DNA of 64,000 bases, taken from the NCBI RefSeq assembly GCF_044704955.1, contig NC_091994.1, positions 94,550,001-94,614,000 on the forward strand. Reading direction: 5' to 3'. Below are positions 1 to 64,000 of the stretch, piece by piece. A model generated the notes under the pieces. The model was given only the letters and a program-made list of their open reading frames with translations. It ran no database searches and was not told where the DNA came from. The translations under genes and the position numbers were made by a program. The stretch comes from Pristiophorus japonicus. Lineage: Eukaryota. How positions within the stretch are numbered: the stretch's first letter is position 1; each line of letters begins with the position of its first letter.

Positions 1-402
1 GCGGAGGTGCAGCGAACGTTTGTGGCGGAAGAGCGGCGAGAGATCGTGGCGGAGGTGCGGCAAATGAGGATACGGGGCCCAGAAGAGTCGAGGGCCCAGG
101 GGCAGCACGGGTCAGCCCACACTACAATATGTCTGTGCACTAGGTCTGTGCAGCAGAGCAGGTCTCCAGTCGTCCTAGTTAATCCTTGCCACTGGATAAA
201 GGCCTAGCTCTGTCAAGCCCGTGTGGTGGCTGATGTGCAACGGTCACCACACGATAGAAAAATCCACAAACAGGCATCTTCCACCCCTTCAATTGGAGTT
301 CAGGGCTGGAATATTAGGTCCTTCATTGAAACATCTGTGAACTCTTGTGGAAGCAAGTCATCCTTGTTCAAGGGACCGCCTATGATGATGATGATGATGA
401 TG
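1..402 (+). mobile_element. Non-autonomous bipartite RTE-derived retroposon (RTE 5'UTR joined to RTE 3' tail), cut by window edge
   Basis: Body matches the 5'UTR of the RTE at 3920-4080 (ccttgccactgg...aagcccgtgtggt...caggcatcttccac). End matches the RTE 3' end gtggaagcaagtc..cctcg..gggac..cta followed by (TGA)n. Confidence 0.8.
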
Positions 403-3400
403 GACACATGTGACTTAGATGCAGTGATATTTTCAACCAACATCTCTGGGATAGTTGATGAGTCCAATGTGAAATGTGTGCTGTTTATCTCAGCCAAGGA
501 GCTTATCTCTGCTGCACTTGAACTTATTTCTGATCCATAAGATGATAGACTATTTGCGAATGTTGGTTTTTCTTCAGTTGCTAATGCCAATTGTGCTGTG
601 ATATGGGACACCTGTGTTGTAGAATGAGTAAAAGGTTTTGTAGAAGGTCGTTCAGTGAGGAAATGGTGGATAAAACTCCTTATTTTGGTATCTCAGAAAT
701 GGAGGAGATCTTTGGTGTAACGTAGGAAGATGTGCCGTCTTGAGACAGATTGATATGTGGAATTTGAAGGAATTTGTGATGAAGTGTCTGTGACTGTGGA
801 CATCTCTAGTGTGGGATATGTCAGAGGAGACGGGTGCTTCATGGCCTCCTGAATTATGGTACTCATTTCATAAGATGTAGATTCTGTTAATGAGGGGCTT
901 TCTACACACGTGGCTGAGATGGATTGATGGTGTCCATAGAGGAGACTGTAGCAGTGGAAGTGTGGCTTTTTCTGCTCGGAATGGAATGAGTGACTGACTC
1001 AGTTGTTCCTTCGGCTGTAAGTGCTAATACTGGTGTGTTATTTGATTCTTGTATGGTGGAATGTGAAGACTGTTGGCTGAGAATGGATGAAACAAAGGAG
1101 AAGGTTGATTTTCGTGTTCTCTGTGAAATGGGAAGAGAGGACTCTGCTTCAAAATGGGCTGAGGTTCTTGGATTTGGAGGAAAGGATAATGATATGGATG
1201 TTTGCAGGGGTTGTGATGACACCTCTGGAATAGTTTCCATTTCTAATCCAGAATAGATTGAGGAAACAGAGTTCATACTCTCCTGATACGCTGGATCTGT
1301 ATGCCTTGGAGTATTTGTTTCATGCAACATTGATTGCCTCACAGAGGATGATTTTATTGGTCTTGCGGACACATATGACTGAATGTACTTTATCTAGAAT
1401 GAATGAACTACTGAGTAAGCTTGATATGTGTGTTTCCTGAGAAATGCTAGTTTCTGGAAGAGATGAGTCATGTGGGAAATTTGTAAGAGTTTTTGATGAT
1501 GTCTCAAAGATAGTTGATGACAGAGACATAGAATACATTGAAGAAGAAGAACCATCCCCTGAGAAAAAGGAACAGTGTGAGCAATTGCACTTGTTTTATA
1601 TAATGCTGATTGTTCCAATTGGAAAGTTGTTATATGTGGCTGATCTGAGCTGCTTACCTCAGGGAAGGAGACTGCAATAGGTGGATGCACTTCTGTGCTA
1701 TGAGGCAGCTGAATGATTGAATAGGGTGATGCTTCTTCAGATGTTAATGGGGATTGTGTATCAGACACTTGTGTTGTGGACTGAGAAATAGATTTTAGAG
1801 ACGGCTGCTCAGTAACAGTAGTGGAAACAGTAGACCAGATGAATTGTTTTTCTGTCTCAGAAGTATGAGATGTTTTTGATGTGTCATAAGATGACATACT
1901 TTCTGGAGTGGGAGATATCTCTGTGTAGGTGGAGAGAAGTTGTGGTGAGGTCCGAGGGATAGTTGACAACTCTAACATGGAATATGTTGAAGAAAAAAAT
2001 AGGGCTTGTGGTCTCCTGAGATAAAGGAACAAGGTAAGCTATTGTTGTACTTGTTTCATATAATGTTGGCTTTGTTCATAGCAATGTTTTCATCAGTGTG
2101 GTCAACACATGTGGTTGAGATGGGTTGGTGATCTCCAGAGATATGGTTGCAGCAGTGGAAATGTGGATTTCTGTTGTGGAAGTTTTTATTTCTTCTAATG
2201 CCAATGTTGATTGAGATGTGGAATTTGATGGTTTCGATATGGAATTTGAAACAGAACTTGTGGAAAGTACTTTAGTGACAGTGGGTGACACAGTGGACAA
2301 GTTTGATACTTGCAATCTCTGTGAAATGGGGGGAAAGATGACTCTGCCATGACATTGAACGAGGCACTGGTTTCTGGAGGAGATGATACATGTATGGATT
2401 TTGGAAGTATGTGTGATGAAGTTTCTGGGATTGTTGACAGCTTGAAGTTGGAATTCATTGGAGAAGAAGTAGAGCTTGTGGTCTCCTGAGAAAGGGAAAC
2501 AACGTTAGCAAGTGTACTTGTTTTATGTGGTGCTGATTGGGCTGAGGATGCACTATCCATTAAAGGTCTTGCAAAGTGTCGCTGATGTGTGCTGTTTCTC
2601 AGTTGACGAGATTGGAATAGGTGAACTTACTTCTGTCCTGTGAGGTAGCTTTCTGATTGAGATGGTTGATGTTTCTACAAATGTTGATGGTGAATTTGTT
2701 GTAGTTTGGGACATCTGTGTGTTGGAATGAGAAACAAATATTGTAGAAGGTTGTTCAGAGACAGGAGGTGAACCTGTAAGCAAGATTGATTGTGTTATCG
2801 CAGGAGTGGGAGAATATGTCATTGATGTAAGATAGGAAGAGATACCCTCTGGGGGTGAAGATACCTGTGTGAAAGTAGAAGGAATTTTTGATGAAGTCTC
2901 TGGGATAGTTAATGATTCTGATCTGGGAAGATTGATAAATCAGAGGTCACAGACCCCTGTGAGACATGAACAGTGTGTACTCTCCTACATGTTCTGTACA
3001 TTGATGATTGCATGACAAAGGAGGAATCTGCTGGTGGAATAGCCACAACTGACTGAGATGGAATGATTGTCTCCATAGAACAATCTGTGGCACTAGATGC
3101 GAATTTTACTGTACTGGGTGAAGAATGAGTCATTGACCTCATTGTTTTATTCTCTGGTATCTGACAAGTTTGAGGATGAATGAGAAACAATGTGTGGTTA
3201 AAGTTCCTTCTTGTGTTCGCTCAGAAATGGGAGCACGGAACAACTCTGGTAAAATAAGAGGAAGATCTGGTCTCTGAATGGGACGATACATGTGGGGAAG
3301 TTGGAAGTGGTTGTAATGTGTTCCCAAGAATAGTTGATGATCCAAATGTGGAATTCATTATAGAAGAATTAGAGCTTGTAGTTTCCTGAGACAGCAGAAT

Positions 3401-3561
3401 TATTATATTCATTTCATATGGTGTTGATTCTGAAGATGACGCATCCATTGGTGTTGTGGACAACTGTGACTGAAATGGAATGCTGGTTTCTATAGAAGAG
3501 ACTGTAGGAATGGAAGCCTGTGTGAGAAGATTGTAGAATCTTCTGGGGACTTTATGTGTGG

Positions 3562-4928
3562 AGGTCGTCTGTCACCACGGGAGGTCCTCGATGACAGCTG
3601 GACCTCCTGTGGTGTCAGATGATCTCTTCCTCAACGATAACTGGGTCCCCCTCTCCCACGTCGGCAACTGGCCTCCCCTCCTCCTTCAGCGAAGGCTGGA
3701 GCTCTCCTTCCCCACTGGTGACCTGGCCTCTTCTCCTCCTCCAACACGTGGTGAGTACCATGTCTGTGAACCCCCTGCCCTCCCACCCTGAACCCCGGTG
3801 GGCCACTGACCCTCCAATGCCTGCCCTCAACCAGGCCTCGGACCACCTACTATCAAGGGTGCTACCCAGCGCCGAGCATACGGCCAACATCTTGCCGTAG
3901 GCAACTAGGCCCATACAGCAGTGCCTGGTCTCCAGTCATCTCGGATCCCCTTGCCACTGAATCAAGACCTTGCTCAGCTAAGCCCGTGTGGTAGCCGGTG
4001 TGCAACGACCACCCCATCTTAAAAGAACTCACGCACAGGCATCTTCCACTCTGTTAACATGAAGTTCGGGACCTGGAACATCAAGACCCTTATGGACAAC
4101 CCCAACAACGACAGGCCGGAACGCCGCACCGCCATAGTTGCCCAGGAACATACATGCTTTGATAGCGACATCGCCGCCCAAAGCGAGACCCGGCGGGCAG
4201 GGGAAGGCCAGCTCAATGAACAAGGTGGAGGTTACACCTTCTTCTGGAAAGGGAAACCAGAGGAAGAATGCCGCCTCCACGGAGTCAGCTTCGCCATCAA
4301 AAACAAGCTGGTTGACCGTCTCAAAGACTCCCCCTGCGGGGTTAACGAACACCTCTTGACTCTTCGACTCACCCTATCCCGGAATCAGTGCGCCACAGTC
4401 ATCAGTGCGTACGCCCCAACACTCGATGCAACTGATGAGGCCAAAGAGGGTTTTTACTCCAACCTCGAAAAATCTTTGTCCTGCGTCCCGGCGGGCAACA
4501 AACTGATCCTCCTCAGTGACTCCAACGCCAGGGTCGGCAAGGACACATGAAGCTCCTTCACGGCAAACGAGCCAAAGGTGGGCAGAGGAAACGTTACAAG
4601 GACAGCCTCAAAGCCTCCCTGATAAAGTACGTCATTCCAACTGACACCTGGGAGTCCCTGGCCAAAGACCACCCGAAGTGGAGAAAGTGCATCCGGGAGG
4701 GCGCTGAGCACTCGAGACGCGTCGCGAGAGCATGCAGAAATCAAGCGCAGCTATTGGAACGAGCATGCGGCAAACCAGTCCCACCTACCCCTTCCCTCAA
4801 CGGCTGCCTGTCCCACCTATGACAGAGTCTGTGGCTCTCATATTGGACTGTTCAGCCACCAAAGAACTCACTTCAGGAGTGGAAGCAAGTCTTCCTCGAT
4901 TCCGAGGGACTGTCTATGATGATGATGA
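3562..4928 (+). mobile_element. Internally deleted RTE-clade LINE (5'UTR + APE endonuclease N-terminus fused to ORF C-terminus; no RT)
   Basis: ORF 4059-4550 MKFGTWNIKTL...SETRRAGEG...ISAYAPT...SDSNARVG is an RTE endonuclease. It jumps at ~4546 to the RTE C-terminus (GGQRKRYKDSLKASL). (GAT)n tail. TSD ttatgtgtgg at 3552-3561 and 4929-4938. Confidence 0.9.
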
Positions 4929-5799
4929 TTATGTGTGGCTGATGGGGGCTGCTTATCTCGTTTGAAGAGAACTCAAAGGATGAACTCAATTCTGTTTTAC
5001 GGGGTGACTGAGTAATTAAGAAGGCAGATGTTTCTTCAGCTGTTAATGCTGATTCTGCTGTAGTATAGGGTGCTTGTGGTAGAATCAGAAAGAGGCATTG
5101 TAGAAGGTTGTTAAGTGATAGTGAATAAAATGAGATATGAAGTTGATTATTTTGTTTGATGAAAGGCAGGAAGAGATACTTCCTGGAAAGGAAGATGCCT
5201 GTGTGGATGTTGAAGGAATTTTTGATGAAGTCTCTTGGATAGCTGCCGACCCTAATGTGGAAGAGATTGAAGATGCAGAGATCAGAGCGGCATGAGATTC
5301 AGAAACATTGTGTGTTGCTGTACTTGTTTTGTGTGATGTTGTTTCTGCCCAATGGTGAGATTTCTGTTGGAGTGGATAAAGGAGCCTCTGATAGATAGTC
5401 CGTCACCATGGCAGAGATTACAACAGAGGAAGTCTGGATTTCTGTACTCTCACATGAATGTGCAACTGAACTGGATGTTGTCTGTTTTGTTGTAAGTATT
5501 GACTATAAGTTAGTGTTTAGCACAGATGAGGGCACAGTGGAAAAAAGGACATTTGAAGCTAATTCTTGCAATTTCTCAGAAGTAGGAAAATAAATATCTG
5601 GTGTAGCATACACTGAGGTATTTTCTGGAGTAGAGATGAGTGTGGAAGTTGCAATTTTGTTAAGCTGAAGTCTCTGGGATAGTTAATGATTTTAATATGG
5701 AGTAAATGACCCAGATCTGATACTGCTCTGAGATGCAGGTACACTGTGAGTTATTGTATCGGTTTCATGTAATTTGGATACAAGGTTTCCATAGGTGTA

Positions 5800-6031
5800 G
5801 GCAGGGGATTTATCCCCGGTGCCAATATTTATCCCTCAATCAACATCATTAAAAAAACAGATTATCTGGTCATTGCTGTATGTGGGAGCTTGCTGTGCGC
5901 AAATTGGCTGCCCCATTTCCCACAAGACAACAGTGACTACACTTCAAAAAGTACTTATTGGCTGTAAAGCGCTTTGAGATGTCAAATGGTCATGAAAGGC
6001 GCTATATAAATGCAAGTCTTTCTTTATTTCT
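5800..6031 (+). mobile_element. 3' part of Deu-domain SINE (SacSINE1-like)
   Basis: ccaatatttatccctcaatcaacatc...gcttgctgtgcgcaaattggctgcc...gtaaagcgctttg...aaggcgctatataaatgcaagtctttcttt; same family as 52392-52785. Confidence 0.8.
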
Positions 6032-7049
6032 TCACAGACAGATCACTTGTCTCAATAGAAGAAACTGACCAGTGGAAGTTTGAATTACAGTATCAGGAGA
6101 TGATGTAGCAATTGTTGTGGTGATTGTTTGATCTGATGGTAGAGTGGTAGACTGTGGAACTGACATTGTGGAAGGTTCTGTACAGGCACTGGATGGAAAA
6201 GTAGATGAGGCTGATTCTTGTATTACCTCAGAAGTGGAAGAAAAATATGTCTTTGATGGAATAGACTGGGTTATTGATTCATCTGAAGTTAATGTTAATT
6301 GTGAGCTCATTATTGAGACGTGAGAGGCGGAATGTGAAACTGGTGATGTTGCAGATTCTGAATTTACAATGGATGAAAAACTGGATGAGCTTGTTTGTTG
6401 TATTATGTCAGATCTCAGTGACGGAGAAACCACTGATAAAATTTGAGGTAAGCTACTTTGTGGAAAGGAAGATATATGCAGGTAAGTTGAAAGGATTTGC
6501 GATGAGCTCTCTGGGACAGTTGGGACTCTAATTAGACTGCTATACTCTGAGGCAATCGAACAAATGAAATAGTCATTGATCCTATTGAGGAGAGAGGAAC
6601 ATTGTGAGTTACAGTACTTTTTATATCTGAAGTTGATTCCATTAAAGATAAGGTTTCCTTTGGTATTGTCTGATGTGAATCAGATGGAATGACTGTCTCC
6701 AGAGGAGAAATTGCGGCTGAAGGTTGGATTTTGTGTATTATCAGATGATTGAGTGTTTGGCGTAGTTGTTTTTTTGGTCTAAATGCAGATTGTGGTAGGT
6801 TATTCGACATTTGTGAGAGAGAATATGAAATCAATCTTACAGCAGGCTCTTCTTTGAGAATGAAAGCAGCAGGGGATGAGGCTACGTTCTCTGAACTCTG
6901 AGAAGATGATAGCTCTGTTGTAGATAGACTGACGTATTTTCCAAAGAGCAAGATGTATGGTTAGATGTTGGAATACTTGTTGCATGAGATTGAGCAATAT
7001 TGAACGTCTCAGTAAAAGACTGTGCTGAACTAAAATTAAGGACTTCTGC

Positions 7050-7560
7050 ATCATTAGATGAATGTTGTACACTTCAGGTGATGGTTCTCTACTGATAGGT
7101 GGCTGTACAATAGTGTTAGGTGTCTGTACTGTACTGATAGGTGACTGTACAGTAGTGTTAGGTACCTGCTCTGCAGTGTTGGATGACTGTACTGTAGTAT
7201 TGGGTGATGGTTCTGTCGTGTTAGGTGACTGTTCATTAATGGTGACTATTCTGTACATTCTGTATTGTTAGCTGACTGTTCTGTACTGTTCGGTGACTGT
7301 TTATACTGGTAGGTGACTGTTTTGTAGTGTTCGTTGAATGTTCTCTATAGTTAGTTGTCTGTCCTGTATTGTAAGTGGAATGTTCTGTACTGTAAGTGGA
7401 ATGTTCTGTACTGTTAGGGGACAATTCTGTAATGTTAGATGACGGTTCTCTATTGTTTGGTGATTGTTTTATGTTGCTAGGTGACAGTTCAGTAATGTTA
7501 GGTGCCAGTTATGTATTTTGTTAGGTGACAGTTCTGTATTGTTAGGTGAGAGTTCAGTAA
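7050..7560 (-). repeat. Degenerate 21-bp tandem repeat encoding TTEQSPN-like heptapeptides (continues at 11843-11925)
   Basis: Unit approx gttaggtgactgttctgtagt on +; minus-strand ORF 6800-7258 reads EQSPNTTEPSPNTTVQSSNTAEQVPNTTVQSP. Confidence 0.75.
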
Positions 7561-10500
7561 TAAGAACATAAGAACATAAGAAATAGGAACAGGAGTAGGC
7601 CATACGGCCCCTCGAGCCTGCTCCGCCATTTAATACGATCATGGCTGATCCGATCATGGACTCAGGTCCACTTCCCTGCCCGCTCTCCATAACTCCTTAT
7701 ACCCTTATCGTTTAAGAAACTGTCTATTTCTGATTTAAATTTATTCAATGTCCCAGCTGCCAAAGCTCTAGTAGGCAGCGAATTCCACAGATTTACAACA
7801 CTCTGAGAGAAGAAATTTCTCCTCATCCAAGTTTTAAATGGGCAGCCCCTTATTCTAAGATTATGGTCTCTAGTTCTAGACTTCCCTATCAGTGGAAACA
7901 TCCTCTCTGCATCCACCTTGTCAAGCCCACTCATAATCTTATACGTTTCGATAAGATCACCTCTCATTCTTCTGAATTCCAATAAGTAGAGGCCCAACCT
8001 ACTCAACCTTTCCTCATGTCAACCCACTCATCTCCGGAATCAACCTAGTGAACCTCTTTGAACTGCCTCCAAAGCAAGTATACCCTTTCGTAAATATGAA
8101 AAACAAAACTGCATGCAGTATTCCAGGTGTGGCCTCACCAATACCCTATATAACTGTAGCAAGACTTCCCTGTTTTTATACTCCATCCCTTTTGCAATAA
8201 ATGCCAAGATTCCATTGGCCTTCCGGATCACTTGATGTACCTGCATACTATCCTTCTGTGTTTCATGCACAAGTACCCCCAGGTCCCCCTGTACTGCAGC
8301 ACTTTGCAATCTTTCTCCATTTAAATAATAACTTGCTCTTTGATTTTTCCTGCCAAAGTGCATGACCTCACACTTTCCAACATTATACTCCATCTGCCAA
8401 ATTTTTGCCCACTCACTTAGCCTGTCTATGTCCTTTTGCAGATTTTTTGTGTTCTCCTCACACATCGCTTTTCCTCCCATCTTGGTATCGTCGGCAAACT
8501 TGGCTACGTTACACTCAGTCCCTTTTTCCAAGTCGTTAATACAGATTGTAAATAGTTGGGGTCCCAGCACTGATCCCTGCAGCACCCCACTAGTTACTGA
8601 TTGCCAACCCGAGAATGACCATTTATCCCTACACTCTGTTTTCTGTTCATTAGCCAATCCTCTATCCATACTAATATATTACCCCCAACCCCGTGAAATT
8701 TTATTTTGTGCAGTAACCTTTTATGTGGCACCCTATCGAATGCCTTCTGGAAGTCCAAATACATCACATCCACTGGTTCCCTTTATCCACCCTGATCGTT
8801 ACATCCACAAAGAATTCTAGCAAATTTGTCAAACATGACTTCCCCTTCATAAATCCATGCTGACTCTGCCTGACCGAATTCTGCTTTTCCAAATGTCATG
8901 CTACTGCTTCTTTAATAATGGACTCCAACATTTTCCCAACCCCTGATGCTAGGCTAACTGGTCTACAGTTTGCTGCTTTTTGTCTGCCTCCTTTTTTAAA
9001 TAGGAGCGTTACATTTGCAGTTTTCCAATGTGCTGGGACCTCCCCAGAATCCAGGGAATTTTGGTAAATTACAACCAATGCATCCACAATCCCTGCCGCT
9101 ACTTCTATTAAGACCCTAGGATGCAAGCCATCAGGTCCAGGGGATTTATCTGCCTTTAGTCCCATTATCTTACTGAGTACCACCTCCTTAGTGATTGTGA
9201 TTGTGTTAAGTTCCTCCCCCCTATAGCCCTTTGATTATCCACGGTTGGAATATTGTTAGTGTTCTCTACCATAAAGACTGATACAAAATATTTGTTCAGA
9301 GTTTCTGCCATCTCCATGTTCCCCATTACTAATTCCCCAGTCTCGTCCTCTAAGGGACCAACATTTACTTTAACCACTCTTTTCCTTTTTATATACCTAT
9401 AGAAACTCTTGCTATCTGTTTTTTATTTCGTGCTTATATACTTTCATAGTCTATCTTCCCTTTCTTAATCATTTTTTTAATCATTCTTTACTGGCTTTTA
9501 AAAGCTTCCCAATCTTCTGTCCTCCCACTAGTTTTGGCCACTTTGTATGCCCTTGTTTTTAACTAGATGCCGTCCTCTATTTCTTTATTTAGCCACGGAT
9601 GACTATCTTTTCTCTTACACCCTTTCCTCCCCACTGGAATATATTTTTCTTGAAAGTTGTGAAATATCTCCTTAAATGTATATAAGAACATAAGAAATAG
9701 GAGCAGAAGTAGGCCACATGGCCCCTCGAGCCTGCTCCGCCATTTAATACGATCATGGCTGATCCGATCATGAACTCAGCTCCACTTCCCTGCCAGCTCT
9801 CCATAACCCTTTATTCCCTTATCATATAAGAAACTGTCTATTTCTGATTTAAATTTATTCAATGTCCCAGCTTCCACAGCTCTCTGAGGCAGCAAATTCC
9901 ACAGATGCACAACCATCTGAGAGAAGAAATTTTTCCTCATCTCAGTTTTAAATGAGTGGCCCCTTATTCTAAGATTATGCCCTCTAGTTTTAGTCTCCCC
10001 TATCAGTGGAAACATCCTCTCTGCATCCATCTTTTCAAGCTGCCTCATAATCTTATACATTATCAGTGAAAACATCCTCTCTGCATCCATCTTTTCAAGC
10101 TGCCTCATAATCTTATACATTTCGATAAGATCACCTCTCATTCTTCTGAACTCCAATGAGTAGAAGCCCAACCAACTCAAAGTTTCCTCATAAGTCAACC
10201 CCCCCATCTCTGGAATCAACCTTGTGAACCTTCTCTGAACTGCCTCCAAAGCAAGTATATCCTCTCGTAAATATGGAAATCAAAACTGCACGCAGTATTC
10301 CAGGTGTGGCCTCACCATTACCCTGTACAATTGTAGCAAGACTTCCCTGCTTTTATACTCCATCCCCTTTGCAATAAAGGCCAAGATTCCATTGGCCTTC
10401 CGGATCACTTGCTGTACCTGCATACTAACCTTTTGTGTTTCATGCACAAGTACCCCCAGGTCCCGCTGTACTGCAGCACTTTGCAGTCTTTCTCCATTTA

Positions 10501-11842
10501 AATAATAACTTGCTCTTTGATTTTTCCTGCCAAAGTGCATGACCTCACACTTTCCAACATTATACTCCATCTGCCAAATTTTTGCCCACTCACTTAGCCT
10601 GTCTATGTCCTTTTGCAGATTTTTTGTGTTCTCCTCACACATTGCTTTTCCTCCCATCTTTGTATCGTCGGCAAACTTGGCTACGTTACACTCAGTCCCT
10701 TTTTCCAAGTCGTTAATATAGATTGTAAATAGTTGGGGTCCCAGCACTGATCCCTGCGGCACCCCACTAGTTACTGATTGCCAACCCGAGAATGACCATT
10801 TATCCCTACACTCTGTTTTCTGTTCGTTAGCCAATCCTCTATCCATGCTAATCTTTTACCCCCAACCCCGTGAAATTTTATTTTGTGCAGTAACCTGTTA
10901 TGTGGCACCCTATCGAATGCCTTCTGGAAGTCCAAATACACCACATCCACTGGTTCCCCGTTATCCATCCTGATCGTTACATCCACAAAGAATTCTAGCA
11001 AATTTGTCAAACATGACTTCCCCTTCATAAATCCATGCTAACTCTGCCTGACCAAATGTTGCTTTTCCAAATGTCCTGCTACTGCTTCTTTAATAATGGA
11101 CTCCAACATTTTCCCAACCACAGATGTTATGCTAACTGGTCTATAGATTTTTGTCTGCCTCCTTTTTTAAATAGGAGTGTTACATTTGCAGCTTTCCAAT
11201 CTGCTGGTACCTCCCCAGAATCTAGGGAATTTTGGTAAATTACAACCAATGCATCCAAAATCCCTGCCACTACTTCTCTTAAGATCCTAGGATGCAAGGT
11301 CCAGGGGATTTATCCGCCTTTAGTCCCATTATCTTACTGAGTAACACCTCCTTAGTGATTGTGATTGTGTTAAGAACCTCCCCCCCCATAGCCCTTTGAC
11401 TATCCACTTTGGAAAATTATTAATGTCCCCTACTGTAAAGACTGATACAAAATATTTGTTCACTACTGTTCATCAACTGCCCTAGACTTTAATCTATTTT
11501 CCCAATCCACTTTAGCCAACTCCGCTCTCATACCTTCATAGTTTCCTTTATTTAAGCTCAGTTCGCTGGTTAGAGATCCAACTTTCTCACCCTCCATCTG
11601 AATTTGAAAATCAATCATGGTATGATCACTCTTTCCAAGGGGATCCTTTACTAGGAGATTGTTTATTAATCCTGTCTCAGTACACAGGACCAGATCTAAG
11701 ATAGTCTGCCCCCTGGTTGGTTCCGTTACTTACTGCTCAAGGAACCCGTCGCTTATGCACTCTATGAACTCTTCCTCAAGACTTCCCTGACCAACTTGAT
11801 TTGTCCAGTCAATATGGAGGTTAAAATCTTCCATGATTATTG
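7561..11842 (-). mobile_element. CR1 LINE (ORF2 remnant), split by a nested CR1; pieces 7561-9682 and 11463-11842
   Basis: RT motifs GVLQGSVLGP, KFADDTK, RPHLEYC; EN fragment IIMEDFNLHIDW; (taagaaca)n tail at 7561. Sequence at 9680 continues collinearly at 11463. Confidence 0.9.
9683..11462 (-). mobile_element. 5'-truncated CR1 LINE nested in a near-identical CR1
   Basis: Own 3' tail at 9683; RT ORFs 9776-11028; near-identical to 7561-9300; contains a 60-bp tandem duplication at 10001-10120. Confidence 0.9.
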
Positions 11843-12272
11843 CTGTTTGGTGACAGTTCAGTAATGTTAGGTGCCAGTTCTCTATTGTTAGGTGACTGTT
11901 GTGTCCTGTAAGTTGAGTTAATGTCAACTTTGGTGGAATGGTTGCCACATCTGTGAGAAATTTGAGAGTGTACTTGTAGAAAGTTTTGATCTGATAATGG
12001 GATGGAACAGTGAATGAGTTGGATTGTCCTATTGTCTAAAATTCCGAGGAAGGGAGTGCCTCTGCCATGCCATTTGTTGAGGGACTGACTTCTGGAGGGG
12101 TTGATAAGAGGGTTTGTAATGAATTCTGTGCAAGAGATGATGGGTCGAATGTGGTATATGTGGAAGAACCGGAGCTCGTGGTCATCTGAGAAACGGGCAC
12201 AGTGTGACTTACTGAAATAGTTTCATACAATAAAGAGGATCTCTCAGCTATTGTAGTTTCAGTCTCTCAGTG

Positions 12273-12370
12273 GAAACATAGAAACACAGAAACATAGAAA
12301 ATAGGTGCAGGAGTAGGCCATTCGGCCCTTCGAGCCTGCACCACCATTCAATGAGTTCATGGCTGAACAT
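12273..12370 (-). mobile_element. Short CR1 3'-end fragment
   Basis: (gaaacata)n tail plus aggagtaggccattcggcccttcgagcctgc 3'UTR. Confidence 0.85.
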
Positions 12371-15300
12371 GGCTGAAGACTGGAGCAGATGAAATTATTT
12401 CTGCCCTATGAGAAAATAGAGAAGTGAGGAGGTTGACGTTTATTTTAAGTTTAATGCTGATTGTATAGTTAATATTTGTGTATTTGTGAGGTGGACAGTG
12501 AAACTGAGTTTGGAGAAGGTTCTCCACCGGCAGTGAAGGAATGTTTTGGTACAAAACTGGGAAATGAAGACTTATCGAGTGTAAAATAAGATGTGCTGCT
12601 GGTTTTGAAGGTTGGAGATATATGTGTAGATGTTGAAAGAGTTTCTAAAGAAGTCTCAGGGGTTGACGATTCGTATACTGAATATACTGAGAAAAAGCAA
12701 TTCTCAGGGATTCTTGAGATAAAGAAACTGTGTAAGTGGGTGCTCTAGCTTTGCACGTTAAATGGTTTGAAGAGGTATTTTCCATGTTGCTCACATTTGA
12801 TTGATATGTGGTCTCAATAGAAGAGGCTGCAGGAATAGAACTTTGTATTTCTGTGCTACAAGAAGATTGAGAGATTGACTTTGTAACTGTTTTTTCTGCT
12901 ACTGATTGTCATGTGGGGTTCATTGCATTCGAGGAAGGTTGTACAGTTAAGATTGCAGAATGTTCTCGGTTGACAATGGGCACTCGAGATTTTCCTGACA
13001 TTTCAGAACTTGGGGAAAAGGATGTCCCTGGTGTAACATAGGCACAGATGCTGGTTTCGGGAATGGAAAGCCGATGTGTGTTAGTGGAAGAGCTTTGTGA
13101 AGGAGTCTCAGGAATGGTTGATGACTTGTCTAATACAGAATATGCCGAAGGGGCAGTTAGGTTTGGGTATTCACTGGAGACTGGAGCACTGTGAGTAGCT
13201 GTGTGTTTTTCATATGATGAAAATGTGGTTGAATGAGAGATTTCCATTGATGTAGTTGCTTTATGGGTCTGGAATGGGATGGTTGTCCCACTAGAAGAGA
13301 TGCTCAGAGCAGAACTCTGGACTTCTGTGTCAAGAAAGGCTGGAGTCATTGACAATGCTTCTTCTGATGTTAATTCTGAATGCGCTATGGTGTTTGATTC
13401 TTTTGAAGTGGGTTGTAAAAGTGATACTGTCGAAGGTGCTTTGGTGGCAGAGTATGAAAGGGATTGTTCTACTGACTCGGAGCTGAAATAGGAAGCTGTA
13501 CCTGATGTGACACCGGATGGAGTCATTGTTTTTGGAGTAGAAGATACTTGTACGGAAGTGAAAAGAGTTTGTGTGGAAGTGTCAGAGACAATTGGTGACT
13601 GATGTGAAATACATTGAAGAGATTGAGCTCTGGGATTGATGAGGTACCGGCATAAGATGAGTGGTTCCGCTTGTTTGATTAAGTGGTGGTTGTATAAAAT
13701 TAAAGCTTTCCATAGATGGATTTTTCATATGTGGCTCTGGTGGACTGGTTCTCTCAACAGAAGAGACTGCAATAGTGGGACTAGAGATATCCTTGCTATG
13801 CCAAGACTGAGTAATTGACAGCATTATTGTTTCCTCTGATGTGAGTGCTGAGTCTGATGCAATGGAATTTGAAAATGACACCGTTGAGATTTTTTTGTTT
13901 AATATGGGTAAAATAGCAAAGATGGAAGATTGCCTTTCTGACTGAATTGGGAGAAGAAGGAGCCTTTGGTGTAAAGGGTGTGACGCACTGCTTTGGGCTG
14001 TGGAAGGTAGTTGTGTGGCAGTTGAAAGTGCAGTTGTATTAGGGGCAATTGTTGTTTCTGAAGTAGAATATCTGAGGAAAGAGGGTGAGCTCTTTGACTG
14101 GTAAGATACAGGAACACTGTGCCTTGTTTCCTATGATATTGATTAATTCAAAGAAGAGTGTTTCACTGGCACGTGTGTCTTGGGTGGGCTACTTTTGCCA
14201 GTCGGCGATACTGTAAAAGTTGAAGTTTCTTCAGAAATAGAAGATGTAACGTGAGATGAGCTACTTGATTCTGGAATAGAAGATACAAAAGTGGAGGTTG
14301 AAAGTGTTTGAGGACGTATTGGGGAAAGTTGTTGACTTATCTGTGGAAAATATCAAAGATGAAGTTGATAATTGGGACTCCTGAGATACAGGAATAATGT
14401 GAGGAATTAGGGTTTCCCCCTCTGATATCAGTTGAGACTTAGCAGAGTTCGGCATTGACATTTTTGTTATGTGTGATGGGCTTTTTCTCTCCGTAGAAGA
14501 GTATGCAATACCAAGACTTAAGAATTCTGAGGTGTGAGGAACGTGAGTGATTGGCAAATAATTTTTTTCTTCTGATTTTAATTTTGAGTGCGGTGTGGTA
14601 TTTGTCACTTCTGAGTTGGATTGTGAATTTGATGTAGAATTTCCTTTACTGACTCTTGGTGAAACAGAGGGGAATGTTAATTGTTATGTTAACTTTGATT
14701 TGGAAGAAGGAGTTGTCTCTGATGTATTGTAGGAAGAGGCACTGCTCCATGGATTGGAAGATTTAAGTGTGGAATTCGAAGGGATTTGTGAAGAGGTATC
14801 AGGCAAAGTTGTTGCATCAAATGGGGAATACCCGAAGGAAGCCTGAGAGCTCATGGATTCCTGAGATACAGGAAGGCTTTGAGTGAGCTTGCTTTTTTCA
14901 CAAGATGGTGAGTGGGTAAATAAGGTTTCGATGGGTGTGCCAAAGTCCATCTTTCTTTCAGTAGAAGAGACTACAGTGGTGGAATTTGGGAATTCTGTGC
15001 TGTTGGAAGACTGAATCAGTGCAAGTGTGGTTTGATCTTTTGATGCCATTACTGAGTGTGATGAGATGGACTGTGAACTAATACTGTAGGAGACTCTTTG
15101 CTGTCAGTAGGTGGCACAAAAGAGCTGGTCAACTGTGTTTGCTCAGAAGGGAGAGATGATTTTTTTGATGTTCTGGTCTCAGAAATGGAAGATGTGTGCT
15201 TGGAAGTTGAAAAGGCTTGAGAGGAAGTATTGGGAATATTTGATGATTGATGCTGGAAACACTGGACTCTTGAGCTATAGGAACACTGTGAGTGATAATT

Positions 15301-16829
15301 TTTGTTTCAAATGGTGGTGTTGTGGTTAAAAAGGAACTTTCCTTTGGAGAAATGTCACATCTGATTGAGGTGGGCTGTTTGTCTCGGTAATAGAGACTGT
15401 AACATCAGAAATAAGGATCTCCCTGGGGTGTGAATGTTGAGGTGTTGAGGAGGTAATTGTTTTTTGAGTGGTTAATGGTGAAATTATTGTGTTATTGAGC
15501 TTAATTGATGCGTTTTTGATGTGTACCCCCATGGAATGCTGTTTACTGACAAACATGGGGGAGGTGAAATGTGTGAGGGAACTTTGGAAAATCTACTATT
15601 TTCTGTTTTTTCTAAAACTGAAAGCATTTGTGAGATTGTCTTCGAGAGATTTGGTGACTTGGTTTTCAAATACATTGTAGAGGAGATAGGACTCAAAGAG
15701 CTGTGAGAAGCAGAGGCACTTTAATCAATTGCACACATCAGATAAGATGCAAGACCACTTAGCGAGGATATTTTTGTTGGTGTGTTTGAGCGTGACTGAG
15801 TTGTGGTGAATGGGTGTACAGACCTGAGGACTGTGATTGATGACGTTAGGGTCCCAGGACCACGAGAAGACCGAGACATTGATGCAGTCCTTGATTCTGG
15901 GTTGCTAATGGATTTTTGTGAGGCTTTTAGAGAAGAAAGCAGAGAGGCTGTAGACAGCATAGTAATTTTGGTGGACTCATTATTTGAAGTCACAGTACCA
16001 GATGACTTTGATGGAACCGAAGATACAGAGGAGGCTGACTGGTCTAATGAAGTAATGTGAGGTCAAGATGCTGTCATGCCACCAATTTGTGTATACCTTT
16101 TCCTTATACTGATGTACAAATTGGAAAGATGATTGAAGATGTCTTCATCAAAGGGATGAGAGATAAGTGAGTTGTTGCAAAAGTTTGCAATCCTTGTGAT
16201 GTAGATGTGAGTGAAGCACTTGTCTTCAGTGAAGTTGCTGAAGATGCATGATGTGTTAGATTGTCTCCTGCGGAATAGAATAACCTAATGCTGGTTATTG
16301 TCAGGGATGTGTGTCAATCTGTACATTTTTGTTTCTCAAACTAATTGTGCAGAATATGTCAAGATGTCTACAATGAGCTAAAATATGTTTCTTTTAACGT
16401 GATTTTCACCTGTATTCTGCTGTTTTTTAATGAATTAAGATTGCTATTTGATTCAAGTCATATATATAAAAAGAAAACCCAAGATCTTTGCATGTTAATT
16501 AAATAAGAATAATGATGCGACAAGTGCAGTAACTGGTGGATACAAGATGTGTCTGACTGATAATTAAGTCAGTCAGTCATCCAAATCTTCAAAATCTTTG
16601 TTCAAATAACCCAAATGCCAAGAAATAGTTTTAGAGGACATATTTCCCTGATTTGCATAACTTTTCCATATATCCCACCCATATGTGTGCAAGACATTAG
16701 CTCCAGCACAGGGGAATGAAGGGTGGGAGGGGCAGGGATATGGTGCAGCATATCCCTGAGCACTTTTCAGCCCCCACTGTAGATCTGCCAAAAAAATCAA
16801 TGGGAGCGGGGTGATGTCTAGCCTGATTG

Positions 16830-17060
16830 TCAGCACACACTTGAGCCTGATTCTCATTCAACAGTCACGCATATACAGTCTCCAGGAGTTACTGGTTGGG
16901 GAGCAAGAGTAGGAGCCCTCACTGGGCTCATCCCTACTGTCCCTAGTTCCGGTTGCTGAGGCAAATTTTAGCCTCTTACCACCAACTTGGTCAAATTCAA
17001 CTAGCTCAGCACAGACCGACAATAGAACCTGGGATGTTCCTGGTCTGCATAGCGGATCAC
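16830..17060 (-). mobile_element. Old AmnSINE2-like tRNA-derived SINE
   Basis: Reverse complement reads cagaccaggaacatcccaggttc...ggtctgtgctgagctagttga, similar to 55935-56168; family name recalled from memory. Confidence 0.55.
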
Positions 17061-17424
17061 CCTCCTCATGAGTGCATTTCCCAGCCAAACTATTTGGGAA
17101 GCTCTCCATCTTATTCCCCTTTCTTTATGGAGATAGATTGTGTCTGGATGGGCAGAGGTGATGGATCAGTTGGGTGGACCACCCCAATCCAGATCCATCG
17201 GATTGATTGACAAGGACTCTTCACAGGGCACTATCGATGTTGCGTGTAACTCCAGTGTGACTCCATGCATTTGGAAAGTTTCACTTCAGACGTTAGAGAT
17301 ACTGCAAAAGCTTGAAGCTTACCCGATGTTGAGATGGATGTTCTTGATGCTTCTGTCAGGTTTCCTGTGACAACTGATAGAAAAATGGATCATAAACAGT
17401 CACATCCAAACATTTAAAGTCACA

Positions 17425-17560
17425 GAGAACATAAGAATATAAGAAATAGGAGCAGGAGTAGGCCATACGGCTCCTCGAGCCTGCTCCACCATTTAATACG
17501 ATCATGGCTGATCCGATCATGGACTCAGCTCCACTTCCCTGCCCACTCCCCATAACCCCT
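17425..17560 (-). mobile_element. CR1 3'-end fragment
   Basis: gaacataagaatataagaaataggagcaggagtaggcc... same 3'UTR as 7561. Confidence 0.85.
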
Positions 17561-17686
17561 GGTGACTTATGCTATTCTTTTGGAATGTATTTTTGGTATG
17601 TGAATGACACTGGCAAGGCTGCAATTATTGCCCATCCCAAATGCTCTGAGATGATGGTGACTGTTTTTACAACTGCTAGGACATTT

Positions 17687-17938
17687 GGGGGGGAAATTGC
17701 ATAGTGCCCCATTTGGGGGGCGGTAATAGCCGTGAGGCAGGATTTCCTGCGACCCAAATTCAGATTACCGCCCTCAAAATAATGCGCTCCACTTGCTCTG
17801 TGGGGCGGAAGCAGGGTGGAAGGAATCCGAGAGGGGTGTGCAACGCTACGTGCTGGAACGCATAGTGCTGCTGCGTAGAAAGGGGCGGGTCAAAGTTCCG
17901 ATTCTGCGGGTCTCTGTTACTGCTTAAAGATGGAGGCT
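17687..17938. mobile_element. One arm of a GC-rich Harbinger-type non-autonomous element
   Basis: CpG-rich island starting GGGGGGGAAATTG, resembling the termini of 25724, 40284 and 46240; no second end found. Confidence 0.4.
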
Positions 17939-18568
17939 TTAGTTTTCTAATCGTAACCCATTAATACTTCGGTTCTGTCTGCATGGAAGAGGACACAATT
18001 AACGTCCCAGAAATGCTCGGGAACCAAGAGTTTAGTGAGCAAGAGGAATTAAAGGAAATGATTATTAGTAAGAAAATAGTGCTGGAGAAACTAATGGGAC
18101 TGAAGGCAGATAAAACCCCAGGGCCTGATGATCTGCACCCAGAGTACTAAAAGAGGTAGCCATGGAAATAGTAGATGCATTGGTTGTCATCTTCCAAAAT
18201 TCTATAGATTATGGAACAGTTCCTGCAGATTGGAGGGTGGCAAATGTAACCCCACTATTTAAAAAAGGAGGGAGAAAGAAAACAGGGAACTACAGACCGG
18301 TTAGCTCAACATCAGTAGTAGGGAAAATGCTAGAGTATATTATAAAGGATGTGATAATGGCACAATTAGATAATATCAACAGGATTAAACGAAGTCAACA
18401 TGGATTTATGAAAGGAAAATCATGTTTGACAAACCTACTGGAGTTTTTTGAGGATGTAACTGATAGAATAGATAAGGGAGAACCAGTAGATGTAGTGTAT
18501 TTGGATTTTCAGAAAGCCTTTGATAAAGTCCCACATAAGAGGTTAGTGTGTAAAATTAAAGCACATCG

Positions 18569-21500
18569 TGTTGTGTAGCTGTAAAGCATGCCCTCCCATG
18601 TTCTGCCACCAGGGAACGCATCCCCTGACTGTATATAAGTTGGCCCCGAAGGCCTGTTCCTCATTAAGGAGTGTCTAAATAAAGACTGAGGTCACTGTGT
18701 GCAGTCTCATCTGTGTTAGGAACACAATAACTGGCGACGAATATACGAATCCAACGCAGAGATGCAGCAAATTGTGGGCATCCTGGAGAAGTTCTCGGAG
18801 GGTGAGGACTGGGATGCCTATGTCGAACGGCTAGACCAGTGCTTTGTAGCCAATGAGCTGGACGGAGAAGGAAGCACTGCAAAAAGGAGAGCGGTCCTCC
18901 TCATGGTCTGCGGGGCGCTGACCTACAGTCTCATGAAGAATCTTCTGGCTCCGGTGAAACCCACAGATAAGTCATATGAGGAGCTGTGTACACTGGTTCG
19001 GGAGCATCTTAACCTGATGGCGAGGTATCGGTTCTCCACGTGCCAGCGATCTGAAAGTCAGGAAGTGGCGAGCTACGTCGCCGAGCTAAGGCGACTTGCA
19101 GGACAATGTGAGTTTGATGGCTACCTGGAGCAAATGCTCAGAGACTTTTTTGTACTGGGCATTGGCCACGAGACCATCCTATGAAAACTTTTGACTGTAG
19201 AGACACCGATCCTCAGTAAGGCCATTGCGACAGCACAGGTGTTTGTGTCCACCAGTGATAACACCAAACAAATCTCTCAGCACACAAGTGCTAGCAATGT
19301 TCATAAATTAACTGGAACTGTGTTTGCGAGCAGAAATGTACAGTGCAGAAACCATGAGTCTGCAACTGCCAGCAGGCTTCAGGTGTACCAGATGACTCAG
19401 AGTCCGCTACAAAGGATGAATGCAAGGCAATTCACACCTTTTTGGCATCGTGGAGGCTTCCATTCAGCCTATTCATGCCGCTTCAAAGGGTATGTTTGCA
19501 AGAGCTGTGGAACAATGGGGCACCTCCAACGAGCTTGCAGACAAGCTCTGTTTAAAAAAGGGGGCAGACAAAAGGCAGGTAACTATAGGCCGGTTAGTTT
19601 AACATCTGTAGTGGGGAAAATGCTTGAAGCTATCATTAAGGAAGAAATAGCGCGACATCTAGATAGGAATAGTGCAATCAAGCAGACGCAACATGGATTC
19701 ATGAAGGGGAAATCATGTTTAACTAATTTACTGGAATTCTTTGAGGATATAACGAGCATGGTGGATAGAGGTGTACCGATGGATGTGGTGTATTTAGATT
19801 TCCAAAAGGCATTCGATAAGGTGCCACACAAAAGGTTACTGCAGAAGATAAAGGTACGCGGTGTCAGAGGAAATGTATTAGCATGGATAGAGAATTGGCT
19901 GGCTAACAGAAAGCAGAGAGTCGGGATAAATGGGTCCTTTTCAGGTTGGAAATCGATGGTTAGTGGTGTGCCACAGGGTTCGGTGCTGGGACCACAACTG
20001 TTTACAATATACATAGATGACCTGGAAGAGGGGACAGAGTGTAGTGTTACAAAATTTGCAGATGACTCAAAGATTAGTGGGAAAGCGGGTTGTGTAGAGG
20101 ACACAGAGAGGCTGCAAAGAGATTTAGATAGGTTAAGCGAATGCTAAGGTTTGGCAGATGGAATATAATGTTGGAAAATGTGAGGTCATCCACCTTGGAA
20201 AAAAAAACAGTAAAAGGGAATATTATTTGAATGGGGAGAAATTACAACTTGCTGCGGTGCAGAGGGACCTGGGGGTCCTTGTGCATGAATCCCAAAAAGT
20301 TAGTTTGCAGGTGTAGCAGGTAATCAAGAAGGCGAATGGAATGTTGGCCTTCATTGCAAGAGGGATGGAGTACAAAAGCAGGGAGGTCCTGCTGCAACTG
20401 TACAGGATATTGGTGAGGCCGCACCTGGAGTACTGCGTGCAGTTTTGGTCACCTTACTTAAGGAAGGATATACTAGCTTTGGAGGGGGTACAGAGATGAT
20501 TCACTAGGCTGATTCCAGAGATGAGGGGGTTACCTTATGATGATAGCTTGAGTAGACTGGGTCTTTGCTTGTTGGAGTTCAGAAGAATGAGGGGTGATCT
20601 TATAGAAACATTTAAAATAATGAAAGGGATAGACAAGATAGAGGCAGAGAGGTTGTTTCCACTGGTCGGGGAGACTAGAACTAGGAGGCACAGCCTCAAA
20701 ATACGGGGGAGCCAATTGAGAAGGAATTTCTTCTCCAAGAGGGTTGTGAATCTGTGGAATTCTCTGCCCAGGGAAGCAGTTGAGGTTAGCTCATTGAATG
20801 TATTCAAATCGTAGATAGATAGATTTTTAACCAATAAGGGAATTAAGGGTTATGGGGAGCGGGCGGGTAAGTGGCGCTGAGTCCACGACCAGATCAGCCA
20901 TGATCTTATTGAATGGCGGAGCAGGCTCGAGGGGCTAGATGGCCTACACTTGGTCCTAATTCTTATGTAAGCTCTGCAAAACCTGCTAACCACCACGTGG
21001 CAGAGGAAGATCGGTCCATGGTGGATCAAAGCAATTTCGAGCCTCAGAGAGAGGAGGCAGATGCTGAAGTACACGGGGTGCACACATTTTTGATGAAATG
21101 TCCACCTATAATGCTAAATGTAAAATTGAATGGTTTACCCATAGCCATGGAACAGGACACTGGCACTAGCCAATCCATTATGAGTAAAAAGATGTTTGAG
21201 AGACTGTGGTGCAGCAAGGCACTCAGACCAGCCCTGAGCCCCATCCACACGAAAGTGAGAACATACACCAAAGAGCTCATCACTGTCCTGGGCAGCGCCA
21301 TGGTCAAGGTCACCTACAAGGGCACGATGCACGAACTGCCACTCTGGATTGTCCCGGGCGAAGGCCCCATACTGCTTGGAAGGAGCTGGCTGGGCAAATC
21401 CACTGGAAGTGGGATGACATCCGAGCACTATCACATGTCGATGAGGCCTCCTGTACCCAGGTTCTTAACAAATTTCCTTCCCTTTTTGAGCCAGGCATTG

Positions 21501-24500
21501 GAAACTTTTCCGGGGCGAAGGTGCGGATCCATTTGGTCCCAGAGGCACGACCCATTCACCACAAGGCGCAAACGGTACCTCACATGATGAGGGAGAGAGT
21601 GGAAATTAAGCTGGACAGGCTGCAACGTGAGGGCATCATCTCCCCAGTGGAATTCAGCGAGTAGGCCAGCCCAATTGTTCCAGTACTCAAAAGTGATGGC
21701 ACGGTCAGGATTTGCGGTGATTATAAAGTAACTATTAATCGTTTCTCGCTACAGGACCAATACCCACTACCGAAGGCAGACGACCTATTTGTGATGTTGG
21801 CAGGAGGCAAGACGTTTACCAAGCTCGACCTGACTTCGGCCTACATGACGCAGGAGCTGGAGGAGTCTTCGAAGGGCCTCACCTGCATCAACACGCACAA
21901 GGGACTGTTCATCTACAACAGATGCCCATTTGGAATTCGGTCGGCTGCAGCGATCTTCCAGAGAAACATGACGAGCTTACTCAAGTCGGTGTCATGCACG
22001 GTGATTTTTCAGGACGACATATTGGTCACGGGTCAGGACACCGTCGAGCACCTACAAAACCTGTAGGAGGTCCTCCAGCGACTGGATCGTGTAGGGCTGC
22101 GGCTGAAGAGGTCAAAATGCGTCTTCATAGCAACAGAAGTGGAGTTTTTGGGGAGAAAGATTGCGGCGGACGGCATTCGGCCCACAGATGCCAAGACAGA
22201 GGCTATCAGGAACGCGCCCAGGCCACGAAACATCACGGAGCTGCGGTCATTTCTGGGACTCCTCAACTATTTTGGTAACTTCCTACTGGGGTTAAGCACC
22301 CTCTTAGAGCCCCTACATCTGTTATTGCGTAAAGGTGAGAGCTGGGTATGGGGAAAAAAACAAGTAATTGCTTTTGAGAAAGCCAGAAACATTTTATGCT
22401 CCAACAAACTGCTTGTATTGTATAACCCATGTAAAAGATTTGTGCTAGCATGTGATGCATCATCGTACGGAGTCGGGTGTGTATTACAACAAGCTAACGT
22501 TGCGGGGAAGTTGCAACCTGTCGCCTATGCCTCCAGGAGCTTGTCTAAGGCCGAGAGAGCCTACAGCATGATTGAGAAAGAGGCATTATTGTGTATGTTC
22601 GGGGTAAAGAAAATGCATCAGTACCTGTTTGGCCTCAAATTTGAGCTGGAAACTGATCACAAGGCCCTCATATCCCTCTTCGTTGAAAACAAGGGGATAA
22701 ATACTAATGCCTCAGCCCGCATAGAAAGGTGGGCACTCACGCTATCAGCGTATAACTATACCATCCGCCACAGGCCAGACACCGAGGACTGTGCGGATGC
22801 TCTCAGTCGGCTACCATTGCCCATCATGGGTGTGGAAATGGCGCAGCCTGCAAACTTGTTGATGGTGGCGCAGCCCGCAGACTTGTTGATGGTCATGGAA
22901 GCATTTGAAAATGATAACTCACCTGTCACGGCCCGCCAGATTAGGACTTGGACCAGCCAAGATCCTCTGCTGTCCCTAGTAAAAAACTGTGTACTGCATG
23001 GGAGCTGGGTCAGCATCCCCCTTGAAATGCAAGAGCTAATCAAGCCGTTCCAGTGGCGAAAAGACGAGCTGTCCATTCAGGCAGATTGCCTGTTGTGGGG
23101 TAACCGCATAGTGCTACTCAAAAAGGGCAGGGAGACGTTCATCTCAGATCTCCACAGCACACACCCGGGTATAGTAATGATGAAAGCAATAGCCAGATCC
23201 CATGTGTGGTGGCCCGGTATCGAATCTGACTTAGAGTCCTGTGTACGGCAATGCAGCGTATGTGCTCAGTTGAGCAACGCGCCCAGAGCGGCACCACTAA
23301 GTTTGTGGTCCTGGCCCTCCAGACCATGGTCGAGGATCCATGTCGACAATGCGGGCCCGTTTCTCGGTAAAATGTCCCTGGTGGTGGTGGATGCTTTTTC
23401 AAAATGGATTGAATGTGAAATAATGTCGGGAAGCACCGCCACCGCCACCATTGAAAGCCTGAGGGCCATGTTTGTTACCCACGGCCTGCCTGACATACTG
23501 GTCAGTGACAACGGGCCATGTTTCACTAGTGCCGAATTTAAAGAATTCATGACTGGCAATGGGATCAAACATGTCACCTTGGCCCCGTTTAAACCAGCCT
23601 CCAATGGGCAGGCAGAGCAGGCAGTACAAACAATCAAACAGAGCCTTAAATGAGTCACAGAAGGCTCACTCCAAACCTGCCTGTCCTGAGTACTGCTCAG
23701 CTACTGCACGAGACCCCACTCACTCACAGGGGTGTCCCCGGCTGAGCTACTCATGAAAAGGACACTTAAAACCAGACTCTCGCTGGTTAACCCCAACCTG
23801 CATGATCAGGTAGAGAGCAGGCGGCAGCAACAAAATGTAAACGATGATCACGCCACTGTGTCACGGGAAATTGATCTGAATGACCCTGTGTATGTGCTAA
23901 ACTATGGACATGGTCCCAAGTGGATCGCGGGCACGGTGATAGCTAAAGAAGGGAGTAGGGTGTTTGTAGTCAAACTAGACAATGGGCAAGTTTGCAGAAA
24001 GCACCTGGACCAAACGAGGCTGCAGTTCACAGACTGCCCTGAACAACCCACAGCAGACACCACCTTTTTCGAGCCCACAACACACACCCAAAGGATCAAC
24101 GTCACCACCCCGGACCAGGAAATCGAACCCATCACGTCCACCAGCCCAGCAAGGCCAGGCTCACCCAGCAGCCCTGCAGGGCCAACAACACGCCAGCCCA
24201 GCGAGGGCACAGTCAACACACCAGAACAGACATTTGTACCGAGGCGGTCCGCCAGGGAAAGAAAGGCTCCCGACCTCCTCACCTTGTAAATAGTTTTCAC
24301 TTTGACTTTGGTGGGGAGTGATGTTGTGTATCTGTAAAGCATGCCCTCCCATGTTCCGCCACCAGGGAACGCATCCCTTGAAGTCCCAATGGATCCCAGC
24401 ATCCCTTGGGAGCACTGTATATATGCCGGCCCCTGAAGCCTGTTCCTCACTCTGGAGTGTATAAACAAAGACTGTTACTTTAACCTCCCTATGTGCAGTC

Positions 24501-24522
24501 TCATCGTTGTAGGAACACAATA
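18569..24522 (+). mobile_element. Full-length Gypsy LTR retrotransposon (Mag-like), gag-pol disrupted
   Basis: LTRs 18569-18729 and 24322-24522 (TGTTGTGT...ACACAATA). PBS TGGCGACGA at 18732; PPT ggtggggagtga; 5-bp TSD CATCG/CATAG. Gag (DWDAYVERL), protease (QDTG), RT (FQDDILV), RNaseH (CDASSYG), integrase (SDNGPCF). Confidence 0.95.
19551..20968 (+). mobile_element. 5'-truncated CR1 inserted into Gypsy gag
   Basis: CR1 RT motifs and 3' tail; TSD aagctctg at 19543-19550 and 20969-20976. Confidence 0.92.
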
Positions 24523-25723
24523 CATAGGATTAGGGGTAATGTATTGGCATGGATTGAAAATTGGTTAACTGACAGGAAACAGAGAGTAGGAATAAACGGG
24601 TCTTTTTCGGGGTGGTGGGCAGTGACTAGTGGCTTACCACAGGGATCAGTGCTTGGGCCCCAGATATCCACAATGTATAAATGATTTGGATGAGGGAAAC
24701 AAATGTAATATTTCCAAGTTTGCTGACGACACAAAACTAGGTGGGATTGTGAGTTGTGAGGAGGATGCAAAGATGCTGCAAGGTGATTTAGATAGGTTGA
24801 GTGAGTGGGCAAACACATGGCAGATGCAGTATAACGTGGATAAATGTGAAGTTATCCACTTTGGTAGGAAAAACATCAGGACAAAGTATTATTTAAATGG
24901 TGATAGCTTGGGAAATGTCGATGTACAGAGGGACCTGGGTGCCCTTGTACACCAGTCATTGGAAGCAAACATGCAGGTGCAGCAAGCAATTAGGAAGGCA
25001 AATGGTATGTTGGCCTTCATTGCAAGAGGATGTGAGTACAGGAGCAAGGATGTCTTACTACAGTTATACGGGGCCTTGGTGAGACCACACCTAGAGTATT
25101 GTGTACAGTTTTGGTCTCCTTACCTAAGAAAGGATATACTTGCCATAGAGGGAGTGCAGCGAAGGTTCACCAGACTGATTCCTGGGATGGTAGGACTGTC
25201 ATATGAGGAGAAATTGGGTCGACTAGGCCTGTATTCACTAGAGCTTAGAAGAATGAGAGGGGATCTCATTGAAACGTATAAAATTCTGATGGGGTTGGAT
25301 AGACTGGATGCGGGGAGGATGTTTCCCCTGGCTGGGAAGTCTAGAACAAGGGGTCACAGTCTCAGGATACGGGGTAAGAAATTTAGGACACAGATGAGGA
25401 GAAATTTTTTCACTCAGAGGGTGGTGAACCTGTGGAATTCTCTACCACAGAAGGCTGTGGAGGCCAAGTCACTGAATATATTTAAGAGGGAGATAGATAG
25501 GTTTCTAGACACAAAAGACATCAAGGGGTATGGGGAAAAAGCAGGAATATGGTGTTGAGATAGAGGATCAGCCATGATCATATTGAATGGTGGTGCAGGC
25601 TCGAGGGGCTGAATGGCCTACTACTGCTCCTATTTTCTATGTTTCGAATGAGATACCAGGCCTGAGTCTCAACATTCATGTTCATTCTAGGGGACTGGCT
25701 GGTGGCAGTGACTCAGACATTGT

Positions 25724-26319
25724 GGGCTGGACTTTTGGCTTTGCGGTTTACGGGGCAAAAATGAAGGCGGGGCGGGAATGTACTGCCCGATTAACGTTTG
25801 CGCTGTGTGGAGTAATTCTGGTCATCTGGGCCTGCGGGGTCGCAGTGCAAAGAGAGGCATTGTATGACATTCGCGGCACAAAAATGGGAACCTCGCCAAC
25901 TAAAGTGCGGGGCTGGGAGCGCTCCGAGAGAGGCCTTGGGAGGGGAAAGAAATCACAAAAACATTGCCCACACCCTTACAACTCAAATCGCTGCAAAAAA
26001 ATAAAAGAATAAAAACTGGAACGTACCTTTTTTGCAGTTTATCCACCTCATCGCCTCCGGCAGGGCTGGACTGCTGTGTTTTCCCCGGCGGTTATCGCGG
26101 GGCGTGTTTCGGGGCGTACAGGTCGGGTGCGAGTTGAAACTTCTGCCGGTGTCACAACGAGAGCTGTTGCACACCCGGCGCAGCGCCCCCTGGCGGTGCT
26201 GCTAAGCGCCGCCACAAAACCTGACTGGAGGATCGCGCCCAGACGCAAACGTCCTCACTGCTCCATTTTTCACCGTGGAGCATCAAAAACCGGAGCACAA
26301 ACTACCGAAAACCCAGCTT
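25724..26319. mobile_element. Harbinger-type MITE
   Basis: Imperfect TIRs GGGCTGGACTTTTGG ... CCGAAAACCCAGCT; CpG-rich, non-coding. Confidence 0.55.
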
Positions 26320-26424
26320 ATTCATCTGGAACCTGCCGATCAATCCAGCCCAGACTCATTGGATGAAAGCCTTGCATTTCTGCAACATACATGCCAACCT
26401 AGCCAAACCTGACCATACCTGACC

Positions 26425-26795
26425 AACAGCAACTATTTGTATTTATATAAGCACCTTTAATGCAGTAAAACGTCCCAAGGTGCTTCACAGGGAGCAATTA
26501 TCAAACAAAATTTGATACTGAGCTACATAAAGAGAAGTTAGGACAGGTTAGCAAAAGCTTGGTTAAAGAGGTAGATTTTAAGGAGCGTCTTAAAGGAGGA
26601 AAAAGAGGCAGCGAGGCGGAAAGCTTAGGGCCCAGGCAGCTGAAGGCACAGCCGCCAATGGGGGAGCAATTAAAATTTGCAGAATTGGAGGAGTGCAGAG
26701 ATCTCGGAGGGTTGTAGGGCTGGAGGAGGTTATGGAGATAGGGAGGGGCGAGGCCATGGAGAAATTTTAAAACCACAATGAGAATTTTAAAATTG
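26425..26795 (-). mobile_element. L2-clade LINE 3' end
   Basis: Minus ORF LHGLAPPYLHNLLQPYNPPRSLHSS...GGCAFSCLGPKL is typical of L2 ORF2 C-terminus; tail shared with Deu-SINEs (aggtgcttatataaatacaa). Confidence 0.8.
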
Positions 26796-27399
26796 ACACC
26801 TCAAAAATGGCCCTGACATTTCGAATAAAGTAGTTCCACAGGCTTCGTACATATTCCTTCACTTGTATTGGAGCGAAAAAAAGATAAATATATGAAAAGC
26901 TGAAGGGAAAATCAAAATGTTGAAAGCAAAAAATGAGTGATGAATTTGTGGAGTGGTTCAGGAGCATTTAGCCTGGAAAATGATGCTTCTTTTACTCCGC
27001 TAGTTCAAGCTGGTATACTCCCACCCCTAAAATTCATGTTGGCACTCTCCTTACTCATTTACCCCCAAAGTACCACGCTCAGTTTCTGTGCCCTTACTCT
27101 CTACTTCTTCATGACTGTCCATTTCCGCCTTCCTTCTACTGCCATCCATTTGCACCGTTTACTTGCCATCCAATGATGTTCCCTCCTCTGATATCGAGAC
27201 ACCTGTCAATCCCTGTCCTAGGCACAGAGGTCAGAGAGTGACCCCATCCAGTACATTAGCAGCCAGACTCAATTGGAGGTGGTGCTGGGGAGAGAGGGGC
27301 CAAGTTTGCACTGAGTGTTATCCAGGAAACATCGAGCAGGCCCTCAAAATGCTGTTAGTGTGAAACGGCAATTGTTGGTATATATGTTGGTGGCAGTAA

Positions 27400-27460
27400 A
27401 TACCCTGCATGAAATGAGTTGGGCTGTCTCAGCCTAGTTCCTTGAGGGCATGGACTTATA
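27400..27460 (+). mobile_element. LF-SINE-like core fragment
   Basis: cctgcatgaaatgagttgggctgtctcagcctagttccttgagggca resembles the remembered LF-SINE core (tgtgaaatgagttggtggtctcagtccagttcctagtggaca). Confidence 0.45.
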
Positions 27461-27548
27461 AATTCTGCATAGACTGGCATTAAATGATCAATTTTCACTC
27501 AAAGAGGTCACAGAATGGTGGAAATGTGGGAAGATGTCATACCGATGT

Positions 27549-28145
27549 AACATAGAAACATAGAAATTTACCGCGCAGAAGGAGGCCATTTCAGCCCATC
27601 GTGTCCTCGCCGGCTGACAAAGAGACGCACAGCCTTTGGTCAGCAGCCCTAAAGGTTACATATAAACCTATGAACAATGACGGAAAGGCAAAGAGCACTC
27701 AGTCCGCCTCACAAAACGGCGACACCCCTTATACTGAAACATTCTACACTCTACCCCAACCGGAGCCATGTGATCTTCTGGGAGAGGCAAAAACCAGATT
27801 AAAACCCAGGCCAATTTAGGGAGAAAACACCTGGGAAAATTCCTCTCCGACCCATCCAGGCGATTGAAACTAGTCCAGATCACCTTGGCCTTATTCGATT
27901 CCATACAGTACTTACCATTATATCTGCGCCGGCCAACAAAAGGTCATCCAGTCTAATCCCAATTGCCAGCTCTAGGTCCGTAACCCTGTAGGTTACTGCA
28001 CTTTAAGTGCCCATCCACCATCAATTAAAAGTGATGAGGGTTTCTTCATCCGCCACTCTTCCAGGCAGCGATTTCTAGATCCCCACAACCCTCTGTGTAA
28101 AGAAGCCCCCCCTCAAATCCCCTCTAAACCTTCCACCAACCACCT
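27549..28145 (-). mobile_element. CR1 3' end with long 3'UTR
   Basis: (catagaaa)n tail, ggaggccatttcagcccatc, ORF2 end FRGDLRGGFFTQRVVGI. Confidence 0.8.
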
Positions 28146-28149
28146 GTAG

Positions 28150-28530
28150 TAGGAGAGCTTCACCCCACCGGAGAGCAGTTGATTGGACAATGTGTAGCTT
28201 AGTAATATACGAAAGGAAGGGCAAAGAACAACCATCGTGCTCATTAATGAGCCTCCTGAGCAGCAAAATGATGCGTTCATGCCCTCCCGAGTAACACAAA
28301 CTCCTCGAGGAGTCAAACAGAGAGAAAAAAAATGCGGCTAATTTCAGGAGAATTCTGGAACATTTCTCTCTGACTCCTTAAGGGAAACAAGCAACCTGAA
28401 GGAGACTGGGATGGATCACCGGATAATCCTATTTAACCCAAACCCCTCCACTCATTTCCCGCAGTGACCTCTTCACTCAGGAATTCATCAACTTCTTTCT
28501 TAAAAGAGTGTAGCGTACTCTCCGCATCGG
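28150..28530 (-). mobile_element. Older, diverged CR1-type 3'UTR relic
   Basis: Loose similarity to 27680-28070 (ggaacatttctctctgactcc, ggatcacc, ttctttcttaaaagag). Confidence 0.35.
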
Positions 28531-29003
28531 TCTATAAGGCGATCACTGTGCCTGATGCGAGCTATACCCACAGTGTGTACTATTATACTAGTAAAATCTT
28601 GTGCCATTTCTCACAGCTTCACTGTTTTATATAGATAGGAATATTATACTATGTAATACACAATTTATTATTGTGCTGCTGAGGTGCTAAACTGACCTGT
28701 CCCTTTAAGGCCACAGAGTCTAAGGGTGGTAAATAGGCACATCCTGAGCTCAATTCATCATCATAGGCAGTCCCTCGAAGAGCTCAACACCCTCCCGGAT
28801 GCACTTTCTCCACCTCGGGCGGTCTTCGGCCAGGGTCTCCCAGGTGTCAGTGGTGATGTTGCACTTTACCAGGGAGGCTTTGAGGGTGTCCTTATAATGT
28901 TTCCGCTGTCCTCCTTTGGCTCATTTACCACGAAGGAGCTCTGCATAAAGCATTTATTTAGGGAATCTCGTATCTGGCATGTGAACTATGTGGCCTGCCC
29001 ATC

Positions 29004-29706
29004 TGTGGAAATGTATTTTTATCTAAGCTGATACCATGCGGTATTTTTGTGCCCTTTGCATTATATAACAAAATGGAGTCCTGGTCCTTCCAGAAATTTC
29101 TGCATAAAGCAGTTGGTTTGCATAAACAGCTAAACCTGGCTTGAAATGGCTGATAGCCACCAGACAGCTAGGAGGCAAGTCCTGCTGAAGACAAGTACCC
29201 CCCCCCCCCCCCCATGGTGCTCTCCTATTGTCTATACTACACCAGTTCCACTCCACCCCACTCTTTTCGAAGTACTCTAACCACCAGCCATTATCTCTTG
29301 TAGAGACCTCATCCATTTGATGCAAAAAGATAACTGACTAGGAAACTGGACAATCCTGACACAATGCAAGGCAGGTAATAGCTCATTACCACACTCTCAT
29401 CGAGTAATGGCCGGCTGGCCAACTAATAACCCTGACAAAAGGAAATATCTGGAAACCATGTCAGGACAAGGATGTAGTAATTAACTCTTTATCTGTATTC
29501 ACTGACTGCGAGACAGAGCCAATACACAGGGAGAGGCCAGAACTTGGGTTTTATTGTATAAATATCTCGTGAAATTGTACCATTGCGGAGGTGTTCACTT
29601 AGCCATTGACTGAGTGTGACCTTTCCCTTGCTAGCAAGTAAATTAAAGAAACTTCTGCCGGAGCTGAAGGTGTCTGAGTCGTTTATCGGAGGTCGAGATT
29701 TCGACA
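29004..29706 (+). repeat. ERV 5' LTR
   Basis: TGTGGAAATG...ATTTCGACA; direct repeat of 35515-36203; TATAAA near 29557 and ATTAAA polyA signal near 29642. Confidence 0.95.
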
Positions 29707-29712
29707 GTTACT

Positions 29713-29730
29713 TGGAGGTTCCACCGAGAT
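29713..29730 (+). promoter_or_regulatory. Primer binding site, tRNA-Gln
   Basis: TGGAGGTTCCACCGAGAT is complementary to the 3' 18 nt of vertebrate tRNA-Gln (...ATCTCGGTGGAACCTCCA). Confidence 0.9.
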
Positions 29731-30006
29731 GCATACTCTCTGCCCTGTGAGTAAAACGGATACAGGCATAGTGCCTCTCCAGTGAAAGGCTTCAGTGGCC
29801 AAAACAAGGTGAGCCTGTTGCTCACAAGAGGTTTCTTCACTGTTGAATCGCATATGTAATCTGTTGTCCACAGGGGAGGTACTGCAATCAACGAGACGCG
29901 ACATTTAAAAGCTAAAGTTATTTTTTATGATCATTTCATTCTCAGCTTGCAAACAGAAGAGATCTGGTTCTGGAAATATCTCGAAACAGCCCGGGGAAGG
30001 TTTCAG

Positions 30007-30220
30007 GAGGTAAGGTAAAAACAGCGCTAGTCGATCGAAGGTTCTTATGTGATAAGATTAGGGAAAGAAAAGGTTTTTATGTGATAAGATTAGGGGGAAA
30101 AAAGCGCTAATCGATCGGAGGTTCTTATGTGATAAGAGTTAATTAGGAAACAGTTCTTATGTGATAAGAGTAGGAAAAAAAAAAGCGCAATCGATCGAAG
30201 GTTCTTATGTGATAAGAGTT
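30007..30220 (+). promoter_or_regulatory. ERV major splice donor followed by five hairpin repeats (putative packaging/dimerisation region)
   Basis: GAG|GTAAGG at 30009/30010; TCTTAT-GTG-ATAAGA at 30043, 30075 (1 mismatch), 30123, 30155, 30203. Confidence 0.6.
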
Positions 30221-30669
30221 AAGGTAATGGGACCATAAGTTATATAATTTTTATTAGGATAAGTTAAGGACTCAGTCTGTAGTGGTGTACAACGCAGACT
30301 GAGAATTGATTATTTGTTTAGATAGAGTTTAAGGTTATGATTTGTATACTCGCGTGAATATTGTTTGTCCTGGTTGTCCTTGTTATACTGTTGTGTGCAA
30401 TACCTTTGTGCGACATTGTAATTAGAGAAATGGGAGGAGTCATTCGGGAAAAATTGTGATTTGGAAAAACAAGGATTGATTAAGAGAAGAAACATTAACT
30501 GATTGATCAACTACAGTTGGTTCGTGCCAACATATCTCACACATCCAGACTGAGCCCGAATTAAGAGCCTTTTCAGGCCACATAACGCCCAGGAGAAGTG
30601 GGCGTAGAGAACTCGGTTGGCCGAAAGGATTGTGAGATCAGAAACTGTGGAAAATCTTAATCATCCAGA

Positions 30670-30970
30670 ATGGGTGCCGGAGCAAGTTAAAACATCACAA
30701 AAGGCACACCAGCCTATGTCATGCTCCAGAATTGTGGTCAGTCTTCAATTGACCAAAAAATAAATAAATGGGTAAAGTGGACTAAGGGTGAAAACAGGCC
30801 ATTTCCACCCGATGGTTCATTTAATTTAGAGAGAACAACATGTCTAGAGGAGTGTTTTATAAACAGAGATCCAGGTAGAAGTAAAAAAAAAGGAAAGTAA
30901 TAGAAAAGGCCTGGATTCCGATTCTTCAAGCCCATGTAAAATTAACAGAGGAAGTAAATCAATATGTAAA
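30670..30970 (+). pseudogene. gag: ERV gag matrix remnant
   Basis: MGAGAS(stop)NITKGTPAYVM...KWVKWTKGENRPFPPDGSFNL: myristoylation-type MGxxxS plus class I MA FPxxGSF motif; no capsid, NC or protease recognisable downstream. Confidence 0.75.
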
Positions 30971-31780
30971 AAAAAAAGAGAACCTGACAGTGACTTATGG
31001 ATTCAAAAAAAAATAAAGCTGGCCAACAGAAAAAAAAGCTTTATTGAATGAAGAGAGACTTTTGTGAATGTCTGTCTTTGAATGAGAGTGCTTCTGTGGG
31101 TTTTTTTTCTCTCATGTCTGGAAACCTGTTTGGAAAGGTTGTGGAACTGCCTGTTTGTTTTAGCTCCACCCACTTTTTCAAACAGAGTGAAGTTTTTCTT
31201 TTAACCCTTCATAGTGTTGTCCTGTATGTGGGAAGTTTAAAACATTTTAAGTTAGAAACGCAGGTGTGGATTTATTCGGATGAGAAGTTACGGAGCTAGG
31301 AAATGCACAAAGGATAGGTTTGTTGAGACATGGTCCCGGTGGTTTAAAAAAAAAGGAGAATTTATTTGTCACGCTCACTTACTTGTCGAAAGAAGACATG
31401 CAATCATTGATTATATTGGTATGAAAGACATAAATTTAATCTAGGAGTAAGATAAAGAACTGGGAAGGGAAGTTGTAATGCCTTTTTTTTAAAAAGCCTT
31501 TGTGGGTCTCTCGAGGCTGCAGGCTGGGGGAATACACTCCCATTGTCCTTGGTGTAAAATCTTGACGCGAAAGCTTCTAGCTCAGTAAGAGGATTTGTTT
31601 TTTTAGATAAAGAGTGGCAGTACAATAGTTGAATTGGGATTTTGAGATATTTCAGGTGATCTCCTTGATCAACATTTTGGGTGTATTGGAAAAATCTTGG
31701 GTTTGGAAGCCTTTTAATAAAATTATAAAACAAATACTTTACATTCTGTGATCTGTGAATCACTATAAGCATAAATGAGA

Positions 31781-34124
31781 AGTCCGTGTAACACACCAAT
31801 TCTTCTGGTTCAGAAGCCCAATAGTGACAAATGGAGGTTTGTCCAAGACCGACGAGCTGTGAATGAATCTACTATATTCTCACAATGCTTAAAGAAGGAT
31901 TTAGAATGAAGTATCCCGGAATGCTTTCCAGAATCTTAAACAGTCCCTCACTTCAGCACCAGCCTTGGGATTACCAGATTACACTAAGCTATTCAACATT
32001 TGTGCATCACAAGTCAGGTTTTGCACAACCTGTTTTGACTCAGTTACATGGGGACAGGCAGCGACCGGTAGCGTATTTCAGTACCCAACTAGACCCAGTG
32101 GCACGGGGACTACCAGGATGTCTTCCTTCGCTGGCAGCAGCTTATTATGCTATACAACAGGCTCAGACAATAACTCTAAATCATCATACCATTCTATACA
32201 TCCCACACTCTGTCGAGATTTGACTTACTAAATGTGCCACCCAACACCTAATTTCTGCAAGAACCACTAAGTATGAAGTTGAACTGTTATCAAATCCGAA
32301 CCTTGTCATTAAAAGATGTACTACCTTAAATCCAGCCACTCTACTCCCCACGGAAGAAGACGGCGAACCCCATTCATGTGAAATGGTATCCGAATTAGTG
32401 ACTAAACCACGTATCAATTTAACAGATGTACCAATGTGTAACCCTGATCTAGTGTACAATGTTGACGGATCAGCCCTATGAAATGATAAGGGCCAACCTA
32501 GAGCAGCTTATGCACTTGTAACCCAGTTTAATGTTGTCGAAACGGCCTCTCTTCCAGACTCCTTTTCAGCCCAACAAGCCGAATTGTTTGCGTTAACTCG
32601 AGTCTGTATTCTGGCTGAAGGACAAACAGTTAATATCTACACTGACTCCAGGTATGCTTTTGGGGTATTCCATGATTATGGACAAATTTGGAAGATTCGC
32701 AGGTACCTGACTTCTTCAGGAACCACTATCAAAAATGCAGAACAAGTGGAAAATCTCCTGCGAGCCATTCAATGCCCCTTGAAACTTGCCATTATCAAAT
32801 GCCAAGCACATACAGGCCAGTCGAATGAGGTGGCACTTGGGAATGCCAGAGCTGATAATGCAGCTATGTCAGCAGCTCTGTCAAAAGTGGGGATGCAGGT
32901 GTCATTGTTCCCACTAAGGAAAAATAATTGCTCAGACCCGCCACCCACTATTAATGACGTGCTGACCTTTCAGACACAGGCCAGTACGGAGGAGGTGGTG
33001 ACCTGGACGAAGGATCAATGTTATAAAAATCCAGAAGGAATATGGGTTCACCACGACGGCCGCGTGGTGGCGCCCAGATCCTTACTTCCATGGATTGCCC
33101 GATGTGTTCATACATTCACACATGCAGGCAAAGGGGGATGGCAGATTATATTTTGGCAACTTGGTATGCACCAGGTATTTCGGCAATTGCAAAACAAATC
33201 TGTGAAAATTGTGTTACCTGTCAGACAATGAATCCGGGTAACACGGAAAAAGTAGAATCTGCCTCCCACCCAAATCCAGTCGGGCCTTTTGTACATTTAC
33301 AAATGGATTTGATTGAATTACCTATGTGTATGGGATTCAAGTATGTATTAGTTATTGTAGATGTGTTCTCTAGATGGATTGAAGCCTTTCCATGTAAAAA
33401 GGCCGATGCCACTACTGTTGCTAAATGTTTGTTAAAAGAAATCGTACCGCGCTTCGGAATCCCTGCTAAGCTTTCTAGTGATAACGGGTCACATTTCACG
33501 GGAACTGTTGTAAGAGAAATGTGTAAAGCTTTACAGATTAATCAATGTTTTCATTGCAGTTATCATCCACAATCAGCTGGACTTGTTGAAAGATATAATG
33601 GAATGCTTAAAAATAAGCTGGCAAAACTATGCAATGACACTGGACTGAAATGGACAGAACTGCTGCCCTTAGCTTTGATGGTAATGCGATCTGCAACCAA
33701 CAGAACAACAGGCCTGTCGCCGCATGAGATAGTTATGGGACGTCCCCAATGACTACCTTTTACAGCACCATTTACTACAAAACAAATGGACATCCACAAA
33801 ATGGAGGAAAATATGTTGAATTATTGTATTGCACTAACCAAATGTATTTCCAGCTTTCATTCACAGGTAAAGGAAGCTCAAGTCAAGCCAGCGGAAGGGA
33901 AGTGTCATAACCTGGAGCCAGGGGAATTCGTTTACATCAAAATCTTTAAAAGAAAAAGCAGTCTACAGCCAAGATTTGAAGGACCATACCAGGTCTTGCT
34001 GGCGACTAATACTGCAATCAAGGTAAAGGAAAGACCAACATGGATCCATGCGTCCCATTGCAAACGGGCACCCGACCAGGAGGAAGGGAAGAAGGAACCA
34101 GAGGAACAGAAAAAGGAAGACTGA
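31781..34124 (+). pseudogene. pol: ERV pol remnant: fragmentary RT, tether, RNase H, integrase
   Basis: SPCNTPILLVQKP..WRFVQDRRAVN; SAPALGLPDYTK; VDGS, AQQAELFAL, IYTDSRYAF; HLQMDLIEL, SSDNGSHF, SAGLVERYNGMLK; GPYQVLL; several stops and frameshifts. Confidence 0.92.
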
Positions 34125-35485
34125 ATAAGGAACTGTATGGACTATGGGGACTGATGGTGCTGGGCTTGACAGGGTTTTACTTTGCATTATTGATTATACC
34201 AGGGGTACAGACACGCCACCGAAGGGAACTGCAAGTAAACGTATTTATGGCACTGAGTCATAAGTATGCTCAAGAAAGAAACTTATCGAGTTGTTGGATA
34301 TGTTCCCATGTACCTGTCCACTCCGAAGGGGGTATTCCCCTGAGATCTGTCCCCTTTAACGAATCAGAAATGGTAGAATGGTTGATAGTGCAAAATAGGA
34401 CAAACCTAACCAAGGTGTCAGAAACGAAGGAGCAAACAGAATGGAGGTCAGCAGGATATAAACTTACAGCCTTGCAGGGATGGTACCAGCCCAATTATAA
34501 TAATAACCATTAGCCTCCCTTCCTAAGCATTACTCCCAGAATAGGAAATCCTGAAGGTATAATGTGCCTTGTGAGTAATGAGACTAAAGGACCAGAAATG
34601 GGACGCAGCAAGTGTTCCCAAATAACCAAATGGGAAGCCACAACTAATCCCACTAATGGGAGAAAGATAGCAACCATTGGCTGGACAATGGTCCATAACA
34701 AAGCCCCAGGTGAAGGGTGGGAAGGTGAGACCACTTGAGTATGGATGGCGCGAAAGGACCCGGAGCTGACGTCCTATAATTGCACCTACTTAATTTGTGG
34801 CCATAAAGCCTACCCATGGTTACCAGCCAACTGGACAGGGTCCTGTTACTTAGGATATGTGGTACCCTTTATCAGATCAATAAAGACTCTAAGGGATGCC
34901 TATGGAAGTCATATTCAAGGTAATGGTGCCACCCTATGAAATAGCATCAACCGAATGGCAGTTACAGGAAGTGGCTAACTTAGTCGAATCAGTAGCCAAT
35001 GCAACTTCCCAAGCTTTGAAGGGGTGAATGATGAAATGGTAGCTATTCGAACAGTGGCTCTCCAAAATCGTATGGCCTTAGATTATCTCCTAGCCAAGGA
35101 AGGAGGGACATGCGCATTAATAGGTGGAGAATGCTGTACGTATATCCCGGATAAATCAGAAGAAATCGGCAGTCTAGCTGAATACATTAGGAAAAAGGTA
35201 ATAGAGTATAAACACACAGTTGGCCAGGATGGTATCACCTTGTGGGGTTGGGCATCGGGATGGTTGGGATCCCTAGGGAGATCTGTGGTATAGGGTTTGA
35301 TCATATTCCTGCTGATAGTCTTTGCCCTATATCTATTATTTGTCTTGGTTAAGTGTTGCTGTGCCAGGGTGGGAAAAAACATGTTACCTACCGAGGTCAC
35401 AGCTAGAGTTTTGGTAGCAACAACTCTGAAGGCTCTTGTGTGGAAATGGAAATAGAGAGACTGTACAAGACCAGAATGGATTAAG
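34125..35485 (+). pseudogene. env: ERV env, gamma-type, disrupted
   Basis: Signal-like hydrophobic stretch, CWIC, WLPANWTGSCYLG, ISD LQNRMALDYLL, CX6CC (CALIGGECC), hydrophobic TM near 35290-35360; in-frame stops. Confidence 0.92.
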
Positions 35486-35514
35486 TTGTCCTTGTGAAGG
35501 ACAAAATGGGGGAA

Positions 35515-36203
35515 TGTGGAAATGTATTTTTATCTAAGCTGATACCACACGGTATTTTTGTGCCCTTTGCATTATATAACAAAATGGAGTCCTGGTCCTT
35601 CCAGAAATTTCTGCATAAAGCAGTCGGCTTGCATAAACAGCTAAACCTGGCTTGAAATGGCTGATAGCCACCAGACAGCTAGAAGGCAAGTCCTGCTGAG
35701 ACAAGTACCCCCCCCCATGGTGCTCTCCTATTGTCTATACAACACCAGTTCCACTCCACCCCACCCTTTTCGAAGTACTCAAACCACCAGCCATTATCTC
35801 TTGTAGAGACCTCATCCATTTGATGCAAAAAGATAACTGACTAGGAAACTGGACCATCCTGACACAATGCAAGGCAGGTAATAGCTCATTACCACACTCT
35901 CATCGAGTAATGGCCGGCTGGCCAACTAATAACCCTGACAAAAGGAAATATCTGGAAACCATGTCAGGACAAGGATGTAGTAATTAACTCTTTATCTGTA
36001 TTCACTGACTGCGAGACAGAGCCAATACACAGGCCATAACTTAGATTTTACTGTATAAATATCTCGTGAAACTGTACCATTGCGGAGGTGTTCACTTAGC
36101 CATTGACTGAGTGTGACCTTTCCCTTGCTAGCAAGTAAATTAAAGAAACTTCTGCCGGAGCTGAAGGTGTCTGAGTCGTTTATCGGAGGTCGAGATTTCG
36201 ACA
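35515..36203 (+). repeat. ERV 3' LTR
   Basis: Direct repeat of 29004-29706, preceded by polypurine tract. Confidence 0.95.
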
Positions 36204-36577
36204 CAGCGAAGCTGATCGAGTGTGGTCAGTACTTCAATACTGGGGATGTTAGCCTGGTCGAGGACACTGATGTTGGTGCGCCTGTCCTCCCAGGGGATTT
36301 ACTGGATTTTGCGGAGACATTGTTGGTGATATATCTCCAGCGGCTTGAGGTGCCTTCTATACATCGTCCATGCCTCAGATCCATACAGGAGGGCGGGTAT
36401 TACTACAGCCCTGTAGACCATGAGCTTGGTGGTAGATTTGAGGGCCTGGTCTTCAAACACTCTTTTCCTCAGACGGCCGAAGGCTCCACTGACCTGTTCC
36501 TTTAAGGCCACAGGGTCTAAGGGTGGTAAATAGGCACATCCAGAGCTCAATTAAAGGGCAGCTGTTGCTGGTGATGG

Positions 36578-37350
36578 AAGTTTTGTAGGTTGGTTTTCAT
36601 TATTTGAAGGGGCTGCTCCATGATTTCTGGTTGCACTTCAGTTCCACGATCCTGATATTTGGGCACCCGGTGCAGAGTGGAGCGGGCAGGTCGGAGGGCC
36701 TCTTCATAGGATTGCTGCTGGGCATGGCCAAGGGGGCCATCACCTGGTCCAGGTTTTAGTGCCCGCCCCCTTTTAGCCAGGGGGCACCTGTATAATTTGT
36801 GTTTCTAGTACCCTCAAAAAAAAACCAAAAACAAAAAAAAACAAAGCGGCACTTGAAAGTTTTTTGGAGTGCGCCCTCCCCCCTTTAATCAGGGGGCACT
36901 TATTACTGATACAACTCAAAATAGTTGTACATTGGTTTTCATTATTTGAAGGGGCTGCTCCACGATTTCTGGTTGCACTTCAGTCCCACGATCCTGATAT
37001 TTGGGCACCCAGTGCGGAGGGGAGCGGGCAGGTCAGAGGGCCTCCTCATTGGACTGCTCCTGGGCCTGGCCAAGGGGGCCATCAGCCGGTCCAGGCAGCG
37101 GGCGGTCGAGGGGGTCGTTCAGCCCGACTGCCTGCCTCTCTTCCGCGGTTACATCCGAGCCAGGGTGTCCCTGGAGATGGAGCATGTGGTGTCCACCGGT
37201 ATGCTCGCGGCCTTCCGCGAGAGGTGGGCGCCGGAGGGACTGGAGTGCATCATCACCCCCGGCAACCAAATTTTACTTTGATCTGCTAGGTCTAAAGTTT
37301 CATTGTTAATTTGTGTGTTCTAGTGTCCCTTTAATAAGGGGGCACTAGGC
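36578..37350 (+). mobile_element. Tx1-clade LINE 3' ends (one partial plus one longer copy)
   Basis: ORF 36925-37281 LIFGHPVRRG...LLLGLAKGAI...FRERWAP resembles Tx1 ORF2 C-terminus; 36578-36752 duplicates 36922-37095; gggggcact-rich 3'UTR. Confidence 0.7.
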
Positions 37351-37501
37351 TTTATCGTTTAATTTAAAATAGGTTTAGATTTCTAGCTGCTTGTAAATTG
37401 CAAATTCTCAACTCCAGGGCAGGAGACACCAGCGGAGAAAATCATGTTGCATCTGTGATAGCCTTTTGAAGGGTGGCAGCAGGTACATGCTAGACACAGT
37501 A

Positions 37502-38180
37502 CAGTGTCGAGAATCCTCGAGACCGAGGCCGTTCCGGATTCCGGGCTTTTCCGGATTTTCGATCACCTTTCTGATGTCACGAATCCGGAAACACCTGGGC
37601 CCAGGTTCGGATATTTCTGGATTTTGGAATGTCAGAAAGGGTGGCCCTGCTGAGGAGCTGTTCGGGCGGGACCCCACCATCAAGGAGCAGTTCGGGCAGG
37701 GCCCCGTCGTGGAGGAGCTGTTCGGGCGGGACCCCACCATCAAGGAGCTGTTCGGGCGGTACCCCGTCACGGAGGAGGTGGTGTTTGGGCAGGGCCCCGT
37801 CGCGGAGGAGCTGTTCGGGCAGGGCCCTGTCACGGAGGAGCTGTTTGGGCAGGGCCCCGTCACGGAGGAGGAGCTGTTTGGGCAGGGCCCCGTCGCGGAG
37901 GAGCTGTTCGGGCGGTACCCCGTCGCGGAGGAGCTGTTCGGGCGGGGCCCTGTCACGGAGGAGGTGGTGTTTGGGCAGGGCCCCGTCACGGAGGAGGTGG
38001 TGTTCGGGCGGGCCGGCGAGGAGGCCCTGAAGTAAGTGCAGCGGCGGGACCCTGAGGTTAGCAGGGTCGGCGGGTTCGGATTCCGGAACATTTTATGGAT
38101 TACGGACGACCCTGCCACCGATCAGTCCGGATTCCATAACATTCCGATTCCGGGACTTGGGATTTTCGAGTCCACGCCTG
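37502..38180. mobile_element. Tc1/mariner (pogo/Tigger-type) MITE with internal minisatellite
   Basis: TA|CAG...CTG|TA ends; imperfect inverted termini (tcgagaatcc / ggattttcga); repeated ttccgga subterminal motifs. Confidence 0.6.
37648..38030. repeat. GC-rich 30-33 bp minisatellite (~12 units)
   Basis: Unit ggaggag(ctg/gtggtg)ttcgggcagggccccgtcac. Confidence 0.95.
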
Positions 38181-38378
38181 TACTCTTTAAAGATATATAC
38201 ATATATAGAGAGATGTACAGGACTGTTACATACAGTAACTGTATAAAGCAATCCAAAGCGTCATGCCACTATCAGTATCATGACTAATTTGATATTATTG
38301 ACATTACCTACAGTTGCTTTGTAAGAAATAAAATAATCTGAAAACAAACTTTACAAAAATCTCAACTAATGGAACCAA

Positions 38379-38485
38379 TATTTGCATAAAGAGATATTTG
38401 CTCAACCAAACTATTTGCATAAATACGTTGCAGTGCACCTATTTGTACAATCACAACTTCCTACACAAAACTGCTATTTGCATAA
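38379..38485. promoter_or_regulatory. Cluster of three octamer (POU) motifs
   Basis: ATTTGCAT at 38380, 38413 and 38476, each within the identical 11-mer TATTTGCATAA. Confidence 0.4.
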
Positions 38486-38764
38486 TGACGAGATAAAATG
38501 GAAGAAAAAATTCAAACGCTCCCGAATGGCATTCGGCTTTACAAAATATCAACAACATTTTATTTAAATTCGGGTTCATTGGTTTGTACTGAACCAGATT
38601 CCAGGATTTTGATCAGTATTTTTTGGATCACGATCTGCAATTCTGTTCATCGTTCCACAAAAACCACTTATAAATGACTCTCGGTATTTGAACCAGGAAA
38701 TAGGAATATTCAGACTAGATATTTATATTGAAATTGTAAATTCAGCAGAGTAATAGAGTAAGAT

Positions 38765-39180
38765 CAAAACAGAAACTGCTGTAAGTACACAGCGGGTCAG
38801 TAAGCATCTGACAAGAGAAAAGAACAAGTTCACATTTCATGTGTGGCCTTTCCTCAGAAATGAAACTGAAAGATAGTTTCCTTCATAGGGTGGAAAGTGA
38901 AAAGAGAGAGGTAACAGAAACTCCAGTCACAGAGAGGAAGTTTAATGGATTGAATTCCTGCAAAGTGCTTATTGGAGAGCAAGGAACTGTTAGCTGTTTA
39001 AAAGATGAACTTAGCTCCCTCCCCTTCTCTTTCCCCTTGTCCCTTCAACAAACAGTAAATAATAAAACTAAATCTTCAACTTCTTCTAGTTTTGACAAAA
39101 GGACCTGAAACGTTAACGCTGTTCCTCTCCACAGATGCTGCCTGGTCTGCTGAGTGATCCCAACGCTTTCTACTTTTAAT
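38765..39180. mobile_element. Penelope-like terminal repeats in inverted arrangement
   Basis: 39085-39180 (+) gacctgaaacgttaac...ctccacagatgctgcctg...ctgctgagt, with a diverged reverse-complement copy at 38765-38860; same family at 60450-60582. Confidence 0.6.
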
Positions 39181-39479
39181 TTAAATTATAAAACTAGTAA
39201 GTCACTCAGAGTTAGATTTCACATTCTGTAGATCAACACAAAATGTCCCTGGAATTTATCAACAGTTCGGCTTTTCTGGAGGTTGGTTCCCCATGTCACT
39301 CAGGATGTGGGCAGTCTTTCCCTGCACCATCTGCACTGATTACTTGCTGCCACAGGGTGGCGCCGGCAGCACTGGTTCCTCACTGTAATCTCCGCCGCAC
39401 CGATCACAACCAACAACTTTGTTAATCTTAAAGGATATTTTCCCACTAACCCCACCCCACCCACAAGCCCAGGGGGGTT

Positions 39480-39630
39480 GACTGATCCTCATAGGATAGC
39501 GATCTATAAGCACTGTCAGCTCTCTCATCTAAGTGCTCATTCTTCACGTTTCTCTAGATAGTGTGCGCTGGCAGACTGTGATACCATGACACCCTCACAG
39601 ATTAACCCAGCCCTGTCCTCACCCAGTATA
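39480..39630 (-). mobile_element. AmnSINE2-like 3' fragment
   Basis: aagtgctcattcttcac...ggcagactgtga...ccctgtcctcaccc resembles the family 3' half (from memory). Confidence 0.4.
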
Positions 39631-39640
39631 CAGGTGTATA

Positions 39641-40260
39641 GTTTATATCGAATAACCGATACCCGGGAGTGAGTTACAGACTGGAATCTAATCGAGGGGT
39701 TCGGGTGGTTTATATATAGAATAACAGATACCCGGGAGTGAGTTACAGACTGGAATCTAATCGAGGGGTTCGGGTGGTTTATATATAGAATAACAGATAC
39801 CCGGGAGTGAGTTACAGACTGGAATCTAATCGAGGGGTTCGGGTGGTTTATATATAGAATAACAGATACCCGGGAGTGAGTTACAGACTGGAATCTAATC
39901 GAGAGGTTCGGGTGGTTTATATATAGAATAACAGATACCCGGGAGTGAGTTACAGACTGGAATCTAATCGAAGGGTTTGGGTGGTTTATATATAGAATAA
40001 CAGATACCCGGGAGTGAGTTACAGACTGGAATCTAATCGAGGGGTTCGGGTGGTTTATATATAGAATAACAGATACCCGGGAGTGAGTTACAGACTGGAA
40101 TCTAATCGAGAGGTTCGGGTGGTTTATATATAGAATAACAGATACCTGGGAGTGAGTTACAGACTGGAATCTAATCGAGGGGTTTGGGTGGTTTATATAT
40201 AGAATAACAGATACCCGGGAGTGAGTTACAGACTGGAATCTAATTGAGAGGTTCGGGTGG
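39641..40260. repeat. 69-bp tandem repeat, ~9 near-identical copies
   Basis: Unit gatacccgggagtgagttacagactggaatctaatcgaggggttcgggtggtttatatatagaataaca starting at 39658, 39727 ... 40210. Confidence 0.97.
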
Positions 40261-40283
40261 CAGCAGAGGCTACAAAACTCAAA

Positions 40284-40881
40284 GGGGTCGTAGTTCGGTA
40301 CCGCTGATTTTGAGGCGGTGATACTGCCTGGTCGCCGATTTTACCGCCAGGGAGTAATTACTGCCTCAAAGTGCGAAATTCAGTTTTTTTCCCCCAAAGA
40401 TGAGAGTGGAGCGCTAAAAGAGGGGTTGTACAGTTTTCCTCGGGGGCCAACAGAGTGGTAGCTCAGGACCCCTACTCAATTTTCTGCCGCTGGGATTCCA
40501 GCATCATAGCGCCTGAAAATGAGAAAAAAATGTTAGTGAAAATTTTGTTGACCTACACCCACACTTCACCACTGCTGCCATAAATAAATAGAAGTTCAAT
40601 AAATTAAACTTCACAACTTGCCTTGCTCTGCGGACAATCACACCCCGGGATCCCCGGTGTACCAACAGCCGAGGAAGCCGGCTATCCAACTGAAGTTTGC
40701 TGCCGAGGCACCAAGGGGGCGTTGCCCGTTTGGTGATGTCACCATGTGGGTGATGGTAGAGTGTGCAGCGTTACCTCTTAGCTCCGCCCCCAGCGCCCAA
40801 CTGCATCAGTAAATGTTTATCACCCGTTAGCCGCCCCCCTCCAGCGCTAAAGGGTGGCGCAACAAACCGAATTTCGGGCCC
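40284..40881. mobile_element. Harbinger-type MITE
   Basis: TIRs GGGGTCGTAGTTCGGT ... ACCGAATTTCGGGCCC, flanked by AAA/AAA. Confidence 0.55.
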
Positions 40882-41139
40882 AAATTGTTTCCTGTCAATT
40901 AAATTCAACTCGTTGCCAAGTACCTGTTTTTGAATGAAAAAAGTGTGAAATGCCAAAGCTTGTCAAGAGTATTGTAATATTTAGTTTCATCATTCTGCCT
41001 TCTTTCTGTAAGTGTTGTTACAGTTCTCTATTCTCGGACCGAGATTGTAAGTTGTTGCTGCTGGTGTAGGAACTAACCAGACAAGCTGGGGGTGCTGGGG
41101 TTGGGTTCAAGGTTATTCCCCTGTCTTTAAGAATGATAG

Positions 41140-44100
41140 ACTCACAAAATGGTTACAGCACAGGAGGAGGCCATTTGGTCCCTCGAGCCCGTGCTGGTCC
41201 TCTGCAAAAGCGCTTCAGCCAGTCCCAGTCCCCTGCCCTTTCCCCGCAGCCCTGAAAATATTTTTCCTTCAGGTACTGATCCAATTCCCTTTTGAAAGCC
41301 GTGATTGAGTCTGCCTCCACCACCCTCTCAGGCAGTGTATTCCAGATCCTAACCACTCGCTGCGTAAAAAGGTTTTTCCTCACGTCACCTTGGTTCTTCT
41401 GCCACTCACCTTAAATCTGTGATCTCTGGATACATAAGAACATAAGAACATAAAAATTAGGAACAGGAGTAGGCCATCTAGCCCCTCGAGCCTGCTCCAC
41501 CATTCAACAAGATCATGGCTGATCTGGCCGTGGACTCAGCTCCACTTACCCGCCCGCTCCCCGTAACCCTTCATTCCCTTATTGGTTAAAAATCTATCTA
41601 TCTGTGATCTGAATACATTCAATAAGCCAGCCTCAACTGCTTCCTTGGGCAGAGAATTCCACAGATTCACAACCCTCTTGGAGAAGAAATTCCTTCTCAA
41701 CTCGGTTTTAAATTGTCTCCCCCGTATTTTGAGGCTGTGCCCCCTAGTTCTAGTCTCCCCGACCAGTGGAAACAACCTCTCTGCCTCTATCTTGTCTATC
41801 CGTTTCATTATTTTAAATGTTTCTATAAGATCACCCCTCATCCTTCTGAACTCCAACGAGTAAAGACTCAGTCTACTCAATCTATCATCATAAGGTAACC
41901 CCCTCATCTCCGGAATCAGCCTAGTGAATCGTCTCTGTACCCCCTCCAAAGCTAGTATATCCCTCCTTAAGTAAGGTGACCAAACCTGCACACAGTACTC
42001 CAGGTGCGGCCTCACTAATACCCTATACAGTTGCAGCAGGACCTCCCTGCTTTTGTACTCCATCCCTCTCGCAATGAAGGCCAACATTCCATTCGCCTTC
42101 CTGATTACCTGCTGCACCTGCAAACTAACTTTTTGGGATTCATGCACAAGGACCCCAGGTCCCTCTGCACCGCAGCATGTTGTAATTTCTCTCCATTCAA
42201 ATAATATTCCCTTTTACTGTTTTTTTTCCCAAGGTGGATGACCTCACACTTTCCGACATTGTATTCCATCTGCCAAACCTTAGCCCATTCGCTTAACCTA
42301 TCTAAATCTCTTTGCAGCCTCTCTGTGTCCTCTACACAACCCGCTTTCTCACTAATCTTTGTGTCATCTGCAAATTTTGTTACACTACACTCTGTCCCCT
42401 CTTCCAGGTCATCTATGTATATTGTAAACAGTTGTGGTCCCAGCACCGATCCCTGTGGCACACCACTAACCACCGATTTCCAACCCGAAAAGGCCCATTT
42501 ATCCCGACTCTCTGCTTTCTGTTAGCCAGCCAATTCTCTATCTATGCTAATACATTTCCTCTGAATCCGCGTACCTTTATCTTCTGCAGCAACCTTTTGT
42601 GTGGCACCTTATCGAATGCCTTTTGGAAATCTAAATACACCACATCCATCGGTACACCTCTATCCACCATGCTCGTTATATCCTCAAAGAATTCCAGTAA
42701 ATTAGTTAAACATGATTTCCTCTTCATGAATCCATGTTGCATCTGCTTGATTGCACTATTCCTATCTCGATGTCCCGCTATTTCTCACTTAATGATAGCT
42801 TCAAGCATTTTCCCCACTACAGATGTTAAACTAACTGGCCTATAGTTACCTGCCTTTTGTCTGCCCCCTTTTTTAAACAGAGGTGTTACATTAGCTGCTT
42901 TCCAATCCACTGGTACCTCCCCAGAGTCCAGAGAATTTTGGTAGATTATAACGAATGCATCTGCTATAACTTCCGCCATCTCTTTTAATACCCTGGGATG
43001 CATTTCATCAGGACCAGGGGACTTGTATACCTTGAGTCCCATTAGCCTGTCCAGCACTACCCCCCTAGTGATAGTGATTGTCTCAAGGTCCTCCCTTCCC
43101 ACTTTCCTGTGACCAGCAATTTTTGGCATGGTTTTTGTGTCTTCCACTGTGAAGACCGAAGCAAAATAATTCTTTACCATTATTAAATTCCCCTTCTCAT
43201 CTTCTAAGGGACCAACATTTACTTTAGTCATTCTTTTCCATTTTTTTATCTATAAAAGCTTTTACTATCTGATTTTATGTTTTGCGCAAGTTTACTTTCG
43301 TAACCTATCTTTCCTTTCTTTATTGCTTTCTTAGTCATTCTTTGCTGGGTTTTAAATTTTCCCAATCTTCTAGTTTCACACTAACCTTGGCCACCTTATA
43401 CGCATTGGTTTTTAATTTGATAGTCTCCTTTATTTCCTTGGTTATCCATGGCTGGTTATCCCTTCTCTTACCGCCCTTCTTTTTCACTGGAATATATTTT
43501 TGTTGAGCACTATGAAAGAACTCCTTAAAAGTCCTCCACTGTTCCTCAATTGTGCCACCATTTAGTCTGTGTTTCCAGTCTACTTTAGCCAACTCTGCCC
43601 TCGTCCCACTGTAGTCCTCTTTGTTTAAGCATAGTACGCTCATTTGAGACACTACTTCCTCACCCTCAATCTGTATTACAAATTCAACCATACTGTGATC
43701 ACTCATTCCGAGAGGATCTTTTACGAGGAGATCGTTTATTATTCCTGTCTCATTACACAGGACCAGATCTAAGATGGCTTGCTCCCTTGTAGGTTCTGTA
43801 ACATACTGTTCTAAGAAACAATCCCGTATGCATTCTATGAATTCCTCCTCAAGGCTACCCCGTGTGATTTGATTTGACCAATCGATATGTAGGTTAAAAT
43901 CCCCCATGATTACTACCGTTCCTTTTTCACATGCCTCCATTATTCCCTTGATTATTGCCCGCCCCACCGTGAAGTTATTATTTGGGGGCCTATAAACTAC
44001 TTCCACCAGTGACTTTTTCCCCTTACTATCTCTAATCTCCACCCACAATGATTCAACATTTTGTTCATTAGAGCCAATATCGTCTCTCACAACTGCCCTG

Positions 44101-46238
44101 ATATCTTCCTTTATTAACAGAGCTACCCCACCTCCTTTCCCTTCTTGTCTATCTTTCCAAATTGTCAGATACCCCTGTATGTTTAATTCACAGTATTGGC
44201 CACCCTGCAACCACGTTTCTGTAATGGCCACCAAATCATACCCATTTGTAATGATTTGTGCCGCCAACTCATTTACTTTATTTCGAATGCTGCGTGCGTT
44301 TAGGTAGTGTTTTAATACTAGTTTTTAAACCATGATTTTTAGTTTTGACCCTCCTGCAGCCCCTTTATATTCATACATATTGTCCCTTCCTATCACCTTG
44401 TGGTTTACACTTACCCCAGTGCTACTCTGCTCTGTTGCCTCCTGTCTTTTGCATTCTTTCTTAGGATCCTGTTCATCTGAGCTCTCACCCATTCTAACTA
44501 GCTCAGAGCCCTCTCCTATGTTCCAAATACTCCTTGCATTGAGGTACCGAGCTTTCATGCTTGCCTTTTTATTGACCCTTTAGAATTTTGCTGTACAGTG
44601 TTGTTTTTGTTTTTTGTTTTGGGTTTCTCTGCCCTCCACTTTTACTCATCTCCTTTCTGTCTTTTGCTTTTGTCTCAATTTTGTTTTCCTCTGTCTCCCT
44701 GCATTGGTTCCCATCCCCCTGCCATATTAGTTTATAGTTTATATTCTTGACCCTTCCGCCAATGGGAACAGTTTCTCACTCTCTACTCTGTCTAGACCCC
44801 TCATGATTTTGAACTCCTCTCTCAAATCTACTCTCAACATTCTCTGCTCTAAGGAGAACAACCCCAGCTTCTCCAGTCTAACCAGGTAACGGAAGTCTCT
44901 CATTTCTGGAATCATTCTCGTAAATCTTTTCTGCACTCTCTTTAAGGCCTTCACATCCTTCTTAAAGTGCAGTGCCCAGTATTGGACACAATACTCCAGT
45001 TGAGACCGAACCAGTGTTTTATATAGATTCATCATAAATTCCTTGCTTTTGTACTCTATGCCTCTATTTAAAAAGCCCAGGATCCCATCTGCTTTTTTAA
45101 CTACTTTCTCAACCTGCCCTGCCACCTTCAATGATTTGTGCACATATACCCCCAGTCTCTCTGTTCATGCATCCACTTTAGAATTGTACCCTTTAGTTTA
45201 TGTTGCCTCTCCTTGTTCTTCCTTCCAAAATGTATCACTTCACATTTTTCAGCGTTAAATTTCATCTGCCATGTGTCCGCCCATTCCACCAGCCTGTCTA
45301 TGTCCTCTTGAAGTCTATCACCATCCTCCTCACTGTTCACTATACTTCAAAGTTTTGTGTTATCTGCAAATTTTGAAATTGTGCCCTAATACGCTCAAGG
45401 CTAAGTCTATTAATATACATCAAGAAAAGCAGTGGTCCCAGTACCGACCCCTGGGGAACACCACTGTATACCTTCCTCCAGTCCGAAAAACAACCGTTCA
45501 CCACTACTCTCTGTTTCCTGTTACTTAGCCAATTTTGTATCCATGCTGCCATTGTCCTTTTAATCCATGGACTTCAGCTTTGCTGGCAGATCTATTATGT
45601 GGCACTTTATCAAACGCCTTTTGGAAATCCATGTACACCACATCAACCGCATTGCCCTCATAAATCCTTTGTTACCTCATCAAAAAACTCAATCAAGTTA
45701 GTTAAACACAATTTGCCTTTAACAAATCCATGCTGGCTTTCCGTAATTCACCCACACTTGTCCAAGTGACTGTTAATTTTGTCCCGGCTTATCGTTTCTA
45801 AAAGATTCCCCACTACTGAGATTAAACTGACTGACCTGTAGTTGCTGGGTTTATCCTTACAACCTTTTTGAATAACCATGTAACATTTGCAGTTCTCCAG
45901 TCCTCTGGCACCAGCCCCATATCCAAGGAGGATTGGAAGATTATGGCCAGTACCCCCACAATTTCCACCATTACTTCCTTCAGTGTCCTAGGATGCATCC
46001 CATCTGGTCCTGGTGACTTCTAGCTTTTCTAGTACCTCCTCCTTATCAATTTTTATCCCATCCAGTATCTCAACTACCTCCTCTTTCACTATGACTTTGG
46101 CAGCATCTTCTTCCTTGGTGAAGACAGATGCAAAGTACTTGTTTAGTACCTTAGCCATGCCCTCTGCCTCCATGCGTATGTCTGCATTATGGTCCCTAAT
46201 CTGCCCCACCCCTCCTCTTACTACCCGTTTACTATTTA
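41140..46238 (-). mobile_element. Older CR1 LINE split by a younger CR1; pieces 41140-41431 and 44740-46238
   Basis: ORF2 end (FTQRVVRIWNTLP) at 41153-41383 continues collinearly at 44743; RT motifs [17 protein letters not shown]. Confidence 0.88.
41432..44735 (-). mobile_element. Young CR1 LINE, near-complete ORF2 (APE endonuclease + RT), frameshifted
   Basis: EN: DLVAITETW, VYRPP, GDFN, LDLVL, SDH (43335-44267); RT motifs to 41536; tail (cataagaa)n; same subfamily as 19551-20968. Confidence 0.95.
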
Positions 46239-46239
46239 T

Positions 46240-46440
46240 GGGCTCAAAATTGGCCAGGAGTTGCTCCGTTTTTTTTGGAGCAACTTGATTTTTCTGGAGT
46301 ATCTTAAAAATCCCCATTTTGCACATTCAATTTGTACCAGTGTAAGTGAGTTGTTACGATTTTTTTAGTTTAGTTTTTTTTTCAATAGGGGAGCGTTACC
46401 AACCACCTACGCCTGTTTTGGCCATTTAGGCCACTTTGGG
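46240..46440. mobile_element. Terminal arm of a Harbinger-type element
   Basis: Begins GGGCTCAAAATTGG, similar to the other MITE termini; truncated. Confidence 0.4.
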
Positions 46441-49400
46441 GGTAATATATTAGCATGGATTGAGAATTGGTTAACGGACAGAAAACATTTTTAGGATGGT
46501 AGCGTGTAACTAGTGGAGTGCAACAGAGATCAGTGCTGGGGCCTCAGCTATTTATAACCTATATCAATTTCTTAGATAAGGGACTGAGTGTAATATATCC
46601 AAGTTTGCTGAAAATACGAAGCTGGGTGGGAAAGTTAGCTGTGAGTAGGCCGTAAAGAGGCTGTGAAGGGATATAGACTGGTGGAGTATAATGTGGGAAA
46701 GTGTGAAATTATCCACTTTGGTAGGAACAATGGAAGAACAGAATATTTTTTAAAAGGTGAGAGATTAGTAAATATTGGGATTCAGAGGGATTTGAGCGGC
46801 TTTGTACACAAATCACAGAAAGTTAGTGTTATGTATGGAGAAAGAGTCAGACTGAACACTGTGAGCTCAAAGTAAAGTGTCAGCTTAGTCTTTTATTGCA
46901 GGTCTCCAGAGTGCCTCTCCAACCTGTGAGGCCTCCTTAAATACCTGTGCTCCCAAGGGATTATGGGATCATTTGGAATGCCAGGGGATGAGCCCTCCGG
47001 TGGCTGTACAGAGTAAATACAAGGTTACATATGTAACAACACCCCCCTCCACCCCCCCCCCCCCAAATCAATAGTGAACTTTTTATAATGTGAGTCGATC
47101 TGGGGTCCTTCTTGCCCTGGTTGATCATCTCGGTGTGAAAGCTGGTGTTGTTGAATCATTTTTTGGGCCCTCGCTGGGCTGTTGTGCAGCTGGCCTTGCT
47201 AGGCTGCCTGGTGTGTTGGGCCCTGCTGGGCTGCTGTAGATGATGGGTTCTGCTTCGTGGTCAACCTGGTGCCAGTTGCCACTGGTGTGTATGTTGGGGG
47301 ATCAAAAAAGGTCGGGTCCAAGGTGGGTTGCTCAGGATAGTCCGTGAATCTGAGTTTGATTTGGTCCAAGTGTTTCCATTGAATGAGTCCATTTGAAAGT
47401 TTGACCCGAAACACCCTGCTCCCCTCTGTGGCCACAACGGTGCCGGGAAGCCACTTGGGACCTTGTCCATAATTCAATACAAATACAGGATCATTGATTT
47501 CAATCTCGCGTGACACATTTGCGCTATCATGGTATGTACTTTGGCGAAGCCGCCTGCTCTCTACCTGTTCATGTAGATCAGGGTGAACTAACAAGAGCCT
47601 TGGCTTAAATGCTCTTTTCATGAGCAGTTCAGCAGGTGGGATCCCAGTGAGCGAGTGGGGTCTCGTGTGGCAGCTAAGCAGAACTTGGGATAGGCGAGTC
47701 TGTAGTGAGCCTTCAGTTACCCTCTTTAAGCCTTGCTTGATGATTTGCACTGCTCTCTCTGCCTGACCATTGGACACTGATTTAAACGGGGAAGATGTGA
47801 CATGTTTGATCCTGTTACGGGTCATGAATTCTTTGAACTCAGCACTGGTAAAACATGGTCCGTTGTCGCTCACCAGGACATTGGGTAAGCCATGAGTGGC
47901 AAACATGGCCCGCAGGCTATCAGTAGTGGTAGCGAACGTGCTAGCCGACATTATCTCACATTCAATCCACTTGGAATACGCGTCTACAACCACAAGGAAC
48001 ATTTTACCCAAGAACGGGCCTGCATAGTCGACGTGTACCCTGGACCACGGTTTGGAGGGCCAAGACCATACACTTAGTGGCGCCTCCCTGGGTACATTGC
48101 TTAACTGCGAGCATGTATTACATCTGTGAACACAGGAATCTAAGTCCGCATCGATACCGGGCCACCACACGTGGGATCTGGCTATCGCTTTCATCATTAC
48201 GATGCCTGGGTGGGTACTGTGGAGGTCATTGATGAAGGTGTTTCTGCCCTTCTTGGGGATCACTACTCGATTGCCTCACAGAAGGCAGTCTGCTTGTATA
48301 GACATTTCATCTTTGTGCCGCTGGAACGGCTTTATCTCTTCCTGCATTTCCACTGGGACACTGGACCAGCTCCCGTGAAGCACACAGCTTTTGACTCGAG
48401 ATAATAAGGGGTCCTGGCTTGTCCAGGTTTTGATCTGCCGAGTGACGGGTGATTGCTCACTCTCAAATGCTTCTATAACTATGGCTAGATCTACGGGCTG
48501 TGCCATTTCCACCCCCGTGGTGGGCAATGGCAGCCTACTGAGAGCATCGGCGCAGTTTTCTGTGCCTGGCCTGTGGCGGATGGCGTAGTTGTATGCGGAC
48601 AACATAAGCGCCCATCTCTGGATGCGGGCCGATGCGTTGGTATTTATTCCTTTACTCTCGGAAAACAGGGATATAAGTGGATTATGGTCAGTTTCCAATT
48701 CGAATTTTAGCCCAAACAGGTATTGATGCATTTTCTTTACCCCATAGACACACGCTAACACTTCTTTCTCAATCATGCTGTAGGCTCTCTCAGCCTTAGA
48801 CAGACTCCTGGGTGCATAAGCAATCGGTTGCAGTTTCCTGAAATCATTAGCTTGTTGCAATACACACCTGACGCCATATGACGACGCATCACATGCTAGT
48901 ACCAAACGCTTACATGGATCATACAACACAAGCAATTTGTTTGAGCATAACAATTTTCTCGCTTTTACAAAGGCATTTTCTTGGCTTTTGCCCCAAACCC
49001 ATTCATCCCCTTTACGTAGTAAGACATCTAACAATGTGCTGAGACCCGGTAAGAAGTTATCAAATAGTTCCGTCATGTTCTGTGGCTTTGTGCATTCTCG
49101 ATTGCCTCTGTCTTCGCGTTGGTGGGCCTGATGCCATCCGCCGCAATCCTCCTTCCCAAGAACTCCACTTCAGGCACCAAGAAAACGCACTTCGAGCGTT
49201 TTAACCTGAGCCCCACGCGGTTGAGTCGACTAAGAACCTCCTTCAGGTTCTGCAGGCACTCGACTGTGTTCCGACCTGTGACCAAGATGTCGTCCTGGAA
49301 GACCACGGTGTGCGGGACCGACTTCAGTAAGCTTTCCATGTTTCACTGGAATATCGCCGCCGCTGATTGGATTCTAAATGGGCATCTGTTATAAACAAAA

Positions 49401-52030
49401 AGACCTTTGTGCGTGTTGATGCAGGTGAGGGCCTTCGATGATTCCTTCAGTTCCTGCGTCATGTAGGCTGAAGTCAGATTCAGCTTCGTGAACGTCTTTC
49501 CTCCCGGCAGTGTTGCAAGGAGGTCGTCGGCTTTTGGTAGTGGGTATTGGTCCTGCAGGGAGAAACGATTGATAGTTACTTTGTAATCGCCACAGATTCT
49601 GATGGTGCCGTCTCCCTTGAGGACTGGGACGATAGGACTGGCCCACTCGTTGAACTCGATCGGGGAAATGATGCCCTCTCTTTGCAGCCGGTCTAGCTCG
49701 ATCTCTACCCTTACTGCTCTCGCCTTGTGATGGATGGGTCACGACCCCGGAATTAGGTGGATATGCACTTTTGCTCCTTGGAATTTCCTGATGCCTGGTT
49801 GGAACAGCGAAGGAAATTTGTTTAAGACCTGGGCACACGAAGTGTCGTCAGTGGGCGATAGCGCTCGGACGTCGTCCCAGTTCCAGCGTATCTTTCCCAG
49901 CCAGCTCCTGCCAAGCAGCATAGGACCATTGCCCGGTACCACCCAGAGTGGTAGTTTGTGGACTGCTCCATTGTAAGAAACCTTTACAGTAGCACTGCCA
50001 ATTACAGGAATCAGTTCTTTTGTGTAAGTTCTTAGTTTTGTGCGAACTGGAGTTAAGACTGGCCTTGAGGCCTTGTTGCACCACAACCTTTCGAAAGTCT
50101 TTTTGCCCATGATGGACTGGCCCATGCCCGTGTCCAGCTCCATTGACACCGGGAGTTCATTTAGTTCAACATTCAGCATTATCGGGGGACAATTCGTGGT
50201 GAATGTGTGCACCCGATGTACCTCTGCCTCCTCGGTCTGAGGCTTTGGTTCGTCATGAACCTCTGTGGATCTGTCCTCCTCTGCAACATGGTGGTTTGCA
50301 GGTTTAACAGGATTTTCAGCTCGCCTGCACACTCGTTGGAGGTTTCCCATTGTTCCACAGCCCTTGAAAACGTACCCTTTGAATCGGCATGAATGGAAAC
50401 GATGATCACCCCCGCAGCGGCAATAAGGTGTTAATGGCCTTGCATTCATCACCCTTGATGGTGGACTCTGAGTCATCTGCAGATGTGTAGCTGCAGGTAT
50501 GTGTGACCTGCCCTGTACGTTACGATTCGAAAACAACATCACTTTGTTCACAGTATTTGTAGCAGCACTTGTGTGCTGAGAGATTTGCTTCGTATTGTCA
50601 CTGGTGGCAATGAATGCCTGGGCTATCGCTATGGCCTTACTCAAGGTTGGGGTCTCTACAGTCAAAAGTTTGCGAAGTATGGTTTCGTGACCAATGCCAA
50701 GAACGAAAAAGTCTCTGAGCATGTGCTCCAAATGTCCTTCAAATTCGCAATGTCCTGCAAGGCGTTTTAGCTCGGCGACATAACTCGCCACTTCCTGACC
50801 TTCAGACCTTTTGTAGGTGTAGAACCGGTACCTCACCGTCAGAACGCTTTCCTTCAGGTTCAAATGCTCTCGGACCTGTGTGCACAAATCGTCGTACGAT
50901 TTCTCCGTGGGTTTTGCTGGAGTTAGCAGATTCTTCATGAGGCCATACGTTGGTGCCCTAGAGATGGTGAGGAGGATCGCCCTTCGTTTGGCAGCGTTCT
51001 CTTCCCCATCCAGCTTGTTGGCCACGAAGTATTGGTCGAGTCGCTCCACAAAAGTTTCCCAATCATTCCCCTCTGAGAATTTCTCCAGGATGCCCACTGT
51101 TCTCTGCATCTTTGGGTTCGCTATCAGTATCTCGTCACCAGTTGTTATGCATGGAGAAAGAGTCGGACTGAACACTGTGTGCTCAAAGTAAAGTGTCACT
51201 TTAGTCTTTTATTGCAGGTCTTCAGAGTGCCTCTCCAACCTGTGAGGCCTCCTTAAATGCCTGTGCTCCCAAGGGATTATGGGATCCCCTTGGGACTCCA
51301 GGGGATGAGCCCTCTGGTGGCTATACAGAGTAAATACAAGTTTATATATATAAAACAGTTAGCATGCAGGCACTGGAAGTAATTAGGAAGGCAAATGTTA
51401 TGTTAACTTTTATTGCAAAGTGAGGTGCAGTATAGGATTAAGGAACTCTTGCTGCAATTATATCAGGTTTTGCTGAGGCCACACCTGGAGTATTGTGTAC
51501 AGTTTTGGTCTCCTTGCCTAAGGAAGGATATACTTGCCTTAGACGGGGTGCAATGAGGGTTCACTAAATTGATTTCTGAGATGAGAGGACTATCCTATGA
51601 GGAGTGATTGAGTAGAATGGGCCTATATTCTCTGGAGTTTAGAAGAATGAGAGATGATCTAATTGAAACATAAAATTCTTAGATGGCTTGACAGGGTAGA
51701 TGCTGAGAGGCTGTATCTCTGACTGCAGAGTCTAGAACTAGGGCATAGTCTATGGATAAGCGGTCGGCCATTTAGGACTGAGATGAGGAGAAATTTCTTC
51801 ACTCAGCAGGCTGTGAATCTTTGGAATTCTCTACCTCAGAGGGCTGTGGATGCACAGTCGTTGAGTATACTCAAGACAGGGATCGATAGAATTTTTGACA
51901 CTAAGGGAATCAAGGGTGGGAAAATGGAGTCGATGTAAAAGTTCAGCCATGATCTTTATTGAATGGTGGAGCAGGCTCGAGGGGCTGTATGGCCGACTCC
52001 TGCCCCTATTTTTTATGTTCTTACGTTCTT
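46441..52030 (+). mobile_element. Older CR1 split by Gypsy insertion; pieces 46441-46826 and 51358-52030
   Basis: CR1 RT sequence (YNVGKCEIIHFG) continues across the Gypsy; 3' tail ttatgttcttacgttctt. Confidence 0.88.
46827..51357 (-). mobile_element. Full-length Gypsy LTR retrotransposon (Mag-like), disrupted gag-pol
   Basis: LTRs 46827-47038 and 51143-51357 (TG...CA); perfect TSD GTTAG; PBS TGGTGACGAG (51131-51140); gag-PR ORF 49739-51199 (LDTG), RT FQDDILV, RNaseH, integrase 47199-48263. Confidence 0.95.
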
Positions 52031-52391
52031 AGTAAAGCTACCTCTACATTATCCCATCAAACACTCCCAAACTGCAAAGATAATGCTAGTTTTTTACTCT
52101 CGGCTCTAAGCCATGAGGAAATAGAATGAGATGGTCCAAACACTTTCCACAAAGCAAGCGGCATGATTCAGCAGACTTCCAGCCAATCACTGTGAGTCGG
52201 ACAAACCCAGGCCCTGCAGTTGCAAGGCCAATGTCTAATCCACTGTGGCACCCAGCTTTGTTTCAACATGTACATTGTTTACACTGTGAGGTTGATTTGG
52301 CAGCAACTACACACATGCAATTGCTATATAATTGAATTGGTGACTTTGATATTGTGCCTATGGAACTCCTTTGCTATCAAGGGCAGGTTAA

Positions 52392-52785
52392 GTGTCAGCC
52401 GTGGCTCAGTCACAGCACTTCTCCCTCCGTGTCAGAATGTCATGGGTGTCAGTCCCCACTCCAGAGACTTGAGCACACAATCCAGGCTGACACTCCAGTG
52501 CAGTGCTGAGGGAGCGCCGCACTGTCAGAGGTGCCGTCTTTCAGATGAGACGTTAACCCGTCTGCCGTCTCAGCTAGATGTAAAAGATCCCACGGCACAA
52601 TTTTGAAGACGAGCGGGGGAGTTATCCCCGATGTCCTGGCAAATATTTAATCCTCAATCAACATAACAAAAACAGATTATCTGGTCATTATCACATTGCT
52701 GTTTGTGGGATCTTGCTGTGCACAAATTGGTTTCCGACATTACAACAGTGACTACACTTCAATAAAGCACATACTTGGCTGTAAA
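52392..52785 (+). mobile_element. Deu-domain tRNA SINE (SacSINE1-like)
   Basis: tRNA-like head (gtggctcagt...agtccccactcc) plus Deu core gtgcagtgctgagggagcgccgcactgtcagaggtgccgtctttcagatgagacgtt. Confidence 0.85.
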
Positions 52786-52904
52786 CCACCAATGTGCCTC
52801 CTGGGGCAGTGCCAGAACATAGACCGGGGATTAAACCGTGATCCCAGCACCAGGTGACAACAGTTCGAACCCAGGGCATCTTTATTCACAACAAGGTTTA
52901 CGAA

Positions 52905-54030
52905 TATAAGAACATAAGAAATAGGAACAGGAGGAGGCCATATGGCCCCTCGATCTTGCTCCGTCATTCAATAAGATCATGGCTGATCTAATCATGGACT
53001 TAGCTCCACTTCCCTGCCCGCTCCCCATAACCCCTTATCATTTAAGAAACTGTCTACTTCTGTCTTAAATTTATTCAATGTCCCAGCTTCCACAGCTCTC
53101 TGAGGCAGCGAATTCCACAGATTTACAACCCTCTGAGAGAAGAAATTTCTCCTCATCTCTGTTTTAAATGGGCGGCGCCTTATTCTAAGATCGTGCCCTC
53201 TAGTTCTAGTCTCCCCCATCAGTGGAAACATCTTCTCTACATCCACCGTGTCAAGCCCCCTCATAATCTTATGCGAATCGATAAGATCACCTCTCATTCT
53301 TCTGAATTCCAATGAGTAGAGGTCCAACCTACTCAACCTTTCCTCATAAGTCAACCCCCTCATCCCCGAAATCAACCTAGTGAACCGTCTCTGAACTGCC
53401 TCCAAAGCAAGTATATCCTTTTGTAAACATGGAAACCAAAACTGCACGCAGTATTCCAGGTGTGGCCTCACCAATACCTTACATAGCTGTAGTAAGATTT
53501 CCCTGCTTTTATACTCCATTTCCTTTGCAATAAAGGCCAAGATACCATTGGCCTTGCTGAGCACTTGCTGTACCTGCATACTATCCTTTTGTGTTTCATG
53601 CACAAGTACCCCCAGGTCCTGTTGTACTGGGGAACTTTGCAATCTTTCTCCATTTAAATAATAACTTGCTCTTTGATTTTTTTTCTGCCAAAGTGCATGA
53701 CCTCACACTTTCCAACATTATACTCCATCTGCCAAATTTTTGCCCACTCACTTAGTCTGTCTATGTCCTTTTGCAGATTTTTTGTGTCTTCCTCACACAT
53801 TGTTTTTCCTCCCATCTTTGTGTCGTCGGCAAACTTGGCTACGTTACACTCAGTCCCTTCTTCCAAGTCGTTAATATAGATTGTAAATAGTTGAGGCCCC
53901 AACACTGATCCCTGTGGCACCCCACTAGTTACTGGTTGCCAACCAGAGAATGACCCATTTATCCTGACTCTCAGTTAGTTAGCCAATCCTCTATCCATGC
54001 TAATATATTACCCCCAACTCCGTGAACTTT
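52905..54030 (-). mobile_element. 5'-truncated CR1
   Basis: [22 protein letters not shown], 3' tail at 52905. Confidence 0.92.
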
Positions 54031-54197
54031 TAAAGGTTTGTAGGAGAGAAAAATACCCGAGCTGTCTGTTTACTGTCGCCAATTTTGGATTGGCTCTGCG
54101 TTATTGCAAAAGATCAGAGAAACAAAACCTGACAGACCAATTGCAAAATTAGCTTAAATCGAACTGATGAATGGGACAGTACGTCTTGGAGAGCAAT

Positions 54198-54590
54198 AGA
54201 ATATTACATCGATATTACAGTTCAGAAACAGGCCATTCGGCCCAAATGGTCCATGCAGTGTTTCTGCTCCACACAAGCCTGCTCCCACCCAACTTCATCT
54301 CACCCCATCACCATATCCTTCTATCCCTTTCTCCCACATGCACTTACTTAGCTTCCCCTTAATGCATCTATGCTATTCACCTCAACCACTCACTGTGGTA
54401 GCAAGTTTCATATTTTATCCACTCTCGGTAAAGAAGTTTCTCCTGAATTCCCGATTGGATTTATTAGTGACCATCTTATATTTATGGCCCCTAGTTTTGA
54501 ACTCGCCTACAAATGAAAACATCTTCTCTATGTCTACCCTATCGAATCCTTTCATAATTTTAAAGACCTCTATCAGGTCACCTCTCAGCT
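54198..54590 (-). mobile_element. CR1 3'-end fragment
   Basis: gaaacaggccattcggccca 3'UTR; ORF2 end (taattttaaagacctctatcaggtcacctct). Confidence 0.8.
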
Positions 54591-54654
54591 TTATACCAGT
54601 AACTGAACACAGCTTCAGTGTGGAGAAAGAGTAGGGAAATGGGGATCGAGGCTA

Positions 54655-55322
54655 CTTGAGCACAAAGATGTACACTGACACTCCAGTGCAGTACTGAGGG
54701 AGTGCTACACTGTTGGAGGTGCTGTCTTTCGGATGAGACGTTAAAGCGAGGCCCTGTTTGCTCTCTCAGCTGGATGTAAAAGATCCCATGGTACTATTTC
54801 GTAGGGGAGTTATCCCTGGTGTCCTGGCCAATATTTATCCCTCAGTCAACATCAGTAAAAAAAAAACAGATTATCTGATCATTATCACATTGCTGTTTGT
54901 GCCAGCCCACACTGTGATATGTGCGCGCACTAGGTCCGTGCAGCAGAGTTGGTCTCCGGTCTTGGTTAATTTTTGCCACTGGACCAAGACCTAGCTCTGT
55001 CAATCCCATGTGGTGGTTGGTGTGTAACGGCCACCACATGTTAAAAAAAATCCACGCACAGGCATCTTCCACCCTTCAATATCAGGTCCTTCATTGAAAA
55101 TTCTGTGACCTCATCCCTTTTCAGTGTGGAAGCAAGTCATCCTCGATACGAGAGACCGTCTAAGAAGAAGTTTGTGGGAGCTTGCTGTGCGCAAATTGGC
55201 TGCCGCGTTTCCTACATTACAACAGTGACTACATTTCAAAAAGTACTTCATTGGCTGTAAAGCGCTTTGGGATGTCTGGTGGTTGTGAAAGGCGCTATAT
55301 AAATGCAAGTCTTTTCTTCTTT
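54655..55322 (+). mobile_element. Deu-domain SINE split by the insertion at 54901-55170
   Basis: Deu core 54680-54900 resumes at 55171 (tttgtgggagcttgctgtgcgc); further tail fragments to 55580. Confidence 0.85.
54901..55170 (+). mobile_element. Bipartite RTE-derived retroposon with (AAG)n tail
   Basis: Homologous to 113-402; TSD tttgt on both sides. Confidence 0.85.
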
Positions 55323-55934
55323 CTAATTGTGTTGCTGCTTCTGCATACCCTCTTTTTAATGTTTCCTACATTACAACAGTGACTACACTGCAAAAGTACT
55401 TCACAACCACGACAACTTGCATTTATATAGCGCCTTTAACATAGTAAAACATCCCTAGATGCTTCACAGGAGCAATTATCAAACAGGATTTGACACCGAA
55501 ACGCATATTCACTGGCTGTAAAGGTCTCTGGGATGTCCTGAGGTTGTGAAAGGCACTATATAAATACAAGTCTTTTCTTTTTTCCTTTTCTCTTGAGGAA
55601 TAACCACAAGACGTTGATAATTTTAAAGGTAGCCCAGAAAGTGTATCTTGGGTTCATTTCAGGGATGTACAATTTGATTCTGGCGTCAGTTCCCAAATAC
55701 AACAGTGATGGAGACTGAGCACCAAACATATGATTCGTGTTTATTCCATGTTCTTGCAGACAATCTTAATTGAAATGTTAATTACACGGATGATAATTGC
55801 TGAGCAATGTTTTATACATCGAGGGCATTCTTTGGTCAGGCTTTCAGGACTAATAATCAGTAATACGCATTTTTATATAATAATTTTATAATCTGTATAA
55901 GCCCCCTCCACATTGCTCCTTTCCTCTCCTCATC

Positions 55935-56168
55935 GCTAGAGACATCAAAGCCAGGTTTGATCCTGTTCCCATAGCGCACTTTACAGCAAGGGTTACTGGG
56001 TGGTGATCAGGAGCAGGAGCCTGGCTAATTTCTACCTCATTGATGCTGAGGCCAATTGTAACACTACCCAAGCTGAGATCAGCAAAATTAACACAGACCA
56101 GACACTGAACTTGGGACCTCACTGATCTGCATGACTCAGCACTACACCATTTACCATCTGAGCCATCA
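55935..56168 (-). mobile_element. AmnSINE2-like tRNA-derived SINE
   Basis: Reverse complement: gatggctcagatggtaaat...aggtcccaagttcagtgtctggtctgtg...gctgatctcagc...tacaattggcctcagc...agccaggctcctgctcctgatc. Confidence 0.65.
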
Positions 56169-56410
56169 TGAGCATGATATGAACCCTTTATTAAGTGTAA
56201 CATTTTTCACAGAGGGGCAGAGGGGAGGGAGAATTGCTTTACACTGAAAGTACATCCTCAGCCAACTGGGCTCTTCAAGCTTTCTTTGTATTAACCCTCA
56301 CTCAGTGCACTAATATCCTTTAGGGAAGGAAACCTGCGGTCTGATCTATAGTGACTCCAGACACATACCAACATGATTAACTTTTAACTTTGGAATAAGT
56401 ACCAGCCTTG

Positions 56411-56505
56411 CTAGATTTTGTGCTCAAGTCTCTGAAATGGGACTTGAACCCACGACCTTCTGACTCTGAGGCGAGAGCGCTCGTCATGTAACCACAGCTG
56501 ACACC
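56411..56505 (-). mobile_element. tRNA-like head of Deu-SINE
   Basis: Reverse complement of gtcagctgtggtt...ctctcgcctcagagtcagaaggtcgtgggttcaagtccca. Confidence 0.75.
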
Positions 56506-56509
56506 ACAC

Positions 56510-58410
56510 CAAAAGAATTAAGAAAAAGATTAGGAGAAATTTTTTGATGCAGAGGGTTGTTAAGACATACGATTCCTGACCAGGAACAGTGGTGGAAGCA
56601 AAATGTATAATAGCTTTGAAAAAAGGTAAAGAATAAATATTTGAAAAAAACACATAAAAGGGTCTGTGGGAAGGGCGGGGAGTGGGACTAATTGGATAGC
56701 TACACATATTTAATAATTAATTAGAAAAAGGTGTAGTGCCAGAGGACTGGTGGATAACTAACATAATATCCTATATTTAAGAAGGGAGATAGAACATGTC
56801 CAGGGAATTATAACTTAATATCGCTGGTAGGAAAAATAATGGAATTCCTACTAAAGAAGAAAATAGAAGAACATCTAGAAGCCAAAAATATAATAATGAA
56901 TAGTCAGAATGGATTTCATAGAAACATAGACATAGAAAATAGGTGCAGGAGTAGGCCATTCGGCCCTTCTAGCCTGCACCGCCATTCAATGAGTTCATGG
57001 CTGAACATGCAACTTCAGTACCTCATTCCTGCTTTCTCGCCATACCCCTTGATCCCCCTAGTAGTAAGGACTTCATCTAACTCTTTTTTGAATATATTGA
57101 GTGAATTGGCCTCAACAACTTTCTGTGGTAGAGAATTCCACAGGTTCACCACTCTCTGGGTGAAAAGATCTTGCTTGACCAACCTCATTGAATTTTTTGA
57201 AGAGGTAACAGAGAGAATAGATCAGGATAATGCGGTAGATGTAATTTATCTAGATTTTCAAAAGGCCTTTGATAAGGTAGCCCATAATAGACTAATGAAT
57301 ATGGGCAGTGAATGTAGAGATAGGGGACAAGTAGCAGAATGGATCGCTAGCTGGAAACAGAAAACAGTGAGTAGGATTAAAGGGTAGCTATTTAAAGTGA
57401 CAGAAGGTGGGTAGTGGTGTTCCACAAGGATCTAGGACCATTGTTGTTCACAATTTATATTAACAATTTAGACTTTGGAATCAGAAACACAATTTCTAAA
57501 TTTGCGGAATACACCAAATTGGGGGGGATGGTCAATACTGAGGAGAACTGTAACAAATTACAGGAAGATATGAATAAACCTGCAGAATGGGCATATAATT
57601 GGAAAATAAAATTTAACACAGATAAATGTGAGATACTACATTTTAGTAGGAATAGGGACGTCACATTACTTGAAGGGTGCAGGTGGGGTAGAGGAGCAAA
57701 TGATCTCGGAGTACAATGACACAAATCACTGACAGCAATGATACAGGTTAATAAGGCCATAAAAAAGCAAAGCAGGCACGAGGATTTATTTCGAGAGGGA
57801 TAGAATTGAAAAGTAGTGAAGTTATGCTAAACTTATATCAAACCTTGGTTAGATCACACATGGATAATGTGTACAATTCTAGTCGCCATATTATAAGAAG
57901 GATATAGAGGCACTGGAGAGGATGCAGAGAAGATTTACAAGGATAATACCAGAAATGCGAATGTCTACCTATTAGGAAAGGTTGAACAGGCTGGGTCTCT
58001 TTTCTCTTGAAAAAAGAAGGCTGAGGGGTGACCTAATTGAGGTCTTTAAAATTATGAAAGGTTTTGATAGAGTAGATTCAGAAAGAATGTTTCCATGTGG
58101 GGAAGAGCATAACTAGAGACCATCAATACAAGATAATCACCAAGAAATACAATCGGGAATTCAGAAGAAACATCTTTACCCAAAGAGTGGTGAGAATGTG
58201 GAACTCGCTACCCTAGGGAGTAGTTGTGACAGATAGTATAGATGCATTTAAGGGGAGGCTAGATAAGCACATGAGGGAGAAGGGAATAGAGGGTTATGCT
58301 GATAGTTAGATGAGGAAAGATGGGAGGAGGCTTGAGAGGCGCATAAACGCCGGCATGGACTGGTTGGGCCGAATGGCCTGTTTCTGTGCCGTATATCAAA
58401 TGTAATCCTA
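56510..58410 (+). mobile_element. Old CR1 fragments (56510-56702; 56725-58410) with a nested minus-strand CR1 tail at 56917-57162
   Basis: SCLTNLIEFF, YLDFQKAFDKV, KFAEYTKLGG; inner (catagaaa)n tail in opposite orientation. Confidence 0.85.
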
Positions 58411-59266
58411 AGTAGTCACAGGCTATACATCTCTGTTCAGATCACCACTGGGAATTAAAACTTGGGTTTTCTGACCTGTCTGTAGCCCTCCGTTCCTATC
58501 TTCCTGATACACACTCGATCAGTATGTAAACACCTGGTGTTTCCCCAGTAGGATCGGAGAGAGCGCAATGCTGCAATGTCCCTCTTGCTCTTCCTCCTCC
58601 CTGTAACCTCTGTGTGGAAATGAATGTTCACCACACTTCTGCAGCTCTTAACACTTTCTTTCCCAAACCTCAAAATTGTGGAACTCATCACCTCCCTCCG
58701 TCTCTCTCCTTCCTCCTTCATTCCTTCCTTCCTTCCTTCCTTCCTTCCTTTAAAGACTTTAAAAACTCAATCCTGTCATCACCTAGTCAATATTTCTCTA
58801 TTGCACCTTCTTCTCCCTCACTCCTTACTACCCTGGTATCTCCTTTTACAGGCCTTTGTCATTCCCTTTGGTTCCCCAATGAAAAACTGCAGCAAGCATG
58901 CAAAATGTTAAATACAAGGCCAGCTAGTGACTGAAGGTAAACTGGGAAGACCTCAGTGTGATCCTGAGAGACTGTGCTTGGTACTGGTCATACCCGCTCG
59001 AACAATGTAGTCTCGGTAGGAGGTGACTATATAAATGGAAATTTTGCTTTTAAAGCCTTTACTTCCTGGAAGGAATGCAAGTGCATGCTTTAATTTCACC
59101 AAGGATACCTCATAAATTTTAGAAATAAAACACTTAACCAATCAATCACCTCACCACTCCCTTTGGAGAGAGTTACACAAAGTAGTATGCACACGCTGAA
59201 AGAGAAAAACTCACAAAGCAGGTTTGATCCCCATCCTATGCTAACATTAGCAGAATGCAGATGGGA

Positions 59267-59671
59267 CTTCAGGGGAGGAGGGGGTCCTGAACCCCAGTGA
59301 GAGTCAGCACCTTCAGGGGAGGAGGGTATCTGAACCCCAGTGAGAGTCAGCACCTTCAGGGGAGGAGGGGATCTGAACCCCAGTGAGAGTCAGCACCTTC
59401 AGGGGAGGGGGGGATCTGAACCCCAGTGAGAGTCAGCACCTTCAGGGGAGGAGGGGATCTGAACCCCAGTGAGAGTCAGCACCTTCAGGGGAGGAGGGGA
59501 TCTGAACCCCAGTGAGAGTCAGCACCTTCAGGGGAGATGGGGACCCTGACCCCCAGTGAGAGTCAGCACTTTCAGGAGGGGAGGAACCTGAACCCCAGTG
59601 AGAGTCAGCACCTTCAGGGGAGGAGGGGATTTGAACCCCAGTGAGAGTCAGCACCTTCAGGGGAGGAGGGG
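59267..59671. repeat. 43-bp tandem repeat, ~9 copies
   Basis: Unit ccttcaggggaggaggggatctgaaccccagtgagagtcagca. Confidence 0.97.
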
Positions 59672-59774
59672 ACAGAAGGGGAATAAAATTGGAGGGATTA
59701 GTGGGAGAGTCGAATTGCCAAGACTCCTTCGAAATAGTGACTCTCTATCCAACAGCAATTACTCTCCCTCGGGT

Positions 59775-60335
59775 CTCAGCAAGTGTATTGTGTTTAATTC
59801 TGGGCACCACACTTTAGGAACAGTGTCAAGGCCTTACCCTTAGAGAAAGTGTAGAGGAGATTTACTAGAATGGTACCGGGATGAGGGACTTCAGTTATAT
59901 GGAGAGGCTGGAGAAGCTGAGGTTATTCTCCATAGAGCAGAGAAGGTTAAAAAGTGGTTTGATAGAGGTGTTCAAAATCATGAACAGTTTTGATAGAGTA
60001 AATAAGGTGAAACTGTTTCCAGTGGCATAAGGCTCGGTAACTAGAAGTCACCGATTTGAGGTAATTGACAAAAGAACCAGAGGTGACATGAGAAAAAAAA
60101 TGTATCCAGCGCGTTGTTGTGTTCTGGAATGCACTGCCTGAAAGGGTAGTGGAAGCAGATTCAATAATAACTTTCAAAAGAGAACTGGATAAATACATGA
60201 AGGGAAAATATTTGCAGAGCTATGGGGAAAGAGCAGGGGAGTGGGACTAATTGGATAGCTCTACCAAAGAGCCGGCACTGGCACGATGGGCCGAATGTTC
60301 TCCTTCTGTACTGTATCTATCGTTCTATGATTCTT
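59775..60335 (+). mobile_element. Old CR1 3' fragment
   Basis: ctggagaagctg...gagcagagaaggttaa...tggaatgcactgcctgaaaggg...gatgggccgaatg tail. Confidence 0.85.
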
Positions 60336-60449
60336 TGAAAATAACTTTTCTTGTTGCTTGGAATTATACCGATCACCTTTTGTTAAATGCATCAATCTTC
60401 TACAAATACCAATGTCAACCTGTTCCAAAAGCTAAAAGGTTTTCAACAC

Positions 60450-60582
60450 AGACAAAAGGTCATCGAACTGAAACATGAACTTTGTTTCTCTCTCCACAGA
60501 TGCTGCTTGACCTGCTGAGTATTTCCAGCATTTTCTGCTTTTATTTCGTATTTCTGGCATCCGCAGTATTTTGCTTTTGTAT
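60450..60582 (+). mobile_element. Penelope-like terminal repeat fragment
   Basis: aaggtcatcgaactgaaacatgaac...ctccacagatgctgcttgacctgctgagtatttccagcattttctg. Confidence 0.65.
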
Positions 60583-61148
60583 TAGACTGTGAGTGTTGGA
60601 TTGTGAGTGTTAGATTGTGAATGTTGAATTGTGAGTGTCAGACTGTGAGTGTCAGACTGTGAGTGTCGGACTGTGAGTGTCGGACTGTGAGTGTCGGACT
60701 GTGAGTGTCGGACTGTGAGTGTCGGACTGTGAGTGTCGGACTGTGAGTGTCGGACAGTGAGTGTCGGACAGTGAGTGTCGGACAGTGAGTGTCGGACAGT
60801 GAGTGTCGGACAGTGAGTGTCGGACAGTGAGTGTCGGACAGTGAGTGTCGGACAGTGAGTGTCGGACAGTGAGTGTCGGACAGTGAGTGTCGGACAGTGA
60901 GTGTCGGACAGTGAGTGTCGGACTGTGAGTGTCGGACTGTGAGTGTCGGACAGTGAGTGTCGGACAGTGAGTGTCGGACAGTGAGTGTCGGACAGTGAGT
61001 GTCGGACAGTGAGTGTCGGACAGTGAGTGTCGGACTGTGAGTGTCGGACTGTGAGTGTCGGACTGTGAGTGTCGGACTGTGAGTGTCGGACTGTGAGTGT
61101 CGGACTGTGAGTGTCGGACTGTGAGTGCCGGACTGTGAGTGTTAGACT
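60583..61148. repeat. 14-bp tandem repeat, ~40 copies
   Basis: Unit cggac(t/a)gtgagtgt. Confidence 0.97.
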
Positions 61149-61815
61149 GGTAGGGTTAGATTTTCCACTTTTTTTGCATGCTTAATGCCCACTTAACGTC
61201 TATTTTAACGCTGAAATGACATATAACGCCCATATATCGCCCATTTAGCCACAAAATAGAAACTGACGGGCATTTTTCGGAAACTTATTACCGAGCGTTA
61301 CTTTCCCCATGTGCATAACGCCAGGAAAAAATAATACCGCCCGCCCACTTTTTTGGGCGGAATCTTTAATCAACGCCCATAATATCGCTCAGCGTTACTT
61401 TCCACACGGAATTAATGCCGAGATTCAATAATACCGCCCGCCCACTTTTTTTTGTCGTAGAGATCATATTTGCCGAAACTAGTGGCCATGTGATTGCCCA
61501 GAGTCACTTTCACCACCTCGCACACATATCGCCCACAATATCACTTGCCCAAAAAAACGCCTGGAAAAAGTGGAACTGTTGTGAACGAATCACAGCGTTA
61601 TGGATGCCATGTTCTACATCACATGTCGCATTCTTTAAAAAGCTGCTCTGATTCAACCTCGGAGGAGTTCGGATGTACTCTGGAGGTCGTTGGAGTTGAT
61701 GTGAACATCTGCACAAACATCTTGACCATACTGTGACCGATTGGAATTGAATAGGTGTCTTCGTCAGGGCATTCCTTGTTTGTGACCAATTGGTGAAAAA
61801 CAGAGAGCTACTGTA

Positions 61816-63026
61816 ATGGGGCCTGTCCTTTCTCACCCTCTCTTGATGACCAATTACATGCTGCAGACTCGAGATGACCGAAGGTACGTTCCACAGCATT
61901 ATGTGCCCAATGTAAGACGTGCCAGACTGATGAGGAGGACCAGACGTTACACCCCCCGCAAGTACAGGGAGAAGCAGTCTTACCTTGACTTGCCCGACAG
62001 CACCTGCCTTTGGAGACTGCGCTTCCACAAAGAGGTTACCACTGAGGTATGCCAGCTCATAAGGGGAGATCTGCAGCCTGCCAGCACCATCAGTACTGCA
62101 CTGTCCGTCGAGGTCAAAGTCACCGCGGCACTGTCATTCTATGCATCGGGTTCTTTTCAGGCCTCAGCTGGCGACATTTGTGGTTTGTGTCAGCATGGCA
62201 CACATTGCTGTATTAGACAGGTCACTGAAGCCCTGTACACACACAGGAGGGACTTGATCAGCTTCCCTATGACCAGGGAGGCACAGAGTGAGAGGGCTCA
62301 AGGATTCTCCAGAATTGCAAATTCCCCAAGGTGCAGGGAGCAATAGACTGTACGCACATCGCGATGCAGGCACCTTTTCAGGATGCAGAGGTTTTCATGA
62401 ACCGCAAGGGATTCCACTCCCTGAATGTCCAACTCATTGTCGACCACCAGCAAATTATAATGGTAGTGAATGCTAAATTTCCGGGCAGCATCCATGAAGC
62501 TCACATCCTGCGTGAGAGCATTGTATCTGACTTGTTTAACAGTCAGCCACAAGGTCAATGTTGGATGCTTGGTGACAAAGGATATGGCTTCGCCATCTGG
62601 CTGATAACCCCCCTGCATGACACCCACACCGAAGCCGAGAGGCGATACAATGAGAGCCACAGAGCCACTCGCAATATCGTGGAGAAAACCATTGGAGTGC
62701 TTAGGCAGCGCTTTAGATGTCTGGACCGCTCAGGAGGCGAGCTCCAATACCACCCTGAGCAGGTAGCTCAATTCGTGGTGGTTTGTTCCATGCTGCACAA
62801 CTTGGCTATCAGGAGGGGACAAGAATTGCCTGATGAGCCTGTCAGTTAGCCTCACCAGAAAGAGGAAGAGGAGGATGAGGAGGCGGACACTGACATCGGG
62901 CCAGACAATCAGGCTGATGCTGAAGCCATGCCCCCGCCCCTCTGTAGACCGCATGAAAAGGCCCATGATGGCATGATAGCTGCAAGAGCCTTACGTCAGG
63001 AGCTCATCAATGATCACTTTGCCTGA
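61816..63026 (+). pseudogene. Harbinger DDE transposase (HARBI1-like), frameshift near 62330 and stop at 62847
   Basis: ALSFYASGSFQ; GAIDCTH; PGSIHEAHIL; LGDKGY; RNIVEKTIGVLRQRFRCL; CSMLHNLA. Confidence 0.92.
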
Positions 63027-63299
63027 AAGAACGTTGGTGTTATTTACAAGGCTGACACACTGCTCGGTGTGCAGGTCATACATATATCAATGGTGGGCAT
63101 CACCTTGGTGACAGTTAAAGTTTAAGTTGATTGAAGTTAAGTGTGATTATACCCTTTGAAGTTAAGGAATCACCAGCGTGTAATGGTGCAGCTATCTGAG
63201 CCAATGTGCTGCATGGTTTTGTTAAATAAAAAACATTTAAACCGAACATTAGTCTGAAATCATCGGTATTTATGTACAAAGCAAGCCTCCCCCCACCCC

Positions 63300-63830
63300 G
63301 CCCCAATTCTCCTCCCCACCTCTTCCCCTTCCCCTTCCCCTCCTGACTCCAAGCCGCCTGGCCAAGGAGGTCCTCAGGCAATGCTTCATTGGGGAGGGGG
63401 GTGAGGGGGTGGGGGGGATGATGGCCGAGGCGCTGCTTGGACGGATACGGGAGAGGACGGTCCCGAGGTGGGAACGTGCTCCGAGCCAGAAGCAAGATGT
63501 TGCTCCTGGCTCTCATGTGTGGTTGGCAATGGGGGTGCGGCACCTTTGGGTGCAGTGCTGTGCTCCGGGACCACTGGGTGCCCTCTGCCACCAGTGTTCC
63601 TGACTACCAGCTCCAGGGCCTCCACCATCCCTTCCATGTTATATATTATTTGTTGGACAAAAACTCAGTGCCAACTACGTTGTTGGTGCTTAGTAGGCTT
63701 TTTGCTGCTGGTGAATTTCACTCGTGCTTCCCACAACAGCCAAACAAGCACACACCACAGCCACACATGCCTTCAGTCCCTCTCAGCTCCCTCTTTCTCT
63801 GTCTCCTCTTCTGCCCATATAATGATGACC
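63300..63830 (-). pseudogene. C-terminal remnant of the Harbinger second (Myb/SANT-type) gene
   Basis: Convergent with the transposase, Pro/Arg/Gly-rich C-terminus; Myb domain itself not seen (inferred from element layout). Confidence 0.45.
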
Positions 63831-64000
63831 CTTGATCTCCTGAATCGTGGGAATCGAGCGTTGCCGTGCCGTTGCTAAGAACGGCGACACTTTACGGAAG
63901 GTCAGCGAGATTTAACGCTACCGTCCATTTCATATCGCTTGCAGTAACGCCCAATTTCAAAAATGGAGACTTGGTGCTTTGAGAATGGGCAAGAAGCCGG

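Follow-up and report, generated by a model that had tools for sequence, protein, structure and literature searches.

The closest described counterparts of the shark gene analyzed here are the genes of the human MUC3A/MUC3B/MUC12/MUC17 cluster. As set out in the available portions of two reports (PMC9578598, PMC13345508), these genes have a signal exon, a single giant Pro/Thr/Ser-rich (PTS) exon, and SEA, transmembrane (TM) and tail exons, all with counterparts in the shark gene model. The MUC3A/B PTS exon combines imperfect repeats with a 17-aa tandem array, as in the shark, and human MUC3A shares with the shark mucin a Ser+Thr content of 52%. The MUC3B exon is 39,267 bp and the longest MUC12 allele encodes 23,080 aa; the size of the shark mucin is within this range. 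The same portions give 12 coding exons for the human genes, compared with 11 in our model, and place the cluster with ACHE, TRIM56 and SERPINE1, whereas the shark gene is single and lies beside ODAD1-like and MRPS16-like genes. The cluster has been suggested to have arisen first in amphibians (available text of PMC9578598). Unlike in the human cluster, the imperfect-repeat part of the shark exon is dead and likely intronic.

Two other systems are comparable in part. In the accessible text of PMC1552070, chicken Muc13 and exon-cassette mucins are, like the shark gene, SEA-type membrane mucins whose stalk length might change by splicing. However, chicken Muc13 spreads its PTS sequence over many small exons beside HEG, whereas the shark gene has one huge exon, apparently shortened once. 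Intronization by splice-site shift, as described in the accessible part of PMC3538075, likewise turns exonic sequence into intron through use of another splice site, with the frame kept. That example loses 53 residues, whereas the shark mucin likely lost ~4,400 codons, counted to an inferred boundary.

We analyzed a 64,000-nucleotide stretch of Pristiophorus japonicus DNA (the window) and its flanks. The gene is on the minus strand, and negative positions are window-relative and lie beyond the window edge. We consider it quite probable that the decayed sequence in the window is the 5' part of one giant MUC3/12/17-type PTS exon, of a gene that is likely alive and likely removes this part as an intron.

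Decay of the old stalk

We found decayed Ser/Thr-rich coding sequence on the minus strand from 16267 to 408 (Table 1). A preliminary description had noted a mucin-like coding signal here, belonging to one giant exon with a phase-1 acceptor at 16268 and with stops and frameshifts throughout, and these points were borne out. The acceptor AG is at 16269-16268, and 16267 is the first exonic base. Once the transposable elements (TEs) were excised and the frame was rebuilt, the window part comprised 9,826 nt (~3,275 codons) with ~17 stops and 27 frameshifts, approximate counts from Viterbi frame tracking. Over its first 3.9 kb the sequence had a coding score of +31.6/kb, whereas 20 mononucleotide shuffles gave -57.7 +/- 3.8, the reverse strand -23.9 and three introns of this gene -47 to -60. 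Ser+Thr content was 33-39% per piece. The feature had been thought to end at 403, but decay continues past the window edge to -13159, where an intact 57-kb frame follows with no intron-like spacer between them. In total, the dead stalk comprises 13,212 TE-free nt with 23 stops and 36 frameshifts (4.5 lesions/kb), and simulations fit a substitution level of 3-4%.

TEs interrupt the dead stalk at nine sites, five of them in the window. This agrees with the earlier count of at least four insertions, and the target-site duplications of 10 bp and 6 bp confirm that the decay is biological. Both nested CR1 copies contain RVT_1 (E 2e-12 and 1e-10) and are 92.9% identical to each other. The clean duplication reported for the RTE element and the SINE-like nature of the Deu-SINE were upheld, but both family labels are presumptive, and the endonuclease ORF of the RTE-like element had no Pfam match. 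An LTR pair has 15 mismatches in 214 nt. The target-site duplications, the aged LTRs and the adjoining 57.6 kb of harder repeat, which has no frameshift, leave a negligible chance that faulty assembly put these lesions into an intact exon.

The dead part is made of ~26 degenerate ~175-aa repeats whose register is kept across the insertion points. The dead part was covered to 92% by a profile of this old repeat, in part by construction, and a single seed by itself gave 26 matches. No small open exons were found within the dead part; it has one strong donor (1657), from which no symmetric phase 1-1 exon could be built. Own-genome searches found no paralog. The case for coding ancestry of the dead part is internal to this sequence.

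Table 1. Features of the mucin gene and of the insertions in its dead stalk. Positions are window-relative unless prefixed.
Feature	Position	Strand	Remarks
Candidate exon 1	C18:94623248-94623338 (L023:9248-9338)		Met, hydrophobic signal peptide, phase-1 donor; just outside window
Predicted intron 1, window part	17365..64000	-	TE-rich
Exon 2	17323..17364	-	42 nt, symmetric phase 1-1, Ser/Thr-rich; alternative acceptor 17373 gives 51 nt
Old giant-exon phase-1 acceptor	16268..16300	-	still intact; crude score 6.3; use leads to stop after 53 codons
Dead stalk piece 1	12386..16267	-	3,882 nt; 8 stops, 10 frameshifts
CR1 3' tail	~12385-12270	-	edges approximate
Dead stalk piece 2	11866..12267	-	3' end is 21-bp tandem unit, resuming beyond CR1 copies
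Two nested CR1-type LINE copies	~11865-7562	-	inserted into 21-bp tandem array
Dead stalk piece 3	6036..7561	-	takes in 21/63-bp tandem array 7084-7561
SINE-like repeat	6035-5801	.	28 similar stretches in 454 kb examined
Dead stalk piece 4	4939..5800	-	
RTE-like LINE, antisense to gene	3562..4928	+	10-bp target-site duplication (4938-4929, 3561-3552)
Dead stalk piece 5	408..3561	-	3,154 nt; 3 stops, 9 frameshifts
RTE-like element at window edge	1..401, plus 519 nt beyond	+	6-bp target-site duplication
Remaining dead stalk	C18:94549480-94536841	-	outside window; 3,386 TE-free nt; four further insertion sites
Live giant exon	C18:94536840-94479355	-	outside window; 57,486 nt, ends in EGF
Eight small SEA, EGF, TM and tail exons	C18:94478829 to about 94469950	-	outside window

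The adjoining open frame

The open frame that adjoins the dead stalk has 19,217 codons, contains no N and ends in EGF. The live exon has 57% P+T+S and 52% Ser+Thr, in 16/17-aa tandem units. We found that this frame is under selection against stops and has been purged of them. Private repeat variants comprised 40 synonymous, 128 missense and 0 nonsense changes at K=9 (12.5-17.8 nonsense expected), and 42, 123 and 0, respectively, at K=12 (11.1-18.2 expected); P for zero nonsense is 1e-5 to 1e-8. All distinct repeat spacings (784/784) are multiples of 3. Missense changes are neutral (omega 0.98-1.08). With 168 in 41,323 sites, and a median identity of 97.4% to the nearest copy in 38 tiles, the private variants are young, and they are younger than the decay of the dead part as dated by the substitution fit and the LTR pair.

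Because a remnant of the old repeat stands in frame at the 3' end of the live frame (37 bits, against no more than 10.3 in any of 200 shuffles), the live frame and the dead part were likely one former giant exon. At the other end, the old repeat extends to -13104, with a weak further match to -13157. At the DNA level the dead part resembles the 17-aa array only slightly (9 short matches, versus 0 in each of 10 shuffles), and it has no 51-nt periodicity. The two parts are unlike in unit and composition, as might be expected if the dead part had been a separate optional exon, or belonged to a long isoform, upstream of an acceptor at -13160 that was always used, and had been lost as a unit with no shift. 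A perfect donor hexamer ~140 nt upstream of that acceptor (L003 near 6980) would also fit. We consider this history improbable: the old repeat crosses the donor-like site, no intron-like spacer follows it, the 23 codons before the -13160 AG are in frame and Ser/Thr-rich, and the remnant lies inside the live exon.

Exons at the 3' end and gene family

The downstream flank, inspected for SEA, EGF and other domain exons, contains open EGF, SEA, EGF, TM and tail exons. Mucins of the MUC3/12/17 type have EGF-like Cys-rich regions on either side of SEA, and G-S-I/V-V is the cleavage motif of the SEA domain. The Cys patterns and a TM helix are present in the shark exons in the EGF-SEA-EGF-TM-tail order. 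By itself the SEA exon reached a Pfam E of only 0.11, and it contains GSIV. It is 76% identical to scyTo_0020580 of Scyliorhinus torazame, which matches PF01390 over the cut-off (E 6e-8). Pfam gave no EGF match in the exons; a weak match to complement C7 (E 0.009) was EGF-like. The top Atlas matches were mucin-12 (0.97) and mucin-3A (0.92).

The Scyliorhinus sequence, a partial hypothetical protein, is likely the ortholog: it shares the domain order and a 17/34-aa periodic PTS region, but is N-terminally partial and thus silent on the old stalk. Searched against longer proteins, its C-terminus matched lamprey mucin-4 alone (E 3e-7), and its single-sequence fold, with a mean pLDDT of 37, was set aside. 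The shark tail matches it up to the last conserved residues, where TE-like sequence begins, and has no clear C-terminal class I PDZ motif.

The small exons (1,164 nt) have 0 lesions, versus 5.2 expected at the dead-part rate (P about 0.006), and all of their splice sites are intact. A search for sequencing runs found none of P. japonicus; RNA came from four small-share runs, from one study of a relative that differs by 7-10% in exons. Contigs in at least 2 of the 4 runs join 3' exons, with spacings of 200 and 163 nt that equal those of the model. The preliminary description had offered loss of the whole gene as one outcome; this is contradicted by the open signal, EGF, SEA and TM exons, by the spliced 3' exons of the relative and by 0 stops in the 19,217-codon frame, where 11-18 were expected. 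It is likewise very improbable that the whole gene is a pseudogene, with an array kept open because its repeats were homogenised or because a unit free of stops was recently amplified. The neutral missense change, the strongest acceptor after exon 2, which leads to a stop after 53 codons, and the TE-like stretch directly after the last conserved tail residues would fit such a gene. However, neutral missense is expected for PTS sequence, nonsense is absent among the private changes, no spacing breaks the frame, and the small exons and splice sites are all intact in a gene whose SEA exon has no paralog in its own genome.

Judged by these exons, the host gene is a MUC3/MUC12/MUC17-type membrane mucin. 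The earlier suggestion of a giant PTS exon was right as to a mucin-type gene, but its examples MUC16, ADGRG4 and lecticans (multiple SEA; pentraxin, GAIN and 7TM; Link) are ruled out by the single SEA and single TM, followed by a stop. MUC13 is also ruled out, as the PTS sequence is in one exon and, in a scan of 71 of the 585 unmasked ORFs, the neighbours differed from HEG1. We found no synteny with the MUC3 cluster in searches that covered serpins and carboxylesterases: 0 of at least 112 serpin matches and 0 of at least 56 carboxylesterase matches are on contig C18. Protein searches returned no tetrapod sequences. The 17-aa unit matches the human MUC3 unit in period alone; homology is not significant (579 of 5,000 shuffles score as well).

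Candidate upstream exons and the proposed acceptor

Candidate exon 1 carries a signal sequence, and its position and phase point to a link to the gene. It is the sole match with a signal peptide and a phase-1 donor in unmasked DNA from 17,400 to 254,000. In a first scan, candidates inside the window were TE-derived or weak matches. Besides exon 2, no symmetric Ser/Thr exon was found in the stretch from exon 1 to the live frame. The proposed acceptor at -13160 has phase 1 and a score of 3.9, rank 2 of 3,483 AGs in the frame, and the last frameshift is ~70 nt before it. We infer a junction from exon 2 to this acceptor; the joined model has no stop and encodes 19,549 aa. The crude score leaves the skip unexplained: the old acceptor (6.3) outscores the proposed one, and a score of 3.9 is equalled or exceeded by 47 of the 759 AGs within the dead part.

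The array of a living gene might instead be entered through another acceptor, through small exons, or from another promoter or first exon, with exons 1 and 2 perhaps unused. A second phase-1 AG at -13313 scores 3.0, and exons 1 and 2 are separated by 56 kb of TE-rich DNA, 47% of which had been masked when the scan was made. Both exons and the junction are predictions; on L003:6100-7835, RNA of the relative covered only array-like repeats (6100-6563), with none at the proposed acceptor or upstream. We nevertheless regard such an entry as unlikely. The sole signal-peptide exon and the sole symmetric Ser/Thr exon found are both open and phase-compatible, no in-frame Met with a signal peptide stands at the start of the open frame, and at 4.5 lesions/kb an unused stretch well over 0.7 kb past the last lesion should be damaged. 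A protein search with the N-terminus of the live frame gave 0 matches, a result weakened by length limits and low complexity.

With entry at -13160, the gene would encode a type I membrane protein of 19,549 aa with a stalk of ~19,000 residues, predicted to be SEA-cleaved and O-glycosylated and to form an epithelial glycocalyx bristle. The other outcome proposed earlier, a host gene that survives by skipping the stalk exon, holds insofar as the gene is likely alive and likely splices past the dead part. The predicted protein is not stalk-less, because only the 5' part of the giant exon was dropped.

A probable acceptor shift

We suggest that the last old repeats were where the 16/17-aa array expanded, until it provided a long stalk by itself. 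Exon 2, formerly spliced to 16267, would then have been joined instead, or could already be joined, to a phase-1 acceptor where the open frame begins, most likely that at -13160. The bypassed 13.2 kb would have become neutral, gaining ~3-4% substitutions and TEs at nine sites, in an intron of ~30.5 kb. Ser/Thr codons followed by Val/Glu/Ala would create phase-1 AGs behind pyrimidine runs, so that in-frame escape acceptors may be ready-made.

Of what intronization would entail, the former coding state and the decay are in evidence. Protein searches found 0 intact outgroup sequences, and when 1.84 billion protein representatives were searched for an intact ortholog, the dead part had 0 matches; these searches are weakened by low complexity and by length limits. 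The literature covered, mostly freely available main texts, described neither this gene nor a mucin PTS exon that had undergone intronization. We somewhat favor the broader view of a turnover of the whole stalk through intronization, in which one acceptor shift removed ~4,400 codons from the front of the giant exon of a live vertebrate gene and a newly expanded array of 57 kb replaced the old stalk. No larger exon-to-intron conversion may have been seen so far, and the MUC3-type gene concerned would be older than tetrapods, with an intact coding exon among the longest known, human MUC12 alleles aside.

This locus would be a datable case of mucin-stalk turnover. Beyond repeat gain and loss, one splice-site move could drop a whole old stalk, because Ser/Thr-rich codons supply in-frame acceptors. 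It also cautions that a "pseudo-exon" in heavy decay can still be part of a live gene. This MUC3/12/17-like gene with a single giant PTS exon, whose synteny is not that of the cluster, would place the type in cartilaginous fish, before the suggested amphibian origin. The 57.5-kb coding exon is a test case for giant-exon definition, because splicing must pass over dozens of cryptic acceptors and one upstream that looks stronger; the exon is no size record, given the human MUC12 alleles. An alternative acceptor that already existed within a single exon is compatible with the acceptor shift.

A decayed stalk exon in the window

We studied the window, 200 kb to its left and 190 kb to its right, from a 5.9-Gb genome (positions outside the window are window-relative). 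Leftward from 16267, the minus strand encodes 30-40% Ser+Thr in one frame at a time, with the signal hopping between frames. Without transposable elements (TEs), this decayed coding sequence ("dead part") occupies 9,826 nt within the window. Tracking the frame with a codon model gave approximately 17 stops and 27 frameshifts. Over its first 3.9 kb the coding score was +31.6/kb; 20 shuffles gave -57.7 +/- 3.8, the reverse strand -23.9, and three introns from the gene -47 to -60. The old acceptor, the AG before 16267, is real and in phase 1; its use would lead to a stop after 53 codons. These results bear out the preliminary description of a decayed giant exon with a phase-1 acceptor, stops, frameshifts, and TE insertions. 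We take some of the insertions to be RTE and SINE elements (Table).

The dead part leads into a giant open frame

The dead part continues past the window edge to -13159, with four further insertion sites, for a total of 13,212 nt without TEs; by the same tracking, the whole contains 23 stops and 36 frameshifts. It then passes into the "live frame", 19,217 open codons (-13024 to -70674) with 51% Ser+Thr and no N bases. At its 3' end the live frame encodes an EGF-like domain and then has a donor in phase 1. Downstream are eight small exons (-71171 to about -80050) that are open and phase-compatible, with GT-AG sites throughout; they encode a SEA domain across three exons, a second EGF-like region, a transmembrane (TM) helix, and a tail. 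The flanking DNA, proposed earlier as a place to look for SEA, EGF, GAIN, pentraxin, or Link exons, holds EGF-like, SEA, and TM exons.

One SEA exon, single copy in the genome, is 76% identical to a partial catshark protein that is the likely ortholog (P0001; Scyliorhinus torazame hypothetical protein scyTo_0020580). P0001 has the same domain order (PF01390, E 6e-8), and in the Atlas its C-terminus adjoins clusters mucin-12 (0.97) and mucin-3A (0.92). The last shark coding exon apparently enters a TE-like stretch right after the conserved tail (L009:1-64, L010:9470-10000, pieces left of the window). The final residues thereby differ from those of P0001, with possible loss of a PDZ-binding end.

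Degenerate units of about 510-540 nt, repeated in tandem, make up the dead part, and a single seed had 26 matches. An iterated repeat profile spans 92% of it (partly by construction), and the old repeats stay in register across TE excision points as far as -13104; a final, weak match ends at -13157. The live frame consists of 16- and 17-aa units in an array; direct likeness between the dead part and this array is slight. The profile, trained without the unique 3' end of the live frame, matched that end at 37 bits (maximum 10.3 in 200 triplet shuffles), and scored 15.0 at the frame's 5' end (11.4 in shuffles). These matches at both ends suggest that the short-unit array likely expanded within the last old repeats, and that the dead and live parts were likely a single exon.

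Higher-order repeat spacings of 1191, 3924, and 2904 nt in the 57.5-kb exon (G000:C18:94479355-94536840, L003-L009) suggest block duplications. Some tiles match another copy at 100% identity.

The gene is likely alive

The preliminary description offered loss of a whole mucin gene as one reading. Among repeat variants private to single copies in the live frame, 40 were synonymous, 128 missense, and none nonsense, against 12.5-17.8 nonsense changes expected; with a stricter context the counts were 42, 123, and 0 (11.1-18.2 expected). All 784 distinct repeat spacings are divisible by three. Missense changes appear neutral (omega about 1). The private variants arose recently (168 across 41,323 sites; 38 tiles had a median nearest-copy identity of 97.4%). 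The decay is older: a rough simulation fitted it at about 3-4% substitutions, and the LTRs of the Gypsy element in the dead part differ at 15 of 214 sites, so selection on the frame outlasted the onset of decay. The small exons (1,164 nt) had no lesions (5.2 expected). Together with the open EGF, SEA, and TM exons, these results argue against loss and indicate that the gene is likely alive.

In at least two of four runs from a related organism (one study, presumed RNA), single contigs contained the EGF end and a SEA exon 200 nt apart. In one of them, the SEA exon was followed by the TM exon after another 163 nt. The two spacings match the model's intervening exons. The contigs show splicing of the 3' exons in the relative, not in Pristiophorus japonicus.

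A likely route past the dead part

In unmasked DNA, scans yielded a single candidate signal-peptide exon ending in a phase-1 donor (exon 1, 73338-73248) and a single symmetric phase 1-1 exon (exon 2, 17364-17323). From the last frameshift of the dead part it is about 70 nt to the AG at -13160. This AG is in phase 1, has a pyrimidine run and an AG-free zone of 29 nt, and ranks second of the 3,483 AGs in the live frame with a crude matrix. Exon 2 would be spliced to -13160, removing the dead part. Joining exons 1 and 2 to a 57,486-nt exon that starts at -13160 and to the eight 3' exons yields a stop-free model of 19,549 aa. Counting against this route, the crude score favors the old acceptor (6.3, versus 3.9 for -13160), and the dead part holds 759 AGs, 47 of which reach the score of -13160. 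The relative's runs, moreover, gave no cover at the proposed junction. We infer the exact acceptor from where the decay ends and from phase; site strength is not the basis. The acceptor at -13160 may be new or an older alternative site.

Quite probably, the dead part was once the front of a giant exon and has since been abandoned; the gene itself is likely alive. The earlier observation stands, but its interpretation does so only in part: the alternative of a host gene skipping its stalk exon was right in that the gene likely survives and the dead part is likely bypassed, but the product would not be stalk-less, with a predicted stalk of about 19,000 residues. At 0.25 nm per glycosylated residue, its predicted length is near 5 micrometres. 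O-glycosylation of the stalk and SEA cleavage would follow from family knowledge (PMC9578598).

Comparison with known mucins

By its domains, the shark gene would belong with the MUC3/12/17 mucins and probably works like one; strict orthology is less certain. In humans, MUC3A and MUC3B each carry one PTS exon (15,873 and 39,267 bp) of imperfect repeats plus a 17-aa array (PMC9578598), and MUC12 alleles reach 23,080 aa (PMC13345508), so the shark exon is large but not a record. An earlier figure for the largest internal exon was over 21,000 nt, in MUC16 (PMC3467050). The shark and human 17-aa units have only the period in common. MUC3/12/17-type mucins were reported missing in chicken and fish (PMC1552070), and the portion of PMC4948705 available does not mention MUC3. 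Intronization and shifts of splice sites have been described, one example involving tens of codons (PMC3538075). We found no literature report of the shark gene or of mucin intronization; supplements might list shark mucins.

Synteny with ACHE and SERPINE1 was not found at the shark locus; the neighbors are ODAD1-like and MRPS16-like. The mucin's 3' end is followed after a few kb by the start of the ODAD1/CCDC114-like gene (minus strand, L010-L012), which has PF21773 in four exons. To the right is an MRPS16-like exon (minus strand, L031:6197-6778; PF00886, E 3.5e-24). Another minus-strand exon (L039:6596-7183) had no Pfam match and resembles one from a sphingosine-1-phosphate phosphatase gene.

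Other elements

The retrovirus-like element in predicted intron 1 has pieces matching RNase H (E 6e-19) and integrase (E 1e-21), as well as an env-like fragment. The second such element has long open frames (663, 347, 816, and 635 aa).

Table. Repeats and mobile elements in the window and flanking pieces
Feature	Position	Strand	Remarks
CR1 tail insertion	window, dead part		
Two nested CR1s	window, dead part		RVT_1 matches
SINE-like repeat	window, dead part		
RTE-like element	window, dead part		10-bp duplication
Second RTE-like element	window edge		6-bp duplication
Two-LTR Gypsy element	dead part beyond window edge		5-bp duplication
Gypsy-type element	18720-24474	+	long pol frames; CR1 nested inside
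Decayed endogenous retrovirus-like element	30000-35500	+	predicted intron 1; broken into several frames
Minisatellite	37652-37996		predicted intron 1; 30/93 bp units
Minisatellite	39644-40260		predicted intron 1; 69 bp unit
Gypsy-type element	47199-51208	-	long pol frames
Minisatellite	59267-59672		predicted intron 1; 43 bp unit
Minisatellite	60585-61142		predicted intron 1; 14 bp unit
PIF/Harbinger-like transposase fragments	61786-62849	+	DDE_Tnp_4, E 5e-36
Second retrovirus-like element	L025:7400-10000 + L026:1-6200 (91400-100200)	+	upstream of exon 1

Elsewhere in the genome, serpin exons form a large tandem cluster at G000:C5:24100000-25300000, and many of them are nearly identical.
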